Assembly: GCA_964580215.1 (NCBI GenBank)
Contig: CAZOJT010000013.1
Coordinates: 1,268 to 65,267, forward strand
Length of the DNA: 64,000 nt
Source of the DNA: an uncultured Ignavibacteria bacterium
GTDB lineage: Bacteria > Zixibacteria > MSB-5A5 > SM1-73
Direction: 5' to 3'
Shown: piece by piece, positions 1-64,000 of the stretch
How the letters are laid out: each line of letters begins with the position of its first letter
How positions within the stretch are numbered: position 1 is the stretch's first letter
Made by a program: the position numbers and the translations under genes
Notes under the pieces: model-generated
The model's database searches: none
What the model was told of the DNA's origin: nothing
What the model saw: only the letters and a program-made list of their open reading frames with translations

Positions 1-2178
1 GAGGTGGGACAGAAATACAATCTACCTGTGGTTCAACCGGTGGATGTCAAGGGAGAATTCACCTCCGAAGTGACACCATGGAAAGGCATGTTTGTGAAAG
101 ATGCAGATGAGGGCATAATGGAGGATCTGAAGAAAAGGAATCTCTTGTATAAGAGAGGTGAGTATGTTCATACCTATCCCTTTTGTTGGAGATGCAACTC
201 TCCCTTGATCTATTACGCCCGAAAGTCGTGGTATATCCGAACCACCGCCTTCAAAGATAAGCTTCTGGAGAACAACAATAAGATAAACTGGTATCCACCT
301 GAGATAGGTTCTGGGCGATTTGGAGAGTGGCTGGAGAATAATGTGGACTGGGCTCTCTCCCGGGAAAGATTCTGGGGAACGCCATTAAATATCTGGATCT
401 GCGATAAGTGTGGAGAGAAAAAATCTGTGCCCAGCATAAAGGAGCTTTTAGATTCGGCGGTGCAAGATGAATTCTTAGCCTCGTTTAAAAAAGATGTAAA
501 TCTCCATAAGCCCATGATCGATCAGATCACTTTGCGATGTTCTCATTGTGACGGGGTGATGCATCGCACCCCGGAGGTGATCGATTGCTGGTTTGACTCC
601 GGGTCCATGCCATATGCTCAATGGCATTATCCTTTTGAGCATGAGGACGATTTTAAGGGAAAGTTCCCCAGTGAGTTCATCTCCGAGGCGGTGGATCAGA
701 CCAGAGGATGGTTTTACAGCCTCTTAGCCATCTCCACATTTCTTTCTGATCAGCCTGCCTACAAAAACGTGATCGTGATCGAGTTGATTCAGGACGAGGC
801 CGGTGCGAAAATGCATAAATCCAAAGGGAATGTGATCGATCCCTGGGAGGTTTTGAATGTCCAGGGAGCGGATGCTCTGAGATGGTATATGTTGTGGGTA
901 AGTCAGCCCTGGCTTCCCACCAGAATCGACAAGAATGCGATAACCGAGGTGGAAAGGAAATTTTTAAGCACTCTAAGGAACACCTATTCCTTTTTTGCTC
1001 TTTATGCCAACATCGACCAATTCGATCCTTCAGAGCACCAACTTAAAGTAGGAGAGAGAACAGATCTGGACAGGTGGATCATTTCCAGATTGAATTCCTT
1101 GGTCGGGGAGGCCACCTATGCTCTGGATCATTACGATCTGACCAGAGCCGCCCGCCAGATTCAGGAGTTTGTAATAGAGGATTTGAGTAACTGGTATGTG
1201 AGAAGGAGCCGGAGAAGGTTCTGGCAATCCGAAGAGACTAAGGATAAGATCTCCGCCTATTTAACCCTATGGGAGTGTCTGGTAGCGGTGTGCAAGCTAA
1301 TCGCCCCCTACACTCCTTTCATAGCAGAAGAACTATATAGAGAGCTTTGCGCCAAGATCGACCCGAAATTCCCGGAAAGTGTCCATCTTGTTAAGTTCCC
1401 TGAAGTTGTGGAAAAATATGTCGACAAAAGATTGGAACAGAAGATGAACAACTTGCGAAGGATCGTCATCTTAGGAAGGGTGGCTCGAAGCAGAGCGCAA
1501 ATAAAGATAAGGCAACCATTGGGAGAAATACTGGTGGCTCTTCCCCAGGGAGAGTCAAAAAAGGATTTGGAATCTTTATTCGATTTAATTTCGGAAGAGC
1601 TTAATGTAAAAAAGATCTCCTCATGGGATGCAGATCTTCAGTTGAGCCAGCTTTCTGCCAAGCCAAATTTCACCAGACTGGGTCCCAAGTTGGGAAAAAA
1701 GGCAAATCAAATGGCAGAGAAGATAAAATCGTTGAGTCAGGATGAGCTAAAGAAATTCAAAGAGGAAGGTAAATTGAAGATAGATTTAGATGGAGAAAGC
1801 TTGGAGTTGGAGCCGGATGATATGGAGATAACGGAGAAGGAAAAAGAGGGTTGGGTGGTGGAGTCGGAAAACGAGTATAGGCTGGCGCTCTCCACCATCT
1901 TAACAGACGAACTTAAGGATGAGGGATTTGCGCGGGAACTGGTCAATAAGATTCAAAACATGCGTAAGGCGGCAGACTTTGAGGTGATGGATCGAATAAA
2001 GACAGATATCAAAACCACTCCCCGGCTCAACCGGGCCATAAAAGCATTTGAGGATCACATCAAAAAAGAGACGCTATCTGAAAAACTCTCCCTTTCCGGA
2101 GCTAAAGGTGAGCGTATTGAGGAGTGGGATATAAATGGAGAGAAGGCGGTGATTTCGATAGAAAGAGTTAGACCTTAA
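1..2178 (+). CDS. ileS: Isoleucyl-tRNA synthetase, C-terminal ~724 aa (5' end lies outside the window)
   Basis: The reading frame is open from position 4. It contains a KMHKSKGN (KMSKS) motif, an anticodon-binding region and a C-terminal Zn-binding domain. The ileS-lspA synteny is conserved. Confidence 0.9.
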   Translation, partial: EVGQKYNLPVVQPVDVKGEFTSEVTPWKGMFVKDADEGIMEDLKKRNLLYKRGEYVHTYPFCWRCNSPLIYYARKSWYIRTTAFKDKLLENNNKINWYPPEIGSGRFGEWLENNVDWALSRERFWGTPLNIWICDKCGEKKSVPSIKELLDSAVQDEFLASFKKDVNLHKPMIDQITLRCSHCDGVMHRTPEVIDCWFDSGSMPYAQWHYPFEHEDDFKGKFPSEFISEAVDQTRGWFYSLLAISTFLSDQPAYKNVIVIELIQDEAGAKMHKSKGNVIDPWEVLNVQGADALRWYMLWVSQPWLPTRIDKNAITEVERKFLSTLRNTYSFFALYANIDQFDPSEHQLKVGERTDLDRWIISRLNSLVGEATYALDHYDLTRAARQIQEFVIEDLSNWYVRRSRRRFWQSEETKDKISAYLTLWECLVAVCKLIAPYTPFIAEELYRELCAKIDPKFPESVHLVKFPEVVEKYVDKRLEQKMNNLRRIVILGRVARSRAQIKIRQPLGEILVALPQGESKKDLESLFDLISEELNVKKISSWDADLQLSQLSAKPNFTRLGPKLGKKANQMAEKIKSLSQDELKKFKEEGKLKIDLDGESLELEPDDMEITEKEKEGWVVESENEYRLALSTILTDELKDEGFARELVNKIQNMRKAADFEVMDRIKTDIKTTPRLNRAIKAFEDHIKKETLSEKLSLSGAKGERIEEWDINGEKAVISIERVRP

Positions 2179-2191
2179 GTGGAGGAAGAAG

Positions 2192-2578
2192 ATGAAGAAG
2201 AAGGATCTACAAAAATACGAAGCCCTGCTTTTAGCCAAGCGGGCGGAGTTGTTGGAGGAGCTGGGACTTTTGAAAAAAACCGGCTTGAACAGCACTCTCA
2301 AGGACGCATCCGGTGAGATTTCCTCCTACTCCACCCATATGGCGGATCAGGGCACAGATTCCTTTGAAAGGGAAAAGACGTTTCAATTAGCCTCCAAAAG
2401 CGGCAGGTTCCTTCATCACATAGACGAGGCTCTGCGCCGCATCAAGGACAAAACCTATGGGAAATGCCAGGAATGCGGAAAGGAGATAAGCCCCGCCCGA
2501 CTGGAGGCAGTTCCCCATGCCCGATTTTGCATCGCCTGCAAAGAGAAAGAGGAACTCAAAAAGGCTAAGCAAACTTGA
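2192..2578 (+). CDS. DksA/TraR-family C4 zinc-finger protein
   Basis: 128 aa with a C-terminal CQEC-x17-CIAC motif, which is the C-x2-C-x17-C-x2-C spacing typical of DksA/TraR. It is preceded by an N-terminal coiled-coil region. Confidence 0.7.
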   Translation: MKKKDLQKYEALLLAKRAELLEELGLLKKTGLNSTLKDASGEISSYSTHMADQGTDSFEREKTFQLASKSGRFLHHIDEALRRIKDKTYGKCQECGKEISPARLEAVPHARFCIACKEKEELKKAKQT

Positions 2579-2593
2579 TGAAAGCTTTGACCC

Positions 2594-3196
2594 GTGGGTG
2601 TGAACCATGCGGTGCATACCGCAGGAGATGATTTGGTCAAAAAATATGCCCAGGCTTTTCCTCGCAGATTTTTGATCATCACCGTTCTGGCTATCCTTGT
2701 CGATCAACTTTCCAAAACTGCGGTGATTCGTCTTCTTTCTCCGGGTGAGTCTGTTCCGGTTCTGGGTGATCTTTTCAGGCTCACTCTTGTTTTAAATCCG
2801 GGCGGTGTGTTCGGAACCAGATTAGGAAGTCAAAATTTCTACACCTTCATCTCTCTTTTAGCCATGGGGGTCGCCTTATGGTTTTTCTTCAAGACCAGAA
2901 CAAAAGAAAACAGTTTCAGGATAGGGCTTTGCTTAGTTTTGGGAGGGGCGATGGGAAATCTGATCGACCGTTTCCGCTTTGGAGAGGTGGTCGATTTTCT
3001 GGATTTCGATTTCTTTAATATAACTCTTCCCCCAACAAAAGTCTTATTTTTCAAGTTCCCCGGTTTTTATCTTGATCGCTGGCCCGTGTTCAATTTAGCG
3101 GACAGCTTTGTCCTGATAGGAATGGTTTTGATAATCATCCATATGCTGTTTTTCAAAGAAATCCCGACCAGTGATACCTCTGATAAGTCCGAGTGA
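2594..3196 (+). CDS. lspA: Lipoprotein signal peptidase II
   Basis: Four-TM protein with conserved LspA motifs (VDFLDF, FNLADSFVLIG). It lies downstream of ileS as in many bacteria. The annotated start is GTG at 2594, and the true start may be an internal TTG or GTG. Confidence 0.8.
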   Translation: MGVNHAVHTAGDDLVKKYAQAFPRRFLIITVLAILVDQLSKTAVIRLLSPGESVPVLGDLFRLTLVLNPGGVFGTRLGSQNFYTFISLLAMGVALWFFFKTRTKENSFRIGLCLVLGGAMGNLIDRFRFGEVVDFLDFDFFNITLPPTKVLFFKFPGFYLDRWPVFNLADSFVLIGMVLIIIHMLFFKEIPTSDTSDKSE

Positions 3197-3199
3197 TCT

Positions 3200-4174
3200 A
3201 TGGAGAAAGACTCCCTAAGAAGGATAAAAATTTCAGCTCCACAGAAAGGGTCAGGAAAAAGAATAGATTTATTCCTCTCCCAGGAGGATATTGGTCTCTC
3301 CCGTGCTTTTATTCAGAAATTGATCTCAGATCATAATATATTGGTGGATGGCAAACCCATAAAGCCTTCTCACAAGATAAAAGGGGGAGAGAAAATCGAC
3401 ATTGAAGTTCCACCTTTGGAAAAACCATCCCTTGAGCCGGAGGACATCCCTTTGGATATCGCTTATGAGGACTCCGATCTTTTAGTGGTGAATAAGGAAG
3501 CGGGGATGGTGGTTCATCCTGCGGCGGGAAACTACTCTCATACTCTGGTGAATGCCCTTCTTTTCCATTGCCATGATCTTTCTGGTATAAATGGGGTTTT
3601 GCGACCGGGCATTGTGCACCGGCTGGACAAAAATACCTCCGGGCTTTTGGTGGTGGCAAAAAATGATTTTGCACATTTAGGCTTGGCTGAGCAGATAGAA
3701 AACCGAACTCTTTTACGTGAATATATTGCCATAACTTGGGGACATATGCCCGCTGAGAAAGGAGCCATCGAAGCTCCCATCGGAAGAGCTACAAAAGATA
3801 GAAAAAAGATGGCGGTGACCCGATTGAAAGGTCGGGAATCGCTAACCCAGTATCAAGTTCTGGAAAGATTTGATCTGTGTGATCTTCTGTCCATTAGATT
3901 GAAGACCGGCAGGACTCATCAGATCAGAGTTCATCTCTCTTATCTAAATCATCCGGTTTTAGGTGATCCGGAATATGGCGGCAGAGGTAAATGGATCAAA
4001 GGCATTTATGATAGAGACCGTCCTTTCGCTCAAAAGCTTTTGAGCGTAATTGAAAGGCAGGCTCTTCACGCCAAAAAGCTGGGCTTTGTCCATCCCGGGA
4101 CAAAAGAATATAAAGAATTCGATTCCCCTTTGCCTGAAGATATAGAAAATGTTTTAAGTCTTCTCCGCAGATAA
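3200..4174 (+). CDS. rluD: RluA-family 23S rRNA pseudouridine synthase (RluD-like) with an S4 domain
   Basis: Contains the HRLDKNTSGLLVVAKN catalytic Asp motif. An N-terminal S4 RNA-binding region is present. Confidence 0.8.
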   Translation: MEKDSLRRIKISAPQKGSGKRIDLFLSQEDIGLSRAFIQKLISDHNILVDGKPIKPSHKIKGGEKIDIEVPPLEKPSLEPEDIPLDIAYEDSDLLVVNKEAGMVVHPAAGNYSHTLVNALLFHCHDLSGINGVLRPGIVHRLDKNTSGLLVVAKNDFAHLGLAEQIENRTLLREYIAITWGHMPAEKGAIEAPIGRATKDRKKMAVTRLKGRESLTQYQVLERFDLCDLLSIRLKTGRTHQIRVHLSYLNHPVLGDPEYGGRGKWIKGIYDRDRPFAQKLLSVIERQALHAKKLGFVHPGTKEYKEFDSPLPEDIENVLSLLRR

Positions 4175-4656
4175 TCCCAACTAACTCTGTTGGGGCGAGG
4201 GTTGAACCCCCGTTCCCGCTTCCCGTTGGTGTTCTTCACCAACGGGAAACGAACGCCGGTGAAAAATACCCTCTCGGAGCAGGAGAGCCAGAGATTCTTC
4301 CTCCCACCTCTGGCGGGACTCAGAATGACACGAGCACTGTCACCCTGAACGAAGTGAAGGGTCTCACGCTCCATAGTCGAGGGTGCCCTCCCAGACGGGT
4401 CTCCGTCACCCTCGACCAAAAACTATGTGGCAGGGTAAGGGCTTGTCCTGAAGGCGCAGGCCGAAGGATACCCTGACACAACACCATCCAGTTACTTCGC
4501 ACACTCCTTAAAAGAGGTCTCTGAAAAGGTGCAGAAATCGGGCGGGCTAAGAGCCCGCCCTACGCGCTCGGGTATTGAATAACAATGATTTAGCCCGCGT
4601 AGGCGGGGCTCCCAGCCCCGCAAGAACGACTTTTTCAGAAATCTCTAAAAGAAATC

Positions 4657-4685
4657 TTGACAAGCTACGTAGGTCTTTCTATTTT
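4657..4685 (+). promoter_or_regulatory. Putative sigma70 promoter (TTGACA-17 nt-TATTTT) upstream of the BNR/T9SS gene
   Basis: TTGACA lies at 4657-4662, followed by a 17-nt spacer and TATTTT at 4680-4685. It is about 100 bp upstream of the ATG at 4788. Confidence 0.35.
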
Positions 4686-4787
4686 TAAAGTTGACGTATA
4701 AAAACGACAGGCGAACATCTATGGTTCATTTTATACCATCTCACAAGAATCATAATCTTTTTAAAACCTTTACTGAAAGGCGGGGAT

Positions 4788-6305
4788 ATGCTGAAGCGTT
4801 ACGTTGTAATCTTGGCAGTTTTAGTGATTGCCCTTTCGGTTCCCCAGCAGGTTCTGGCTGAGGGTCAGACGTGGGGCAATGATGTTTTGGTCCATCAAGC
4901 TAACCATATTTATGGTTTTGGCATGGATCAAGGGGACAAGGATACCTTACTCGTAGTTGTAACACACACGGGTACCACTAGAGACACACTTTCTATTTAT
5001 CGTTCCACGGACAACGGGCAAAATTGGAACCGTGAAAGAACCTTGATTTCTGGAGGCGATGATTTGCGTTTTGGCAAGGCAGATATTATCGCCGCAAAAG
5101 GTGACTCAAACTTTGTTTTCGTATTTTGGATATGGGACAATGAATTATGGTACTGCAAATACAATTACGGTGACCTTTCCCCACGTTTTTGCACTACGAT
5201 TGATAACGACAATGTAGTAGATTTTTCAGTTTGTCAGGACTTATGGAGTAATTACTGGCTGTACGTTGTTTACCAAACTGATCAGGATTCGGTAATATTT
5301 AAAACCTCCAGAGATTATGGTCAAACGTGGAAATTTAAAAAGAATCTTACTGAAGTTACCCCCATCACCAGCCAACCGAGCGTTGCTTATAGTCAAGGCA
5401 CCTATTTGGTGGTAGCTGGCAAAACCGACGATGATAAGATCTATACCATTAGAAATGATAATTCCGGCTACTCTGCTGATTGGAAAGATGGGCAATACAC
5501 ATCTGCACACACCGACTGCGATGATCCGGTTGTAGCCGCGTCACACGCCTCCCCTGACAGCGAAGCCGTGTTCTGGGTATTCTATGAACGTTACAGTACG
5601 ACCCCTCCTGCGCATTGGGTTTTGAATTTCCACTGGAGCACAGATGCTGGTGCAAGCTGGTTCATCACATCGCAACCTACTGATACCTCAAGTGGCAACC
5701 GGCTTTATCCTTCTTTGCACGTGTTGAAGGAGAACGAGGCGCAAAACATAACCTTAGCTTATCGCTACGAAGGGACGTCACCCAGGCAGATCCGTTACAT
5801 CTACAAGCCGAACGGGCAAGTTAATCCTTCGGTCTGGATGGCACCCTACAGTGGGATAAATGATCACAGTCCCCATCACACTCCTCCGCAGAGGGCATAT
5901 ACTCTGAGGGGGACGGACAATTCAGTCTTCTCTGCCGTGCTTTACGTCCACGACATGCTGAATGACCTGTACTTTGACGCTTCCTCATTCACTGGAGTGG
6001 ATAACGAATGGGGCGAGCAAATCGTTCAGGAATTTTCTCTAAGGCAGAACTATCCCAATCCCTTCAATCCGTCCACAGAAATTGAATTCGAGATCCGTCG
6101 AAACGGCTGGGTGAATCTGGAAATCTACAACATTCTGGGACAAAAGGTGCGCCAATTGCTAACAGACCATCTTGAAAAGGGTCATCATAGAATCACCTGG
6201 GACGGAAAAGACGACAATGGTAAAGATGTGGCGAACGGGATATATTTCTATCGTATCCAGACCGGAGACTTTACTGCAACAAAGAAGATGATTCTGCTCA
6301 AGTGA
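4788..6305 (+). CDS. Secreted BNR/Asp-box repeat protein (sialidase/glycosidase-like fold) with a T9SS C-terminal sorting domain
   Basis: N-terminal signal peptide. Three SxDxGxTW Asp-boxes are present (STDNGQNW, SRDYGQTW, STDAGASW). The ~80 C-terminal residues match the Por/T9SS CTD (NYPNPFNPSTEIEFEI...GIYFYRIQ). Confidence 0.6.
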   Translation: MLKRYVVILAVLVIALSVPQQVLAEGQTWGNDVLVHQANHIYGFGMDQGDKDTLLVVVTHTGTTRDTLSIYRSTDNGQNWNRERTLISGGDDLRFGKADIIAAKGDSNFVFVFWIWDNELWYCKYNYGDLSPRFCTTIDNDNVVDFSVCQDLWSNYWLYVVYQTDQDSVIFKTSRDYGQTWKFKKNLTEVTPITSQPSVAYSQGTYLVVAGKTDDDKIYTIRNDNSGYSADWKDGQYTSAHTDCDDPVVAASHASPDSEAVFWVFYERYSTTPPAHWVLNFHWSTDAGASWFITSQPTDTSSGNRLYPSLHVLKENEAQNITLAYRYEGTSPRQIRYIYKPNGQVNPSVWMAPYSGINDHSPHHTPPQRAYTLRGTDNSVFSAVLYVHDMLNDLYFDASSFTGVDNEWGEQIVQEFSLRQNYPNPFNPSTEIEFEIRRNGWVNLEIYNILGQKVRQLLTDHLEKGHHRITWDGKDDNGKDVANGIYFYRIQTGDFTATKKMILLK

Positions 6306-6530
6306 TCATTTCGTGCTCCCGGGGGATGTTACCCCAGACGAGCCCCCATACGGGTGGGGGTCTCCGTCATCCCACAGCATCAGGTCGGAGATCCCGCCCT
6401 TCGATTTACTCAGGGTGGTGACAGTTCGACTTCGCTCACTGTCCCTGAGCAAGGTCGAAGGGAGCGAAGTCGAACCACCAAAGGTATGAACCGTATGGTC
6501 CATACCAAAGGCGGGGGTGGAATAAACCCC

Positions 6531-6615
6531 ATTCTGATACCTAACCCATAGTCTCTCTTACCACAAAGAGCAAATTCGCAATAACCTTAATGGTGAAAAG
6601 GATAGCTCCACCGTT
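6531..6615. repeat. ~80-bp direct repeat, copy 1 (left flank of the ABC cassette)
   Basis: The sequence tagtctctcttaccacaaAgagcaaAttc...aatggtgaaaaggatagctcc is nearly identical to the copy at 11085-11180. Confidence 0.7.
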
Positions 6616-6835
6616 AAGGGGGTGTGAAAAAGTTTGTAGGTCGGGTTCCGATCCCGCCTTTGGCGGGAGAGACTTAAAGTTGCGTCAGGAGCTCTACTCC
6701 TGATGCTTCGAGGTGTGTCAGGACTGAAGTCCTAACACAACACAAAAATAAAGGGTAATTAAAATATAGAAATAATACGTAGTATAAATCGAGTTAAGAA
6801 TTAAATTTTAACTAAATTATACACGGAGAATCAAT

Positions 6836-7555
6836 ATGGCTTTAATTGAATTAGATAAAGTGTCGAGAATATATGAAATGGGAGAGACTTCTATACAAGC
6901 ACTTGCGGATATAAATCTCGACATTGAACAACAGACTTTTGTTTCTTTTGTTGGGCCTTCCGGCAGCGGTAAAACAACTTTACTCAATTTAATCGGTTGT
7001 TTGGATAAACCCAGTTCAGGTGAAATAAAAGTAAATGATGTTCGCGTGAATGAATTTAACCGCAAAGATGCTGCTGTTTTCCGCGGCACAAATATTGGAT
7101 TTATTTTTCAGAACTTTAACCTCTTGCCTGTGCTGACAGTATATGAAAATGTTGAATATCCCTTGATCATGGTGCAAAGTATAGCCGAAAAAGAACGTCG
7201 CGAACGGGTTTTGAAGTATTTAGAAGCTGTAAGCATGACAGATCAGAAAGATAAGTACCCATCACAGATATCAGGCGGGCAGAAACAACGGGTTGCTGTT
7301 GCACGAGCACTGGTAACAGACCCGAAATTAGTTCTTGCCGACGAACCGACAGCAAATTTAGATCACAAATCAGCATTCAAGGTAATTGAGTTGATGCGCC
7401 AAATGCAGCGGGAATTAAAAACGACTTTTATCTTTTCCACCCACGATCCAAAAATAGTAAAAGAAGCCGAAATTATTTATACCCTGGAAGACGGCCGGTT
7501 AGTAAACAAGGAACTGGTGACCAATCCAAATAACCAGGCGAAGGGAAAAAACTAA
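6836..7555 (+). CDS. ABC transporter ATP-binding protein (MacB/LolD-like)
   Basis: Walker A GPSGSGKTT, ABC signature LSGGQKQRVAVARAL and a Walker B/D-loop are present. It is translationally coupled to the downstream FtsX-type permease. Confidence 0.85.
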   Translation: MALIELDKVSRIYEMGETSIQALADINLDIEQQTFVSFVGPSGSGKTTLLNLIGCLDKPSSGEIKVNDVRVNEFNRKDAAVFRGTNIGFIFQNFNLLPVLTVYENVEYPLIMVQSIAEKERRERVLKYLEAVSMTDQKDKYPSQISGGQKQRVAVARALVTDPKLVLADEPTANLDHKSAFKVIELMRQMQRELKTTFIFSTHDPKIVKEAEIIYTLEDGRLVNKELVTNPNNQAKGKN

Positions 7556-7556
7556 A

Positions 7557-8810
7557 ATGAAAAATATATTTAAAATTGCGCTGCGTAATCTGCTACGCTA
7601 TAAAAGACGTACTCTGCTGACTTCCTCGCTTATCATTCTCGGCGTGGTAATGGTTGTAGTTTTTTCCGGTATTTCAAAATCTTTCAAAGGAATGATGATC
7701 GGCACAATCACCGATTCGATGTTGGGGCATTTACAAATTCATAAAAGAGGATACGTTAGTTCAATCGATAACCTGCCGCTGCATTTGAATCTGAAAGATG
7801 AAGAAATAAACAATCTAAAATCTCTTTTAGATGAAAAGAAAAATGTTATAGAAGCCTATACTTTCAGAATAAAATTCGGGGCAATGCTGAGTAACTATGA
7901 GCAAACTACCAATATCAGGTTGACTGCTGTTATTCCGGAAATGGAAAACAAAGCCAGCCCGGCCCTGGTTGATCGTATTGTTGATTTTTCAAAAAAGCCG
8001 GATTCTTTTGTGAAGCCGGGAGAATTGATTATACCGGAAAACCTGGCAAACGGATTAAAACTAAAGACCGGGCAGGAAGTCGTTTTAGTAACTACCAATC
8101 AGGATGGTTCGGTCAACGGTATGTCATTTAGCATCGCCGGAATAATGAGCGGATTAACAGGTCCTTCCGGCCGTGACGGATACATGCATCTGAATGATGC
8201 TAAAGATTTGCTCCGAATAGACGGCAACGAAATTAATGAAATCGCCATTCGGCTGAAAGATGGCGATGATTTGAAACGCGTAAATAAGATGTTAAATCAA
8301 AGTTTGCAGTCCATAAAAGGTGAAGATGAAAAGCCAGTGTTTGAATTACATACCTGGGCGCAACTTTCACCATTTTCTACAATTGCCACCGTTGTGGATT
8401 TGCTGATTTACATAGTAAAAATTGTGCTGATCTCAATTGTATTAATCAGTATTTTAAACGTGATGATGATGTCGGTTTTTGAACGTGTGAGTGAAATCGG
8501 CACAATCTCAGCCATTGGCACATTGCCTTCAAAAATATTGTGGTTGTTTGTGGCTGAAGGCTTTCTTCTCGGTTTTATCAGCGCCATAGTCGGCAGTGTA
8601 ATCAGTGTACTGAGTTTGTCTTTAATCAATCTGGCAGAGTTTCATTTTTCTTTCGGAAGGATGCAAGGTATTTTGTTAGAGACATCTGTTTCCATTGGAG
8701 AATTAATTACAGTATCAATTATAGTTATCATTATTTCGATTTTATCCAGTTTTCAACCGGCGTATAAAGCGTCAAAAATGGAACCGGTTGATGCATTGAG
8801 ACATGTGTAA
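7557..8810 (+). CDS. ABC transporter permease (FtsX/MacB/LolE-like)
   Basis: An N-terminal TM segment is followed by a large periplasmic domain and three C-terminal TM helices. The start overlaps the stop of the ATPase gene. Confidence 0.7.
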   Translation: MKNIFKIALRNLLRYKRRTLLTSSLIILGVVMVVVFSGISKSFKGMMIGTITDSMLGHLQIHKRGYVSSIDNLPLHLNLKDEEINNLKSLLDEKKNVIEAYTFRIKFGAMLSNYEQTTNIRLTAVIPEMENKASPALVDRIVDFSKKPDSFVKPGELIIPENLANGLKLKTGQEVVLVTTNQDGSVNGMSFSIAGIMSGLTGPSGRDGYMHLNDAKDLLRIDGNEINEIAIRLKDGDDLKRVNKMLNQSLQSIKGEDEKPVFELHTWAQLSPFSTIATVVDLLIYIVKIVLISIVLISILNVMMMSVFERVSEIGTISAIGTLPSKILWLFVAEGFLLGFISAIVGSVISVLSLSLINLAEFHFSFGRMQGILLETSVSIGELITVSIIVIIISILSSFQPAYKASKMEPVDALRHV

Positions 8811-8860
8811 TTCTTTCAAAGGAAAGAAAGACAAAAGAAAAAAGTCAAACATAGAAAGGA

Positions 8861-9616
8861 ATGAACATGCGTTTATTATTATCTGTTTTAATAACTGTCT
8901 TTTTATTCCATGTGCTTCCGGCACAGGAAGCTGTCCAAATAAGCACCAGGGGCAACGCTATTTTAAAAAAAGTCGATGAAATTTTAACTCCCGGTTCGGT
9001 TGAATTTTACCGTAAACTGATCAACGAAGAACCGGACGGAAAGAAAAAGGAATTTATTTTTTATACGGTGAAAAAAGATCGGGACAAAGTTGCCATGCTC
9101 TATCTGTCACCGGCGAGTGATAAAGGACGAGCCACTTTGCGATTGGGCGATAATATGTGGTTGTATATTCCCAATGTGGGAAAACCAATTCGCATTACCA
9201 GCATGCAGTCCGTAGTTGGTGGCGTGTTTAATAATGCCGATATCATGCGGCTTGATTATTCCGCCGAATACGATGCGACAAATCTTGAAGAAAGCGGTGA
9301 AAATTTAATTCTTGATTTAAAGGCAAAAACAAGGACCGTGTCCTATGACCGCCTGAAAATGTGGGTGATTAAAAAGAACAACATCGTCGAGAAGGTGGAA
9401 TGTTACGCTGCATCCGGGAAATTAATCAAAACTCTGAATTTTAAACAGGTAAAAGATTTTGGTAAAGGAATTGTTCGTCCGGCTGTGATTGAAACGACAA
9501 GTCCGTTGTATAAAGGTTTCAAATCAGTGATGATTTATTCGAAAATAAAAAACAGAAAATTCCCCGATGAAGTTTTCACATTGGATTATCTTTCAAGATT
9601 AAGCGAGTTACGATGA
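8861..9616 (+). CDS. Outer-membrane lipoprotein-sorting (LolA-like) protein
   Basis: Has a signal peptide and the size and beta-rich composition typical of LolA-like family proteins that accompany MacB-type exporters. The assignment rests on context plus composition. Confidence 0.4.
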   Translation: MNMRLLLSVLITVFLFHVLPAQEAVQISTRGNAILKKVDEILTPGSVEFYRKLINEEPDGKKKEFIFYTVKKDRDKVAMLYLSPASDKGRATLRLGDNMWLYIPNVGKPIRITSMQSVVGGVFNNADIMRLDYSAEYDATNLEESGENLILDLKAKTRTVSYDRLKMWVIKKNNIVEKVECYAASGKLIKTLNFKQVKDFGKGIVRPAVIETTSPLYKGFKSVMIYSKIKNRKFPDEVFTLDYLSRLSELR

Positions 9617-10905
9617 TTTTACATAAACAAATATTTTTATACCTGGTAATTACATCCGCGCTGTTGCTTTTAAGATACTCAGCCAGCGCTCAGGATTATG
9701 ATTTTGAAATTCCCGAAGAAGAAACGGCAAAGATAGAGTTTAACGGCAACCTGGATGCAAAATGGGGTATTTTGCAAACAAATGAATCTTCCCCCTTTTA
9801 TGGATTGCAATTTTTCGGACAGGAAAGACCGGATGAGTACCTTTCCCAGTACCGTCTTGATTTCTATTTTAACGGTGATTACCGCTACAAACAAGTTGGT
9901 TTCACTTTGCGAACTTTCGCACAATACATAAAAGAAGAACCGATTGACCTGTCATTTTTTGAATTGTTTGGCAGTTTAAATCTTTCACCAAGGTTGACAG
10001 GGGGAATTGGCAAGCGCCGTTATAACTGGGGCAAAGGCTACGCATTTAATCCGGTCGGTTATGTGAATGCCGAGAAAGACCCGGAGAACCCCGATCTCGC
10101 ACTGGCCGGTAAAAACTCGCTTTTTATTAACTACAATCGTAGTTTTTCTTCCGGCTGGATTCAGAACCTGTCTTTATCTACAATTGTACTTCCGCGGGAA
10201 GACGACATTCTGGATAAATACGCTGAACTCGATAAGACGTCCTTGGCTATTAAACTCTATTTGCTTTTGCGAAATATTGATCTGGATTTTATGGTATTCA
10301 CAGGGAAAAACCAACCGCAGCGCTACGGCATAGATTTTTCAACCAATCTGCAGGAAAATATCGAAGTGCATGGAGAAGTCAGTTACGCTAAGGATGAAGA
10401 TTTTAGTTTTATTCAAAATAATATGGTTCAAATGAGCAAAACAGACGGATTCTCCTATTTGCTTGGAATGCGCTATCTTACCAGTCTTAACATGACACTT
10501 ATTGCCGAGTATTATCACAACAATCGCGGATTGACTTCTTCAGAATACAAAGATTATCAGGGGTATCTCATAAACAGTTTAAACAGTGAAGATGCTGAAT
10601 TGATTGGTTTGGCTAAGTCGGTTATTACCACCACTTTCCGTTCAAAAAACATAATGCAGGATTATATCTATTTCAAAGCCAGTCTGCCGGAACCTTTTGA
10701 ATGGTTGTATTCTTCCGTTGCGGTTTTCACAATCTACAACGTCAATGATGGTAGTTTTCTTTTATCTCCGCAATTAGGTTACAAACCTTTTACCAATTCA
10801 GAAATCCTTCTGTGGCCAAGCATCTTTGTCGGAGATGACAATTCAGAGTACGGGAGCAGACAGTTTCAAAAGAAAGTTGAGATGTGGTTTCGTTTTTATT
10901 TTTAG
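9613..10905 (+). CDS. Putative outer-membrane beta-barrel protein of the exporter cassette
   Basis: Has a signal peptide, alternating amphipathic beta-strand composition and a C-terminal aromatic residue (…WFRFYF). Its start overlaps the upstream gene. Confidence 0.3.
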   Translation: MILHKQIFLYLVITSALLLLRYSASAQDYDFEIPEEETAKIEFNGNLDAKWGILQTNESSPFYGLQFFGQERPDEYLSQYRLDFYFNGDYRYKQVGFTLRTFAQYIKEEPIDLSFFELFGSLNLSPRLTGGIGKRRYNWGKGYAFNPVGYVNAEKDPENPDLALAGKNSLFINYNRSFSSGWIQNLSLSTIVLPREDDILDKYAELDKTSLAIKLYLLLRNIDLDFMVFTGKNQPQRYGIDFSTNLQENIEVHGEVSYAKDEDFSFIQNNMVQMSKTDGFSYLLGMRYLTSLNMTLIAEYYHNNRGLTSSEYKDYQGYLINSLNSEDAELIGLAKSVITTTFRSKNIMQDYIYFKASLPEPFEWLYSSVAVFTIYNVNDGSFLLSPQLGYKPFTNSEILLWPSIFVGDDNSEYGSRQFQKKVEMWFRFYF

Positions 10906-11084
10906 ATTTTAATTTCGTTTAAACTATTATATTTTTTTGTAAATCGAATGGCGAGTAATTCTGTCCTGTGGGAATGCCTTTGTCATAAGAATCTTTTTAC
11001 ATGCAGTAAACAATCAACTCATCAATATAGTTCGTAGGTCAGGTGCCCTGAGCACCTGACACCAAGATAAAACCCCATTTATGG

Positions 11085-11180
11085 TGAGCGTCGAACCATT
11101 CTCATACCTTCCCTGTAGTCTCTCTTACCACAAGGAGCAAGTTCACTATGACTCCAATGGTGAAAAGGATAGCTCCCTTA
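11085..11180. repeat. ~80-bp direct repeat, copy 2 (right flank of the ABC cassette)
   Basis: The sequence tagtctctcttaccacaaGgagcaaGttc...aatggtgaaaaggatagctcc matches the copy at 6531-6615. Confidence 0.7.
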
Positions 11181-11269
11181 TTTATAGGAGATGGAATATA
11201 TTGTTCATGCACCTTTACCGAATTTACAGGATGCGTAACTTTGAATTTCGAACTTTGAACTCTCAGCTC

Positions 11270-11470
11270 TAAATGTCTTTGACTTTATTGAACTCTTGAA
11301 CTCTTGAACTTTTAAACTTTTGAACTCTTATTTTGAACCTTGGATTCATCAAAATTCATCAAAATTAATATCTAAGGCGCTAAACTTGAATCACTTGGAG
11401 GAAAAGTGAGAAAAAAATTAAAAATACCACCAGATGCACCAGAAGCACCAGTTCCACCAGCCAAGCATCT
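11270..11470. repeat. Short tandem repeats ((t)tgaactc(t) x5, ttcatcaaaa x2, caccag x5)
   Basis: Direct reading of the sequence between the right repeat and the 3' end of secA. Confidence 0.6.
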
Positions 11471-11637
11471 TCGCTTGCGTTGAATCCCTTCAGGATGAAT
11501 CTCCACCCTCGACCAAAAATATGTGGCTCGAATTTGAATCCTGTGGACAAATTCGGATTTCTATTTTGTTTGTTTGGGTTTTAGCGGTGGACGGCAGACT
11601 GTGGACTGTGGACGTTTTTCAATCCGTTGACCACTTT

Positions 11638-14600
11638 TCAAGCCCCACAACATTTTTTGTATTTCTTCCCACTGCCGCAGGGGCAGGGGTCGTTTCGTCC
11701 AACCTTTTTGCCCACCCTCACCGGCTTGGGCTTGCCGGGAGCCACCTGTTCTGCTGGTTGAGTCTCGGCATATCCCATTCCCACTGTGGACTGGTGGACC
11801 GTACTCATCTGTCTTTCTGGTTCCCTTCCCTTGGGTCTTTCTTTCTCCTCCACCTGCAGTTTGAAGATAAGCTCCAGAGTCTCCTCGTCAATTCCCTCAA
11901 GCATTTCGGTAAATAAGGCAAATGCCTCCTTTTTGTATTCAATCAGCGGGTCTCTCTGGCCATAAGCTCTCAGGCCGATGCCGGTTTTAAGCTGATCTAA
12001 ATCATAAAGATGCTCCTTCCACTTTTCATCTATAGTCCGGAGCATGGCATATCTTTCTAACTGCCGCATCAACTCCTCACCCAGCATCTTCTCCTTATGG
12101 TCATAGATCTGAAGAGCCATCTTATAAAGGTTTTGCTTCAAATCCCCCTGTTTCAGCTCGTTTAAATCCTTCTGGTCGAACTTAACGTCCACCAGAAAGG
12201 TTCTTAAGAGGTCCTGTTTTAGACCGGTCAGGTCCCATGCCTCGGGATAGGTTTTGTCATCGGTATGAGCTTCCACCTTGAACTCGATCACGGTTTTGAT
12301 TAGATCCAGGATTTCTTCTCTTAGGTCTGCACCCTCTAAGACTGCCAGTCGGCGGTCATAGATAACCTCTCTTTGCTGGTTCATCACGTCATCATATTCC
12401 AAAAGGTGTTTTCTTATGGAAAAGTTCTGTGCCTCCACCCTCTTTTGTGCTCTCTCTATCGCCTTGGTGACCATGGAATGTCTGATCACCTCTCCATCCT
12501 GCACGCCTAACCTATCCATTATAGAAGCGATTCTGTCCGAACCGAAAAGCCGCATCAGATTATCTTCTAAGGAGAGGAAAAATTTGGAGGAACCCGGATC
12601 GCCCTGCCTTCCGCTTCTTCCTCTGAGCTGTCTGTCGATCCTTCGAGCTTCATGCCTTTCTGTCCCTATGATGCGAAGCCCGCAGGGAACATCCTCATTG
12701 CAACCCAACTCCTCCAGATAGGGACAACCATCTTCCCTGTTTGGGGTAACCAACCTGCAGTGGAGATGTTTGACCACATCCGGACCCAATTTGATATCTG
12801 TTCCCCGTCCTGCCATGTTGGTAGCGATGGTGACCGTGCCCGCCTGGCCCGCCCGGGACACGATCTCTGCCTCCTGTTGATGGTATTTGGCATTCAGAAC
12901 GGAATGCTTTATCCCTTTTCTTTTTAGCATGCGGGAGAGGGTCTCAGAAGCTTCCACAGACACGGTCCCCACCAGGGCTGGTCTGCCAACTTCATGACAG
13001 CGGACGATCTCATCAATTATGGCGTTATATTTTTCCCTTCTGGTTCGATAGATCATGTCATCGTAATCAATTCTTCTCACCGGCTCGTTAGTGGGGATAG
13101 CCACCACGTCCACCTTGTAGATCTCCCATAATTCTGATGCTTCCGTCACTGCGGTTCCGGTCATCCCAGCCAGCTTGTGGTAAAGTCTGAAGAAATTCTG
13201 CAGGGTGATGGTGGCAAAGGTTTGCGTCTCTCCCTCAACTTTAACTTTTTCCTTTGCCTCTATGGCTTGGTGCAATCCATCGCTGTATCTTCTGCCCGGC
13301 ATAAGCCTGCCGGTGAACTCGTCCACGATCATCACCTTATCATCCTGCACCACATACTCCACATCTTTTTCAAACAAAGAAAATGCTTTCAAAAGCTGGT
13401 TTATGGAATGGTTCTTTTCACTGCGTTCCGCATGAAGCTGATATAACTTCTCCTTTCTTTTTAATTTCTCCTCAGAGGAGAGAGAATCGTCTGAATCGAT
13501 TTGGTGTATCCCCTCGGTGATATCCGGAAGGATAAAAAGCACTTGATCCTCCGGTGAGAGAAGCGACCTTCCCATCTCATTCAAATTGATGCTGTTCTCC
13601 CTTTCATCGATGGAGAAATACAAAAGGTCATCTATCTCATACAGTTTTTTGTCCCGCATGAAATCTAACTCCACCCGGGTGATCAGCTTTTTGACCCCTG
13701 GCTCCTTTTGTAGCTTTATCAATCTTTTGTTCTTGGGAGCACCCCTCTGGGCGGTCAGAAGCTTTATCCCCGCCTCGTATTCCTTTCCACCTTTCAACAA
13801 TTCCTCTCCATCAGCTACCAGCTTATTTACCAAAGTGGATTGTTTGCGAAACAACTGCTCCACCAAGGGTCTCATCTCCATGTAGCTTTGGGTAACGTTG
13901 GAGCTTACCGGACCGGAGATGATCAGAGGAGTGCGGGCTTCGTCAATTAAAACCGAGTCTACTTCGTCCACTATGGAGTAATTATATCCTCGCTGAACCC
14001 TGTCCTCAGCCCGGATAGCCATGTTATCTCTCAGGTAGTCAAAGCCGAACTCATTGTTGGTCCCATAAGTGATGTCATAGTTATACTGAACTTTCCTCTG
14101 TTCATTATCCATCTCATTTTGTATACAACCCACAGTCAGACCCAAGAACTTATATATCTCTCCCATCCACTCGGTATCTCTTCGAGCCAGATAATCGTTC
14201 ACCGTCACCAGATGGCACCCTTTGCCTGTTAGAGCATTCAGATAAAGTGGCATGGTGGCGACCAAGGTTTTCCCTTCGCCGGTTGCCATCTCTGTAATCT
14301 TGCCCTGATGCAAGACCACTGCGCCAATGAGCTGAACGTTATAGGGAACCATATCCCACTCTATCTGGATGTCGCACACCTCCCATTTTTTGCCCAAAAG
14401 CCTTCGGCAGGTCTGTTTGACCACAGCAAAAGCCTCCGGGAGGATTTCATCTAAAGTCTCCTGCTCCACCTTTTTTATTTCACTCTGGATTTCCTTCATC
14501 TGTTGCAAGAGCTCTTCCCTTCGAGATCTAACCTCTGCCCTCTCCTCCTCGGAAAGTCCGTGAGTTTTTATGCCGGCAAACTCTTCTTTTAATGCATCCA

Positions 14601-14793
14601 GTTGCCTTTCAAACTCTCCGCTTCTCTCCTTGATCCTCTGCTTGAATTCTTCGGTTTTCCCCTTCAGTTCCTCATCTGAGAGACTTTCATATTGCTCATG
14701 GAATTTGTTAATTTCCTCCACGATCGGGCGGATTTTCTTTACGTCTCTATCGTGTTTGGAACCGAATATCCTGGTAACTAAATTGGGACTCAT
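11638..14793 (-). CDS. secA: Preprotein translocase ATPase SecA
   Basis: 1051 aa with the DEAD-like motor domains. The N-terminus is MSPNLVTRIFGSKHDRDVKK and the C-terminus carries the Zn-binding CPCGSGKKYKKCCG. Confidence 0.95.
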   Translation of the reverse strand: MSPNLVTRIFGSKHDRDVKKIRPIVEEINKFHEQYESLSDEELKGKTEEFKQRIKERSGEFERQLDALKEEFAGIKTHGLSEEERAEVRSRREELLQQMKEIQSEIKKVEQETLDEILPEAFAVVKQTCRRLLGKKWEVCDIQIEWDMVPYNVQLIGAVVLHQGKITEMATGEGKTLVATMPLYLNALTGKGCHLVTVNDYLARRDTEWMGEIYKFLGLTVGCIQNEMDNEQRKVQYNYDITYGTNNEFGFDYLRDNMAIRAEDRVQRGYNYSIVDEVDSVLIDEARTPLIISGPVSSNVTQSYMEMRPLVEQLFRKQSTLVNKLVADGEELLKGGKEYEAGIKLLTAQRGAPKNKRLIKLQKEPGVKKLITRVELDFMRDKKLYEIDDLLYFSIDERENSINLNEMGRSLLSPEDQVLFILPDITEGIHQIDSDDSLSSEEKLKRKEKLYQLHAERSEKNHSINQLLKAFSLFEKDVEYVVQDDKVMIVDEFTGRLMPGRRYSDGLHQAIEAKEKVKVEGETQTFATITLQNFFRLYHKLAGMTGTAVTEASELWEIYKVDVVAIPTNEPVRRIDYDDMIYRTRREKYNAIIDEIVRCHEVGRPALVGTVSVEASETLSRMLKRKGIKHSVLNAKYHQQEAEIVSRAGQAGTVTIATNMAGRGTDIKLGPDVVKHLHCRLVTPNREDGCPYLEELGCNEDVPCGLRIIGTERHEARRIDRQLRGRSGRQGDPGSSKFFLSLEDNLMRLFGSDRIASIMDRLGVQDGEVIRHSMVTKAIERAQKRVEAQNFSIRKHLLEYDDVMNQQREVIYDRRLAVLEGADLREEILDLIKTVIEFKVEAHTDDKTYPEAWDLTGLKQDLLRTFLVDVKFDQKDLNELKQGDLKQNLYKMALQIYDHKEKMLGEELMRQLERYAMLRTIDEKWKEHLYDLDQLKTGIGLRAYGQRDPLIEYKKEAFALFTEMLEGIDEETLELIFKLQVEEKERPKGREPERQMSTVHQSTVGMGYAETQPAEQVAPGKPKPVRVGKKVGRNDPCPCGSGKKYKKCCGA

Positions 14794-14922
14794 TTACATC
14801 ACTCCACAAAAATGGATCTTTAGTCTTTTATCATTTTCTACGTATCAGAGCAAGACTTTATGAAAGATATACAACCTCTTTGCCTATGACAACCATAATC
14901 TTGCAGAGAATAAAGACCGTGG

Positions 14923-15624
14923 TTAAGAATTTTCGTGCGCAGATAATTGACTGTGTTTTGGTGTAACTACCATACCGAGAAATGCACTAAAAGGATTTTT
15001 TCGGAAAGAAAGTTTTCTATCCAACCATTGAAAGAATCTTATCCTCGAATAAGGAACAAAGTATACACCCTCCCATTGCACCGACTCAAGTACGCCGGAA
15101 TTCTTCAACAACCTTTTCAGCTTCCAGATATTGAAAAAATTTGCCCGGTTGTATATTGAAGGCTTGAACCATCCTTTTATTCTTCTGCTTACAGCCAGCA
15201 TAGACCAGCTATTCAGCACCCCTATAAAGATTTTTTCTCTGGTTACTCTTCGTACCTCCTGGAGGACTTTTACGGGATCTTCACAAAATCCCAGGGTAGT
15301 GATCAAGATGGTAATATCAAAAGCAGAGTCCTTTATGGGAAGCTGTTCCCCCTTTGCTAAGATCAGCTTGAAATTGCCTTTCCCCTTAGCCCTTTGCAAC
15401 ATGAAAACTGACGTATCCACCCCGATTGGATCTGAACCCAGAGTTTGAAAGAGCTTTAGATGATTTCCGGTTCCACAACCGATATCAAGGATTTTTTGAT
15501 GGTGCACCTCCCCTATTAACTTTACCATCAACCTTTCTTCTAATGAACTGGTATATCTTCCGAAGTCGGTTTCATACCACTTATCGTAGTTTTGCGCAAC
15601 CTTCTGGTCGAAATCTGTTTTCAT
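14923..15624 (-). CDS. Class I SAM-dependent methyltransferase
   Basis: Motif I ILDIGCGTGNH is present, consistent with the Methyltransf_11 fold. Confidence 0.6.
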   Translation of the reverse strand: MKTDFDQKVAQNYDKWYETDFGRYTSSLEERLMVKLIGEVHHQKILDIGCGTGNHLKLFQTLGSDPIGVDTSVFMLQRAKGKGNFKLILAKGEQLPIKDSAFDITILITTLGFCEDPVKVLQEVRRVTREKIFIGVLNSWSMLAVSRRIKGWFKPSIYNRANFFNIWKLKRLLKNSGVLESVQWEGVYFVPYSRIRFFQWLDRKLSFRKNPFSAFLGMVVTPKHSQLSAHENS

Positions 15625-15996
15625 TTGTATTATTCTATTGGCATTGCAGATTGGCAGGGAAAATCAAGGGCGCTTTTGCATGAAGAAAAAACTAAAGTGT
15701 TTTTTGCCTTGTCTAAAAAGAGAGGTGCTCTAAAGGTTTTTTTACTTACTAATAGGAGCAGGAATCAGTTCACATATTATTATTCGTATGAATGCTTCGC
15801 ATTGATTTTTTCTCCCCCACCTGTTTTGGGCTTGACTTGAAATGCGTATGCATTCATACGAATCCCCCTTTAGTAAAGGGGGATTTAGGGGGATTTTCCA
15901 AGTTTCAAATCCCCCCTTCCCCCATTTCTTTAGGGGGGATGTAAACAATTATATGCTTTCCTTAATATGAGCAGACTGCTCAAAAGCCTAAGAGGC

Positions 15997-16191
15997 TCAG
16001 GTGAATCCTTTGCTTGAGCAGGCGGAAGAAGAGTTGTCTGAAGAGATACCACCAGCAAATACCGAAAAGACTTTCATTGGGTTATCTGCATCACACTTCG
16101 GGCATTTTAACCCTTTGCCATCCTCCCCCATTTTCTGTAAGACCTCAAATTTATGATCGCATACTCTGCATCGGTATTCATAGATGGGCAC
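15997..16191 (-). CDS. FmdB-family zinc-ribbon protein
   Basis: Contains MPIYEYRCRVCDHKFE ... CPKCD, the two CxxC pairs characteristic of FmdB putative regulators. Confidence 0.6.
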   Translation of the reverse strand: MPIYEYRCRVCDHKFEVLQKMGEDGKGLKCPKCDADNPMKVFSVFAGGISSDNSSSACSSKGFT

Positions 16192-16267
16192 AGCAGTTTA
16201 CCTCCTTTAAAAAACACTATCTCTCATTTATAAACCAAAATAGCTGGGGATATGTTTGACTAAAATT

Positions 16268-17119
16268 CTATTTGCCCATTTTCTTGACCACAAAATCTCC
16301 TACCGAACATCCCAGGTCCCGGGCAATGATTTTGCACTTCACCATTAAAAGAAAATAGAGTCTTTTCTCTTTGACTTCATTTAAGGTCTCATAATTTCCG
16401 TGTCCTTTGGCGATCACCAGATCGGCTCTCTTAAAGATATTTTTGAATTCTTCCGAACAATCCTCCAAGATAGTTCCGGGGGCATCTGAGCCATTGGAGA
16501 TGACCTTCGCCACTTGATCTAAGCCGGCGAAATAGGCATCTTCGGAGGTGGCGTCGTTAATCACCGGAGAACCACGAACCGCATAGTAAATTTCTCCATG
16601 AGGCATATGCTCAATCAAAATTTTATCAAAAAAAGTTTCTCCAGCGTTATCCCCCAGATAAAGGATCAAAGAAGCTTTCTTGAGATCCTTTTCTAAGCTT
16701 TCGGTATCATCTATGGCAGGTTTTTTGGCCAACACCCTGTCAATGGTTTTCATTAATTCAAAATGATGGCCAGGTGCGAAATCGATGATATTACCCGCTA
16801 TGGCGAGTTTGACTGCGCAACTAAATTGATCGGATGAACTGTTTACCTTTTCCTTTAAGGAGGGATAAAGCTTCTTGACCACCTGGTTGAATTCCCTTTT
16901 CAATTTAAGAAAGGGATCATGATTGTCTAACACCTTACGGATCACCCGATGTGCCTCTTTGCCCAGATAGGGTGGAGTCTGGCGGTAAGAAATGTTGCTC
17001 AAAACCACCAGTACCTTTTGGAGCAGGTCTTCCCGTTTTCCCTCATCCTGGGTCACCTGTTGAGCGACCTTTATCGTCTGATCAATAATGCAGGGGATAC
17101 ATTCTAAATAAGTTCTCAT
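16268..17119 (-). CDS. DUF89/ARMT1-like metal-dependent phosphatase family protein
   Basis: Contains a conserved LGDNAGE motif and KGHGNYE. The ~283-aa size fits DUF89. Confidence 0.45.
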   Translation of the reverse strand: MRTYLECIPCIIDQTIKVAQQVTQDEGKREDLLQKVLVVLSNISYRQTPPYLGKEAHRVIRKVLDNHDPFLKLKREFNQVVKKLYPSLKEKVNSSSDQFSCAVKLAIAGNIIDFAPGHHFELMKTIDRVLAKKPAIDDTESLEKDLKKASLILYLGDNAGETFFDKILIEHMPHGEIYYAVRGSPVINDATSEDAYFAGLDQVAKVISNGSDAPGTILEDCSEEFKNIFKRADLVIAKGHGNYETLNEVKEKRLYFLLMVKCKIIARDLGCSVGDFVVKKMGK

Positions 17120-17520
17120 CGATTAACTCCATTGGATAACAAACATAGCACGGCAGAAAGACTTTATGCCTTCTCGTTTTTTTTGGGACACCACCGGGGT
17201 ACTTCTCATATCTAAATTTTTGGTCCTCCTCCACTTTAGTTGCTGGAATTCTTCATAACTAAAAGAAACCTTAAGGACTTAATTGAGTTGAGATTTGAAG
17301 ACCTCACCCCCTATCCCCTTCTCCCTTGCCTCCGGCGGGATTCTCAATCACCGCCGTTGGTGGGATCTTCGACATGAAATGGAGAGGGGGAACAAAGGGG
17401 GAGAGACAAAAGAAAGCCTGTGGTTTTTTTTGGTGCAAATAATATTCGTATGAATGCTTCGCATAAACTTGTGCATTAGCAACTCTCTTGGAGAAGACCC
17501 AAATTCCTAAGCCATTTTCT

Positions 17521-18456
17521 TTATGTGGTTGCAAAATAAGCTTCTGATTTACCTTCAACTCGTACTCTTCTAATTTTCTTCCTCTCCTCTAAAACCTGAA
17601 GATATTTAACAGTCTCATTAGGATGAACCCCTAAAGCGGTCGCCATCTCATCTTTTCTAACAGGTCTCCTTTTCAAAAGTTCAGTTATAACCTGCTCTAA
17701 ATCTTTGTGATACGCCTTGCTGGTTATTCTATCAAAATCCGCCACGATTTCCACCGGTAGCTTGGGGTCAAACCAAGCCTTGATCTTAACAAGCTTTTCT
17801 TTATCCAGTGGCTTGGCTGTAAACTCGCCCGGAGGTCTGATCACGGTATTGAGTTGAATTTTATCTACGTTCAGTTCCCGGACGAATTGATTGATCTTTT
17901 CTATCTCCTCCTCAGAATCATTGATCTCTTTAACCAACATGATCTCCAGATAGATTTTTCCTTCGAAATTTTCGCAGAAATCTCTTAACCCCTCCAGAAC
18001 TTTCTTTATATTCAGCCCCTTAACGGGACGATTGACCTTATCAAAGAACTCCTCAGAAACAGCGTCCACTGAAGGAACAACCAGATCGGCCCCTGAGAGA
18101 TCTTTCCTGACTTTCTTGTCCCATAATAAAGATCCATTGGTCAACACCGCCACCGGAATCTGAGTGAAGCTTTTTACTTTTCTTATCATTTCACCAATAT
18201 CACTATTTAAGGTAGGCTCACCCGAGCCGGAAAAGGTTACGTAGTCGATATCACTGTTTTGGTCTATCACCTGTTTTATCTCTTTAATCACAGAGTCAAC
18301 TGAAACCAAGGATTTCCTCTGGATGGTTTGATTTGTGGTCTTCCCTAACTGGCAGTAGAGACAATCATAACTGCAGTTCTTATAGGGGATGATATCGACT
18401 CCCAGAGAAATTCCCAACCTTCTGGAGGGAACCGGTCCATAGATTAATTTTTTCAT
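17521..18456 (-). CDS. Radical SAM protein with a C-terminal winged-helix domain
   Basis: Contains CSYDCLYC (CxxxCxxC) near the N-terminus, after GPVPSRRLGISLG. The last ~80 aa have a wHTH-like composition. Confidence 0.75.
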   Translation of the reverse strand: MKKLIYGPVPSRRLGISLGVDIIPYKNCSYDCLYCQLGKTTNQTIQRKSLVSVDSVIKEIKQVIDQNSDIDYVTFSGSGEPTLNSDIGEMIRKVKSFTQIPVAVLTNGSLLWDKKVRKDLSGADLVVPSVDAVSEEFFDKVNRPVKGLNIKKVLEGLRDFCENFEGKIYLEIMLVKEINDSEEEIEKINQFVRELNVDKIQLNTVIRPPGEFTAKPLDKEKLVKIKAWFDPKLPVEIVADFDRITSKAYHKDLEQVITELLKRRPVRKDEMATALGVHPNETVKYLQVLEERKKIRRVRVEGKSEAYFATT

Positions 18457-18876
18457 ACTCCTCTCTTTTTAAAGTACGAGGATTGTAAAATCTCAATGCC
18501 GGTGAGTGATATATCGGTGGTTCTGTTCATTTTGAGATCTCTGAAAAAGCCTTTGGATAACGGAAATTGGAGTGTCCTGCTTTAGCGGGACCAAGAAAAA
18601 CTCTTATGGATACGTATGCATTTAAGTTTAATTTGCACAAAGAGTTGAACTTTAAGCTTTTTTTACCTCCCCCCCTTTCCCTGACGGGTCTCCGTGTCCC
18701 CCCTCTCCCCCGCCTCCGGCGGGATCTTCGACATGAAATGGAGAGGGGGAGATAGGAGGTGAGGTCGAAACAAAAGAGTTTTTCAGAAGCACTCAATTGA
18801 AATTCCTTGACACCTGAAGGCAGTTGTAGTAAATTTGCTTTTCATTCGTATATGATATGTTTAAATAGAAGGTGAC

Positions 18877-20283
18877 ATGTTAGAGAATTTAATTCATGAA
18901 GAATGTGGTGTCTTTGGCATCTTTGGAGCAAAAAAGGCGGCTGAGCTAACCTATCTGGGACTTTATGCCCTACAGCATAGAGGACAGGAAGGAGCAGGGA
19001 TTGTTTCCTCCAACGGTGAGAGAATCTATCAGCATAGAGGTCTGGGGGAGGTAAATGAGGTCTTTTCCCAAAAGAATATCCTCAATGGATTAAAAGGACA
19101 TGTAGCCATCGGACATAATCGCTACTCCACCACCGGTGCCTCCTCTTTAGTCAATGTTCAGCCTCTTTCGATCACCTACAAGAAGGGGAAGTTAGCTTTA
19201 GCTCACAACGGAAACCTGACCAATTCTTACAGTTTGCGCACCTCCATGGAAAGGAACGGTTCCATCTTTCAAACCTCCAGTGATAGCGAGATAATTTTGC
19301 ACCTGGTGGCTCGCTCAAAGAAAGAGACCGTGGAGGAGATGATCCAGGACGCCCTTTTGAGGGTGAAGGGAGCGTTTTCTGTTGTCTTCAATACCGGTGA
19401 TTCCATTGTGGCCGCAAGAGATCCTCATGGATTTCGCCCTCTGGCTTTGGGCAAACTTAGAAACGCCTGGGTGGTGGCATCGGAAACCTGCGCATTCGAT
19501 ATAATTGGAGCAAAATACCAAAGGGATATCCAGCCGGGTGAGATTGCAGTAATCAATCAGAAAGGAATCAAGTCTTACTTTCCGTTCAAACCGGTCAGAC
19601 ATGCATTTTGCATTTTTGAATTCATCTACTTTGCCCGTCCGGACAGCATCATTTATAATGAGAATGTGGATAAAATCCGCAGAAGATTGGGCGGGCAACT
19701 GGCAAAAGAAAAGCCCGCAAAAGCCGACATTGTGATTTCGGTTCCCGATTCCTCTAACACCGCCACACTGGGATATTGTGAAGAATCCGGGATAAAGTAT
19801 GAGGTGGGTCTGATTCGCAATCATTACATCGGAAGAACCTTCATTGAGCCGGAGCAAACCATAAGAGATCTAGATGCGCGGATTAAGTTTAATCCGGTAA
19901 GAGGGGTTTTGAAGAATCAAAGGGTGGTGGTCGTGGACGATTCCATTGTCCGGGGGACCACCAGTAAAAAGCTCATCCATATGTTACGGAATGCCGGGGC
20001 AAAGGAAGTTCATTTCCGGGTAAGTTCACCCCCCATAATCTCCCCCTGCTTTTATGGGGTAGATATGCCCACCAAAGAGGAATTGGTCGCTTCGTCCAAA
20101 TCAGTGGAACAGATCAGAAAATATCTGAACGTAGATAGTCTGGGTTATCTTTCCCTGCCGGGGATGCTTTCTCTGCACTCTCTGAACGGAAGAGATTTCT
20201 GCGTAGCCTGCTTTTCCGGCAAATATCCCACCAAGATTGGAGATAACAGTGGAAAATATGTTTTAGAGACAAAACGTTGTTGA
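18877..20283 (+). CDS. purF: Amidophosphoribosyltransferase
   Basis: Shows N-terminal Cys CGVFGIFG (Ntn amidotransferase), a PRPP-binding VVVVDDSIVRGTT motif and C-terminal Fe-S cysteines. Confidence 0.9.
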   Translation: MLENLIHEECGVFGIFGAKKAAELTYLGLYALQHRGQEGAGIVSSNGERIYQHRGLGEVNEVFSQKNILNGLKGHVAIGHNRYSTTGASSLVNVQPLSITYKKGKLALAHNGNLTNSYSLRTSMERNGSIFQTSSDSEIILHLVARSKKETVEEMIQDALLRVKGAFSVVFNTGDSIVAARDPHGFRPLALGKLRNAWVVASETCAFDIIGAKYQRDIQPGEIAVINQKGIKSYFPFKPVRHAFCIFEFIYFARPDSIIYNENVDKIRRRLGGQLAKEKPAKADIVISVPDSSNTATLGYCEESGIKYEVGLIRNHYIGRTFIEPEQTIRDLDARIKFNPVRGVLKNQRVVVVDDSIVRGTTSKKLIHMLRNAGAKEVHFRVSSPPIISPCFYGVDMPTKEELVASSKSVEQIRKYLNVDSLGYLSLPGMLSLHSLNGRDFCVACFSGKYPTKIGDNSGKYVLETKRC

Positions 20284-20308
20284 CAATTGCCATCTTAGTT
20301 TAAATTAT
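20280..20308 (+). promoter_or_regulatory. Putative sigma70 promoter for the RM gene (TTGACA-17-AATTAT, second TTGACA downstream)
   Basis: Read directly in the AT-rich spacer between purF and the RM gene. TTGACA at 20280-20285 overlaps the purF stop codon. Confidence 0.3.
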
Positions 20309-20366
20309 ATTGACATATATTTAATATATATAAATTTACCTAAAACTGAAGCTAAGCAAAATAAAT

Positions 20367-23300
20367 ATGCCTCTCACCGAACCAGAATTCAATGCCAAAG
20401 TCGTAGGGCTGATGAATCAAATCATCAGAGAGAAAGGCTTGGGTTTTGAAGAAGCTCGCATGGGCACCAGCCTGAAGATGACTGATGAAACCACCAAGTT
20501 CCCGGATGGGGTCATCTGGAAGAACAAGTCTACCAAAAGAGCATCTCTCCTTTTTGAGATAAAAAATCCAAGCTGGGATGCCTCCAATATTAAATTGGTC
20601 GACCAAGCTGGCACGAAAGCTTACGAATTAGGTACAAAATATTTTGCGACTTGGAACATGAGAGATTTTATCCTCTGGGAAACTTTCCGCGAAGGAGTCC
20701 CCTTATATGACAGACATAAAGAATGGTACAAAAACATAATCCTCGTAAAAGATATAAGTCAAGTAGACAGAAAAGAGAACTGGGAGAAAATCAAGAAATT
20801 TTTAGATAAGTTCTTAGATGCTCTAAATCAGGATATATTTAGACGAAGGAGGGTGTTTGTTGGTCTTCCAATAGATCAATTCTTTATAAGAAAGCTAGAC
20901 GCCAATGTAGATATCAACACGCGGGTTTTTTCCATAGCTTTAAAGCAGAAATGTACAGAAGATAAGAATTACTATCGACAGCTATGCAAATGGATTTGGG
21001 ATCAAGGTTGGCATCCTGATCTAAAGAAAAAAGCACAGGATACAGATCATTTTCTGTATGAGAGAATCGCTCGTGTTGCCGCGTATACCTTAGCTAACAA
21101 GATTCTATTCTATAATGTTCTTCGCACAGAACACCAAGAACTTGAGCCTATCCAGACTGAAAGGATTAAAGAGAGTCCAGACCTAAACCAGATTCTAAAA
21201 AAGCATTTCCAAGACGTCTTAAGAATCAATTATGATACCATTTACAAGATAGATATTTTCGATGACCTGAGAGTGCCAGATAATTGTTTAGAGCAAATGA
21301 TTAGGTTTCTGGATGATTTTGACAAATACGATTTCAAAGGGGTTAATTATGAGATATTGGGGCAGGTTTATGAGGATTTGATCCCCGGAACTGAAAAGCA
21401 CGAGATGGGTCAATATTTCACGCCTCCTTCGACCGTGGATCTGATTAACAGCTTCTGCATTCAGAAGCCCAATGATGTGATTTTAGATTTGGGCTGTGGC
21501 GCTGGAACTTTTCTGGTCAGAGCCCACGCTCGATTAAAGTATCTGAAGAAGAAAAAGACTCATAGAGAACTTCTGGAACAACTTTGGGGCGTTGACAAGG
21601 CTTCTTTCCCCGCTCATTTAGCCCAAATCAATTTGGTCCTGCCAGGTTTGTCCAAGACGGAAAATTTTCCCTACATAGAAAATAAGGATGCTTTTGACAT
21701 CAAACCCCAAGAGACCTATTTTGAGGTCCCCTATCACCGGGGAATAAAGCATGAATATAAGAAGATTTCAATGAAAACAGCAAAAGTGAAAATCCCGGAC
21801 ATGGATGCAGTGGTTGGCAATCCTCCATATATCCGACAGGAGAAACTCGCAGAGGAAGATAAAGAGCACATAAGAAAAGCAGTGGAAAAAGATTGGGGAA
21901 ACTTTAGACTTACCAGCCAAACCGGTCTTTCTATAAGCAGGCAAGCAGACATCTACGTTTATTTCTTCATTCACGCTGCCAGATTTCTAAAGGAAGGTGG
22001 TCGTTTAGGATTCGTGACCTCCAATTCCTGGCTGGATGTCAGATACGGAGCAGGATTGCAAAAATTCTTTTTGGACAACTTCAAGATCATCGCTATCATT
22101 GAGAGCAAAGTAGAGAGGTCTTTTGCCAAAGCGGATATCAATACTGCCATCACCATTATCGAACGTTGTTCTGACAAGAGAAAGAGAGATAACAACACCG
22201 TCAAGTTTGTGGTCTTGAAGGAGAAAATGGACACCCTCATCCCCAAAGACGGAGATAGGGATAGATTTTTGGTTTGTGAAAAATTGATCTCCAAAATTAC
22301 CCGTAGCAGAAAACTATATGAAGATTCTCAAATCAGAGTGCTTCCTAAAAAGCAAAAAGAACTGTATCGAGAAGGAATTGAAGATAATGTCTATGTTGGG
22401 TCAAAATGGGGCGGAAAATATCTGAGAGCGCCGGATATTTTCTTCAAGATTCTGGAGAAAGGGGAAGACTTATTTGTCCCCTTGAAGGATGTAGCCGAGG
22501 TTAGAAGAGGCTTTACTACAGGAGCAAATGATTTCTTCTACTTGACGGAAGAGCAGATCAAAGCCCACATGATAGAGGATAAGTTTTTAGAACCAGTGAT
22601 GAGAACACCAAGAGAAAATGACTGCATTTTAATTGACCCACGTAATTTAAAATTCAAGGTTTTGCTGGTGCACAAGGACAAAAGAGAATTAAAAGGCACA
22701 AATGTATTGAAGTATATCTACTGGGGTGAACTAAAAGAATATGATCAAAGATCAACTTGTCGTTCAAGAGCGAGATGGTATAGTTTACCGGCACCTCGAA
22801 ATGCAAAGATTGCTTGGAGTATGATTCACGCCCACCGACATGTTGTCTTTTATAACAAGTTCGGTTGTCAACTAGATCACAATTTTTTTGAAATTTTACC
22901 AAAAAAGAAACGGTATACGACAATTTTTTTGGCCCAATTAGTGTCTACAATTTCTATGCTAACAAAAGAACTTTTTGGGCGCCAATATGGCGGTGGTAGC
23001 GGCCCAATTAAAACAGAGGGAATCGACATAGAAAAACTACTTGTAATACGCCCCGAGAAAATTCAAACCAAGATGAAACAAAAAATTAGACAAGCCTTTG
23101 ATGTCCTTACTCATCGTCCGATTCAAGTGGTATTTGAAGAGGTTAAGCAAAAAGATCGGCAACAATTGGACAACATCTTTTTTGATATTTTAGGCTTGAC
23201 TAAATACGAAAGACAGCAGGTCTATGACGCGGTTTGTGAATTAGTCAGGAATAGATTAGAGAAGGCTAAAACATTTGGAAAAAAGAACACGAACAAAAAA

Positions 23301-23732
23301 GAGGAGTTTAATCCTTCCTCTTATGCAGACCACATCTTAGAGGAAGTTTTCTTGGCGCAAGAAAAAAAGGAATTCCCAAAAGATTTCACAGAACCATCTT
23401 GGGAGACTTTCGCTATTCAACTGCCCAAGATCGAACCAAAAGGTAAATTAACCATCGAGGAATTCTTCGGGAAAGCAAGCTTAAGAATAGACGGTGAGAC
23501 GATCGATTGCCAAACTACACCAAAAGCAAATTTTGTGGAGTTAGCAATAGAAAAAGGCGTTAGAGATCAAGTTGCTGTTCCTGCGGATGACAAGAATTGC
23601 ATTAAGGCAATCAGAGGTTATTTGAATTACCGCAAGATTATCCAGGCACAGATCGAAGACACCATGAAAATGTTTAATTTGACCAAAAAGCAAACCAAAG
23701 CTGTTCTTTTGGAAATGGAGAACAGATTCTAA
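20367..23732 (+). CDS. Single-chain Type IIG/IIL restriction-modification enzyme (MmeI/Eco57I-like): N-terminal PD-(D/E)xK nuclease fused to an N6-adenine DNA methyltransferase and a C-terminal specificity region
   Basis: The first ~110 aa carry a PD…EIK arrangement (FPDGVIW…LLFEIKNP). The central region has motif I DLGCGAGTFLV and motif IV VVGNPPYIRQ (NPPY, gamma-class amino-MTase). A long C-terminal region of ~550 aa fits a target-recognition domain. The gene has lower GC than its flanks. Confidence 0.6.
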   Translation: MPLTEPEFNAKVVGLMNQIIREKGLGFEEARMGTSLKMTDETTKFPDGVIWKNKSTKRASLLFEIKNPSWDASNIKLVDQAGTKAYELGTKYFATWNMRDFILWETFREGVPLYDRHKEWYKNIILVKDISQVDRKENWEKIKKFLDKFLDALNQDIFRRRRVFVGLPIDQFFIRKLDANVDINTRVFSIALKQKCTEDKNYYRQLCKWIWDQGWHPDLKKKAQDTDHFLYERIARVAAYTLANKILFYNVLRTEHQELEPIQTERIKESPDLNQILKKHFQDVLRINYDTIYKIDIFDDLRVPDNCLEQMIRFLDDFDKYDFKGVNYEILGQVYEDLIPGTEKHEMGQYFTPPSTVDLINSFCIQKPNDVILDLGCGAGTFLVRAHARLKYLKKKKTHRELLEQLWGVDKASFPAHLAQINLVLPGLSKTENFPYIENKDAFDIKPQETYFEVPYHRGIKHEYKKISMKTAKVKIPDMDAVVGNPPYIRQEKLAEEDKEHIRKAVEKDWGNFRLTSQTGLSISRQADIYVYFFIHAARFLKEGGRLGFVTSNSWLDVRYGAGLQKFFLDNFKIIAIIESKVERSFAKADINTAITIIERCSDKRKRDNNTVKFVVLKEKMDTLIPKDGDRDRFLVCEKLISKITRSRKLYEDSQIRVLPKKQKELYREGIEDNVYVGSKWGGKYLRAPDIFFKILEKGEDLFVPLKDVAEVRRGFTTGANDFFYLTEEQIKAHMIEDKFLEPVMRTPRENDCILIDPRNLKFKVLLVHKDKRELKGTNVLKYIYWGELKEYDQRSTCRSRARWYSLPAPRNAKIAWSMIHAHRHVVFYNKFGCQLDHNFFEILPKKKRYTTIFLAQLVSTISMLTKELFGRQYGGGSGPIKTEGIDIEKLLVIRPEKIQTKMKQKIRQAFDVLTHRPIQVVFEEVKQKDRQQLDNIFFDILGLTKYERQQVYDAVCELVRNRLEKAKTFGKKNTNKKEEFNPSSYADHILEEVFLAQEKKEFPKDFTEPSWETFAIQLPKIEPKGKLTIEEFFGKASLRIDGETIDCQTTPKANFVELAIEKGVRDQVAVPADDKNCIKAIRGYLNYRKIIQAQIEDTMKMFNLTKKQTKAVLLEMENRF

Positions 23733-23818
23733 CCCAAATCGTCCGACACTGGGCCGGACGCTATATTTTCCTTATTGTCTTCACCTAATTCATACCCTTT
23801 TTTCATAGGATAGAAGCT

Positions 23819-24301
23819 TTGAACTCCAAAATGTTTTCCTTCATTCAAGCAAGACAGACCCAGCGTTTTGTAAAATTCGGACTGGTCGGAACCTGGGGAT
23901 TTCTGGTTAATATGTTTTTCTTGTGGTTTCTGACCGAGAAAGTAGGGGTTTATTATCTTTTCTCCAGCATCGTGGCAATTGAGATATCGCTTTTAAATAA
24001 CTACGTGCTGAACGATCTGTGGACCTGGCATGATCGGGGAAAAGAGGGAAAAAAAGAATACTTCAAAAGAATGCTTCAGTACCATGTTTCTGCCAGCGCC
24101 GCCACGATGACGAATCTCGTGGTTTTATGGATTTTGACTGAGCTTTTCGACATATATTATTTGGCTTCCAACATCTTTGGTATTTTGTGCGGTACCCTGT
24201 TAAACTTCTTTATCAATGACCGCTGGACCTTCAAACACAAAAAGGAATTGTCAGCGGAATCTTTAGAAATGCCAAATGGCGGGCATGCCCGACAAGATTA
24301 G
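23819..24301 (+). CDS. GtrA-family membrane protein (polyprenyl-phosphate-sugar flippase-like)
   Basis: 160 aa with four TM helices and an N-terminus (FVKFGLVGTWGFLVN) typical of GtrA. Confidence 0.55.
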   Translation: MNSKMFSFIQARQTQRFVKFGLVGTWGFLVNMFFLWFLTEKVGVYYLFSSIVAIEISLLNNYVLNDLWTWHDRGKEGKKEYFKRMLQYHVSASAATMTNLVVLWILTELFDIYYLASNIFGILCGTLLNFFINDRWTFKHKKELSAESLEMPNGGHARQD

Positions 24302-24315
24302 CGTTTAGGCGGGAT

Positions 24316-24356
24316 ATGCGTATGCTCGTATGAGTGCATACGCACATTCATACGAA
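24316..24356. repeat. Nested palindromic repeat (family gcgtatgc-tcgtatgagt-gcatacgc…cattcatacgaa)
   Basis: The sequence atgcgtatgctcgtatgagtgcatacgcacattcatacgaa has at least 12 related copies in the window. Confidence 0.8.
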
Positions 24357-24470
24357 AATTCCCGTCTCTATGGGAGGATTATCTTCTCACCCATAGGGCA
24401 GGGCATTCAGCCCTGCCACAAGATTCTCGGTCGTTCATTAATTACGGGTTAGGCTAAAACCTAACACTCC

Positions 24471-25697
24471 ATGCTTTCTGTTTTCTTAATGCGAATATCT
24501 GAACTGAAGAAAAAAGACTATTTCAGGATAGCCTTATATGTGATTCTTATAATCGTCATGCTCGGCTTTTTTCGGAATACCCTGCGAAAAGGTATGAGCG
24601 ACTTCAAGGTGGTTCATCGTGCCGCCACAAGAGTCCTAAATCAGGAAAACCTTTATAATTTTGATGATGGTCATTATCTTTATAAATATTCGCCCTCTTT
24701 CGCTGTCATGGTCGCTCCGCTGGGGCTTCTTCCTCTCTTTCCAGCCCAGATAGTATGGCTTGCTGGAATGTGCATTTGTCTGTTCTTTATCATGAAGTGG
24801 AGCAAAAAGATGATTTTGGGGGATAAATCACCTCCCCCCTATTTATACCTTCTGACCTTGCTTTTCACCTCGAAATTCATAGTGCGGGAGTTTTGGCTGG
24901 GACAGACAGACTTTTTGATGCTTCTTTTCATCTTCCTGTTTATTTTGTCCACTGATCGAGGAAAAGAATTAAAAGCGGGGGGCTTTCTTGCCTTATCGGT
25001 CATGATTAAACCTACCCCTCTGATCCTTGTGCCATACCTTTTGTATAGGAAAAAATTCAAACTGATCGGCTATCTCGCCATAACGTGTGCTGTCTTTCTT
25101 TTTGTTCCTTTATTCGTTTATGGAATTCCCGACAGTCTGAATCTGCTTTCTGGTTGGAAAACCGTCTTGTCGGCTTCATCTCCCCCACTTTTGGCTGCGG
25201 ATGTTAATCAGTCTTTGTTCGGCTTCTTTTATCGCTTTCTGACACCCGCTCCTTTTCAGGTCAACATCCTGAATCTGAATTATACCGTGGTAAATTTACT
25301 AATATATGCCACGGCAGTAGGTTTGTTTCTATTTCTTCTTTTCTTAAACCAAAGATTGAAATTTGTGGAAAACAGTTTCGTGCATCGGCGAGAATGTATA
25401 GAATACTCACTTCTTCTAATTTTTATGACGCTTTTTTCACCTCTGGGTTGGTTTCAAAATTATTCCTCATCCATTCTGGCTTACATGCTTCTTCTATATT
25501 ATGTTTTAAAGACCGGACTTGAAAATCGTTTTGTCTTTATACTACTGATGCTATCCTTCCTTCTGGTAGATGCTATCAATTTCGAGACTGTGGGACGAAA
25601 GATTAACGATCTCTCTTTGTATTTCTCCTTCATCACTTTCGGGATCTTCCTGGTGATAATTTGCCTTTCTAAATTAAGGCTATCCAAAATTGCTTAA
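24471..25697 (+). CDS. Polytopic membrane protein, possible GT-C-type glycosyltransferase (DUF2029/GT87-like)
   Basis: 408 aa with about 10-12 TM helices and short loops. It lies in a glycosylation gene context. No catalytic motif was verified. Confidence 0.3.
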   Translation: MLSVFLMRISELKKKDYFRIALYVILIIVMLGFFRNTLRKGMSDFKVVHRAATRVLNQENLYNFDDGHYLYKYSPSFAVMVAPLGLLPLFPAQIVWLAGMCICLFFIMKWSKKMILGDKSPPPYLYLLTLLFTSKFIVREFWLGQTDFLMLLFIFLFILSTDRGKELKAGGFLALSVMIKPTPLILVPYLLYRKKFKLIGYLAITCAVFLFVPLFVYGIPDSLNLLSGWKTVLSASSPPLLAADVNQSLFGFFYRFLTPAPFQVNILNLNYTVVNLLIYATAVGLFLFLLFLNQRLKFVENSFVHRRECIEYSLLLIFMTLFSPLGWFQNYSSSILAYMLLLYYVLKTGLENRFVFILLMLSFLLVDAINFETVGRKINDLSLYFSFITFGIFLVIICLSKLRLSKIA

Positions 25698-25863
25698 GAC
25701 CTATTTGAGTATACATTTATGAATCCCCTGGCTGGTAGGAACCATAGTGTTCATATCAGCCCAAAAGCAAACCAGGTTTTGTTTTTCTTTACAGAAGACT
25801 TACCTCTCTGCCGATAATAAAACCAGTTGCCAGTCAATAGTCATAAGTCACCAGTAATTCGTC

Positions 25864-27285
25864 ATGCGTTATCAGTCATTCGTGATTGAATTAGGGGGGA
25901 ATATGGACAAGGCTAAGATCTTGGTGGTTGACGATGAGGAGTCGATGTGCAAGTTCATGGAGATCATGCTGAAAAAGGAGGGCTATCAGGTCATCACCAG
26001 CCAGGATGCCTCCACCGCATTAGAGCGAGTCAAAAGTGAAACCTATGATCTGGTGATTGCCGATCTGATGATGCCGAAGATGAGCGGACTGGAGCTTCTC
26101 TCCCAGGCCAAATCCATCAATCCGGATCTTGACTTTATCGTGATGACCGCATTTGCCTCCGTGGACTCCGCCATTGAAGCATTAAAAAAAGGTGCTTTTG
26201 ACTATATAACCAAGCCCTTCCGGGTGGATGAGATAAAGATCGCGGTAAGGAAATCTTTAGAACAAAAAAAGATCGTTCGGGAAAATATTAAACTGAAGAA
26301 GGAACTTCAGACCAAATCCGATTTCGATTCTTTTATCGGTAATAGTCTGGAAATAACCAAGCTGAAAAAGATGTCGGAGAGGATCGCCAGATCCGATTCG
26401 ACCGTTTTGATCGAAGGTGAATCGGGCACCGGCAAGGAGCTGATCGCCAGAGCCATCCATTACCACAGCCCCAGATCGGACAAACCCTTCGTCACCATAA
26501 ACTGTGCCGCCCTTCCGGAAAACCTTCTGGAAAGTGAGTTGTTTGGACATGTGAAAGGATCATTCACCGGAGCCATCAAGGACAAGGAGGGACTGTTCAA
26601 AGTGGCGGACGGTGGAACGTTCTTTTTAGACGAGGTGGGAATGACCTCGCCCGCAATTCAGGCAAAACTATTGAGAGTTCTGGAGGAGAAAGAGATGACC
26701 CCGGTGGGAGGCACCGCTCCCATCAAAGTGGACGTGCGCTTAATCGCCGCCACCAATGCCGATTTAGAGCAAGAGGTGAAATCAGGAAACTTCAGGGCAG
26801 ATCTTTATTATCGCCTGCATGTTATACCCATAAGGATTCCTCCTCTGCGCCAAAGAAAGGACGACATCAAGCTTCTTTCCGCCTATTTTGTCAGAAAATA
26901 CTGTCAGAAGATGCAAATAGAGGAAAAGAACATCACCGATGAGGCTATGAACCGATTGCTCTCCAACAAATGGCCCGGCAATGTGAGAGAGCTGGAAAAC
27001 GCCCTCGAACACGCGGTTTTGCTGTCCAAAAGTAATCAGATAACCACAGAAGACCTTCCTCAAAAGATAAAAGAGGAGAAGGAGATTGACTTGGTCACAG
27101 AAGCGCAGCCAACTGCTCCTGCACTGGAAATCATAGAAAAAGCTTATATCTTCTGGGTGTTGAATCAGACCGGTTGGCAGAAAAGCAAAGCCTCTTCAGT
27201 TCTGGGGATAGACTCATCCACCTTATATAGAAAGATAGAGAAGTATAAATTAAAATCACCCGCCTCCTCTGTTGGTGAACTCTAA
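25864..27285 (+). CDS. Sigma54-dependent NtrC-family response regulator (receiver-AAA+-Fis HTH)
   Basis: Receiver domain (ILVVDDEE…D), an AAA+ domain with GESGTGKELIARAIH and GSFTGA (GAFTGA variant), and a C-terminal HTH. The true start is likely the ATG at 25903 (MDKAKILVVDD), which has an upstream GGGGGG RBS. Confidence 0.85.
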   Translation: MRYQSFVIELGGNMDKAKILVVDDEESMCKFMEIMLKKEGYQVITSQDASTALERVKSETYDLVIADLMMPKMSGLELLSQAKSINPDLDFIVMTAFASVDSAIEALKKGAFDYITKPFRVDEIKIAVRKSLEQKKIVRENIKLKKELQTKSDFDSFIGNSLEITKLKKMSERIARSDSTVLIEGESGTGKELIARAIHYHSPRSDKPFVTINCAALPENLLESELFGHVKGSFTGAIKDKEGLFKVADGGTFFLDEVGMTSPAIQAKLLRVLEEKEMTPVGGTAPIKVDVRLIAATNADLEQEVKSGNFRADLYYRLHVIPIRIPPLRQRKDDIKLLSAYFVRKYCQKMQIEEKNITDEAMNRLLSNKWPGNVRELENALEHAVLLSKSNQITTEDLPQKIKEEKEIDLVTEAQPTAPALEIIEKAYIFWVLNQTGWQKSKASSVLGIDSSTLYRKIEKYKLKSPASSVGEL

Positions 27286-27310
27286 CAAAAGAAGCTTCAA
27301 AAGAAAAGAT

Positions 27311-27470
27311 ATTTTGTCTTTGTAGTTGCCCAATTCATTGGGCTTTATGAGGCTCGATCCTTCGACAGGCTCAGGATGCCATAAATCGAGCGACTACAGT
27401 TTCGTAGTTGCCCGATTCATTGGGCTTTATGTAGCTCGATAAATCGAGCAACTACAATTTTTATGCGCTA
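27311..27470. repeat. Two tandem copies of the repeat family gtagttgcc-(c/t)gattcattgggctttatg…gcaactaca
   Basis: Related copies occur at 37990-38105 and 44795-44865. They have inverted termini attgtagttgc…gcaactacaat. Confidence 0.7.
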
Positions 27471-27484
27471 TTGATATTTGCCCG

Positions 27485-29452
27485 ATGGGAAAAAATTCAA
27501 ACCAGACAAAATACTCCGAGCAAAGGAAGAAGAGACTATTTACGACTGAAAATGCGCTTTGTGCTTCCGTGTTCCTCTTCTTCTTTGCAGTTTACACCAT
27601 AACATTGTGTCCCACCGTTTTCTGGTGGGACTCAGGGGAGTTGATTGCCAACATCGCGGTCTTGGGAATACCCCATCGCCCCAGCTTTCCCATTTACGTG
27701 CTTTTAGGTAAACTTTTCTCCTTTCTCCCCTTCTGGAGTTTTGCCTTAAAGGTGAATTTTCTCTCCGGCCTCTTTGCTTCTTTTTCACTGGCAATCTTTT
27801 GTAAGATTTTTCTCAAGAGTGCTAACCTGTTTTTCCCGGAAATGGCTAAAAAGAGGGGATTGGTTCTGGCTTCAGGTTTCTTTTTTCTTTTAGTTTTTGG
27901 GTTTACCTATTCGTTCTGGATTCAGGCGGTAAGGGCAGAAGTTTATTCTTTGAATGTTCTTTTCTTTTCCCTGCTTTTGTTTTCAAGCATTTTATACCTT
28001 AAGGATGGAAAGCTGAAATATATCTATCTTTTTTTCTTCCTTTTAGGATTGGGTCTGGGAAATCATCATCTTAGTTTATTATCATCCACTCCCGCTTTGT
28101 TCTTCCTTCTCTTGTGTTCATCCGCTCACAATGAATCCGTCATTCGTCATTCGTCATTCGTCATAAATCTCAAAAGATCTCTTTTATGCACTTTACTTTT
28201 CTTATTCGGTTTAAGCATCTATCTTTATCTTCCCATCCGCTCCCTATCCCAACCAACCTTAGCTTGGGGTGAGGTCAAATCCATTTCCTCGTCTGCAAAT
28301 TCCATCTTTGCCCTCGACACCATTAAGAATCTGAATCTGGAGTTTTTGTCAGATATTACTACCACGATGTCACAGATACTTTTACTTATCTCTGATCAAC
28401 TCACTCTCTTATGTTTCACCATCAGCCTTCTGGGGCTTTTTCTACTTTTCAGGCATAACCGCAAGCTTTTGACTTTTCTACTATTGTTGATAGGAGGCAA
28501 CTGTGCGGTGGTGATATTTATGACCACGGAGTTTATATCCACCAATCCCGATCTACATGGCTATTTAATTTTCTCCATCTTCGCTCTGGCTTTCTCTTAT
28601 GGTATAGGTGTCTTCTTTATATTAAATAATATTCGTCATTCGTCATGGTTCGACTTTGCTCACCACAAGTCCGCCATCCGTCATCTTTTTTTGATCGTTT
28701 TTGGAGCGATTTCCCTCATTCCTATGTTTAAACACTATCCGGAGGCGAATCTATCCAACAATCGGATTGCCCATAATTACGGCTTGAGTGTTATCTCCGA
28801 TCTGGATTCTAACTCGGTCGTTTTCGCGGACAACGTCAATTTGAATTTCATCTTGAGGGAACTTCGCTATGCAGAAGGACTAAGAAAAGATGTAACCGTT
28901 CTTGATCGTGGTCTTTTGAGCTTTAACTGGTATGTGACACAAAAAAGAAATGAGCAAAAAGTCCTCTTCTCAGGTATTCCGGGGAGCTTAATTGGTGAGC
29001 CTCTGTTTGAAGCGCTTCTAAAAAGATGCCAAGATTCAGAGAAGCCCACATATATCGAATTCACTGAAAGGGATTCAAATCTGGTGAACCATCTCATTCC
29101 CAGAGGATATGTTTTTAAAATAAGCAAGACACGAATTGGTCAACTTTCGGAAAGGGTTCTACTATCTCAGAAAAGATGGGAACATGATGGTCCCTTCGAT
29201 CCACAGGATGAGGTGTTTCAAAGAGACTGGGATACTAAAAGGGTGTTTGCTCTTTCTTTTTATCGATTAGGGCTTTTCTATGAATGGAAGGGGATGACCT
29301 CCTTTGCTCTGGAAAAATTCGCACAGGTCAGAAAGATCGACCCGGGAAATAAGGAACTCATCCTGAAGATCGAGCATTTGGAGACGATAAAGAGATTATC
29401 GGAGAGTTCTGAGGCGGGTTCTTTTCCATCTCCAGGAAAACCTCTTAGATGA
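27485..29452 (+). CDS. DUF2723/PMT-like (TMEM260-type) GT-C glycosyltransferase with a C-terminal TPR domain, copy 1
   Basis: The first loop carries WWDSGE (the DxE/DSGE acceptor motif of PMT/ArnT-like GT-C enzymes). About 11 TM helices follow. A large C-terminal soluble region has TPR-like repeats. There is a paralog at 31111-33126. Confidence 0.55.
   Translation: MGKNSNQTKYSEQRKKRLFTTENALCASVFLFFFAVYTITLCPTVFWWDSGELIANIAVLGIPHRPSFPIYVLLGKLFSFLPFWSFALKVNFLSGLFASFSLAIFCKIFLKSANLFFPEMAKKRGLVLASGFFFLLVFGFTYSFWIQAVRAEVYSLNVLFFSLLLFSSILYLKDGKLKYIYLFFFLLGLGLGNHHLSLLSSTPALFFLLLCSSAHNESVIRHSSFVINLKRSLLCTLLFLFGLSIYLYLPIRSLSQPTLAWGEVKSISSSANSIFALDTIKNLNLEFLSDITTTMSQILLLISDQLTLLCFTISLLGLFLLFRHNRKLLTFLLLLIGGNCAVVIFMTTEFISTNPDLHGYLIFSIFALAFSYGIGVFFILNNIRHSSWFDFAHHKSAIRHLFLIVFGAISLIPMFKHYPEANLSNNRIAHNYGLSVISDLDSNSVVFADNVNLNFILRELRYAEGLRKDVTVLDRGLLSFNWYVTQKRNEQKVLFSGIPGSLIGEPLFEALLKRCQDSEKPTYIEFTERDSNLVNHLIPRGYVFKISKTRIGQLSERVLLSQKRWEHDGPFDPQDEVFQRDWDTKRVFALSFYRLGLFYEWKGMTSFALEKFAQVRKIDPGNKELILKIEHLETIKRLSESSEAGSFPSPGKPLR
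28137..28164 (+). repeat. Heptanucleotide tandem repeat (cgtcatt)x4 inside the DUF2723 CDS
   Basis: The sequence ccgtcattcgtcattcgtcattcgtcat was read directly. A second 2-copy tract (attcgtcattcgtcat) lies at 28631-28646. Confidence 0.8.
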
Positions 29453-29629
29453 ACTCTTTCTTGAGTCGTAGAATTAAGCAAAAAAGGGGGGGGGGACGGT
29501 GATTGCATTTTGCAAGGATTCAGGTAAAAACCTCGATACACAAACATCTGCTCAAAAACCGATCCAACTCTTTCCTCCTGTCCGAAAACACCTTAGTGAT
29601 TATAGTTCAGGATTGCATGATTTTTGTAG

Positions 29630-30094
29630 TTGTTAAACTTAAAGAGACCATTTATGAGATCAAAAAAGCATTGGCGGAATAAAGGCTTTACTTTGATCGA
29701 GCTGATGATCGTGGTAGTCATCATCGCCATCCTGGCGGCGATGGCTATTCCCCGTTTCATGCGTACTTCGGTGAAAACCAAGCAGACCGAGGCAAGACTA
29801 ATCTTGAAGCAGATTTATACCATGGAAAGAGCTTACCGGCAGGAAAAGGACAGCTACTACCCGGGTGACGGAAGCACCATTGTTGCTCAACCTGGAGGAG
29901 CCTTCGCTGCTTTATATGTGGAGATCATGACTCCGGCTTATTATAGTTACTCAATTTCCGGAGACGCCTCATCCTTTTCAGCCACCGCTGGGTCCAAAAG
30001 CGCCACCGGGCTGGATGGTGACCCTACTTTAGATGTCTGGACCATAGACCAAACCGGTAATCTGACCTGCGTCACTGATGACTCTGAAGACTGA
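29630..30094 (+). CDS. Type IV pilin / pseudopilin (prepilin-type N-terminal cleavage/methylation domain), copy 1
   Basis: Contains …NKGFTLIELMIVVVIIAILAAMAIPRF, which is the G/FTLIE class III signal plus a hydrophobic helix. The true start is probably MRSKKHWRNKG at ~29654. Confidence 0.75.
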   Translation: MLNLKRPFMRSKKHWRNKGFTLIELMIVVVIIAILAAMAIPRFMRTSVKTKQTEARLILKQIYTMERAYRQEKDSYYPGDGSTIVAQPGGAFAALYVEIMTPAYYSYSISGDASSFSATAGSKSATGLDGDPTLDVWTIDQTGNLTCVTDDSED

Positions 30095-30246
30095 ACAGGA
30101 GGAAACCAAACACAGCGTTTTGCAAAAAGACAAGCAAAATACTCTAAGAAAAGGTGTTGAATAGAGGAGCATCAAGTTTTAAACAGTTAAATTATCCTAT
30201 TTTAAGATAAGAACTTAGAAGAGGAAAAACACAGGTAAATAACAAA

Positions 30247-30262
30247 TGGCACAGCTTTTGCT
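30247..30262 (+). promoter_or_regulatory. Sigma54 (RpoN) promoter, TGGCAC-N5-TTGCT
   Basis: tggcacagcttttgct is a perfect match to the -24/-12 consensus (GG and GC spaced 10 nt). It lies ~80 bp upstream of the second pilin start. Confidence 0.65.
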
Positions 30263-30339
30263 TTAAAGTTTATGTGAAGATGAAAAGTGCTAAGAAAGTG
30301 AACAGGAAAAACTTAAACTAATGAAGGGGGTGAGAGAAG

Positions 30340-30771
30340 ATGTTGAGCAAATTTCACAGAAGTCAGAAGGGTTTCACCTTGATCGAGTTGATGATCGTGG
30401 TGGTCATCATCGGAATTTTGGCCGCACTGGCCATCCCACGATTCATGCGAGCGACCACCAAGTCCAAGCAGTCTGAGGCAAAGCAGGTCTTGAAGCAGAT
30501 CTACGCCATGGAGAGAGCTTATCGTCAGGAGTATAATGCCTACTGGGGTAACGGTATCAAAGCCTCAGCCGTCGCCGCCCAACAGGATAACTTCGGCCGC
30601 ATCGGTGTGGACATCATGTCCACCGCTCGTTACACTTACACCATCGTTGCGGCTGCGAACACCTTTACCGTAACCGCCACCTCAGGCATCCTGGACGATG
30701 ATGCCAAGGTGGATACCTGGACCATCAACGACGCAGGTCTTCTGTCCTGCACCAGCGATGACGCGCTCTAA
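30340..30771 (+). CDS. Type IV pilin (PilA-like), copy 2
   Basis: MLSKFHRSQKGFTLIELMIVVVIIGILAALAIPRF is the prepilin leader plus N-methyl-Phe helix. A variable C-terminal domain ends with a Cys pair (…CTSDDAL). Confidence 0.75.
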   Translation: MLSKFHRSQKGFTLIELMIVVVIIGILAALAIPRFMRATTKSKQSEAKQVLKQIYAMERAYRQEYNAYWGNGIKASAVAAQQDNFGRIGVDIMSTARYTYTIVAAANTFTVTATSGILDDDAKVDTWTINDAGLLSCTSDDAL

Positions 30772-30796
30772 GGGTTTAACTTCTTGTCTGACTAAA

Positions 30797-30833
30797 GGGG
30801 ACTCAAGGGTTTGAGTCCCCTTTTTTGTTTTTT
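30797..30833 (+). terminator. Rho-independent terminator after the pilin genes
   Basis: ggggactcaagggtttgagtcccc forms a stem, followed by tttttt gtttttt. Confidence 0.75.
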
Positions 30834-31063
30834 AGTAGGTCGGGTTTTCCGCCAAAGGCGAATCCACCTCCGGTGGAAAAGCAATTGTAGGTCCGAACCC
30901 CCCCGCCAACGGCGGGGGTTTCGGACAACAAAAGATTAATAAACAACCGAGAAAATCCGCAGGGATGAACCCTGCGCTACGCAAGCTAATGCACTCAATT
31001 CTCTCGCGTAGCCAAGCCTTTATGGCTTGGATGAACAATTTTTTCGCCGGAACAGCAAAGAGA

Positions 31064-31100
31064 TGTCGGATAGTCCCGCCTTTGGCGGGACATATCCGAC
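31064..31100. repeat. Extended hairpin containing the cccgcc-ttt-ggcggg core (widespread repeat family)
   Basis: tcggatagtcccgcctttggcgggacatatccga. The same core recurs at 6652-6668, 53121-53139, 38045-38063, 17327-17345, 18707-18722, 33212-33230, 50241-50258, 55445-55462, 55563-55580, 44083-44101 and 30893-30911. Confidence 0.8.
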
Positions 31101-31110
31101 CTACTAACCT

Positions 31111-33126
31111 ATGAGGTTAGAGATTAAATGTTTCTGCCCTTTTTCCGACCATAATAATATGCAATGGGTCGATGGATCCACCACAAGAAAGAATACAATC
31201 ATCGGTGGGGCAATTTTCATTGTAACATTCGGTATGTACATTTTCACCATGTGCCCCACCATTTACTGGGAGGACTCCGCTGCTTTTTGTGCTGTTCATT
31301 CCCTGTTGGGGATTCCTCATTCTCCAGGTTTTCCCATATATGTCCTTTGGGGGAGGCTTCTTACCATGGTCTCCATTTCCAATTCTGCCTTCTGCTCCAA
31401 CCTTATGTCCGCCTTCTGGGGCAGTCTAACACTGGCACTCCTATATCTTCTTATCATCGAAATCTTTGATCAGATGAAGTCCAGCCGTTCGCTTTTAAGA
31501 TTGTCCACCATAACCAGCATATTATTCTTGGCATTCTCCACCTCCTTTTGGCTTCAAGCCATAAGAGCAGAGGTTTATACTTTGAATATTTTTTCCACCG
31601 TTCTTCTGATTTTTCTTATGATAAAATGGTGGCACTTCAAGGAATCTCATCTCGGCTTCAGAATCTTGCTCTTGTTTTCTTTTATTCTGGGGCTATCTTT
31701 GACCAACCATCCTCTTCTGATCATCACCCTACTACCTGCCTTTCTGTTATTTTTCTTTTCCGCCCAGACGGGCGGTCGTCTAATCGCTGATTCTGAGTTT
31801 CTTTTAAACCCAAAGAAACTGTTTTTGTTGGCCATATTTCTTATGCTGGGAATATCCGTTTATCTTTATCTACCCATCCGATCAAATCTTTCACCTCTTA
31901 TCAACTGGGGAAAACCGGACTCCTGGTCAAACCTTCTCTGTTATCTGTTCCGAACCTCCCAGACAAGTGTTACTGCTTCTGATCCAGGTTTTCCCTATTT
32001 GAATCGCTTGTGGTTCAATCTCTCCTTCCCGGTGGCTCAATTCGGTCTGCCTTTTTTCTGGTTAGGTGTGGTGGGAGCAATTTCTTTGTTTAAATCCTGC
32101 CGGGGGATTTTCTTTCTCACTTTTTTTATCTTCACCCTGAACATGTTAACCGCCAGTTGGGCTGTCGATTTCTCTTTGAGAAACTATGATCTTTTGGGTT
32201 ATCTTTTGCCCTCGCTTTCCGTGTTTACCATCTGGTTCGCTTTAGGATTAAAGACAGTTTTAAGTTGGATGTTTAAAGAAGTTAGAATCCTTCACACAAA
32301 TCCCATTGGCCAAACCAATAAAGTTGTGAGCTATATGGTTGTATATGCCCTTTTTGGACTATTCCTCTTGCTGCCGTCCTTTCAGGTGTGGAGAAACCTC
32401 GACCAGTGCAATAAGAAATCCCAAGCTTGGGCTTACAGTTATGCGCACCAGATTCTAAGCTCTGTTAAAAAAGACGCCATGATCCTGGTGGGCGATGATA
32501 ACACTTTAACCTCCCTGTGGTATTTGAATCTGTCTTGTGGCATAAGACCGGATGTCAAGATATTAAGTATATCTGCCCTAACGCAGAAAAGTTATAGAGA
32601 ACAGATAAGCCAGCAATATAGAGACATAAAACTTCCAAAGCTTGGACAAAAAGATTTTGGGGAAATCGCATATGAGGTTTCCCAAATAAATGCTGACAAT
32701 TTCCCGGTCTATTCCACTCACTTCTCCAAACATCCCCTTTTTGTCCAGTATCTACGTCCGGCTGGATATTTGTTCGAGTTTTGTCCAAAAGGGGTAATTT
32801 TGACCGATAAAGATATTAAAGAACAGAAAGATTTCCTTAAAAGAAATTTGAAGCACGAAAACTTTGATATCTTAACCCGGGAGCATTTCGGGAATCTTAT
32901 TTTTAACCTGGGTGCATTTTATGACCTGAAAGGTGGTTCATCTTCATCCATAGAATATTTTCTGTGGGCTCTGGATGTGGACTCAACCAATCCAAGGATC
33001 TACTTTCAGTTGGGGAAAGCGTTTCTGAAAAACGGGGACAAAACTAAAGCTCTAGATTTCTTTCAGGCAGGTTTGGAGTTGGATCCATATAATCTGGAGG
33101 CAAGAAGGCTTTTAGAAAAAACTTAA
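31111..33126 (+). CDS. DUF2723/PMT-like GT-C glycosyltransferase with a C-terminal TPR domain, copy 2
   Basis: Paralog of 27485-29452 with the same architecture (IYWEDSAAF motif in the first loop, polytopic membrane region, C-terminal TPR). The start is probably the internal ATG at ~31159. Confidence 0.55.
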   Translation: MRLEIKCFCPFSDHNNMQWVDGSTTRKNTIIGGAIFIVTFGMYIFTMCPTIYWEDSAAFCAVHSLLGIPHSPGFPIYVLWGRLLTMVSISNSAFCSNLMSAFWGSLTLALLYLLIIEIFDQMKSSRSLLRLSTITSILFLAFSTSFWLQAIRAEVYTLNIFSTVLLIFLMIKWWHFKESHLGFRILLLFSFILGLSLTNHPLLIITLLPAFLLFFFSAQTGGRLIADSEFLLNPKKLFLLAIFLMLGISVYLYLPIRSNLSPLINWGKPDSWSNLLCYLFRTSQTSVTASDPGFPYLNRLWFNLSFPVAQFGLPFFWLGVVGAISLFKSCRGIFFLTFFIFTLNMLTASWAVDFSLRNYDLLGYLLPSLSVFTIWFALGLKTVLSWMFKEVRILHTNPIGQTNKVVSYMVVYALFGLFLLLPSFQVWRNLDQCNKKSQAWAYSYAHQILSSVKKDAMILVGDDNTLTSLWYLNLSCGIRPDVKILSISALTQKSYREQISQQYRDIKLPKLGQKDFGEIAYEVSQINADNFPVYSTHFSKHPLFVQYLRPAGYLFEFCPKGVILTDKDIKEQKDFLKRNLKHENFDILTREHFGNLIFNLGAFYDLKGGSSSSIEYFLWALDVDSTNPRIYFQLGKAFLKNGDKTKALDFFQAGLELDPYNLEARRLLEKT

Positions 33127-33304
33127 AAAGAGGGCTTTTTTACCTCGCCCCCTTTGTTCCCCTTCAGGGTGAATCCTTCAGGGTGAACCCCTCTCCATTC
33201 CAGGTCGAAGATCCCGCCAGAGGCGGGGGAGAGAGGGATAGGGGGAAAGATTTTCCTCTCAAGAACTTTAGGCACTAAAGCGAAGAAAACCTAAAGAGAA
33301 AAAA

Positions 33305-34384
33305 ATGAGGCAGAAAAAAGACATAGACATATCTGTGGTTGTGCCCATGTTCAATGAACAGGAGAATGTCAAAAACACTCTGGACCGGCTTACCCAGGCT
33401 TTGGACTCCATCCCCAAAACATGGGAGATAATTGTGGTGGATGATGGCTCAACTGATCAGACCAAAAAGTTGGTGAAGGATTACTCCCATTTCAATCGCT
33501 GGGTCAAGCTGATCTCTTATCCTATCAACCAGGGAAGAGGGAAAGCGCTGAGAGTTGGATTTGCCCATGCTCAGGGTAAGATAATATGCACCACTGATGC
33601 TGATCTAAGCTATGATGAAAGATACATTCTGCAGATGATTGAGATTCTGGATAAAAATCCGGATGTGGATCTGGTGGTGGGCTCACCCTATGCTCATGGA
33701 GGGGAAGCCGAGGGAGTTTCTCTCTTCAGATTGCTTTTAAGCAAATGGGGGAATAAGATTTTAGGATTTGCCATGAAAGGTGGGCTTTCCACTGTGACCG
33801 GAGTTTTAAGGGCATATCATAAAGAATGCATAAGCTCGCTGGAGTTGGAATCAGATGGTAAGGAGATACATCTGGAGATTCTGTCCAAAGCACTGTCCAT
33901 GGGCTACAAAGCCAAAGAACTGCCCGCCACCTTGAAAGCCAGAACCAAAGGGAAGTCTAAGTTTAAGTTTAAAGCCACCGCAGTATCGCATCTGATCTTT
34001 TCGTTTTTCGAAAAACCCATAATTCTATTTGGCGCCATCGGTCTTTTCATGCTCTTCTTAGGATTTGTTGGTGGAACTTACATTATATATCTTTGGCAGA
34101 AGGGAACTTTAAATCCCAACCGACCCCTGATGACTTTGATAGTGCTTTTGATCGTAGCTGGAATTCAGGTGCTCCTTTTTGGATTTTTGGGGACACAGAT
34201 AGTTCACTTAAGAAAAGAACTTTATAAAATACAAAGAGAAAACAAAACTTTGGAAAACAAAATAAACAATTTACCTGCAAAGATTGAAGTGGAGAAGAAA
34301 GAACCGGAGCGTGTATCTTCAAACAAGCCCAGACAATCTAAAAACTGTTCAGCCCAGCAGATGAATATATCTCCCAACAGATGA
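33305..34384 (+). CDS. GT2-family polyprenyl-phosphate glycosyltransferase (Dpm1/GtrB/ArnC-like) with a C-terminal TM anchor
   Basis: VVVPMFNEQENV, VVDDGSTD and DADL (DxD) motifs are present. Two C-terminal TM helices follow, as in GtrB/ArnC. Confidence 0.75.
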   Translation: MRQKKDIDISVVVPMFNEQENVKNTLDRLTQALDSIPKTWEIIVVDDGSTDQTKKLVKDYSHFNRWVKLISYPINQGRGKALRVGFAHAQGKIICTTDADLSYDERYILQMIEILDKNPDVDLVVGSPYAHGGEAEGVSLFRLLLSKWGNKILGFAMKGGLSTVTGVLRAYHKECISSLELESDGKEIHLEILSKALSMGYKAKELPATLKARTKGKSKFKFKATAVSHLIFSFFEKPIILFGAIGLFMLFLGFVGGTYIIYLWQKGTLNPNRPLMTLIVLLIVAGIQVLLFGFLGTQIVHLRKELYKIQRENKTLENKINNLPAKIEVEKKEPERVSSNKPRQSKNCSAQQMNISPNR

Positions 34385-34470
34385 AATAGATCAAAAGATA
34401 AGAAAATGCGTGTGCATCTTCGATCTGTTTAATCCTTTCATCTGTTGGGAATTCTTTAATCTGTTGGAAA
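34370..34470. repeat. Inverted-repeat element cccaacagatgaaa…tcatctgttggg (second copy at 52985-53045)
   Basis: Read directly from the sequence. Confidence 0.7.
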
Positions 34471-34488
34471 AAGCCAATCAAAGAACAA

Positions 34489-35682
34489 ATGTCAACCTCC
34501 CAAAAAATCTGCCTGATCACCAATCGTTATCCTACGCATCCTGACGATGTGGCTTCACCCTTTGTGCATGACTTTCATTTGGGATTGAAGGAAAGAGGGC
34601 TGGATGTTTCCGCCTTCACCCCCTATTATCCGAATCTGGACCCTGCGGATCAAACACAAAAGACAGATTGGACAGAGGATATAGTTAGATTTCACTGGTG
34701 GGGGGGAGAAAAGGTGGTGGGCTCTTTAAATTTCTTTAATCCCAAAGAGTTTTTTCAGCTTTACTCTTTTCTCAAAAATGGGAAATCTCAGCTTTTAGAA
34801 CATCTCAAAAAAACCAATCCCGATTTTTGCTTGGCTTTATGGGCACTTCCCTCAGGATGGTTTGCTTATCAGGCAAAGAAAGAACTTGACATCCCTTATT
34901 CCGTTTGGTGTCTCGGCTCGGATATTTACGTCTGGGCAAAAAAGCCGATTTTGCGAAAAATCATAAGAAAAGTCCTGCAGGAGGCAGACTATCTTTTTGC
35001 AGATGGATTCGATTTGAAAGAAAAGACCGAAAAGCTATCGGGCAAAAGGTGTCTTTTTCTTCCCAGCATGAGAAAGCTTCCACAAGCATTTAACAAAAAA
35101 GACCAACTTGATCCTGCAAAATTCAATTTCTTGTATGTGGGGCGATGGGATAAAAAGAAAGGTTTAGATGATTTGATTAAAGCATTTGGTCTGGTCAAAA
35201 ACAAGCTGCCCTCTGTCAATCTTCATATTCTTGGATGGGGTAGCTTTGAGAAAAAGATGAAGAAATTGATAGAAGAACTCAAATTAGAAGAGCAGATCAA
35301 AATAGTAGGAAGAGTTTCTACCACCATGGTGGCTAACTATATCAAGCAATCAGACTGCGTGACCATCCCCTCTAAAAGTGACAGCATTCCTTTAGTCTTC
35401 TCCGAGGCGCTTCAGATGGGGACTCCTCTTATTGTCACCGATGTGGGAGACATGGGTTCTCTAGTAAAAAGATTTAAGCTGGGCAAAGTAGTTCCCCCAG
35501 GAGACACACAAAAGTTAGCCCAAGCTATGATCGAGTTTGCCTGCGAAAAAAAGGATTACTCTAAGAATATGCCAGAAGCCTTAAAATTACTTAACATTGA
35601 AAAAGCAGTGAATGATTATCTAAAGACCGTTGGCTTTGAAGAGCACACCCAAGCCTCAACCATCCGGACGTTAAGCCACTGA
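34489..35682 (+). CDS. GT4-family (GT-B, group 1) glycosyltransferase
   Basis: A C-terminal EX7E-type motif region (FSEALQMGTPLIVTDVG) and a Rossmann-like GT-B arrangement are present. Confidence 0.7.
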   Translation: MSTSQKICLITNRYPTHPDDVASPFVHDFHLGLKERGLDVSAFTPYYPNLDPADQTQKTDWTEDIVRFHWWGGEKVVGSLNFFNPKEFFQLYSFLKNGKSQLLEHLKKTNPDFCLALWALPSGWFAYQAKKELDIPYSVWCLGSDIYVWAKKPILRKIIRKVLQEADYLFADGFDLKEKTEKLSGKRCLFLPSMRKLPQAFNKKDQLDPAKFNFLYVGRWDKKKGLDDLIKAFGLVKNKLPSVNLHILGWGSFEKKMKKLIEELKLEEQIKIVGRVSTTMVANYIKQSDCVTIPSKSDSIPLVFSEALQMGTPLIVTDVGDMGSLVKRFKLGKVVPPGDTQKLAQAMIEFACEKKDYSKNMPEALKLLNIEKAVNDYLKTVGFEEHTQASTIRTLSH

Positions 35683-35869
35683 GACTTTCTGTGCCCGCCA
35701 GGTCCCCTGACCTGGCGGAAGCTGCCTGTCGGGTCGGGGACCCGACAGGCACAGGGAGAATATGCCAGAAGCCTTAAAATTACTCAATATTGAAAAGGCA
35801 GTGGATGATTATCTAAAGACCGTTGGCTTTAAAGAGCACACCCAAGCCCAAACCTGCAGTATCTTAAAC
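35673..35869 (+). repeat. Structured ~85-bp insert with two GC-rich hairpins and ctgtgcc/ggcacag termini, followed by a ~95-bp diverged duplicate of the GT4 3' end
   Basis: 35759-35853 is about 93% identical to 35566-35660, and the duplicate retains a stop codon in the same relative position. The insert contains the hairpins cgccaggtcccctgacctggcg and gcctgtcgggtcggggacccgacaggc. Confidence 0.7.
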
Positions 35870-35994
35870 CGATAAGATTTACCTGCCCGTCATGCTCTTC
35901 GAAAAATGAGAAATTTTTGGTGTCAATTTGACTTGCTTTTAGAAGGGGATTTGATTATCTATTATTTCAAATTCAAAGTTAGGAGAAACGAAAT

Positions 35995-36984
35995 TTGAAG
36001 ATAAAAGGTAAAAAGGTTTTGGTCACCGGAGCGGGTGGATTTGTGGGAAGCCATCTAGTGGAGGCGCTGGTGAAAAGAAACGCCCGAGTAAGGGCTTTTG
36101 TCCATTACAATTCCCGAAATGACTGGGGAATGCTGGAGGATGTGGCAAAAAATATACTGAATGAGGTTAAAGTGGTGACTGGGGATTTAAAAGATGCAGA
36201 CTGTGTCAGAGAAGCTGTCCGTGGTCAACAGGTGATATTTCATCTGGGAGCTTTAATCGGAATCCCTTATTCCTACGTAAACCCCAGAGACGTGGTCGAT
36301 ACCAACATAAATGGCACCCTTAATGTTCTGACCGCAGCACTTGATTTTGGCACGGAAAAAGTAGTCCACACCTCCACCAGCGAGATCTACGGCACGGCTC
36401 AATATGTTCCCATGGATGAGAAACACCCGGTAAATCCTCAATCACCTTATGCCGCCAGCAAGTTGGGAGCAGATCTTTTAGCGTTAAGCTTTCACCGCTC
36501 CTTTGATCTGCCAGTGGGGATAATCAGACCTTTCAACATCTATGGTCCCAGACAATCCGCCCGGGCAGTGATCCCGTCCATTATCACCCAGGTTCTGCTT
36601 AAAAAGAAAATCGCCTTAGGCTCTGTTTATCCCACCCGAGATTTGACTTTTGTGAAGGACTCGGTGAACGGATTCATCGACTTTGCCGAATGCGAAAAAA
36701 CAGTGGGTGAGGTGGTGAACTTAGGATCGGGTTTTGAGGTGTCGATAAATCAAATAATCAACCTTATTTTAGATTGTCTGGGAAAGAGAATCCAGTTTCA
36801 AAGAGAAAAGAAAAGGATTCGACCTGAAAAAAGTGAGGTGGAAAGGCTTTTTTCAGATTCCAGCAAAGCCAAAAGACTTTTTGGATGGCAACCCAAAACA
36901 AATCTCAAGCGGGGAATAGAGAAGACCATAAGTTGGTATGAAAAGAATCTAAGAAGATACAAAGCGGATATTTACAATATTTAA
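35995..36984 (+). CDS. NAD-dependent nucleotide-sugar epimerase/dehydratase (extended SDR)
   Basis: VLVTGAGGFVGSHLVEAL (GxxGxxG) and YAASK (YxxxK) are present. A TTG start at 35995 is preceded by an AGGAGA RBS. Confidence 0.8.
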   Translation: MKIKGKKVLVTGAGGFVGSHLVEALVKRNARVRAFVHYNSRNDWGMLEDVAKNILNEVKVVTGDLKDADCVREAVRGQQVIFHLGALIGIPYSYVNPRDVVDTNINGTLNVLTAALDFGTEKVVHTSTSEIYGTAQYVPMDEKHPVNPQSPYAASKLGADLLALSFHRSFDLPVGIIRPFNIYGPRQSARAVIPSIITQVLLKKKIALGSVYPTRDLTFVKDSVNGFIDFAECEKTVGEVVNLGSGFEVSINQIINLILDCLGKRIQFQREKKRIRPEKSEVERLFSDSSKAKRLFGWQPKTNLKRGIEKTISWYEKNLRRYKADIYNI

Positions 36985-37212
36985 CCAAATTTGGAGTGTG
37001 TGGATAAATTCTGTGTAGGGACAGGGCTTGTCCCTGTCCTGGCTCCAATAAGGACAGCCACAAGGGTTCATCCTGAAGGGTTGTCCCTACGATTGCCATG
37101 CGATGTTGAACTAAGATCGTCTATAGGGGCGGGAATTTATCCCGCCCCAAGATCTGGATTTTTTAGCAGCCCAAAAAGATTTTGGCTACAACTATCAGAG
37201 GTAATCTAAACT

Positions 37213-37923
37213 ATGAAGGTGATTATCTTAGCCGGTGGTAAAGGCAGACGGCTTTATCCTTATACTGTGGTTTTGCCCAAGCCACTTATGCCCATCGGTG
37301 ATTTCCCCATCCTGGAGGTGATCTTAAGGCAACTTAAAAAATGCAATCTTGTCGACATCACTCTGGCCGTAGGTCATCTGGGCAATTTGATTCAAACCTA
37401 TTTCGGTGATGGGTCCAAATGGGGGGTAAACATTGAATATAGCTTCGAGGAAGAACCTCTGGGCACAGTTGGTCCCTTGACCTGTTTGAACAATTTGGAT
37501 CAAACGTTTATGGTGATGAACGGCGATCTACTCACCACGTTGAATTATCTTGATTTAGTTGAATATCACAAAAAACAGAATGCGATCGCCACAGTGGCAT
37601 CACAGAAAAGATGGGTGGATGTCGACTTCGGCGTGATCCAAAAAGATAAAGATGAGAGCATGGTCAAATACATAGAAAAGCCCAGGCTATCTTATCTGGT
37701 GAGTATGGGAATTTACGTGTTTGAGCCGGAGATAATCGACTTCATCCCCCGGGGCGAAAAATTTGATTTCCCCGATCTGATGCAACTTCTTCTGCAAAAG
37801 GAAAAAAAGGTGGGGATATATGAATCTTTTGATTTCTGGCTGGATATAGGAAGACCGGACGACTATCAAAAAGCTGTGGAGGAATTTGAGAAAAACAGAA
37901 ATAAATTTCTGAACGAAGAATAA
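37213..37923 (+). CDS. Sugar-1-phosphate nucleotidyltransferase (RfbF/glucose-1-P cytidylyltransferase-like)
   Basis: Contains MKVIILAGGKGRRLYPYT, the G-rich NTP-transferase signature. Length is ~236 aa. Confidence 0.7.
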   Translation: MKVIILAGGKGRRLYPYTVVLPKPLMPIGDFPILEVILRQLKKCNLVDITLAVGHLGNLIQTYFGDGSKWGVNIEYSFEEEPLGTVGPLTCLNNLDQTFMVMNGDLLTTLNYLDLVEYHKKQNAIATVASQKRWVDVDFGVIQKDKDESMVKYIEKPRLSYLVSMGIYVFEPEIIDFIPRGEKFDFPDLMQLLLQKEKKVGIYESFDFWLDIGRPDDYQKAVEEFEKNRNKFLNEE

Positions 37924-38126
37924 AAAAATAACAAATTTGACTGTATCGCAGTCCTATTAAAACGCTAACGAAAACATATCGAGCATGAAGACAAGCTCTA
38001 AGCTCCTCTGAGAATGTAGTTGCTCGATTTATCGGGCCCAATCACCGCCTTTGTCCCGCCTCCGGCGGGATAAAAGCGGTATGAATTGGGCAACTACAAT
38101 TTCTTACCAAAGATCAAAGATAAAAA

Positions 38127-39275
38127 ATGAAATGGAAAGTTACTTTATCTGATCTGAATTTCGACCAGCGTGAGCGAAAGATGGTTGATAGGGTGATAAG
38201 AAGCAAGTGGCTCACCATGGGCGAAACTGTCGAAAGGCTGGAGAAAGAGTTCGCCGAATTTATAGGGACCAAACATGCCATCGCAGTCTCCAGTGGCACG
38301 GCGGCTTTGCATCTGGCTATGAGAGTTCTAAACATCAAATCAAATGACGAGGTCATCGTTCCATCATTAAGTTTTGTTGCCTCCTCCAATGCCATCCTGT
38401 ATGTGGGAGCAAAGCCTGTGTTCGTGGATATAAGCTCACGAAATGATTTCAACCTATCCTGTGAAGATTTAGAGAGGAAGATCACTCCCAAAACCCGGGC
38501 GATAGTGGTGGTTCACTACGGCGGGTATCTGGCGGACATGGACGAAATTGAAAGAATCGCCAGAAAACACCGGCTTTTCATCATCGAAGATTCAGCCCAT
38601 GCCATAGGAGCAGACCTAAATTCAAAGATGGCTGGCACACTTGGGGACGTGGGTTGTTTCTCTTTTTTCTCCAACAAGAATCTGGCAACCGGTGAGGGAG
38701 GAATGATCGTAACCGACAACGATCGGCTTGCAAAAAGACTCAAACTTCTCAGGTCTCATGGAATGACCAGCATGACCCTGAACAGACACAAAGGTCATGC
38801 TTATTCATACGACGTGGTGGAGCTGGGATATAATTATCGAATGACCGAGATATCTGCCGCACTTGGTATATTGCAGTTAAAGAAATTATCTCAGGCTAAT
38901 AAAAAAAGAAAGATCTTAACAAATATTTATGTGTCGAATTTAGAAAAGGCCGAAGGTCTTTCCATCCCGTTCAAGGATTATCCACGCAACTCCTCCTATC
39001 ATCTTTTTCCCATCCTTCTGAACAAAAAGACAAACAGGAAAAAATTTATGGAGCTTTTGAAAAAAGAAGGAATCCAGTCCAGCATACATTACCCGCCCAT
39101 TCATAAGTTTTCCTTCTATCGAAGAAATCTAAAGGGAAATCAGACAAAGCTCCCCTTAACAGAATATGTGGGGGCACATGAGTTAACCCTTCCCCTACAT
39201 CCTCTGCTTGAAAAGGAAAACGTTGTTTTTGTCTGTGAGAAAATAAAAAAGATTCTCCCCAAAACTTTAAGATGA
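38127..39275 (+). CDS. DegT/DnrJ/EryC1/StrS-family PLP-dependent sugar aminotransferase
   Basis: DSAHAIGA and a PLP lysine in FSFFSNKNLATGEGG are present, consistent with the fold-type I AAT family. Confidence 0.8.
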   Translation: MKWKVTLSDLNFDQRERKMVDRVIRSKWLTMGETVERLEKEFAEFIGTKHAIAVSSGTAALHLAMRVLNIKSNDEVIVPSLSFVASSNAILYVGAKPVFVDISSRNDFNLSCEDLERKITPKTRAIVVVHYGGYLADMDEIERIARKHRLFIIEDSAHAIGADLNSKMAGTLGDVGCFSFFSNKNLATGEGGMIVTDNDRLAKRLKLLRSHGMTSMTLNRHKGHAYSYDVVELGYNYRMTEISAALGILQLKKLSQANKKRKILTNIYVSNLEKAEGLSIPFKDYPRNSSYHLFPILLNKKTNRKKFMELLKKEGIQSSIHYPPIHKFSFYRRNLKGNQTKLPLTEYVGAHELTLPLHPLLEKENVVFVCEKIKKILPKTLR

Positions 39276-40288
39276 ATTTGATCGTCTTAGAAGAGCCAAA
39301 TGACAAGTGGGATGAGTTTGTTTGCTTACATTCGAACCTGATCTTCCATACCTCCTTATGGTGGAAAGTCTTGAAAGAAAGCTATGGATGCGGTATGCAA
39401 TATTTGGTATTCGAAGATGGAGGAAAATGGCTTTCTGCTCTGCCTGGAATGATGGTGGGCAACCGATTCTTTAAGGTGTTCTATTCTCTAATCCCATACG
39501 GGGGGTTTATCGGAGATCGAGAGCACATCCCTGAATTCTTAAGCTTTTTGAACAGTTGGGCGAGGAAGGAGAAAATTCAACGCATTCAGATCGTGGATGT
39601 AGACATTAAGAAAAAGCAAGATCTGCCCGATTTTAACTGTGTGGAGTCATATCGGCATCTGTTGGAGTTGAGAGACAAAACCACAGATCAGATCTGGAAA
39701 AATTATAAAGATAGTCTGAAAAGGAACATAAAGACCGCTTTGAAATCGGATCTTTATTTTGAAAAGATAAAATCGCGGGAAGAGGTGGATCTATTTTATC
39801 GTCTCTATCTGGATTCGATGAGAAGGAACAAAGCTTTGGTTAAATATCCGATCCAGCTTTTCTTAAAGATTTATGATCTTTTGGTTCCCAAATTTTCCGA
39901 TATGTTTTTTATGAAATACCGCAACCAGCCAGTAGCAGGGATGGTGGTAATTTATTCTGACGCCGCCGCTCATTATTTCCATGGCGGATCGGCTACCGAA
40001 TACCTACATTTAAGACCCAACGATCTTTTATTTCATCATGCCATCCAGATCGCCAAAGAGAAAGGAAAATCATATTTCGATTTCTTTGGTTCAGACAAGA
40101 AACTTTTATCTCTGATTCAGTTTAAGGATAAGTGGGGAACAAAAAGAGAGGAGCTTTTGAACTTTCATAAGGATATAGGTGTAGTTCGACCTCTTCTCTT
40201 CAAAATCGTTTTAAGATTGGCGCAAACTTCCGTTGGATCTGCGGTTCATAGAGGACTGAAATCGCTGCATAAGGGGAGCAGAGCATGA
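39272..40288 (+). CDS. FemAB-like / GNAT-fold acyltransferase (probable amino-sugar N-acyl or aminoacyl transferase)
   Basis: 338 aa with a composition resembling the FemAB / Acetyltransf_6 family seen in O-antigen clusters. Its start overlaps the aminotransferase gene. No motif was verified. Confidence 0.35.
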   Translation: MNLIVLEEPNDKWDEFVCLHSNLIFHTSLWWKVLKESYGCGMQYLVFEDGGKWLSALPGMMVGNRFFKVFYSLIPYGGFIGDREHIPEFLSFLNSWARKEKIQRIQIVDVDIKKKQDLPDFNCVESYRHLLELRDKTTDQIWKNYKDSLKRNIKTALKSDLYFEKIKSREEVDLFYRLYLDSMRRNKALVKYPIQLFLKIYDLLVPKFSDMFFMKYRNQPVAGMVVIYSDAAAHYFHGGSATEYLHLRPNDLLFHHAIQIAKEKGKSYFDFFGSDKKLLSLIQFKDKWGTKREELLNFHKDIGVVRPLLFKIVLRLAQTSVGSAVHRGLKSLHKGSRA

Positions 40289-41319
40289 AGACCAGTTTTC
40301 GGAAACGAATCTTTTCAGCCGATGCTCAGAGTGATGAACCTTCGCTTTCCGAAAAAAGCGAGATTGGTCGCATCTCGGAGCGGAAAGGAAAACCTGCTTT
40401 TCTGAAAAAGATTGTTGCCTTTTTAGTAATTCTCACCTGCTTCTTTTTTCTGGGGAAAACCCTTTATCACAACCTGGGACAGATAAGGGCTTATCAGTGG
40501 GACTTAAAACCATCCTTTCTTATCCTTTCATTTCTTTTCCTGGTGATCAATTTAGCCATCTCCGCTTTTGCCTGGAAAAAGATCCTCTATTTGTTTGAAG
40601 TCCGGTTACCTTTTAATCAGAGCTTCAAGATAATGTTCGTCTCCGGGTTAGGAAAATATCTTCCTGGAAAAGTCTGGCAATACCTCAGCCAGATATATTT
40701 ATCCGGGAAGGTAAAAATCTCTAAAAGCGTTACCCTCTTCAGCATGTTTTTGCTGTTTGGGGGTTATACTTTAGCCGGGATGCTGGTCTTTATTTTCTCA
40801 CTTTTCCTGTGGGATATGTTTTCGCCGGTCCTGCTCTCTTTCCTTCTTTTAATATTTTTCTTCATCTTTATGATCATTTTCTCTCCCCGAATCTTAAACC
40901 GCATATTGAAAGTTTTGACCCTTATCTCTGAAAAATTCAAGAAAGGACTAATTCCGGAAGAGTTGACCACCCGTGGTGGAATAAGTCAGATAGGTCAGAT
41001 CATCTTGATTTTGATGGCGGACTGGATAATCTTTGGAGTAGCGGTTTATTTTTTGATCAATTCTTTTTATCATATCGACCTTTCTCAGACAGTGATATTA
41101 TGTGGCATTTTCGCCATCTCGGTGATATCGGGAATTTTAAGTTTTTTCGTTCCAGCGGGATTGGGAGTCAGAGAAGGAATTTTAAGTTATCTGTTAAGCT
41201 TGTTTATACCTATCTCCGCCGCCATCTTGATTTCTCTGGTTATGAGAGTGTGGATGATTTTGGGAGAGTTGGCTTGTTTTTTTGTTGCCTTGAAGATCAA
41301 AAAGCCAGAATTGTGGTAA
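40285..41319 (+). CDS. Flippase-like polytopic membrane protein (lysylphosphatidylglycerol-synthase TM-region family)
   Basis: 344 aa with about 8 TM helices and a short cytoplasmic N-terminus. It is translationally coupled to the upstream gene. Confidence 0.4.
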   Translation: MKTSFRKRIFSADAQSDEPSLSEKSEIGRISERKGKPAFLKKIVAFLVILTCFFFLGKTLYHNLGQIRAYQWDLKPSFLILSFLFLVINLAISAFAWKKILYLFEVRLPFNQSFKIMFVSGLGKYLPGKVWQYLSQIYLSGKVKISKSVTLFSMFLLFGGYTLAGMLVFIFSLFLWDMFSPVLLSFLLLIFFFIFMIIFSPRILNRILKVLTLISEKFKKGLIPEELTTRGGISQIGQIILILMADWIIFGVAVYFLINSFYHIDLSQTVILCGIFAISVISGILSFFVPAGLGVREGILSYLLSLFIPISAAILISLVMRVWMILGELACFFVALKIKKPELW

Positions 41320-41396
41320 AGCATATTCAGACAAAATCTACACCGCGTAGCGGAGCCTTCATGGCTCCGCATCCAGCTTTTTAAAATGGTGAAAAA

Positions 41397-42137
41397 ATGA
41401 AGACTCAACAGTTACAGCATTTCCAGACCGACGGTGAAACCTGGCAAAAACGAGCAGCGAAAGGGAAACTTCCTGCGGTTATTGACCCCGGCGATCTGAA
41501 GGGAAGAAAAAATCTTTATATTGACACCCTACAAAAGATGGCAGTCCAGAAAGCACTGGGAAAAGAAAAAAGAAAGTTCATCCTTGATTTTGGCTGTGGA
41601 AGCGGAAGATTTTCAGACCTTTTAGCTGAAAGGTGTGAATTTCTGATGGGGATGGAAATAACCCACCAGATGCTTCTTCTGGCAAAAGATGAAAGCCAAT
41701 GTTCCAACACCGGTTTTGCCCTTTTTGATGGAATGAACTTTCCCCTAAAAGAGGGGAAGGTGGATACGGTGATCTCTGTGAACGTGCTCCAATACATCAC
41801 CAAGGATTCCGAGTTGAATAAAGTGCTCTCCCAGGTGCAGAAAAGTCTAAAGCCCGGAGGCAAATTTATTGACATAGAGCAGGTAACCAGAAACAAAAAA
41901 AGATGGCAGAGGGACTTGAAAACGTATTTACGCTTCTTTGAACAGAATGATCTCAGAAAAGTTGCCGATTATCCTATAAGGAAAGGTCATTTTCTGTTCC
42001 TTTACCCGATCTACTTCGGTTTAATCCCGAAGAAGTGGTTTAAAACAATGGCAAGACTTGAGATGTTTTTAAGAAAAATCTTGTGGCAGTCGTTCTGGGA
42101 TTATCAGGATCATTTCTTTGAGATGGAAAAAATATGA
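41397..42137 (+). CDS. Class I SAM-dependent methyltransferase
   Basis: Motif I LDFGCGSGRFSDLL and motif II VISVNVLQYI are present. Confidence 0.6.
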   Translation: MKTQQLQHFQTDGETWQKRAAKGKLPAVIDPGDLKGRKNLYIDTLQKMAVQKALGKEKRKFILDFGCGSGRFSDLLAERCEFLMGMEITHQMLLLAKDESQCSNTGFALFDGMNFPLKEGKVDTVISVNVLQYITKDSELNKVLSQVQKSLKPGGKFIDIEQVTRNKKRWQRDLKTYLRFFEQNDLRKVADYPIRKGHFLFLYPIYFGLIPKKWFKTMARLEMFLRKILWQSFWDYQDHFFEMEKI

Positions 42138-42520
42138 TTTGCCCAGAATTAGTAAACTCGTTTAACGTTGGCGAAGCTTGTATCGAAGCTCGAAAATCGA
42201 GGCTGGAGAAATGCGGATTAAAGAAGGATTTTTTCAAACATCGAGCTTCAATTGACCACAGGGTGAACGAGAACTCCAATTGTGTCATTCTGAACGGAGC
42301 CCTTCGGCACTTGTCACCCTGAGCGAAGCCTTGCCTAAGGCGGGCGAAGCGAAGGGTCTGGATTGCCTCAGGGTAAACTCCGCGGAGTGAAGAATCTTAG
42401 TTTTATGCGGGTTGGGAAGCGAGATTCTTCCCCACATGGGTCAGAATGACAATTCTCAGTCATCCTGCCCAGATTCGATACCAACCTCGAAAACGATAAC
42501 CGAGAAACAAAGCAATTTCG

Positions 42521-43294
42521 ATGAGCACAATAATTCTGATTTTGACAATATTGATAGGCTTAGCCCTGGGTAGTTTTTTAAACGTTTGCATCTACAGGAT
42601 TCCCCAGAAAAAATCCATACTTTTCCCCGGCTCGTTCTGTCCCAGGTGTAGAGCAAAGATTCGCTCCTACGACAACATCCCCCTTTTAAGCTACATCATC
42701 TTAAAGGGAAGATGCAGAAATTGCAAAGAGAAAATCTCTTTGCAATATCCCCTGGTGGAGTTTGTCACCTCCGCTTTGCTGGTTTTAGCCTATCTGCGCT
42801 TTGGGTTGACCTGGGATTTTGTGGCGAGAAGCATATTGATTCTCTTTATGATTTTGACCTTCTTTATCGACTTGAAGCACAGGATTATCCCGGATGTGCT
42901 CACCTTCCCCGGTATCATCCTCGGCTTCCTTTTATCCTTTGTGGTCAAATCCCCGTCTATTTTGAATTCGCTTCTGGGGATTCTGGTGGGCGGTGGAATG
43001 TTTTATCTGGCTGCTATTTTAGGAGAGCTCCTTTTTAAAAAAGAGAGCTTGGGGGGAGGAGATATAAAGCTGGCTATGATGCTGGGAGCATTTTTAGGAT
43101 GGCAGAAGATACTTTTGGTGCTTCTGCTTTCCGCTTTCTTAGGCAGTCTAATCGGTGGCGTAGCTTTATTCTTCTCAAAGGATGTAAAAGAGACCCGAAC
43201 CATCCCCTTCGGTCCCTTCTTGGCTTTGGGGACAGTAATCGCCATGTTTGCAGGCGACGCTATAATTTCCGCATACTTAAAAACTTTCTTTTAG
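42521..43294 (+). CDS. pilD: Type IV prepilin peptidase (A24 family)
   Basis: A CPRC…CRNC tetra-Cys zinc motif is in the first cytoplasmic loop. The polytopic membrane core has conserved Asp residues, consistent with A24 family peptidases. Confidence 0.8.
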   Translation: MSTIILILTILIGLALGSFLNVCIYRIPQKKSILFPGSFCPRCRAKIRSYDNIPLLSYIILKGRCRNCKEKISLQYPLVEFVTSALLVLAYLRFGLTWDFVARSILILFMILTFFIDLKHRIIPDVLTFPGIILGFLLSFVVKSPSILNSLLGILVGGGMFYLAAILGELLFKKESLGGGDIKLAMMLGAFLGWQKILLVLLLSAFLGSLIGGVALFFSKDVKETRTIPFGPFLALGTVIAMFAGDAIISAYLKTFF

Positions 43295-43542
43295 AATCTG
43301 AACCCCTTCTTCCACCCAAAGCAGTTTTTTTCATTTCATAGATTACCACGGACTCTGTAGAGAGGACTCTCTGAATAGTTTTATATCCTGAGAAGACCTC
43401 ACCCCCGTCTCTCCCCCTCTCCACAAAGAGACTGTGTCATAATTATGAGGAGCGGAGGTAGAGATTTTTGAAAATAAACTATACCATTCAACATGCGATA
43501 TGCTGTCTTATGCTGTAAAGATAAATATGAAAGGAGCATATT

Positions 43543-45150
43543 ATGGCATATCGACATGGTGATAGAAATCAAATGCAACTGCTTCCACCAAACATAGAAG
43601 AATACGTAACTCCGGATGATTCTGTTCGGGCGTATAGTGCCTTTGTGGATTCGCTTTCTCTGGCTGAGTTGGGCATCCTTTGGGATGAACATAAAGTTGG
43701 CAACTCCGAATATAATCCTAAAGCCATGATCAAGCTTTTGGTATATGGCTACTCCTATGGTTTACGCAGTTCTCGGAAATTGGAAATGGCGACTTATCAT
43801 AACCTCTCTTTTATCTGGTCCTATGGATCCAAATTCGGACTTATGGGTGGTCTGATTGAAGGCAATACGCTTTTTGTGGATGGGAGTAAGATAAGGGCGA
43901 ATGCCTCCATTGGTAATACCTGGACACCAGATAGATGTGAACGCTATCTTAAGGAGGTGGATCAGCATATAGAATCCATTCTTTCTGAGTGCGACACTAT
44001 GGATGAACAAGAACAGGATCATTCCTCTCTGGTTAAGCTTTCAGAAGAGCTGAAAGATAAAGAACGTCTTAAATCCAGTCCCGCCTCTGGCGGGATTGAA
44101 AGAACTCCAAGAACAAGAAAGGGAATCAATAAACACCACCGATCCGGATTGTGTTAAGGTCAAAGGGCGTCAAGGCATTCATGCGGGTTATAATGGGCAG
44201 ATCGTGGTGGATGAAAAGCATGGGCTGATAGTGCACAGTGACGTGGTGAATGACGGAGACCCGTCTGGGAAAGTAATGATGTTCATCAGTTTGCCCATCA
44301 GACTTGTAGTGAGCGTAGCGAACCTATTGAACAGGCTAATCAAACCCTGGAACATAAATGTACCAGCGCCTGTGCGGATGCGGGTTATTCTGACATCCAA
44401 GAGTTAAAAAAGATCGATGACCAACATGCTCGTATGAGTGCATACGCATCACCGTTATCGTTCCTTCGCAAAAACAAGCTCATGATAGACCAGTAAAACC
44501 AAATGACAAAGAACAATTTCTTTATGATGAACCGAATGATCGTTATATTTGTCCGCGAGGACATTCCTTGAGTTATACTTTCTTAGATAAGCACAGGAAT
44601 CATAAAGTGTATCAGATTACAGATGCGTATGCTCGTATGAGTGCATACGCACATTCATACGAATAAATCTTTGTGTTTGGAGTGCCAGCATTTTGGTCTT
44701 TGCACCAAAGCTAAATATGGTGGACGAATAAGGCGTCTGATTCATGAGGACATTAAATTAAAACTAGAGCTCTGTAACATAAATTTATTCGCTATTGTAG
44801 TTGCCTGATTTATCAGGCATAGTGACGACAGTGCTCAATAAATTGAGCAACTACAATATCCTGAATTTATGTTACAGCCCACTAGAGCATCAATATAATA
44901 AAGAGTCATCACAAGCAATTTATAAACTAAGAAAAGAAAAGGTGGAACTCGAAGAGTCATACGACTTCCTTTTGGACATGCGTATGCACTCATACGAGCA
45001 TCAAACGAAATTTAGGAGTGACCTCCTTTCTGCTTCGAGGATTGGAAGGAGTTAAAGCAGAAATGTCGCTATTAGCCAGTTGCTTTGATATCACTCGCCT
45101 GATCAACATTGTTGGAGTTCCATTGCTTGTGGCAAAGCTTATGAGTTAAT
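43543..45150 (+). mobile_element. Degenerate IS1182/IS5-superfamily insertion sequence (transposase pseudogene with frameshifts and repeat insertions)
   Basis: The DUF772 N-terminal domain is present (QMQLLPPNIEEYVTPDDSVRAYSAFVDSL). DDE-region pieces appear in other frames (TDPDCVKVKGRQGIHAGYNGQIVVDEKHGLIV, CADAGYSDIQEL). A zinc-finger region and a C-terminal RGLEGVKAEMSLLASCFDITRL follow. Palindromic repeats are inserted at 44426-44449, 44625-44663 and 44978-45002. Confidence 0.6.
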
Positions 45151-45326
45151 CGTTTTTAGGATACATCTCTATGATTCTAGTGAATAAAACCATAATCTTG
45201 TAGAACAAAGTTAATATTGTTCTGTTTTTATTCCAAAACCTAAAACCTTATCTCCCTTAACCAGGTATTATGACACACCCTCAAAGTGGGGAGGGGGAAT
45301 AAGAGGGTGGGGTTTCAATTTCGTGG

Positions 45327-46388
45327 TTACCTTTTCTTTTTAGTAGTTCTCTTCTTTTCTGCTGTCTTCTTTTTCGCCTTTTTAGACTTAGCAGTCACTT
45401 TTCTCTTTGCCGGCTTCTTAACTTTCTTCGGTTTAAGAACCTTTTTAGCTGGTTTTTTGGCCTTTTTCGGTGTAGCAATCTTCTTCTTTTTAAGCGGTTT
45501 CTTAGCCTTTTTCTTTAGTCCCTCCAATTCCTGTTTCATCAAGACCGCCACTTCAGCCGGGCTTTCTGCCACCTTGATTTTTGCCTTTTGGAAGGCAGCG
45601 ACTTTTTCAGCCGCGGTTCCGCTTCCACCGGCGATTATGGCGCCAGCATGTCCCATTCTCTTTCCCGGAGGAGCGGTCCTTCCTGCCACAAAAGCCACCA
45701 CCGGCTTGGTCATGTTTTTCTTTATGAATGCCGCCGCCTCCTCCTCATCTGTTCCACCAATCTCACCGATCAAAACCACCGCCCTGGTCTGGGGGTCTTT
45801 TTCAAACATCTCCAACACGTCCAAAAAGCCTGTCCCCACGATCTGATCTCCACCAGTTCCCAAACAGGTGGATTGCCCCATGCCATTTTGGGTGAGATGA
45901 TACACCACCTCATAGGTCAAGGTTCCACTGCGAGAGACCACTCCCACATTGCCCTTCATATGAATCTGACCCGGCATAATCCCTACCTTGGTCACGCCGG
46001 GGGTAATCAAGCCGGGAGTATTCGGTCCCACCAACCTGGTCTTTTTGCCTTTCAAGTAATTGTACACTTCGAGCATGTCCATGGCGGGAATGCCTTCGCT
46101 TATGCAGATCACCAGATCAATTCCCGCCTCTGCCGCCTCGTAGATGGCATCCACGGCAAATTTTGAGGGGACGTAGATTACCGAGGTATTAGCTTTTGTG
46201 GCATCTCTTGCCTCTTTAACCGAGTCAAAGACTAAAACGCCTTCAACCCTTTCTCCTGCTTTCCCCGGTGTGACCCCAGCCACAACCTTTGTTCCGTAGT
46301 CCAGCATCTGTTTGGTATGAAACGCCCCATCCCGTCCGGTGATCCCCTGAACTATCACCCTGGTATTTTTGTCAATTAGTATGCTCAT
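45327..46388 (-). CDS. sucD: Succinyl-CoA synthetase alpha subunit with an atypical ~65-aa Lys/Ala/Pro-rich C-terminal tail
   Basis: The N-terminus [21 protein letters not shown] is canonical SucD, and the catalytic His region is present. The reading frame continues into [39 protein letters not shown]…KKKR before the stop. Confidence 0.85.
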
Positions 46389-46394
46389 GGAAGT

Positions 46395-46500
46395 TCTCCT
46401 TTTTGTTAATTTATAGATTTTTTTCGGGCTGGGATGAATTCCCAGCCCTATGGGATTGAATGTCTACCTCATAGTCGGAGGAATTTATCCTCCGACATAA
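46395..46500. repeat. REP-like hairpins flanking the RAYT (ggctgggatgaattcccagccc; gtcggaggaatttatcctccgac)
   Basis: A matching hairpin ggctgggatgaattcccagccc lies at 47075-47105 on the other side of the transposase. Hairpins with a gaatttatc loop also occur at 46695-46715, 46760-46785 and 37115-37140. Confidence 0.7.
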
Positions 46501-47058
46501 CCCTCAAGATCAGTCTCACACTTCCCTGTTGCTGAAGAATATTTGTAATTCTCCGGTTTATCTGCTAATTTTGCCCTAACCGGGTTGTCGTGAATATAAT
46601 TTAGTCGTTGAACAAACTCCTTCTTGTTGCGAACAACATGATCGTAGAAGCTTGCCTGCCAGACCTTCGGTTTGGGCAGGGATAAATTCCCTGCCCAAAC
46701 TATGATTCTTAGATTCGCGGGACGAGGACAAATCCTCTGTCCTGTGGTTCTCCGGCTCATAGTCGGGGGAATTTATCCCCCGACTAAGTTGATTATATCT
46801 TCGAGCGAAACGACCTTTGATGTGACGCATCACATCGGAGATGGAATTTCTCTTATCCGGCACCAACATTAAATGAATATGATTAGGCATTACCACAAAA
46901 GCGAGAAGTCTAAATCTTAGCTTTTTCCTAACCTCGAAGATGGTTTGAATCAAAAGATCAGCCGCTTTCCCTTCTGAGAAAATTTTAGTGTTACGGTGCG
47001 TTTTGCTCGTGACAAAATGACAATAGTTCTCAAGGTTGAAACGAGCTACTTTACTCAT
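46485..47058 (-). pseudogene. REP-associated tyrosine transposase (RAYT / IS200-like Y1 HuH), interrupted by a ~130-bp hairpin insertion
   Basis: The N-terminal ORF carries the HuH motif (VMPNHIHLML) and …GRFARRYNQL. The C-terminal part continues in another frame with WQASFYDHVVRN…YIHDNPVRAKL (RAYT signature). Between them lie two gaatttatc-loop hairpins at 46665-46790. Confidence 0.65.
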
Positions 47059-47164
47059 AGTTAAATTCTAAGTCTTATGGCTGGGATGAATTCCCAGCCC
47101 TATGTATTGAATGGATATGTTCACCACTATATGGTTAAGAAATGTTCATTGCGTTGGACTTAGA

Positions 47165-48322
47165 CTAACCCCCGAACATGGTGGTTTGTGTCATTCCCGA
47201 AAGCTCAATCGCTCTCTTTACCACTTCTTCCATGGAGCTGGTGGCGGAGAGGTTTATCTCCTCTAAAATCTTTCTGGCTTTAGCTTCGTTGGTGCCGGTC
47301 AATCTCACCACAATGGGGACTCTTGGCTTTAGTTGTTTGACCGCATAAACTATTCCATTTGCCACATCGTCGCACCGGGTGATCCCTCCGAAGATGTTGA
47401 AAAGGATGGCCTTCACATTCGGGTCCCGCAGGATGATGTTCATGGCACTTACCACCTTCTCCGGGTTGGAGCTTCCTCCGATATCCAAAAAATTAGCGGG
47501 CTCAGCCCCAAATCTTTTTACCAGATCCATGGTAGCCATTGCCAGCCCGGCTCCGTTTACAATGCAACCTATGTTTCCGTCCAGTTTCACAAAGGAAAGC
47601 TCCTTTTCCCTTGCCTCAATTTCTGCTTTTTCCTCCGCATCCAGATCCCGCATCGCCTCGATTTCTGGATGCCTTGCCAGACCAGAATCATCTATGTTTA
47701 TCTTGGCATCTAAAGCCCACACCTCTCCGTCTGGTGTGGTGATGAACGGGTTTATCTCGGCTAAGGAGCAATCGTTTTCCGTGAAGGCGCTGTAGAGTTT
47801 CAAGATAACCGGACAAGTCTTATTGGCGATCTTTCTGTCCGAATAAAGTAGATAGGCTAAATTTCGGGCTTGAAAGTATTGCAAGCCTAAAAGCGGGTCC
47901 ACCTCCAACTTAAAAATCTTCTCTGGGGTCTCCCGGGCCACCTCCTCGATGTCTATTCCTCCTGCCGCTGAGACCATGATCACCGGCTTTTTGCTCTTTC
48001 GGTCGACGATCACACCCAGATAGGCTTCGCTGGCAATGTCTTTACACTCGGTGACTAAAATCTTCTTAACCGGAAGCCCCTTGATCTCCATACCCAAAAT
48101 CTGGGAAGCCATCTCGAATGCTTCATCCGGATTATCCGCCTTCTTTATACCGCCAGCTTTGCCTCTTCCTCCCACATGTACCTGCGCTTTCACCATAACC
48201 GGCTTACCGATCCTTGTGGCAATTTCTCTTGCTTCCTCCGGGGTGGTTGCCATCTCACCGGCAGGAAGAGGAATGCCATACTTGGCAAATATCTGTTTAG
48301 CCTGATATTCGTGTATCTTCAT
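47165..48322 (-). CDS. sucC: Succinyl-CoA synthetase beta subunit
   Basis: MKIHEYQAKQIFAKYGIPLP is the canonical ATP-grasp N-terminus. The start is chosen at the internal Met of the ORF. Confidence 0.9.
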   Translation of the reverse strand: MKIHEYQAKQIFAKYGIPLPAGEMATTPEEAREIATRIGKPVMVKAQVHVGGRGKAGGIKKADNPDEAFEMASQILGMEIKGLPVKKILVTECKDIASEAYLGVIVDRKSKKPVIMVSAAGGIDIEEVARETPEKIFKLEVDPLLGLQYFQARNLAYLLYSDRKIANKTCPVILKLYSAFTENDCSLAEINPFITTPDGEVWALDAKINIDDSGLARHPEIEAMRDLDAEEKAEIEAREKELSFVKLDGNIGCIVNGAGLAMATMDLVKRFGAEPANFLDIGGSSNPEKVVSAMNIILRDPNVKAILFNIFGGITRCDDVANGIVYAVKQLKPRVPIVVRLTGTNEAKARKILEEINLSATSSMEEVVKRAIELSGMTQTTMFGG

Positions 48323-48432
48323 AATGACTCCTTTGGTTTTATCCCCCCTTCTCCACGCCCACTCCACCGTCCGCCGACCGCCGCTAAACCAGTTCTTGCG
48401 GCGGACTGTCGACTGTGGACCGTGGGCGCTTT

Positions 48433-49821
48433 TTATTTCTGATTCGCTGAAGTGGTCGAGATATTTTTCAAAAAAACCTCTGCCTCCTTTAAGAGTCTAT
48501 CTTTTTGGTTTAGTTCAGGGTTATCCAGAACCAGCTCTAAAAGATAATTCAATACCTGTCCCACCAGAGGGGAGGGTGGAATCTTAAAAGTATCCATAAT
48601 ATCATTTCCCTTCACCTCCAAATCCTTCAACCCAAAAGGAGGTTTTCTCTCCAATTCCAGCCTTATCCTCTCCTCCAACTCATCCACGTCTTTGGTGCTT
48701 CCTTCCTTGCCCTGTGCCGTCACATCCGCTCTGCGTAAATCCAGAAGAGAAAACACAAGCTCCCCCCCCATCTTTCTTATCAGTCTCCGCACTCCTTTAT
48801 CAGTCACTCCGGTGGTAAACATGTGCTTATCTATCAGAAGGGTGACCTTTTCAATTATCTGATTGGAGTAGCGCAATCTTTGCAACACCTTCCGGGCGAC
48901 CCTGGCACCTCTTTTCTCATGTCCATAAAAAGTGGCACCTTCTTGGGTGGGAACCTTAGTCTCCGGCTTGGATATATCATGGAAAAGTGCCGCCAGACGA
49001 ATCACCAGATCTCGGGGGGCGAAGTCAACAGCCAATATAGAATGCTCGAACACGTCATAGGCGTGATAGCCGCCCGGCTGGGTTACTCCCACACAATCGG
49101 CTAACTCCGGCATAATCCTTTCTAAAAGCCCCACCCTTTGCATCAATCTGAAGCCAACGCTGGGATATTTAGCTTTAAGCAGTAGCTTGTTTAATTCCTC
49201 CTGAATTCTTTCTGATGAGATGGTGGTGATCAAATCCACATTCTCCTTTAGACTCTGAAGGGTGCCCTCTTCCAGCTCAAATTCAAACCTGGCGGCAAAC
49301 TGTATTCCCCGGAGCATCCTCAAAGGATCGTCCCTAAAAGAGTCGGGATTGGTAATACGGATTAATCTCCTTTTTATGTCTTTTCTTCCATTTAAAGGGT
49401 CCACCAACTCTCCCGTGGAAAGATCCTCCGCCACGGCGTTTATGGTGAAATCCCGGCGGGAAAGGTCATCCTCTACCTTCAGGTTATGATCGTATTCCAC
49501 CTTGAAGTCCTTATGCCCCGGTCCGGTGCTGTATTCCTTGCGAGGCAATGCAACATCAAAGACATGCTCCCCGTTGAATTTTTTGAAAGGCAGAAATTTT
49601 ATCACCCCAAAGGATTTTCCTACCAGATCCACCTTTCCAAATCCACTCAACAGAGAACAAAGCTCATCTATGGGGATTCCGGTTATCAGATAGTCTTTGT
49701 CCTTATCCGACAGGATGGGGGAGATATATTTGTCCCGCACCGCTCCCCCCACCTCGTAGATACTCCCTTTTTTTAGAATCGCCTTTACGATCTGGTCACT
49801 CAATCCCGCTATCTTTTCCAT
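48433..49821 (-). CDS. cca: CCA-adding tRNA nucleotidyltransferase with a C-terminal HD domain
   Basis: VGGAVRDKYI (GGxVRD), the PolyA_pol head domain and an HD motif (HDISKP) are present. Confidence 0.8.
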   Translation of the reverse strand: MEKIAGLSDQIVKAILKKGSIYEVGGAVRDKYISPILSDKDKDYLITGIPIDELCSLLSGFGKVDLVGKSFGVIKFLPFKKFNGEHVFDVALPRKEYSTGPGHKDFKVEYDHNLKVEDDLSRRDFTINAVAEDLSTGELVDPLNGRKDIKRRLIRITNPDSFRDDPLRMLRGIQFAARFEFELEEGTLQSLKENVDLITTISSERIQEELNKLLLKAKYPSVGFRLMQRVGLLERIMPELADCVGVTQPGGYHAYDVFEHSILAVDFAPRDLVIRLAALFHDISKPETKVPTQEGATFYGHEKRGARVARKVLQRLRYSNQIIEKVTLLIDKHMFTTGVTDKGVRRLIRKMGGELVFSLLDLRRADVTAQGKEGSTKDVDELEERIRLELERKPPFGLKDLEVKGNDIMDTFKIPPSPLVGQVLNYLLELVLDNPELNQKDRLLKEAEVFLKNISTTSANQK

Positions 49822-50286
49822 ATAAATTTCAATTCCAAACGAAAGTCGTTCGTTTCTTCAAAATTATGCTTCAGATACTTTTGACTGCCAAGCCATGAAG
49901 GCTTGGCTACGCAAAAATCAGCAATCAAATGCTACACGTTTATTCGTCTATCAGCCAAATGAAGGTGGCACATAATCTATCTTGATACAAACTGAAGCAC
50001 TCGTAGAAAAACCCAAACCTGAGTGCACTAGCCTGCTGGTGTGGTTTTCTTCTTGCGAAAGCAAGCTTTTGCACTCCGAAAAACTCTTTTTCAACAGTCC
50101 CTGAAGGTTGCGGCTACCTTTTTCTGTATTCCTCAATAAGAGCAACTTGGTAGCCGCTCCGCTCTCGGCGGAGCGCTTTTGCTTCTCTTACCTCACCCCC
50201 TGTCCTACGGATCTTCGATCTCCTTCTCCATTTCATGTTGAAAATCCCGCCGGAGGCGGGGGAGAGAGGACAAGGGGGGAGAGGTT

Positions 50287-51237
50287 TTATTTAAGCACTA
50301 TTCTGGTCCCAGCGGTCTTTTTCTTCACCGCATTATACGCTTCAGATATGGAAGTGATTATAACCTCTTTTCCTCCTGATTCTAAAAACTGTATGGCCGC
50401 TTCGATTTTGGGACCCATGCTTCCGGGAGGGAAATGCCTTTCTTTTTGATATTTTTTCGCCTCCTCCACAGTTAGTTTATCCAGATCAATCTGCAAAAGG
50501 GTGCCGAAATTTAAAGCCACTTTCTCCACCTCGGTTAAAATCAAAAGCAGTTCCGCCCCTATGTCCCGGGCTAAGACGGCGGAGGCCCTGTCTTTATCTA
50601 TGACCGCATCCATTCCCTCCAAAGCTCCGTTCTTCTTCATATAAACCGGTATTCCCCCACCACCTGCGGCAATTACGATTACCCCCTTCTCTACCAGATT
50701 CTTTACAGTTTTTTTTTCCACGATCTGCAGAGGAATGGGGGAAGGGACCACCCTTCTCCACATCTTAGCCCGGTCCTCCTTCACCATCCAACCTCTCTCC
50801 CGGGCAAGTTTCTTTGCTTCCTTTCTGGCATAGAATTGACCTATGAATTTTGTGGGCTCCTTTATGGAGGGATCATCCTTGTCCACTATTACCTGAGTGA
50901 CGATGGTGACCACGTCCCGCTTTATCCTTTCTTTTTCCAGCCGATTTTGAAGAGATTGTTCTATCATGTATCCCATTCCTCCTTCAGTATCTGCCACGCA
51001 GATGCCTAAAGGCAGAATGGGAGCTTTTCCTCTGGCAAGCTCCACCCGCAAGACGGCGTTTCCCACCTGAGGTCCATTGCCGTGGGTTATAGCCAGGTTA
51101 TAACCGTCCCGAATCAGCTCCACGATGCCACGCAAGCTCTCCCGGGTGTTGGCAAACTGTCGGGCAATGGTATCCTCTTCTCCTTTTTTGGTGATGGCAT
51201 TCCCTCCCAAAGCCACCACCGCAGTTCTCTTTCTCAT
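50287..51237 (-). CDS. arcC: Carbamate kinase
   Basis: MRKRTAVVALGGNAI and the amino-acid-kinase fold are present. Length is ~316 aa. Confidence 0.8.
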   Translation of the reverse strand: MRKRTAVVALGGNAITKKGEEDTIARQFANTRESLRGIVELIRDGYNLAITHGNGPQVGNAVLRVELARGKAPILPLGICVADTEGGMGYMIEQSLQNRLEKERIKRDVVTIVTQVIVDKDDPSIKEPTKFIGQFYARKEAKKLARERGWMVKEDRAKMWRRVVPSPIPLQIVEKKTVKNLVEKGVIVIAAGGGGIPVYMKKNGALEGMDAVIDKDRASAVLARDIGAELLLILTEVEKVALNFGTLLQIDLDKLTVEEAKKYQKERHFPPGSMGPKIEAAIQFLESGGKEVIITSISEAYNAVKKKTAGTRIVLK

Positions 51238-51286
51238 GTTAGAATAAAGACAAAATCAGCTTTAAAGGTCTCCTCAAAAGCGAAGC

Positions 51287-52612
51287 CTATCGTCTTTTTT
51301 CCAGAAATCTCTCTATTATCTCTTCCAGATCTGGTTTTCCGATCTCATCAAGTTCGTATCGCACTCTGACCGATGGTTTATTAATCTTAAGCAGTCGGGT
51401 TAAATCTATTGGTGTGCCTACGACAACCGAGTCGCAGGGGATGGCGTTTATGGTCTTTTGCAAATCCTTTATCTGCTTTTTACTGTAACCTAAAGCCGGA
51501 AGCAGGCTGCCAATCTCAGGATAGGCTTCGAAAGCCTTCCTTATCTCGCCTTTTACCCAGGGTCGGGGATCGATAATATCTTTAGCTCCAAACTTTTCTG
51601 CGGCTATCACCCCGGCACCATAGGTCATTCCTCCATGGGTTAAGGTGGGTCCGTCCTCCACCACCAGCACCCTTTTCCCTCGAATCCTTTCAGGATGATC
51701 CACGAAAATCGGAGAAGCCGCCTCAATCAAAATCGCCTCTGGATTGACTTCTCTCACATTGAATCGAACTTGTTCGATGTCCTCATAGTCAGCCGAGTCC
51801 ACCTTATTTATCAAAACCACATCCGCTAAGAGCAGATTGGTCCTTCCAGGAAAATAACAAAGCTCGTCTCCGGGTCGGTGAGGATCTACCACCGTTATGT
51901 GGAGATCAGGTTGGTAGAATGGGATGTCGTTGTTACCACCATCCCAAACAATCACCTCTGCTTCCTTTTCCGCCTCCTTGAGGATGACTCCGTAATCCAC
52001 CCCTGCATAAACCACCGTTCCCTGACGTATGTGAGGCTCATATTCCTCTCTCTCCTCTATGGTGCACTGATGCTTATCCATATCAGAAAGAGAGGCGAAG
52101 CGTTGACAGATCTGCTTGGTGAGGTTACCATAGGGCATGGGATGTCTGATAACCACCGGATCAATTCCCGCACTTTTCAAAAGTTGGCACACTTTTCGGG
52201 TGGTCTGGCTTTTCCCACTTCCGGTTCTGGTAGCACACACGGCAATAACCGGCCGTTTGGATTTAAGGGTAGTGTTCTGTTTGCCCAAAAGCTTGAAGTC
52301 TGCTCCCGCCGCCAAAACCATAGCACCCTTTTGCATCACGTATTGATAGGAGACATCACTGTATGAAAAAATTACCTCATCGATTTTGAATTTCTTTATC
52401 AGTTTGACCAGATCATCCTCTGAGAGGATCGGTATGCCTTTAGGATACAGCTTGCCAGCCAGCTTGCCAGGATACTTGCGACCATAGATATTAGGTATCT
52501 GAGTGGCGGTAAAGGCAATCACCTGATATTGAGGCTTGTCTCTGAACACTACATTGAAATTATGAAAATCCCGACCTGCCGCACCCATTATCAAAACTTT
52601 TTTCTTCTGCAT
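51287..52612 (-). CDS. P-loop GTPase-like protein with an N-terminal Rossmann domain (DUF1611 / cyclic-2,3-diphosphoglycerate-synthetase-like)
   Basis: Walker A ATRTGSGKSQTT and a G4-like NKVD are present. The family assignment is from memory only. Confidence 0.3.
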   Translation of the reverse strand: MQKKKVLIMGAAGRDFHNFNVVFRDKPQYQVIAFTATQIPNIYGRKYPGKLAGKLYPKGIPILSEDDLVKLIKKFKIDEVIFSYSDVSYQYVMQKGAMVLAAGADFKLLGKQNTTLKSKRPVIAVCATRTGSGKSQTTRKVCQLLKSAGIDPVVIRHPMPYGNLTKQICQRFASLSDMDKHQCTIEEREEYEPHIRQGTVVYAGVDYGVILKEAEKEAEVIVWDGGNNDIPFYQPDLHITVVDPHRPGDELCYFPGRTNLLLADVVLINKVDSADYEDIEQVRFNVREVNPEAILIEAASPIFVDHPERIRGKRVLVVEDGPTLTHGGMTYGAGVIAAEKFGAKDIIDPRPWVKGEIRKAFEAYPEIGSLLPALGYSKKQIKDLQKTINAIPCDSVVVGTPIDLTRLLKINKPSVRVRYELDEIGKPDLEEIIERFLEKRR

Positions 52613-52630
52613 AAAGCTTCCTTGGTTTGA

Positions 52631-52826
52631 ATATTAATACGAATGCATTTGCATATGCTCGTCCCGCAAAGTGCGGAACGCACATTCATACGAATCGAAG
52701 ATGCATACGCATATTTCTGATACGAAACTGCCCCCTCTCCCTATCCCTCTCCCCCGTGGAGAGAGGGGAAGGGTGAGGGGAAATCAAATAGAATGTAACA
52801 AACTCGTATGAGTGCATACGCATTGT
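52631..52826. repeat. Cluster of dispersed palindromic repeats (catacgaa / gcatacgc family, ccctctccc…gggagaggg family)
   Basis: Read directly from the sequence. Several repeat families co-occur in the 52.6-53.3 kb spacer. Confidence 0.7.
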
Positions 52827-53265
52827 CAACTTATTTGCTACGATCCTAAATGATGAATCTTGGGTTCTAAACCGTCATGTCATTGCGAACGAACACAGTG
52901 TGCGTGGCAATCTCTCTGTTTTCAAATGCACTTGTGTTTGTGTCAGGACCTCAGTAATCCTGACACCTTCTAAAAGATGCCCAACAGATGAAACAGATTA
53001 AGCAGATGATCTTTTTATCTGTTTAATCTGTTGGGAATTTTTGTATTGCGTCAGGAGTAGAGCTCCTGACGCAACTATTCAAATACTGTTTCATATTCCT
53101 TATATCCAAGAGATTGCTTCGTCCCACCTTTGGCGGGACTCGCAACGACAAGCATGGTTGTGTTTTCCCGATTGAACCTAAATGCTGGCGGGCGTCCATA
53201 AGGACGCCCACCAGTTTGTCGTAACGTGTTTGTGCGAACTACTGCACCTTGAGGTCGGAAAGAAG

Positions 53266-54762
53266 TTATGGCATTATGTCGTCGATCTGAGCCTTCTGCA
53301 ACTTTCCGCTGAAGTCCACATAGATTGCTTTCCATTCGGAGAAGACATCCAGTGCCGCAGTCCCAGCCTCACGATGTCCATTTCCAGTTTGGTTGGTGCC
53401 ACCGAAGGGAAGATGAACCTCGGCTCCAATGGTGGAAGCATTGATGTAGAAGATTCCGGTATAGGCATCTCTCATGGCCACGAAAGCCCGGTTCACATCC
53501 TGAGTATAAACCGAGGAGGAAAGCCCATAGATGGTGCCGTTGTTTATCTCGATGGCATGCTCCAAGCTGTCGCATGGGATGATGGCTACCACAGGACCGA
53601 ATATCTCCTCCTGCGCAATTCTCATCTGCGGATCCACATCTCCGAAGATGGTGGGCTCATGAAAATATCCGTGAGCATAGTCGCCGGAAGTCAGCCGATT
53701 TCCGCCGCAAAGAAGTTTTGCCTCACCTTTGCCGATCTCCACATACTTCATCACCGTCTTAAGCTGATCCTCGCTTATTGATGGCCCCATTTCCACGCTC
53801 GGGTCCAGGCCATTGCCTATCTTCAAAGCTTTGGCACGTGCCACAAATTTGTCGGTGAACTCCTTTATCACCTTTTTGTGCACAATCACCCTGGATGCGG
53901 CGGTGCATCTCTGACCGGTGGTGCCGAACCCTCCCCAGATGGCGCCTTCCACTGCTAGATCGATCTTGGCATCATCCATCACCATGATGGCATTCTTTCC
54001 TCCCATCTCCATGTTGGTATGTTTGAAGCTGGGAGCACATGCTTCAGAGACCAATTTTCCCACCGCGGTGGAGCCGGTGAAGGAGACCAGCTTTACATCA
54101 TCCGATTTCATCAAGGGCGTACCTACTTTTCCTCCTGATCCGGTGACGAAATTAACCACCCCTTTGGGAATTCCCGCCTCTTCGCAGGCTTTCACTAGAT
54201 TTAAAGCGGAAAGCGGAGTATAGGAAGCCGGCTTAAATACCACCGTGTTCCCGCAGACCAAAGCTGGCAACAGTTTCCAGGAGGGGATAGCCATGGGGAA
54301 GTTCCAGGGTGTGATCAGAGTGCAAACTCCCATGGGCATTCGCACCGACATCATGAATTTGTTGGGCAACTCCGAGGGAGTGGTCTGTCCGAACTGCCTT
54401 CTTCCTTCGCCTGCCATATAGTAGCTCATGTCAATGGCTTCTTGAATATCACCTCGGGTCTCCTTCAAGACTTTCCCCATCTCCTGGGTCATCTGGCGGG
54501 CCCAATCCTCTTTCCTTTTTACCAAAATTTCTGCCATCTTAAAGAGGATTTCGCCTCTTCTCGGAGCTGGGACCAGTCTCCATTTCTTATAAGCCTCCTT
54601 GGCCGCATCAATTGCCCGCTTCACATCCTCCTCATTGGAGGCTTGAAAGAGTCCCAGAAGCTCACGGGTGTCTGCTGGATTTCGGTTCTCAAAGGTTTTC
54701 TTGGTGACCGAATCCACCCATTCGCCGTTTATGAAGTTTTTGTAAACCTTTGCGTCTGCCAT
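53266..54762 (-). CDS. NAD(P)+-dependent aldehyde dehydrogenase
   Basis: The EMGGKNA motif, catalytic Cys (GQRCTAASR) and ~498-aa length fit this family. Confidence 0.9.
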
Positions 54763-54934
54763 AAAACCTCCTCAAAATAATGCGTGAGTGTTAATGTTTG
54801 CTCTGCTTTTCTACCTTCATAACAATCCTACCATGTATTGATTTCTTTTGACCAAAATCCCAGCTTTTTTGCACGCAGATTCCTTTTTGCAAAAAGCAAA
54901 ATATAAATCTTGTGCCTTAAATTGTCAACTGTTT

Positions 54935-54965
54935 TTTGACACTTTGTCAACGCAAATTAAAAATG
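54935..54965. promoter_or_regulatory. Direct-repeat TTGTCAAC-N9-TTGACA-N3-TTGTCAAC upstream of the ALDH gene (candidate operator)
   Basis: ttgtcaactgttttttgacactttgtcaacg was read directly. It is ~180 bp upstream of the ALDH start on the minus strand. Confidence 0.25.
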
Positions 54966-55098
54966 TCAGGTGCGAAGCATTCATACGATTTTTTTGCAAA
55001 TTTAAAATGTCAGTAATTTATGGTTACAATTTCTGTTTCCTTTTGTCCGATAACAGAGCTAAAGGATTTGATCCTCTTCTTTGATATCGGTTTATGTT

Positions 55099-56312
55099 TT
55101 AGCCTTTTGCCTTGATAGAAGATGTTGAGGCGACCATCCAGACATTCATGTACCTCCACCTTGGCCTTGCAGTAGCTTGGGCGGCTTGTATGAGTGCATA
55201 CGCATATTCATTGGGCAGGATCTGAAAAACCTTTCCATTGTAACTTATGGTATTATCCCCAGAAACAGTTCTTTCTTCTTTTAAGCAGAAGATGTCCTTT
55301 AACTTCAACCCCTTAGGTAAGGGTCTATAGGCAGAATCAGGCTCTTTGGCAGAACGTGAAAACATCCGATTGTGCTTTGGAATAAATTGTTCTTTTAGAT
55401 AGCGATTGGCTTCCTCTAAGCTAGAGATATTATGGAGTCTGAGCTCCGAACCCCGCCAAAGGCGGGGGAACACTCCAAACTTTCTCTCAATCCTTCCCTT
55501 GACCTGCGGAGAATAAGCATAGATCATCCTTACTCCTAATTCCTCTAAAGCCCTGGCAAACTGAGTGGTCCCGCCATAGGCGGGATAAGTTAATACTCCA
55601 TACTCTGGTAACGGGTGGTCTTAAAGTTAGAACCACGATCCACATACACACTCAAGGGAATCCCTCTTTTCCGAACAATATCCCTAAATACTCCCATGTT
55701 CTGTTTTATCCCATCAGTTAACACAAATCCTATGGACTCAATTTCGAGCTTGGCTCCCGCTACCTTGCCGGTACTATCATCTACACCTCCAATCAGATAA
55801 AGCCTGGGACCTCTCCCTTCTAACCAATCATGATCGGAGGTGTCAAATTGAACCATCTGACCCTCCCTCGCAGAAGGTTCTCTCCACCGCCTATGCTTAG
55901 GATATCTCCTCTTTTTGACATAAGACTCTTTCCCCAATAAAATCTGCCTCACCGATTCCCTCGAAACCTTTGCGAAGCTCGTATGAGTGCATACGCACAT
56001 TCATACGAATATCCCTTCCTCCTGATTCAAATACTCCGTCATGTGAGTCAGGTTGAAACCTCTATATTTACTCCTATAAAAATGGTCTATCTTATCCCTG
56101 ATCTTCTCCGTAAGCCAACGCGGAGCTTTCTTACCTTTACTTTTATGGATTATCCCTCCCATTCCCTCCTTCTCCACCCGCGCCTTTATCCGATATACCT
56201 GCCGCTCGCTTAATCCTAATATCTCTCCAGCCTCTTTAATCCTAAGATACCCACCTTCTACCTCCGATATTATTTTATACCTCCCCGCCTCTTGCATAGT
56301 CAGGTTTAACAC
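55099..56312 (-). mobile_element. IS481/retroviral-integrase-type (rve DDE) transposase gene split into three ORFs by repeat insertions
   Basis: An N-terminal HTH ORF, a DDE core (QFDTSDHDW…) and a C-terminal SPQVKGRIERKFG are present. The palindromic repeat ctcgtatgagtgcatacgcacattcatacgaa sits at the HTH/core junction (55974-56012). A cccgccataggcggg hairpin lies at the core/C-terminus junction (55563-55580). Another repeat is at 55178-55205. Confidence 0.55.
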
Positions 56313-56500
56313 TCTTCATCCCTATGGATGATTATAACCTGACATTTTCTATTTGCAAACTACTGACATTATTATATTGCGAAGACAGAAAAAAACTTAA
56401 ACCTCTCAAAAACTCCTTGACTTTATTAGTTTTTCAGTTAAGTTAAAAGCGAGCATGATGGTCTAACAGTAGATGAATTCTGTCATTATCAAAGGAGGAT

Positions 56501-57730
56501 ATGGTGAGTCTGAACTGGATTTTTTCTGTCAGGGCGCATGAGATGAAAAGCTCCATCATCCGTGAGATATTGAAAATAACTCAAAGACCTGATGTGATCT
56601 CCTTTGCCGGGGGGTTGCCTGCACCCGAGCTTTTCCCTATCGAACCGTTGAAAAAAGCATGTGAGAAGGTTCTGGATAATTATGGATCTGAAGCTTTACA
56701 GTACAGTCTTACCAGGGGAGTGCTGCCCTTACGCCAGATTCTGGCGGAGAGGCTCTCCCAAAAAGGGACGGCTCTCACTGAGGAAAACATTTTCATCACC
56801 GGAGGCTCACAACAGGCATTGGATCTGGCGGGGAGGGTTTTTCTGGATAAGGGAAGTGTGGTGATCTGTGAAAGCCCCACCTATCTGGGAGCAATCCAGG
56901 CGTTTAATGCTTACAATCCCCAATATATTACCGTGGATATGGATAAGGAGGGGATGCTTGTAGACCAACTGGAGGAGAATATAAAGAAATACAAGCCACG
57001 ATTTATCTACGTGGTCTCCAATTTCCAAAATCCATCCGGCGTAACCTTAAACTATGAAAGAAGAAAACATCTGGTCAAGCTGGCTGAAGAATACTATATC
57101 CCCATCATAGATGATAATCCCTATGGGGATTTGAGATATGTAGGAGAGGACGTTCCTTCACTCAAAAGTCTCGGTGGTGATCTAGTAATCGAGTTGGGGA
57201 CCTGTTCTAAGATTGTGTCACCAGGCCTGAGAATTGGATGGGTGGTTGCCTCCACCGAAGTGCTGGCCATGTTCGAACGGATGAAACAGGGAGCTGACCT
57301 GCACACTAACACCTTCGCTCAGTATGTGTTCTACGAATATATAAAGGATGGAAACTTGGACCGCCATATCCAGGAGATCAAAGACGCTTACAGTGAAAGA
57401 AGGGATGTGATGATCAAAGCACTGAAGGAGCATTTCCCTGAAAATGTGAAATGGATTGAGCCAGGGGGAGGACTCTTCCTTTGGGTGGAATTGCCCCAGG
57501 AGGTCTCCGCCACCAAACTGCTGGACGAGGCAGTTAAGCAGAAGGTGGCTTATGTTCCCGGCAAGCCTTTTTATCCTTATGAAGATAAAGATAACACTTT
57601 GCGACTGAACTTCTCCAATGCCAGCCCGGAGATGATCCAGGAAGGGATAAAGAGATTGGGCAAGGTTTTTCGGGAGAACGTCAAAACTCTCACTCTGAAG
57701 AAGGAAAAGACCAAACAAAAAGCAGGTTAA
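56501..57730 (+). CDS. PLP-dependent class I aminotransferase (AspC/LysN-like)
   Basis: The N-terminus …SSIIREILKITQRPDVISFAGGLPAPELFP and a PLP lysine in the TCSKIVSPGLRIGW region are present. Confidence 0.75.
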   Translation: MVSLNWIFSVRAHEMKSSIIREILKITQRPDVISFAGGLPAPELFPIEPLKKACEKVLDNYGSEALQYSLTRGVLPLRQILAERLSQKGTALTEENIFITGGSQQALDLAGRVFLDKGSVVICESPTYLGAIQAFNAYNPQYITVDMDKEGMLVDQLEENIKKYKPRFIYVVSNFQNPSGVTLNYERRKHLVKLAEEYYIPIIDDNPYGDLRYVGEDVPSLKSLGGDLVIELGTCSKIVSPGLRIGWVVASTEVLAMFERMKQGADLHTNTFAQYVFYEYIKDGNLDRHIQEIKDAYSERRDVMIKALKEHFPENVKWIEPGGGLFLWVELPQEVSATKLLDEAVKQKVAYVPGKPFYPYEDKDNTLRLNFSNASPEMIQEGIKRLGKVFRENVKTLTLKKEKTKQKAG

Positions 57731-58123
57731 AGATATATTTCCATCCTAATAGGGGCTACTCTTCTAACTGAGTAGCTCCTGCCTGATCGAATTTTTCAGC
57801 CCCATTTCCCCTCAAATTGGACAAAAAAATCAGTTCTTCCCACATTTTTTTATTCTCCAAAGCTAACTCATTCCTGATTAAAGGGTTAAACTGAACCATA
57901 TAGGATAGGTTTTATCCTGATTTTTTAATGTTTTTCTTAAGTATTATAATTATATTAAAATTGAGAAGATAAAGAGCTTAGAGGCTGATTGAGAAAAAAG
58001 TCTTTAAGGTTAGAGTTGAGCAAAAGTTTGGTGTTTTAGTTAAGGTATTCCTAAGTAAGGATATAGCTGGGCAAGATGCTGAGTTTACCCGGGGCGTGAA
58101 CTACCTGAATTATCTAGGGCAAG

Positions 58124-58163
58124 GCAACTCCAGAACCTAACTTAAGTTAGGTTCTGGAGTTGC
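58124..58163. other. Perfect 18-bp-stem hairpin (gcaactccagaacctaac-ttaa-gttaggttctggagttgc)
   Basis: Read directly from the sequence. It is not followed by a T-tract. Confidence 0.6.
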
Positions 58164-58720
58164 AATATGATGTTTCGCACCGGTGGAAGCGACCGATGGT
58201 GGGGATACCAGGGTTTTATCCCGTTTTTGGGGGCGCACCTGTCCGAATTCTGGATCCTGCGGATGAGTTGGCGGGCGTCTCGACTCCAACAAAAACAAAT
58301 TAAACCCTTGAACTTTTGAACCCTAAGAATGACTTCTTGAGAAGTGCGGGATTTGAATCTGCTGTTGCGAACTCCTTGATTTTTTACTTGGCAAAGAAGG
58401 TAAATGAATTATTTTACTTTTTGGAAGAGGAAAGATTCTTTTTTCATCTGAGTTGGAAAAATGGCAGAGCACTTCTTTTCAATCCCAAGAAGGATAGTCT
58501 AACAATTTTTGAATTTGTGATCACCCGGAGTTCGGGAGGAAAGAGATTTTCGCTTCGAGAGTATCCAGTGTAGTTCAGTCTTTTGGCTTTAAAAAAAGAG
58601 TATCTTAAGAGATGTTAAGTAAAACAAACTTTACCCGATCTAAAAAAGGAGGTGATCTTTTAAAGAATTCATTAGATTTAAAACCTATGTTCTTAAACGT
58701 TCAGATTAGGAGGAAAGAAG

Positions 58721-61700
58721 ATGTCAAAGAAAACAGTAATAGTTCTGGTTCTGTCATTTGCTTTGATTCTACTGATGGTATCCTCTATAGCTATAACGGC
58801 ATATACAACGGATAAGCAATGTGACTGGCAGCCGGGCGATCCTCACAAGATGCACTACCCGCAGTTGCCGGATGAGGATGGCTGGGACGTGAATGCGACC
58901 CAACCTTTGGTCTTAGCAGACGACTGGCAATGTTCGGATTCAGGCTGGGTCAAGGACATCCATTTCTGGGGTTCGTGGAAGAATGGCCTCGAGGGAACGA
59001 TTGTTGGCTTCTGGCTCAGTATCCACTCCAATATCCCTGAAGATCCGCCTTACATTCCCTACAGCAGGCCAGGCGAGACGCTGTGGGAGTTGTACGTTGA
59101 GGATTTCGACTTTACTCCGATCGATCCACCTACCATGGAAGGGTGGTATGATCCTTCCACCGGCGAGGTCATCCCGAACGATCATCAGGCCTACTTCCAG
59201 TACAACATCTGTCTCCACGAACCAGACTGGTTCTGCCAGTACCAGGACACCATCTACTGGTTGAATATCTCTGCAGTGGTTGAGGGTCCTGTCGGAACCC
59301 AGTGGGGCTGGAAGAACTCCGAGGATCACTTTCTGGATGACGCGGTCTGGGCTTTTTGGGGCGAGCTGAACTGGATCGACATTTGGGAACCGTCAACGCC
59401 ACTGTCCAACTTGTTCTGGGTGGCGGTCGACCCGGGTGGGATGCTCGATCCCGGGATGAGTGGTGGAACCAGCTACTTCGATGATGGTACCTCAATCAAT
59501 GGCTGGTACTACTACGAGGACACCGGATGGTGGAATATCTGGTTCTACGATCACCCATTTGATTCCTTGCGCATGAAGGAGGCACACATCGAGTTTGATC
59601 TGTTTGAATACATGACAGGTGAGCCTTCCTGGTTCACCTTTGCTGTCAACTGGTCAACCGACGTGTGGTCCATCGAACAACCCCCTGGCGACAGCATGCC
59701 GCCTCTGCCGGGAGTCTCTCCGGAGGAGCTCTACATTGGTCGCGAGATTCTCTACGATGGTCCGGTTGATCCCGGTCATTATGTCTTTGACTGGGAGTGG
59801 CCTGACTATAACCCAGAGTGGGTCTCCATCGACGTCATGGGTTACAACTTCGTGATCCCCGAAGGAATGGGGTGGATCGAACACGACTGCCGAGGTTCGC
59901 TCGACTTGGCGTTTGTGATCACCGGAGGACCAGAATGTGAGCCAAGCATCGATGTGGAGAAAAAAGTGTGGGATGAGACGCAAGGAGGCTGGGTTGACTC
60001 TACAGACATAGACGTATGCACAGATGCCCAATTTCTCATCACCATCCATAACGATGGAACCTGCTGTGACTTGACCAACATCTATGTTTACGACTTCATG
60101 GACTCGAGCTTGGAATTCCTGGATGCGGTCCCGCCTCCAGATACGGTAAGGTTGGTTCCGGGAGGCACAGGGCTGATCTGGTTAGACCCTGGACCATTAC
60201 CACCTTGCAACACGATTGACATCACGGTCACCGCGCATGTGGTTGGACCAGCTTGCCACCTCGATTCAAACTATGTATGGGCACAGGGCGACTGTGAAGA
60301 ACAGGCTGTGGGTGTATACGATGAAGACGTCGCATACGTGCATGCCACCGAGCCTCCATGGCCCAACCACAAGATGCACTACCCGCAACTGCCAGATCCA
60401 AATGGCTGGGACGTTGTGGCGACCATGGGGCATGATCTCCATCCGGGGATAGTGGTAGCAGATGACTTCATGTGTTCAAAATCACTCCCCATCACAGATA
60501 TTCACTTCTGGGGTTCATGGCTGTACGACGTAGAGGCACCTATTTTTGGCTTCTTCCTATCTATCCATGACAACGTCATTGGACCTCCGAGCCATCCAGG
60601 CGAGGAGCTGTGGTCAGCCTACATCACAGACTACGAAATGGTCCCGGAAGGTGAGGGTCCGCAAGGATGGTATGATCCGTTTGAGGGATGGTATGAGCAA
60701 TCCAACCACATCATGTATTACCGATACGACATAGACAGCATCCCGGAGCCATTCTACCAGGATAGTGGGACCATTTACTGGCTGAACATCATAGCCGACA
60801 TTGGTCCACCAGGGTATCAGGGATTTCCTGAGCCGCCGTTATGGGGTTGGAAGACCTCATTGGATCATTGGATGGATGATGCGGTGTGGTCCGTGTTTAT
60901 GCCGCCTTATGCGTGGACTCCGCTGTACGACCCGATAACCGGAGAGACGCTTGACATGGCGTTTGTGATCACCGGGGAGGCTCCTTGCGACCCACCAAAT
61001 ATCAACTGCCCGAGTGATGAGACCCAGAACCAGAACGGCGTTTATACCACCATCACCCAGTGGACCGCAGACGATGGAAATCCGGGTGATCCCAATGTTT
61101 GGTTAACCAGTGTTACGGTTCGGCCGCCCCTGCCACCTGGAATCTCAGTTGCCGTCGTGAATGTCGATCCACCCGGTCTTCCCGCAAAGACAGCAACCGG
61201 GACGGTTACCTATACCGTGGCCAATCACTGCCAAGCTGGTGGTCCCATAATCCTGATGGCTAAAAACAACTGTCCACCACCAAACACGGCTACATGCTCA
61301 TTCGACGTGATTTTGACCAACGACCCGCCTGCTATCACCCAGCCCGATTCCCTCGAAGGCGTTGTGAACGATGTTGTGCAGTATGACATCACCGGCAACG
61401 ATCCGGACGGAGACGTTATTGAGGACCAAGCCTCCATACGCATTGAGCCCGACTGTGGCAACTACTCAATAACCAGAACTGCAGGATCTGGAACTCCTAC
61501 AGGCACCTGGCAGATCACTTGGGACACTTTTGGTTGCACAGCTTGCCAGACCTACCTGGTTATCCACGATCTGACTGATGGTTGCGATACCTCCTGGTGC
61601 ACCACCAAGGTGCATCTCTCTGAGCCGGTGGGATGGTGCTGGAAGGATTCATTCCCGGATTATGCTCCCAACGGCATGCCAGACATCGACCAGAGGCAGG

Positions 61701-63343
61701 ATAGCTGGATAAAGGCGGAGACTGAGCAGTGGACCTTCTGTGGACCTTGTGCTGTTGCCAACTGCTTCAAGTGGTTCGACTCCAAGTATAACGTTCCACC
61801 TGGCGGTCCGGGAGACGGAAGTGACATGTTCCCGCTGGTAAGACAGTATATTGACGTGATCGGCGGAATGATCTGTCCATGGGATGACCACGATCCTTTC
61901 AATGTAGATCACCCTGGTACTCCCTGGCAGTTTGGAGCTACTCCACCGCCTCCTCCTACTCTTCCTCAACCTTTCGTTCCCGGTCCACAGCCTCCAGGAC
62001 CCATGCCTCCTTGGGGCGAATTGGTGGAGAGATTGGCCTGGTACTTTAACACGGACGGGGTTCAAACCGAATACTGTGAGTTCTCAGGAACCGATGTCAT
62101 GGAGATGCAAGCGGGAATTCAGGATTGGCTTGAAAGCGAAAGGTTCCCGGGCGCAGAGCAGATGTTTATAAGAGGAGATGTCAACGAGGATGGGGTTGTC
62201 AACTTGGCTGATGTGGCCGCATGTGCAGCTGGAGGACCCTTCTCCTGCGATGATGCCGCCGATGTCAATGATGACGGGATACTGAATGTGGCTGACTGTG
62301 TCTATCTCACCAACTATCTCACAACAGGAGGACCACCTCCACCTCCGCCATACCCGGATTGCGGTGTGGATCCAACCGCGGATGGACTCGATTGCGCCGA
62401 TTATCCTCCTTGTCCATTCAGCAACACCCTGGCAGATACTCTATGCGAAGTGACCAGAAAAATGCCCACCTTTGCCTATGTGGAATCCCTGGTGGAGAAA
62501 TCTGAGGATGTGATCTTGCTATTGGGCTTCTGGTATGAGGATTCACCGGGAAGTGGAGAATGGTGGAGAGTTGGTGGACACTATGTCACCGTGGCAGGCG
62601 TGAACTCTCAGGAAAGGGCGATAGCCTTCTCCGACCCGTTCATCGATGCCTTCGAGATGGGTATGGCTCCGGGTAGAGTGGGAGATGGATGGATTATTCC
62701 TCACGAGCATGGACCTCATGAGCCCACAGTGCATAACGATGAAGGAAATGTCTGTCATGATATGTATTGGGTCTCAGAAGATCCTATCAGCCCTGGAGGA
62801 CTGTGGTGGTTGCCTGAGTATGTAGTCATGATGGATCCTTACTACTGGACTTGGAACTTCTTTAACCAGAACGTTCCGGATGAATTCATCCCTGTGACTG
62901 CACCGTGGAATGAAATGTCGCCCATCTTCACCGAGGTGGAGTATTGCGTGCACATCAGCCCGTGGGATTATCGAGGAGACGTTCAGCCTATTGGTGGCAA
63001 TGGAGTGGTGGACTTAGGTGACTTGCTCTTCATTATCAATTACCTGTACAAAGGAGGACCAGCACCTGTTCCACTCTCAGAGGGAGACGTCAACTGCGAC
63101 GGAGTAATAGACCTTGGAGATGTCCTCTTCCTGATCAGCTACCTGTATAAGGGTGGCCCGTTTCCAAATGCTGTGATCCATAGTTGCCTTCCAACCGGAA
63201 GCAGTAAGATCAAAAGCCCCGCCAACAAGCGGGGCTTTTGTCTTTCTTCAACCCTATCTTTACCATCGATCAAGTTTGTCAAAAAGGTCATAATTTGTAT
63301 TCGTAAACGGTCTCGGATTCATCCTGAAGGAAAAAGAACTTGA
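58721..63343 (+). CDS. Large secreted protein with an internally duplicated unknown domain, a proline-rich linker and two C-terminal dockerin-like modules
   Basis: Has a signal peptide. A repeated ~300-aa unit starts with HKMHYPQLPD…GWDV…ADD..C…DIHFWGSW. A PPPPPTLPQPFVPGPQPPGPMPP linker follows. There are four dockerin-type Ca-binding repeats (GDVNEDGVVNLADV, DVNDDGILNVADCVYLTNYL, GNGVVDLGDLLFIINYLYKGGP, GDVNCDGVIDLGDVLFLISYLYKGGP). GC content is clearly higher than the surrounding genes. Confidence 0.6.
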   Translation: MSKKTVIVLVLSFALILLMVSSIAITAYTTDKQCDWQPGDPHKMHYPQLPDEDGWDVNATQPLVLADDWQCSDSGWVKDIHFWGSWKNGLEGTIVGFWLSIHSNIPEDPPYIPYSRPGETLWELYVEDFDFTPIDPPTMEGWYDPSTGEVIPNDHQAYFQYNICLHEPDWFCQYQDTIYWLNISAVVEGPVGTQWGWKNSEDHFLDDAVWAFWGELNWIDIWEPSTPLSNLFWVAVDPGGMLDPGMSGGTSYFDDGTSINGWYYYEDTGWWNIWFYDHPFDSLRMKEAHIEFDLFEYMTGEPSWFTFAVNWSTDVWSIEQPPGDSMPPLPGVSPEELYIGREILYDGPVDPGHYVFDWEWPDYNPEWVSIDVMGYNFVIPEGMGWIEHDCRGSLDLAFVITGGPECEPSIDVEKKVWDETQGGWVDSTDIDVCTDAQFLITIHNDGTCCDLTNIYVYDFMDSSLEFLDAVPPPDTVRLVPGGTGLIWLDPGPLPPCNTIDITVTAHVVGPACHLDSNYVWAQGDCEEQAVGVYDEDVAYVHATEPPWPNHKMHYPQLPDPNGWDVVATMGHDLHPGIVVADDFMCSKSLPITDIHFWGSWLYDVEAPIFGFFLSIHDNVIGPPSHPGEELWSAYITDYEMVPEGEGPQGWYDPFEGWYEQSNHIMYYRYDIDSIPEPFYQDSGTIYWLNIIADIGPPGYQGFPEPPLWGWKTSLDHWMDDAVWSVFMPPYAWTPLYDPITGETLDMAFVITGEAPCDPPNINCPSDETQNQNGVYTTITQWTADDGNPGDPNVWLTSVTVRPPLPPGISVAVVNVDPPGLPAKTATGTVTYTVANHCQAGGPIILMAKNNCPPPNTATCSFDVILTNDPPAITQPDSLEGVVNDVVQYDITGNDPDGDVIEDQASIRIEPDCGNYSITRTAGSGTPTGTWQITWDTFGCTACQTYLVIHDLTDGCDTSWCTTKVHLSEPVGWCWKDSFPDYAPNGMPDIDQRQDSWIKAETEQWTFCGPCAVANCFKWFDSKYNVPPGGPGDGSDMFPLVRQYIDVIGGMICPWDDHDPFNVDHPGTPWQFGATPPPPPTLPQPFVPGPQPPGPMPPWGELVERLAWYFNTDGVQTEYCEFSGTDVMEMQAGIQDWLESERFPGAEQMFIRGDVNEDGVVNLADVAACAAGGPFSCDDAADVNDDGILNVADCVYLTNYLTTGGPPPPPPYPDCGVDPTADGLDCADYPPCPFSNTLADTLCEVTRKMPTFAYVESLVEKSEDVILLLGFWYEDSPGSGEWWRVGGHYVTVAGVNSQERAIAFSDPFIDAFEMGMAPGRVGDGWIIPHEHGPHEPTVHNDEGNVCHDMYWVSEDPISPGGLWWLPEYVVMMDPYYWTWNFFNQNVPDEFIPVTAPWNEMSPIFTEVEYCVHISPWDYRGDVQPIGGNGVVDLGDLLFIINYLYKGGPAPVPLSEGDVNCDGVIDLGDVLFLISYLYKGGPFPNAVIHSCLPTGSSKIKSPANKRGFCLSSTLSLPSIKFVKKVIICIRKRSRIHPEGKRT
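63213..63246 (+). terminator. Rho-independent terminator (gccccgc-caacaa-gcggggc + ttttgtctttc)
   Basis: Read directly. It lies inside the last ~40 codons of the annotated ORF, just after the final dockerin repeat. Confidence 0.6.
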
Positions 63344-63432
63344 TTTTACAGGCACATGTATTTATATAATGACCTGACTGATTTTTGATCCGATTCGCAT
63401 AAATCAAATTGACCCGTTCATATGAAACTTTT

Positions 63433-64000
<568 letters not shown>

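Follow-up and report, generated by a model that had tools for sequence, protein, structure and literature searches.

A RAYT gene with in-frame REP hairpins between sucC and sucD and its apparent inactivation by a four-nucleotide insertion

The sucC-sucD spacer and its RAYT gene

We analyzed a 64-kb stretch of DNA (hereafter the window) in which the genes for the two subunits of succinyl-CoA synthetase lie on the minus strand with a third gene between them. The upstream operon gene, sucC (47165-48322), encodes the beta subunit (Pfam ATP-grasp_2, 231.7 bits; Ligase_CoA, 104.8 bits) and shares 89-94% amino acid identity with the sucC genes located ahead of the RAYT in relatives. The alpha subunit gene, sucD (45327-46388), has its own Shine-Dalgarno sequence (AAGGAG) and matches Pfam CoA_binding (100.9 bits), Ligase_CoA (83.9 bits) and Succ_CoA_lig. 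An earlier note on this DNA had placed a HuH Y1 transposase of the RAYT type in a gap of about 780 bp between them; we find that the spacer is 776 bp long and contains two minus-strand RAYT ORF pieces with Pfam and NCBIfam matches, oriented sense to the suc operon. In a promoter and terminator scan of 45200-48500, neither was detected on the sense strand of the spacer, and therefore the RAYT is probably co-transcribed with sucC and sucD. The terminator-like calls in this interval are hairpins read antisense, with weak T tails. An Rfam search of 46300-47250 at E≤1 matched no family; two group II D5 matches at 18 bits, far below their cut-offs of 61-65, were dismissed as chance.

Mechanical calling puts the ORF pieces at 46576-47058 and 46485-46760, both on the minus strand. 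The N-terminal part proper (46701-47058, minus strand) carries the HUH motif as NHIH and helix αC and is in frame up to the foot of a hairpin described below as H3, after which its mechanical ORF continues out of frame to 46576; this first piece matches Pfam Y1_Tnp with 46.5 bits (profile positions 6-83). The C-terminal part (46485-46696, minus strand), whose mechanical ORF begins at 46760, lies in the +1 frame and holds strand β4 (WQASFYDH), the catalytic-tyrosine motif YIHDNPV and a YKYSS motif. Using an intact homolog as the tblastn query, we obtained two HSPs in frames offset by +1, covering query residues 1-111 (47058-46726) and 107-175 (46694-46488). A naive join of both pieces scores 124.8 bits against the NCBIfam model NF047646, “REP-associated tyrosine transposase” (cut-off 80 bits), over positions 3-146 of 146, and 41 bits against the IS200 model NF033573, under its 55-bit cut-off. 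The pieces thus align contiguously on one RAYT, in NF047646 as in tblastn, and the ORF is indeed broken into two frames with the WQ…FYDH…YIHDNPV part in the other frame, as had been noted. The motifs NHIH, WQASFYDH and YIHDNPV are all present in the window RAYT, and no second copy of the gene was found elsewhere in the 64-kb window.

To assign a fold, we used an AF2 model of the intact homolog P0011 rather than of the broken window copy (pTM 0.73). Its best PDB match is 4ER8_A, E. coli TnpAREP with a REP hairpin (E 3.5e-8; TM 0.64-0.68), followed by the TnpA structures of IS200, IS608 and ISDra2. On profile matches and this model, we assign the spacer gene to RAYT/TnpAREP with a predicted HUH-Y1 fold.

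The arrival of the RAYT between sucC and sucD is old, because every relative examined (L001-L011 and L088-L091) keeps the order sucC-RAYT-sucD, even where RAYT identity drops to 44%; the gene has a fixed position and is passed on vertically. The wider synteny, an AA kinase, a CCA-adding enzyme, sucC, RAYT and sucD, is likewise found in all relatives examined. The recent insertion implied by the earlier note is therefore not supported by this conserved gene order. Most relatives, to as little as 44% identity, retain an intact RAYT ORF with conserved catalytic residues.

Hairpin units in and around the gene

The RAYT is accompanied by short hairpin units of a common architecture, in which a foot, CATAG, and a variable G-rich stem are followed by an invariant GGAATT[C/T]ATCC that closes a 9-bp stem and makes a 5-nt loop. 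A canonical REP has a 5' tetranucleotide foot, GT[AG]G, directly before a GC-rich palindrome. Across 54 units of the present family, A4, T5, A6 and G7 of the foot are each conserved at ≥90%, and the foot reads ATAG, not GT[AG]G. Six of the nine stem pairs vary on both sides among these 54 distinct units, which were chosen with a pairing filter, such that their 95% pairing is not independent evidence.

All hairpins were folded as DNA, and energies are given with z-scores. H1 (47079-47104, minus strand; -10.1 kcal/mol, z -5.7) is a forward unit with foot CATAG, an 8-9 bp stem and loop ATTCA, located 21 nt upstream of the RAYT ATG and found at the matching position in L001, L003, L007-L010 and L089-L091. 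H5 (46427-46452, minus strand; -11.7 kcal/mol) repeats H1 exactly and lies in the stretch from H4 to the sucD ribosome-binding site; it is restricted to the subclade of the window, L006, L007, L008 and L009 plus L089 and L090. Within the window, the shared 26-nt unit, CATAGGGCTGGGAATTCATCCCAGCC, has these two minus-strand sites as its only exact matches, against a chance expectation of zero (100 shuffles); the same hairpin does flank the RAYT on both sides, as had been reported.

Inside the ORF, H2 (46758-46786, plus strand; 11-bp stem, -13.2 kcal/mol, z -5.7) is reverse relative to the gene, reads in frame as SRGINSPDY and aligns with the in-frame H2 of all intact relatives. H3' (46720-46746, minus strand; -7.4 kcal/mol, z -3.3) is a degenerate forward unit with foot CACAG that encodes HRTEDLSSS. 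It belongs to an additional 42-nt (14-codon) module aligning with the extra module of L003 (columns 442-483 of alignment A3), and protein P0002 has its counterpart, YKTRDLSSF. H3 (46670-46704, minus strand; -16.4 kcal/mol, z -7.9) is a forward unit that would encode HRAGNLSLPKP; its stem has 13 bp, and the homologous units of relatives have 9-bp stems. H4 (46470-46496, plus strand; -10.6 kcal/mol, z -6.4) is reverse and encodes the C-terminus VGG. The RAYT stop codon (TAA, 46485-46487) falls in the H4 loop, as does a TAA or TGA stop in L001, L003, L007-L010 and L090. The two internal gaatttatc-loop hairpins of the earlier note are real (46760-46786 and 46670-46700; -13.2 and -16.4 kcal/mol); H3' and H4 had been overlooked. 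Units alternate in orientation along the locus, with H1 upstream, H2, H3' and H3 in the ORF, H4 over the stop and H5 downstream. The flanks are in inverted orientation, H1 being forward upstream and H4 reverse at the stop, with H5 as an additional forward unit. Based on their architecture and placement, H1-H5 would be the cognate REP units of this RAYT, in a REPtron-like locus, which bears out that part of the earlier note.

We find that the units within the ORF are of ancestral origin, preserve the reading frame and code for a disordered loop between αC and β4. In intact relatives of 175-232 aa, the named matches and nearest genome contig being Zixibacteria, their translation is SRGxNSPDY…HRAGNxSLP, a segment that protein alignments place in every close homolog. 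In the DNA of L001, L003 and L007, the units H1, H2, H3 and H4 occupy equal positions, with the stop in the H4 loop. A phmmer alignment to 4ER8 sets homolog residues 86-115 opposite chain residues 86-91 and has no gap near αB, and in the P0011 model pLDDT is below 50 at residues 93-118, between a helix (73-92) and a strand (122-126). The number of modules differs among relatives, giving variants of 175, 189, 203 and 232 aa.

The hairpins also leave a mark on codon choice. In hairpin columns, sequence pairs with the same amino acid share the codon in 88% of cases versus 53% elsewhere, a value reached by 0 of 2000 random column sets. Amino acid changes that compensate pairing are seen as well, for instance G94R with P98A (L089) and AGT>AGC with D99G (L010 and L091). 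The synonymous sites of the hairpin codons thus appear strongly constrained at the nucleotide level. Gene conversion among units, instead of purifying selection, could have produced the same synonymous conservation; within each genome, H1 and H5 carry a matching loop variant.

REPs in other operons are known as mRNA stabilizers or as setters of expression ratios. It is conceivable that the hairpins persist chiefly because they act as RNA elements in the sucCD transcript, stabilizing it or setting the SucC:SucD ratio, with the RAYT ORF as a passenger. The gene and all units lie inside the operon with no detected sense-strand promoter or terminator, the units are conserved at synonymous sites, and they survive despite a broken RAYT both in the window and in the sister genome SM23_73_3, where a hairpin-to-hairpin deletion from H1 to H3 has taken away the N-terminal half of the gene. 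However, a RAYT ORF kept intact in most relatives to 44% identity argues that the protein itself is under selection, and the conserved 5' foot CATAG and the alternating orientation are DNA-level REP/BIME features, whereas for an RNA stabilizer orientation would matter little. Rfam, moreover, gives no family match. We consider this reading unlikely as the main account of the locus, and it is compatible with a RAYT that is vertically inherited together with its own REP units.

A related idea is that the in-ORF units are more than tolerated junk and are maintained by selection as cis-acting sites: they might be protected “master copies” of the REP family, or they might let the enzyme recognize or regulate its own gene. 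The αC-β4 insertions of TnpAREP subclasses 2.2 and 2.6, which have been proposed to aid REP recognition (PMC6006769), would then derive from translated REP hairpins. The synonymous constraint is compatible with this idea, as are strong in-frame hairpins at the equivalent site in several unrelated RAYT clades (L012, L029, L031, L032, L042 and L065), and we regard it as rather doubtful. A metagenome scan with the clade profile gave about 6 close loci out of 80; the rest are other RAYT types, which show different REP families and in-frame hairpins of their own.

Outside the locus, the family is sparse. The remaining 63 kb of the window hold only two further units, both intergenic and on the plus strand: CTATAG-GGGCGGGAATTTATCCCGCCCC at 37120-37148 (-12.9 kcal/mol) and a variant, CATAG-GGCAGGGCATTCAGCCCTGCC, at 24392-24417 (-11.0 kcal/mol). 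The flanks of relatives, about 60 kb of sequence, yielded no units of the family. A degenerate-pattern scan (CATAGGGCWGGGAATTYATCCCWGCC) for two common stem variants across 185,579 species genomes, a set that excludes the window's own genome, matched only 2 RAYT loci. These counts do not bear out the suggested RAYT-driven proliferation of REPs on a genome-wide scale. Given that the dispersed population is small, a REP-spreading, transposase-like role is not evident.

The frame break and the state of the gene

The lesion in the window RAYT consists of four extra bases (sense GTTT/TTTG; 46697-46700, minus strand, with placement ambiguous within 46696-46700), which cause a +1 frameshift. Columns 484-487 of alignment A3 are gaps in all six relatives and read TTTG only in the window. 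Deleting the four nucleotides yields an intact 189-aa ORF with the HUH, WQ and YIHDNP motifs. The insertion sits at the base of H3, where it pairs with AAAC at 46670-46673, so that the stem has 13 bp instead of 9. The window allele reads CATAGTTTGGGC in this region; the peptide predicted across the junction upon frameshift bypass is KNHSWAGNLSLPK. Because the inserted bases form a perfect complement to the four bases just past the opposite H3 arm, their origin points to a replication template switch in the quasipalindrome, a single event for which a random 4-mer would be complementary with a chance of 1/256.

The earlier note had attributed the split ORF to an insertion of about 130 bp made of two hairpins, that is, to an uninterrupted RAYT killed when a block of two REP units transposed into it. 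REP units did enter the ORF at some point in the deep past: insert-free RAYTs of about 153 aa exist (P0042, P0045 and P0056), and the window gene is about 110 nt longer than these at that site, the extra length lying in hairpin units. However, all intact clade members have those units in frame at the same site, the frame is restored by taking out only 4 nt, and synonymous constraint and compensatory changes are seen in relatives down to 42-44% identity. Therefore, the units entered long before the inactivation and independently of it; the break is the window-specific 4 nt, and inactivation by the hairpin block is most improbable.

Assemblers are error-prone on hairpin-rich repeats, and the break might in principle be an assembly or sequencing artefact in a gene that is intact in vivo. 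Against this, the frameshift junction, CATAGTTTGGGCAGGG, is identical in two other assemblies of different data sets (L092 and L093), so that three independent assemblies, the window included, carry the 4-nt insertion. The allele is found in JGI sample 3300031337, which differs at 2 of 2233 positions (99.91% identity, 2 SNPs), and Logan run SRR8556697 has it too. Read errors, moreover, do not typically take the form of a templated 4-nt insertion, and we give an artefact almost no credence.

The persistence of the allele in three assemblies could instead mean that the gene is alive, through a +1 ribosomal frameshift stimulated by the 13-bp hairpin or through separate halves that assemble into an active enzyme. 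The catalytic motifs are all intact, the required +1 shift falls immediately 5' of the -16.4 kcal/mol hairpin and in a predicted disordered loop, and there is an ATG at 46760 in the downstream frame. However, the sequence CAU AGU UUG GGC lacks a recognizable +1 shifty motif, rare codon or stop codon, and the ATG has no Shine-Dalgarno sequence at the proper distance. Programmed frameshifting and transcriptional slippage were rejected for want of a slippery motif or a homopolymer run. Given that strand β4 is integral to the HUH sheet, splitting the protein there is predicted from the model to be structurally unfavourable. Two further observations are consistent with relaxed constraint in the subclade: the sister genome has lost half of its RAYT, and the window is the only clade member with an Asp-to-Asn change beside the HUH histidines. 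A live gene is accordingly very unlikely. The changed residue, which directly precedes the histidines, is N in the window copy and D, otherwise invariant, in the rest of the clade. It could mark an earlier loss of function or could mean nothing, since NHxH is listed as the HuH consensus for several TnpAREP subclasses (Table 1, PMC6006769). We conclude from the comparison with relatives that the window RAYT has apparently been inactivated recently, by the 4-nt insertion.

Taken as a whole, a vertically inherited RAYT with native, in-frame cognate REPs and a recent 4-nt knockout is an explanation that we hold with good confidence. Its mechanism is drawn from family knowledge of IS200/IS605 TnpA and E. 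coli TnpAREP. By this analogy, the enzyme would bind the folded, single-stranded hairpin and then cut and rejoin beside the foot tetranucleotide; we propose such cleavage for the hairpins of this clade, whose foot is ATAG and not the canonical GT[AG]G. Because the units sit within the gene, cut-and-rejoin chemistry, or recombination between units of the same orientation, would alter the number of in-frame modules. Either process could also remove gene segments, for example by the H1-to-H3 deletion of SM23_73_3.

Relation to known RAYT systems

TnpAREP genes with in-frame REPs have been described as subclass 2.4 (RAYT group 4; Quentin, Siguier, Chandler & Fichant 2018, BMC Genomics 19:475, PMC6006769). 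As in that subclass, the clade studied here has an in-frame insert of variable length made from short DNA repeats, footed hairpin units (some with a “double foot”) and an apparently low genomic copy number. REP units lie within the ORF between HuH and Y with the frame kept in all intact relatives, and in the window the frame is broken by 4 nt. However, the subclass 2.4 insert lies between β3 and αC, whereas that of this clade lies between αC and β4; subclass 2.4 has an 8-aa insertion at the end of αB, where this clade shows no gap; it lacks a C-terminal extension, which this clade has in a YKYSS-type form; and its foot is GT[AG]G as opposed to ATAG in a clade whose named relatives are Zixibacteria. 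Assignment of the clade to subclass 2.4 was rejected because of where the insert lies and because a C-terminal extension is present.

Compared by described traits (Table 1, PMC6006769), subclass 2.6 looks closer than 2.4. This subclass (RAYT group 5, mostly Bacteroidetes) has a median length of 179 aa, a 21-aa αC-β4 insertion, a C-terminal extension with conserved SS, the motifs NH[LIV]H / WQ / YIH[QN]NP, and flanking “atypical secondary structures” with few copies elsewhere in the genome (PMC6006769). The window protein resembles it in NHIH / WQ / YIHDNP, an insert of about 24-38 aa at αC-β4 and YKYSS. Most of the clade has DHIH, unlike subclass 2.6, and the insertion is hairpin-encoded here, which is not stated for subclass 2.6 in PMC6006769.

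The E. coli TnpAREP/REPtron (4ER8; Messing et al. 2012, PMC3479197; the term REPtron as in PMC6006769) shares with this locus the HUH-Y1 fold, a single gene, inverted flanking REPs and units made of a foot tetranucleotide and a GC-rich hairpin. In contrast, E. coli has no in-ORF REPs, a GTAG foot, longer bulged stems and hundreds of dispersed copies, against 2 per 63 kb here. REPIN-RAYT systems (Bertels & Rainey 2011, PMC3116915; Bertels et al. 2017, PMC5581495) likewise have one copy per locus, vertical inheritance and a fixed locus. REPIN-like inverted pairs with facing feet are present here as H2/H3 and H5/H4, but these doublets lie in and at the gene itself, and no large REPIN population is shown. 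With IS200/IS605 TnpA, the RAYT shares a catalytic family and, by analogy, probably the hairpin-plus-guide recognition logic; it differs in its fixed, syntenic position, where insertion sequences are mobile and multi-copy, and in its sub-cut-off NF033573 score. Finally, as in quasipalindrome template-switch mutations (e.g. PMC7202029), an imperfect inverted repeat has become more perfect through an insertion for which the opposite arm would be the template, although here, unlike in such studies, the switch is deduced from one natural allele.

This type of element has already been described, and the locus does not represent a new class of system. For annotation, it carries a caution: “interrupted by insertion” is wrong for ORFs of this kind, where the true lesion can be a tiny indel. 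The analysis extends the in-frame REP phenomenon (Quentin et al. 2018, PMC6006769) to a lineage with uncultured Zixibacteria as named relatives and adds quantitative evidence for nucleotide-level constraint on the embedded hairpins. Close relatives stand side by side with the gene intact, frameshifted by four hairpin-templated nucleotides, or half-deleted between two hairpins. In this locus, nature provides a clear example of a domesticated gene for a HUH transposase that lies in a core metabolic operon and would be made in part of its own substrate hairpins.

A single RAYT gene between sucC and sucD

On the minus strand of the window (45327-48322), the Pfam-confirmed genes sucC (47165-48322) and sucD (45327-46388) are separated by 776 bp containing two overlapping open reading frames, one of 160 aa (46576-47058) with a Pfam Y1_Tnp match and one of 91 aa (46485-46760). 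A naive join of the two covers the whole NCBIfam profile NF047646, "REP-associated tyrosine transposase" (RAYT), at 124.8 bits (cut-off, 80 bits) and scores below the cut-off of the IS200 model. An intact homolog aligns to the window by tblastn as two HSPs (residues 1-111 and 107-175) in frames +1 apart. These contiguous alignments to profile and homolog bear out the claim of the earlier note that the pieces belong to one RAYT gene in two frames. With the same query, no second RAYT was found elsewhere in the 64-kb window.

The neighboring SucD carries, past its Pfam domains, a Lys/Ala/Pro-rich, histone-H1-like C-terminal tail of about 65 aa (45327-45524, minus strand). This tail also occurs in the sister genome Zixibacteria SM23_73_3 (locus L006); SucD of the relatives L001 and L003 is shorter (325 aa).

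REP hairpins within the reading frame

All hairpins at the locus are of a single unit type. A CATAG foot is followed by five variable, G-rich bases of the stem and then by an invariant GGAATT[C/T]ATCC, which completes the 9-bp stem and its loop of 5 nt. Relative to the gene, H1 (47079-47104), H3 (46670-46704), H5 (46427-46452) and the degenerate H3' (46720-46746) are forward, and H2 (46758-46786) and H4 (46470-46496) are reverse. Folded as single-stranded DNA, the six units reach -7.4 to -16.4 kcal/mol (z-scores -3.3 to -7.9). As previously noted, the same hairpin flanks the RAYT on both sides: the 26-mer CATAGGGCTGGGAATTCATCCCAGCC occurs exactly twice in the window (46427-46452 and 47079-47104), where none is expected by chance. 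The loop of H4 contains the RAYT stop codon TAA (46485-46487).

The earlier note attributed the split frame, and the inactivation of the RAYT, to an insertion of ~130 bp made of two hairpins. This is contradicted by the homologs, in which these hairpins are translated: in the protein alignment H2 encodes SRG(M/I)NSPDY and H3 encodes HRAGN(L/S)S(L/S)P. In the DNA of L001, L003 and the close relative L007, H1 stands ahead of the ATG, H2 and H3 lie in frame, and the H4 loop carries the stop codon TAA or TGA. The hairpin units are native to the RAYT gene and in frame. The closest public proteins, those bearing names being from Zixibacteria, are 175, 189, 203-208 or 232 aa long versus 153 aa for the naive join, length classes that are explained by extra 14-codon modules. 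L007 (CAYOFL010000043.1), with an intact 175-aa RAYT, the same five units and a SucD 97.5% identical to that of the window, is labeled "uncultured Ignavibacteria bacterium", at odds with the Zixibacteria labels of other relatives.

The peptide encoded by the hairpins is predicted to form a disordered loop between αC and β4, because homolog residues 86-115 face only six residues of E. coli TnpAREP (4ER8) in a phmmer alignment and because in an AlphaFold model of the homolog (pTM 0.73) residues 93-118, which lie between a helix (73-92) and a strand (122-126), have a pLDDT below 50. Among PDB entries the model matches 4ER8 best and IS200/IS608/ISDra2 TnpA structures next.

The hairpin codons are constrained at the nucleotide level. 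Across ten ORFs aligned by codon, same-amino-acid pairs use the identical codon in 88% of cases within H2/H3/H4 versus 53% elsewhere (0/2000 random column sets were as high), with Arg always CGG and Ser always TCC. Paired changes compensate for each other in the stem: in L089, GGG>CGG (G>R) is accompanied by CCC>GCC (P>A), and in L010 and L091, AGT>AGC is accompanied by GAC>GGC (D>G). Stems differ among the orthologous units of L011/L088, L089 and L012 while GGAATTYATCC is unchanged. Among 54 distinct units, 6/9 stem pairs show change on both sides; this set was picked by a pairing filter, so its diversity of pair types is informative but its pairing percentage is not. Such a pattern could stem from purifying selection acting on the hairpin or from gene conversion among units. 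Within each genome, H1 and H5 have one loop variant in common, and therefore some gene conversion is favored.

A four-base lesion and the fate of the gene

When the whole spacer is aligned with those of six relatives, four additional bases appear in the window only, CATAG^TTTG^GGCAGGG (columns 484-487; plus-strand 46696-46700), and these break the RAYT ORF. Their removal gives an uninterrupted frame of 189 aa carrying NHIH, WQASFYDH, YIHDNPV and YKYSS, in which only two substitutions (D59N and I127V) fall at clade-invariant positions. The four bases are complementary to an AAAC beyond the 3' arm of H3, a stretch that encodes Pro-Lys-Pro and that L007 and L009 share. This pairing extends the H3 stem from 9 to 13 bp and makes H3 more stable than any other hairpin at the locus. 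Such a change is characteristic of quasipalindrome template switching, a well-documented source of mutations (e.g., PMC7202029), which we infer as the origin of this one event. An identical junction occurs in two further contigs, one from JGI (99.91% over 2233 nt, two SNPs) and one from Logan (100% over 1304 nt); therefore, the frame break is not an assembly artifact. That the two frames are bridged by frameshifting or work as a split enzyme is very improbable, as bypass would lack a slippery site. The window copy is a recent pseudogene.

All relatives examined (SucC identity 81-94%, RAYT identity down to 44%) carry AA kinase, CCA-adding enzyme, sucC, RAYT and sucD in one and the same order. 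Judging from this synteny, the insertion is ancient and vertically inherited, as expected for RAYTs (PMC5581495). In SM23_73_3 (L006/L013), the nearest genome in the species collection, the H1-to-H3 stretch is missing and with it the N-terminal half of the RAYT. An H1-stem hairpin is joined directly to sequence past H3 (…KVWQESFYDH) at L006 6197-6240 (LJUX01000030.1); the C-terminal half, H4 and H5 remain. The loss is a deletion running from one unit to another of the same orientation. With the gene inactivated twice independently among close relatives and intact in L007, L008 and L009, the RAYT seems to be dispensable in this subclade.

From knowledge of the family, the RAYT would bind the folded single-stranded hairpin and cleave at its foot, and unit-to-unit events may explain how modules were gained or lost and how SM23_73_3 came by its deletion. 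The gene is presumably co-transcribed with sucCD, as neither a promoter nor a terminator was found on the sense strand. Retention of the hairpins mainly as RNA elements of this operon is compatible with a role as RAYT substrates, if rather unlikely.

REP populations and known RAYT classes

The proposal of RAYT-driven REP proliferation stands only locally, in the variable module number and in L090 (GCA_964517195.1, CAZFBO010000084.1; 1066-1945), where 11 alternating units surround and fill the RAYT as a BIME-like array and the 204-aa protein (P0020) has a duplicated H2-H3 doublet. Beyond the locus it is not visible: the window has two further units (24392-24417 and 37120-37148), and about 60 kb of relatives' flanks hold none. 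A degenerate pattern for two common stem variants, scanned over 185,579 species genomes, matched two RAYT loci and nothing else.

Other REP-like hairpins in the window have a GCGTAG/GTAG foot and different stems and loops: 4540-4560 (-), 4603-4621 (+), 11038-11060 (+), 30958-30976 (-), 31012-31030 (+), 41350-41370 (+) and 49887-49907 (-). An intergenic BIME-like cluster (37017-37148) combines a GTAG-footed hairpin (37019-37039), a degenerate reverse one (to ~37092) and the unit at 37120-37148. The GTAG-footed hairpins resemble REPs flanking other RAYT types (L018 from the SM23_73_3 data set, L021/L022 and L016) and probably belong to other REP/RAYT systems, several of which the genome would host with genes outside the window. 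A small hairpin, TCCCGCC-NNN-GGCGGGA, has at least four copies (6652-6668, 38054-38070, 44079-44095 and 55569-55585; variants at 31073-31091 and 55451-55467) and could represent a kind of terminator or a further repeat family. A 40-nt perfect palindrome with 18-bp arms, GCAACTCCAGAACCTAAC-TTAA-GTTAGGTTCTGGAGTTGC, lies in intergenic sequence (58124-58163) ahead of a 1540-aa ORF at 58721.

REPs within tnpAREP genes that keep the frame were reported for TnpAREP subclass 2.4 (RAYT group 4; Quentin et al. 2018, PMC6006769), so the phenomenon was already known. The insert lies between αC and β4 here but between β3 and αC in subclass 2.4, and the window's clade differs further in its C-terminal SS extension and ATAG foot. 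By description, it looks closer to subclass 2.6 (PMC6006769) in length, insert site and motifs. Strong in-frame hairpins occur at the same site in several other RAYT clades (L012, L029, L031, L032, L042 and L065). In unrelated clades (L068, L029, L031, L032, L042 and L065) the site is between the post-HUH-strand helix and the WQ strand, and stems are 12-22 bp; one of these units, in L032, has a "double foot" (GTAG…CTAC). L068 (1408-2193) has five tandem 13-aa modules, ESRFQGGDKAFLG. Based on these comparisons, in-frame hairpins at the αC-β4 site are widespread among RAYTs, and the element, not categorically new, belongs with the RAYTs already known to carry in-frame REPs.

Follow-up and report, generated by a model that had tools for sequence, protein, structure and literature searches.

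The gene near the end of the analysed window (a 64,000-nucleotide stretch of contig sequence from a Zixibacteria-type organism) likely encodes a secreted or surface-tethered cysteine protease equipped with binding modules, a functional reading to which we assign a probability of roughly 0.6. In the N-terminal part a signal or anchor sequence is followed by a DUF7901 domain with a nested β-sandwich, an Ig-like spacer, a short DUF7901 domain and further Ig-like spacers, and the C-terminal part consists of a papain-fold domain with a Cys-His-Asp set and an inserted dockerin, followed by a C-terminal dockerin that ends with CCDP (Table 1). According to the proposed model, the protein would be exported by Sec, and the DUF7901 domains and the insert would serve for binding or spacing without catalysis, as they would in giant adhesins. 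The papain-fold domain would cleave an extracellular substrate at peptide or amide bonds, and the two Ca2+-dependent dockerins would tether the protein to a putative partner located on the cell surface or in a multi-protein assembly. A large multi-module protein of a type typical for uncultured Zixibacteria, it belongs to a large family that is catalogued but functionally uncharacterised, and does not represent a new kind of system.

Table 1 Features of the gene and its product, with nucleotide positions in the window.
Feature	Position	Residues	Strand	Basis or remark
Shine-Dalgarno AGGAGG	58708..58713		+	7-8 nt before ATG 58721; read directly from sequence
Signal peptide or signal anchor (putative)	58721..58801	1-27	+	Translation inspected by eye
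DUF7901 copy 1 core	58850..59395	44-225	+	Pfam HMM positions 1-193 of 205
Nested β-sandwich insert	59402..59896	228-392	+	Matches no Pfam family
Copy 1 closing strand (SLDLAFVITGG)	59897..59929	393-403	+	Matches LDMAFVIT ending copy 2; HMM to 205
Ig-like spacer	59933..60355	405-545	+	Weak DUF11 similarity, Pfam E = 0.028, under cutoff
DUF7901 copy 2, short form	60374..60973	552-751	+	HMM 1-205, 154.9 bits, E = 3.6e-45
Cys-rich Ig-like spacer region	60977..61624	753-968	+	Weak Big_9 match, E = 0.0014
Papain-fold, C39-like peptidase-type domain (probable)	61625..62980	969-1420	+	Residue conservation, AF2 model, relatives' Pfam matches
Internal dockerin with Pro/Cys-rich tail	62147..62419	1143-1233	+	PDB dockerin 2y3n_B, E = 6.6e-6
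C-terminal dockerin	62981..63160	1421-1480	+	PDB 3ul4_B, E = 1.2e-4; best Dockerin_1 stretch aa 1426-1475
Frameshift site	63155..63156		+	GG, compared with GGG in the intact allele (L080)
Intact-frame stop TAG	63181..63183		+	Alternative frame ends ...KCCDP*, as the ...CCDP ends of homologues
Intrinsic terminator	63211..63250		+	12-bp stem, 8 G-C pairs, T-rich tail; terminator scan

Residues 969-1420 probably form a divergent papain-fold, C39-like domain into which one dockerin is inserted. The candidate catalytic residues Gln991, Cys1007, His1287 and Asp1305 are retained in 48, 46, 50 and 50 of 50 relatives, respectively; the alignment column of the cysteine is occupied in 49 relatives, three of which have another residue there. 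Gln991, upstream of the cysteine, would be the oxyanion residue. In the AlphaFold (AF2) model the core of the domain, candidate residues included, has a pLDDT above 90; Cys1007 opens a helix (model residues 43-58), His1287 lies within a strand (317-331) and Asp1305 directly follows another (336-340), a predicted placement that fits the papain topology. The domain itself has no match in Pfam even at E <= 10 and does not reach the Peptidase_C39_2 gathering score of 24 bits. Among the 50 relatives, seven match Peptidase_C39_2 (PF13529) at E < 0.01, and two relatives, P0152 (29.1 bits) and P0185 (29.7 bits), which are 36-39% identical to the query domain, exceed that cutoff; weaker Pfam matches of the relatives fall to the clan CA families C70, BtrH_N and Guanylate_cyc_2. 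Clan CA peptidases also make up the Foldseek top list (staphopain, T. denticola C0362, the C39-like protein 3erv, AvrRpt2 and Alr0975), with all matches weak (E >= 0.019, TM <= 0.32), and a family profile gave no matches to PDB sequences. The original prediction had passed over this domain of about 450 residues.

The domain shares with Peptidase_C39_2 and clan CA proteins such as the B. anthracis 3ERV and the staphopains the pattern Q...CGPxAxAN...GHYVxVxG...DP. It is, however, about 360 residues long even without the dockerin, compared with the 143 positions of the Pfam model, and adds to it a Pro-rich loop that is conserved, a subdomain at the C-terminus, the DDHD and HND..SHD motifs and a dockerin in a surface loop. 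These motifs belong to nine further invariant residues, Asp and His among them, which suggests that the domain may carry out chemistry or metal binding beyond that of a plain cysteine protease. The Pro-rich loop, at aa ~1087-1113, is the main stretch previously described as a Pro-rich linker; it lies inside the catalytic-type domain and is no linker. The predicted Pro- and Cys-richness is real (10.5% Pro and 39 Cys in the protein). A similar layout is known from the Treponema denticola T-Mac (TDE0362), where Ig-like binding domains precede a C-terminal cysteine protease (PMC11833123; PDB 9mdm, 9mdk). Like T-Mac, the protein would be secreted and combine non-catalytic β-sandwich binding modules with a C-terminal papain-fold cysteine protease. 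T-Mac takes ranks 3-4 in the structural search (probability 0.54-0.75), but the match is weak, with an E-value of 0.04 and a TM-score of 0.16. The two have no sequence similarity, and T-Mac is a host-directed virulence factor that has neither dockerins nor DUF7901.

The whole protein matches Pfam DUF7901 (PF25470) in two stretches with 292.2 bits and E = 3e-87, against a gathering threshold of 24 bits. Residues 36-410 alone score 156.8 bits over HMM positions 1-193, and the DUF7901-matching part of the closing strand, aa 394-402, lies beyond an insert of 165 residues that splits copy 1. Excising the insert in silico yields a full-length match (HMM 1-205, 170 bits), which supports the nested-insertion reading. 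The insert domain is found in 105 of 120 homologues, and the T9SS protein P0231, which has SprB repeats but no DUF7901, contains seven copies of it. The two DUF7901 copies are 46% identical over 200 residues (E = 5e-42), far above chance, and the Trp/Asp-rich motifs originally singled out do each recur, HKMHYPQLPDEDGWDV in one copy as HKMHYPQLPDPNGWDV in the other, WGWKNSEDHFLDDAVW as WGWKTSLDHWMDDAVW, and DIHFWGSW in both. The doubling of a ~300-residue module had been recognized correctly but its size had not, as the shared module spans ~205 residues and copy 1 is split by the insert. A recent duplication within the protein was considered and rejected, since the copies are 70-89% identical to their positional counterparts in other proteins but only 46% identical to each other. 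The description of the module as uncharacterised agrees with the status of DUF7901 as a curated domain of unknown function that is neither a CBM nor a hydrolase; the family, left unassigned at first, has no functional assignment but is catalogued in Pfam.

AlphaFold modelling and a Foldseek search had been suggested for the repeated module. AF2 models aa 36-410 as an all-β tandem sandwich with a pLDDT of 92.9, for which Foldseek retrieved no close solved relative and, from PDB and BFVD, only generic jelly rolls (TM <= 0.27 for the query). Matches to phage fibre and tail proteins, PorU, picorna-like and birnavirus capsids and the TNF-like 4-1BBL are of this low-TM jelly-roll kind and were discarded as indications of homology. 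Neither the protein nor any of 27 long members of the DUF7901 family matches a CBM or GH family of Pfam, the partners in the latter being GEVED (18), Laminin_G_3 (4), dockerin (2), Peptidase_S8 (1), C39_2 (1) and a FlgD_ig tail, and an NCBIfam scan gave nothing meaningful. At 50% identity DUF7901 falls into ~3,500 clusters, most of them derived from MAGs of Zixibacteria, with up to nine matched stretches in one protein, and is also joined to T9SS tails. A non-catalytic surface role of DUF7901 appears preferable because the family is large and repeat-rich, its partner domains in the 27 long members include no GH and its fold matches are generic; a copper or other metal site at the HKMH motif, or an enzymatic role for the domain, would be speculation. 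The invariant residues of DUF7901 are K, M, H, Q, D and W. Regarding the spacers, the segment homologous to aa 405-545 carries PF01345 in relatives, and segments homologous to aa 753-968 occur one to four times per relative. Apart from identical sequences, P0002 is the closest relative, with 72% identity across 97% of the length. Candidatus Zixiibacteriota DUF7901 proteins have the domain family and the overall architecture in common with the query, and are named in NCBI as 'dockerin type I repeat-containing protein' or 'hypothetical protein'.

The two dockerin modules with four repeats that had been proposed are well supported, with Dockerin_1 (PF00404) matching in three stretches (51.2 bits, cutoff 22.9) and both modules finding dockerins in the PDB. 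Three Ca-loop repeats are canonical (aa 1153, 1181 and 1456) and one, at aa ~1421-1436, is degenerate; the canonical loop sequences are DVNEDGVVNLAD, DVNDDGILNVAD and DVNCDGVIDLGD. The internal dockerin, with the Ca loops at aa 1153 and 1181, interrupts a peptidase-type domain loop at a site where most homologues have only ~3 residues and others have a dockerin in another loop. This nesting had not been noticed previously. The second Ca loop of the terminal dockerin contains a Cys (DVNCDG), and in the intact allele this module is followed by the C-terminal CCDP motif. Tandem 22-residue Ca-binding repeats and a single dockerin at the C-terminus are likewise found in the cellulosomal enzymes of Clostridia, such as C. 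thermocellum Cel48S and Xyn10B. In contrast to these, the query has no carbohydrate-active module, no cohesin was detected in the window or related loci, one dockerin is nested in the catalytic-type domain and the terminal one carries DVNCDG and CCDP.

Of the other explanations, a surface protein with a structural or adhesive role only, such as an adhesin or a component of an S-layer-like matrix, is unlikely but deserves consideration. The papain-fold domain would then be no protease and might serve as a binding module or, as an enzyme of the transglutaminase or amidase type, in the cross-linking or trimming of polymers at the surface, and the papain fold is indeed not confined to proteases, as transglutaminases and amidases also use it. 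Such a role would be in line with the occurrence of DUF7901 and the insert as multi-copy repeats in giant SprB, GEVED, Laminin_G_3 and T9SS-tail proteins, with the ~86 of 120 close homologues that have DUF7901 and dockerin but no peptidase-type domain, and with the extra invariant Asp/His motifs of the papain-fold domain. However, Gln, Cys, His and Asp are each retained in 46-50 of the 50 relatives, which argues for the protease, as does the fact that the Pfam matches of the relatives are all to clan CA peptidase families. The FCB-group T9SS giant adhesins (SprB, GEVED and Laminin_G repeats) share DUF7901 and the insert with the query as repeat units, but the query ends with a dockerin and not with a Por_Secre_tail. 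A T9SS-tail protein is also encoded by the organism of the window. Distinctly improbable is a cellulosome-like, polysaccharide-degrading complex in which DUF7901 would be a new CBM and a scaffoldin with cohesins would receive the dockerins, the model implied by the original prediction. The dockerin modules are genuinely type-I-like and DUF7901 is a Trp- and Asp-rich β-sandwich like many CBMs, yet no CBM or GH family is present in the protein or the 27 long family members, the leading structural matches show no solved CBM of a defined family, and the sole catalytic-type module is peptidase-like. No cohesin was found among the ten largest ORFs of the window, nor by jackhmmer with three CipA-type clostridial cohesins against the six-frame window and 79 related loci, which is an insensitive search; literature searches on DUF7901 and on Zixibacteria with dockerin or cohesin returned no papers from the library consulted. 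As a long shot, the protein could belong to a cohesin-free dockerin-based assembly for protein degradation (a 'proteasosome'), in which DUF7901 and the insert would act as receptors of Cys-clasped dockerins and the loop dockerin would couple docking to protease activation, and DUF7901-dockerin proteins would in that case polymerise on the Zixibacteria cell surface.

Recent acquisition of the gene as an island of foreign DNA can hardly be credited. Its GC content of 0.529 is raised as originally stated, compared with 0.39-0.51 in the 36 other ORFs of the window, but the GC3 of 0.585 is ordinary, lying within the range of the neighbouring genes (up to 0.601), and thus does not support horizontal transfer. 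The outliers are GC1 and GC2, whose excess is what would be expected for a protein rich in Pro (10.5%), Asp (9.8%), Gly (8.9%) and Trp (4.8%). Moreover, the nearest relatives all belong to the same phylum, MAGs of which hold hundreds of paralogues and orthologues, and in both assemblies the genes on either side encode an aminotransferase and TyrS, and no mobile-element gene lies next to it. Across 79 loci there is no conserved gene neighbourhood, the commonest neighbour family being present in at most 13. Rfam at gathering thresholds found nothing in the window, and miRNA-type hairpin matches in the upstream spacer were dismissed as spurious.

Zixibacteria are uncultured and widespread in sediments. 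DUF7901 proteins rank among their largest secreted proteins, and a subset of these has a papain-fold domain that has so far been unannotated. Here the dockerins pair with peptidase-type and not carbohydrate-active modules, and both observations offer experimental handles on possible extracellular protein processing by Zixibacteria. The analysis also flags three annotation gaps, namely the insert domain nested in DUF7901, the C39-like family with its divergent sequences and the dockerin subtype that ends in CCDP.

The predicted 1540-residue ORF (58721..63343, plus strand) is genuine as an ATG-started frame, and its secretion, likewise predicted, is in agreement with a putative signal or anchor sequence seen by eye at the N-terminus, in which MSKK is followed by 22 hydrophobic residues (...AITA|YT). 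Its last 53 codons (63184-63343), however, are non-coding read-through. The assembly L080 is otherwise 99.89% identical but encodes a protein of 1487 residues, and the intact proteins P0228 and P0229 have the C-terminus GGPVSKCCDP. In the window a 1-nt deletion results in the loss of the true stop and thereby adds the 53 codons, replacing the final nine residues, CCDP among them, with 62 read-through residues. The true product is 1487 residues long and ends with ...GGPVSKCCDP, and the query copy differs from the intact allele of its own population in lacking the conserved CCDP end. To judge from the comparison, the allele or assembly of the window is slightly defective at the extreme C-terminus. 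The read-through tail has a GC content of 0.40, and the terminator hairpin (63211-63240) falls within it. The C-terminal frameshift had escaped the original prediction. An identical 1540-residue sequence is already deposited in NCBI, with near-identical ones in JGI, and the frameshift-extended ORF thus stands in public databases as a 1540-residue protein, which is a lesson for annotation.

The reading frame under study (ATG start, AGGAGG ribosome-binding site upstream) encodes a new member of a large family that is catalogued yet uncharacterised, and its function is here predicted from sequence. A whole-protein search returned 656 relatives, the named ones being Zixibacteria or 'FCB group' MAG proteins annotated as hypothetical or 'dockerin type I repeat-containing'. 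The original prediction, a secreted protein with a duplicated uncharacterised domain and two dockerin modules of four repeats in total, was largely correct as an observation but mis-bounded, and its interpretation was right in part (predicted secretion, the uncharacterised repeat and the dockerins) and unsupported in part, as regards horizontal transfer, a recent duplication and anchoring through a cohesin. The nested domains, an unannotated papain-fold family and a dockerin lying within a catalytic-type domain are of modest interest.

Features of the gene, its product and its surroundings
Feature	Residues (aa)	Window position (nt)	Remark
Aminotransferase gene		56501..57730	flanking gene
Reading frame		58721..63343 (+)	1540 aa
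DUF7901 copy 1	44-225		model positions 1-193
Insert in copy 1	228-392	59402-59896	165 aa
Last strand of copy 1	393-402		SLDLAFVITG
DUF7901 copy 2	552-751		model positions 1-205 (entire)
Papain-fold domain	969-1420		
DDHD	1055-1058		invariant
DDHDxxN	1055-1061	61883-61903	wider form
First dockerin	1143-1233	62147-62419	in a papain-fold-domain loop, replacing ~3 residues
HND	1338-1340		invariant
SHD	1345-1347		invariant
HNDxxxxSHD	1338-1347	62732-62761	wider form
Terminal dockerin		63086-63183 region	DVNCDG in second Ca loop
1-nt deletion		63155-63156	GG
TAG in other frame		63181-63183	after ...KCCDP
Intrinsic terminator		63211-63240	strong
Tyrosyl-tRNA synthetase gene			downstream flank

While the 1540-aa frame is present as originally reported, its end is a frameshift artefact and the true product is 1487 aa, as several features of the locus and its relatives show. 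The final 40 codons have a GC content of 0.40 versus 0.49-0.57 over the rest of the gene, and the frame runs across the terminator. The C-termini of homologues read ...GPxP[RK]CCDP, an ending that another frame of the window supplies immediately before a stop codon, and the 90% cluster of the protein holds, besides two 1540-aa members, two that end in ...YLYKGGPVSKCCDP; of these, the full-length protein has 1487 aa. Finally, this locus is also present in a different metagenome (L080), at 99.89% identity to the window over 6281 nt; there the GG of the window reads GGG, and the 1-nt deletion in the window lengthens the frame by 53 codons through the gene's own terminator. The version in NCBI is the frameshifted one, as is one of those in JGI; the intact allele ending in ...KCCDP is found in two other JGI assemblies and measures 1487 aa in the related protein P0228. 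The GG of the window is an indel introduced by the assembly or else a variant present in the population.

Both copies of the repeated module belong to the Pfam family DUF7901 (PF25470), with a score of 292 bits where 24 is the cutoff. The conserved motifs do occur twice, in two stretches that share 46% of 200 aligned residues (E = 5e-42), although the boundaries first proposed were wrong. Cutting out aa 228-392 in silico and joining the flanks extended the match of copy 1 to model positions 1-205 and raised it from 156.8 to 170 bits, which indicates that a further domain is nested ahead of the last strand. This insert, which matches no Pfam family, also occurs without DUF7901, in seven copies in P0231, a protein of 3532 aa that has 17 SprB repeats as well as a T9SS sorting tail. 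DUF7901 plus insert, the 375-aa long form, is commoner than the short one: the 120 homologues contain 115 full-length instances of it. An AlphaFold2 model of aa 36-410 from a 32-sequence alignment was confident and all-beta (pLDDT 92.9, pTM 0.81), and all Foldseek matches in PDB and BFVD were generic proteins with tandem jelly rolls, none of them above TM 0.27 (phage tail or fibre proteins, PorU, small-virus capsids and TNF-like ligands). The module is thus of the beta-sandwich or jelly-roll class, and no solved structure is closely related to it.

Searching with a long-form profile matched 3,513 clusters at 50% identity, 1,402 of them at E <= 1e-30, with up to nine matched stretches in one protein. 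At least 550 loci lie in GTDB species representatives, mostly Zixiibacteriota MAGs, and some in MAGs deposited under the labels Ignavibacteria, Planctomycetota/Phycisphaerae or Thermoplasmatales. Among 27 long members the partners of DUF7901 were GEVED (18), Laminin_G_3 (4), dockerin (2), subtilase (1), C39_2 (1) and an FlgD_ig tail, with no glycoside hydrolase or CBM, and no neighbouring gene family was conserved, the commonest occurring at 13 of 79 loci. These partners and the lack of conserved neighbours suggest that DUF7901 is a repeating building block of proteins that are secreted or displayed at the surface, rather than an enzyme or an operon-bound system. Within 10 kb of the DUF7901 genes at the same 79 loci lie 35 frames with a dockerin and without DUF7901, which suggests that dockerin-tailed proteins tend toward loose clustering in these genomes.

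The high GC content had originally been taken to suggest horizontal transfer, and the gene does have the highest GC of the window (0.529) as well as its highest GC1 and GC2. These values match a protein composed of 10.5% Pro, 9.8% Asp, 8.9% Gly and 4.8% Trp, whereas GC3 (0.585) is inside the range of the neighbours. Taken with the occurrence of relatives in the same phylum and the conservation of the flanks, this speaks against a recent transfer. The other genes of the window are those of an ordinary chromosome (IleRS, SecA, PurF, a sigma-54 activator, CCA-adding enzyme and aldehyde dehydrogenase). A recent internal duplication is likewise not supported, as each copy is 70-89% identical to its positional equivalent in other proteins; by sequence, the copies are old paralogous subtypes.

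The region aa 969-1420, overlooked originally, is homologous to a domain in about 34 of 120 relatives and to stand-alone proteins of 350-600 aa in Zixibacteria, Planctomycetota, Anaerolineales and several archaeal MAGs. Across 50 aligned relatives, Gln991 is kept in 48, Cys1007 (in FCGPxAxAN) in 46, and His1287 (in GGHYVTVAG) and Asp1305 (in SDP) in all. AlphaFold, with pLDDT above 90 in the core, places Cys1007 at the start of a long helix, His1287 within a strand and Asp1305 just after the strand that comes next, a modelled arrangement as in papain-fold enzymes. The domain itself has no Pfam match; relatives with 36-39% identity exceed the Peptidase_C39_2 gathering score and have sub-threshold matches to other clan CA families. 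Clan CA enzymes dominate the top of the Foldseek list, but weakly (E >= 0.019), and the family profile had no match among PDB sequences. On these grounds it is called a divergent C39-like, papain-fold domain, PF13529 proper not being established as its family, and is probably a cysteine peptidase or amidase. Nine further invariant residues, Asp and His among them, are not explained by the catalytic set, and the DDHDxxN and HNDxxxxSHD motifs may form a metal site. Position 1345 is Cys in this protein alone and Ser otherwise.

Most homologues of this domain have no nested dockerin. In the present protein and P0002 the dockerin follows ...WLESE.F, while eight homologues (P0014, P0006, P0007, P0017, P0019, P0022, P0029 and P0033) use another loop, between LLLGFWY and GGHYVTVAG just before the catalytic His; the two sites suggest that the nesting arose independently at least twice. 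In the intact allele the terminal dockerin is followed by CCDP, and its pairing with the loop Cys, present in a subset of relatives, suggests a putative disulfide clasp. The C-terminal motif is conserved, reading CCDP, CRVCDP or CCNPPW, and may serve as such a clasp or as a sorting signal; 55 of 120 homologues end with a Cys pair. Cohesins were looked for in the window and across 1.1 Mb of related loci with a search of low sensitivity, and none was detected.

Elsewhere in the window, a BNR-repeat protein (4788-6305) has a C-terminal Por_Secre_tail / FlgD_ig domain, a type IX tail by which the organism has T9SS cargo beside its dockerin-tailed proteins. The spacer of about 1 kb 5′ of the gene contains a perfect 32-nt palindrome, CTCCAGAACCTAACTT|AAGTTAGGTTCTGGAG (58128-58159), for which Rfam gave only spurious miRNA-hairpin matches. 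A 1121-aa protein (20367-23732) joins N6_Mtase, Eco57I and MmeI-type methyltransferase domains and is probably a fused type IIG/IIL restriction-modification enzyme. Two paralogous TMEM260-like membrane proteins (protein O-mannosyltransferase-like) are encoded near each other at 27485-29452 and 31111-33126, one with C-terminal TPR repeats.
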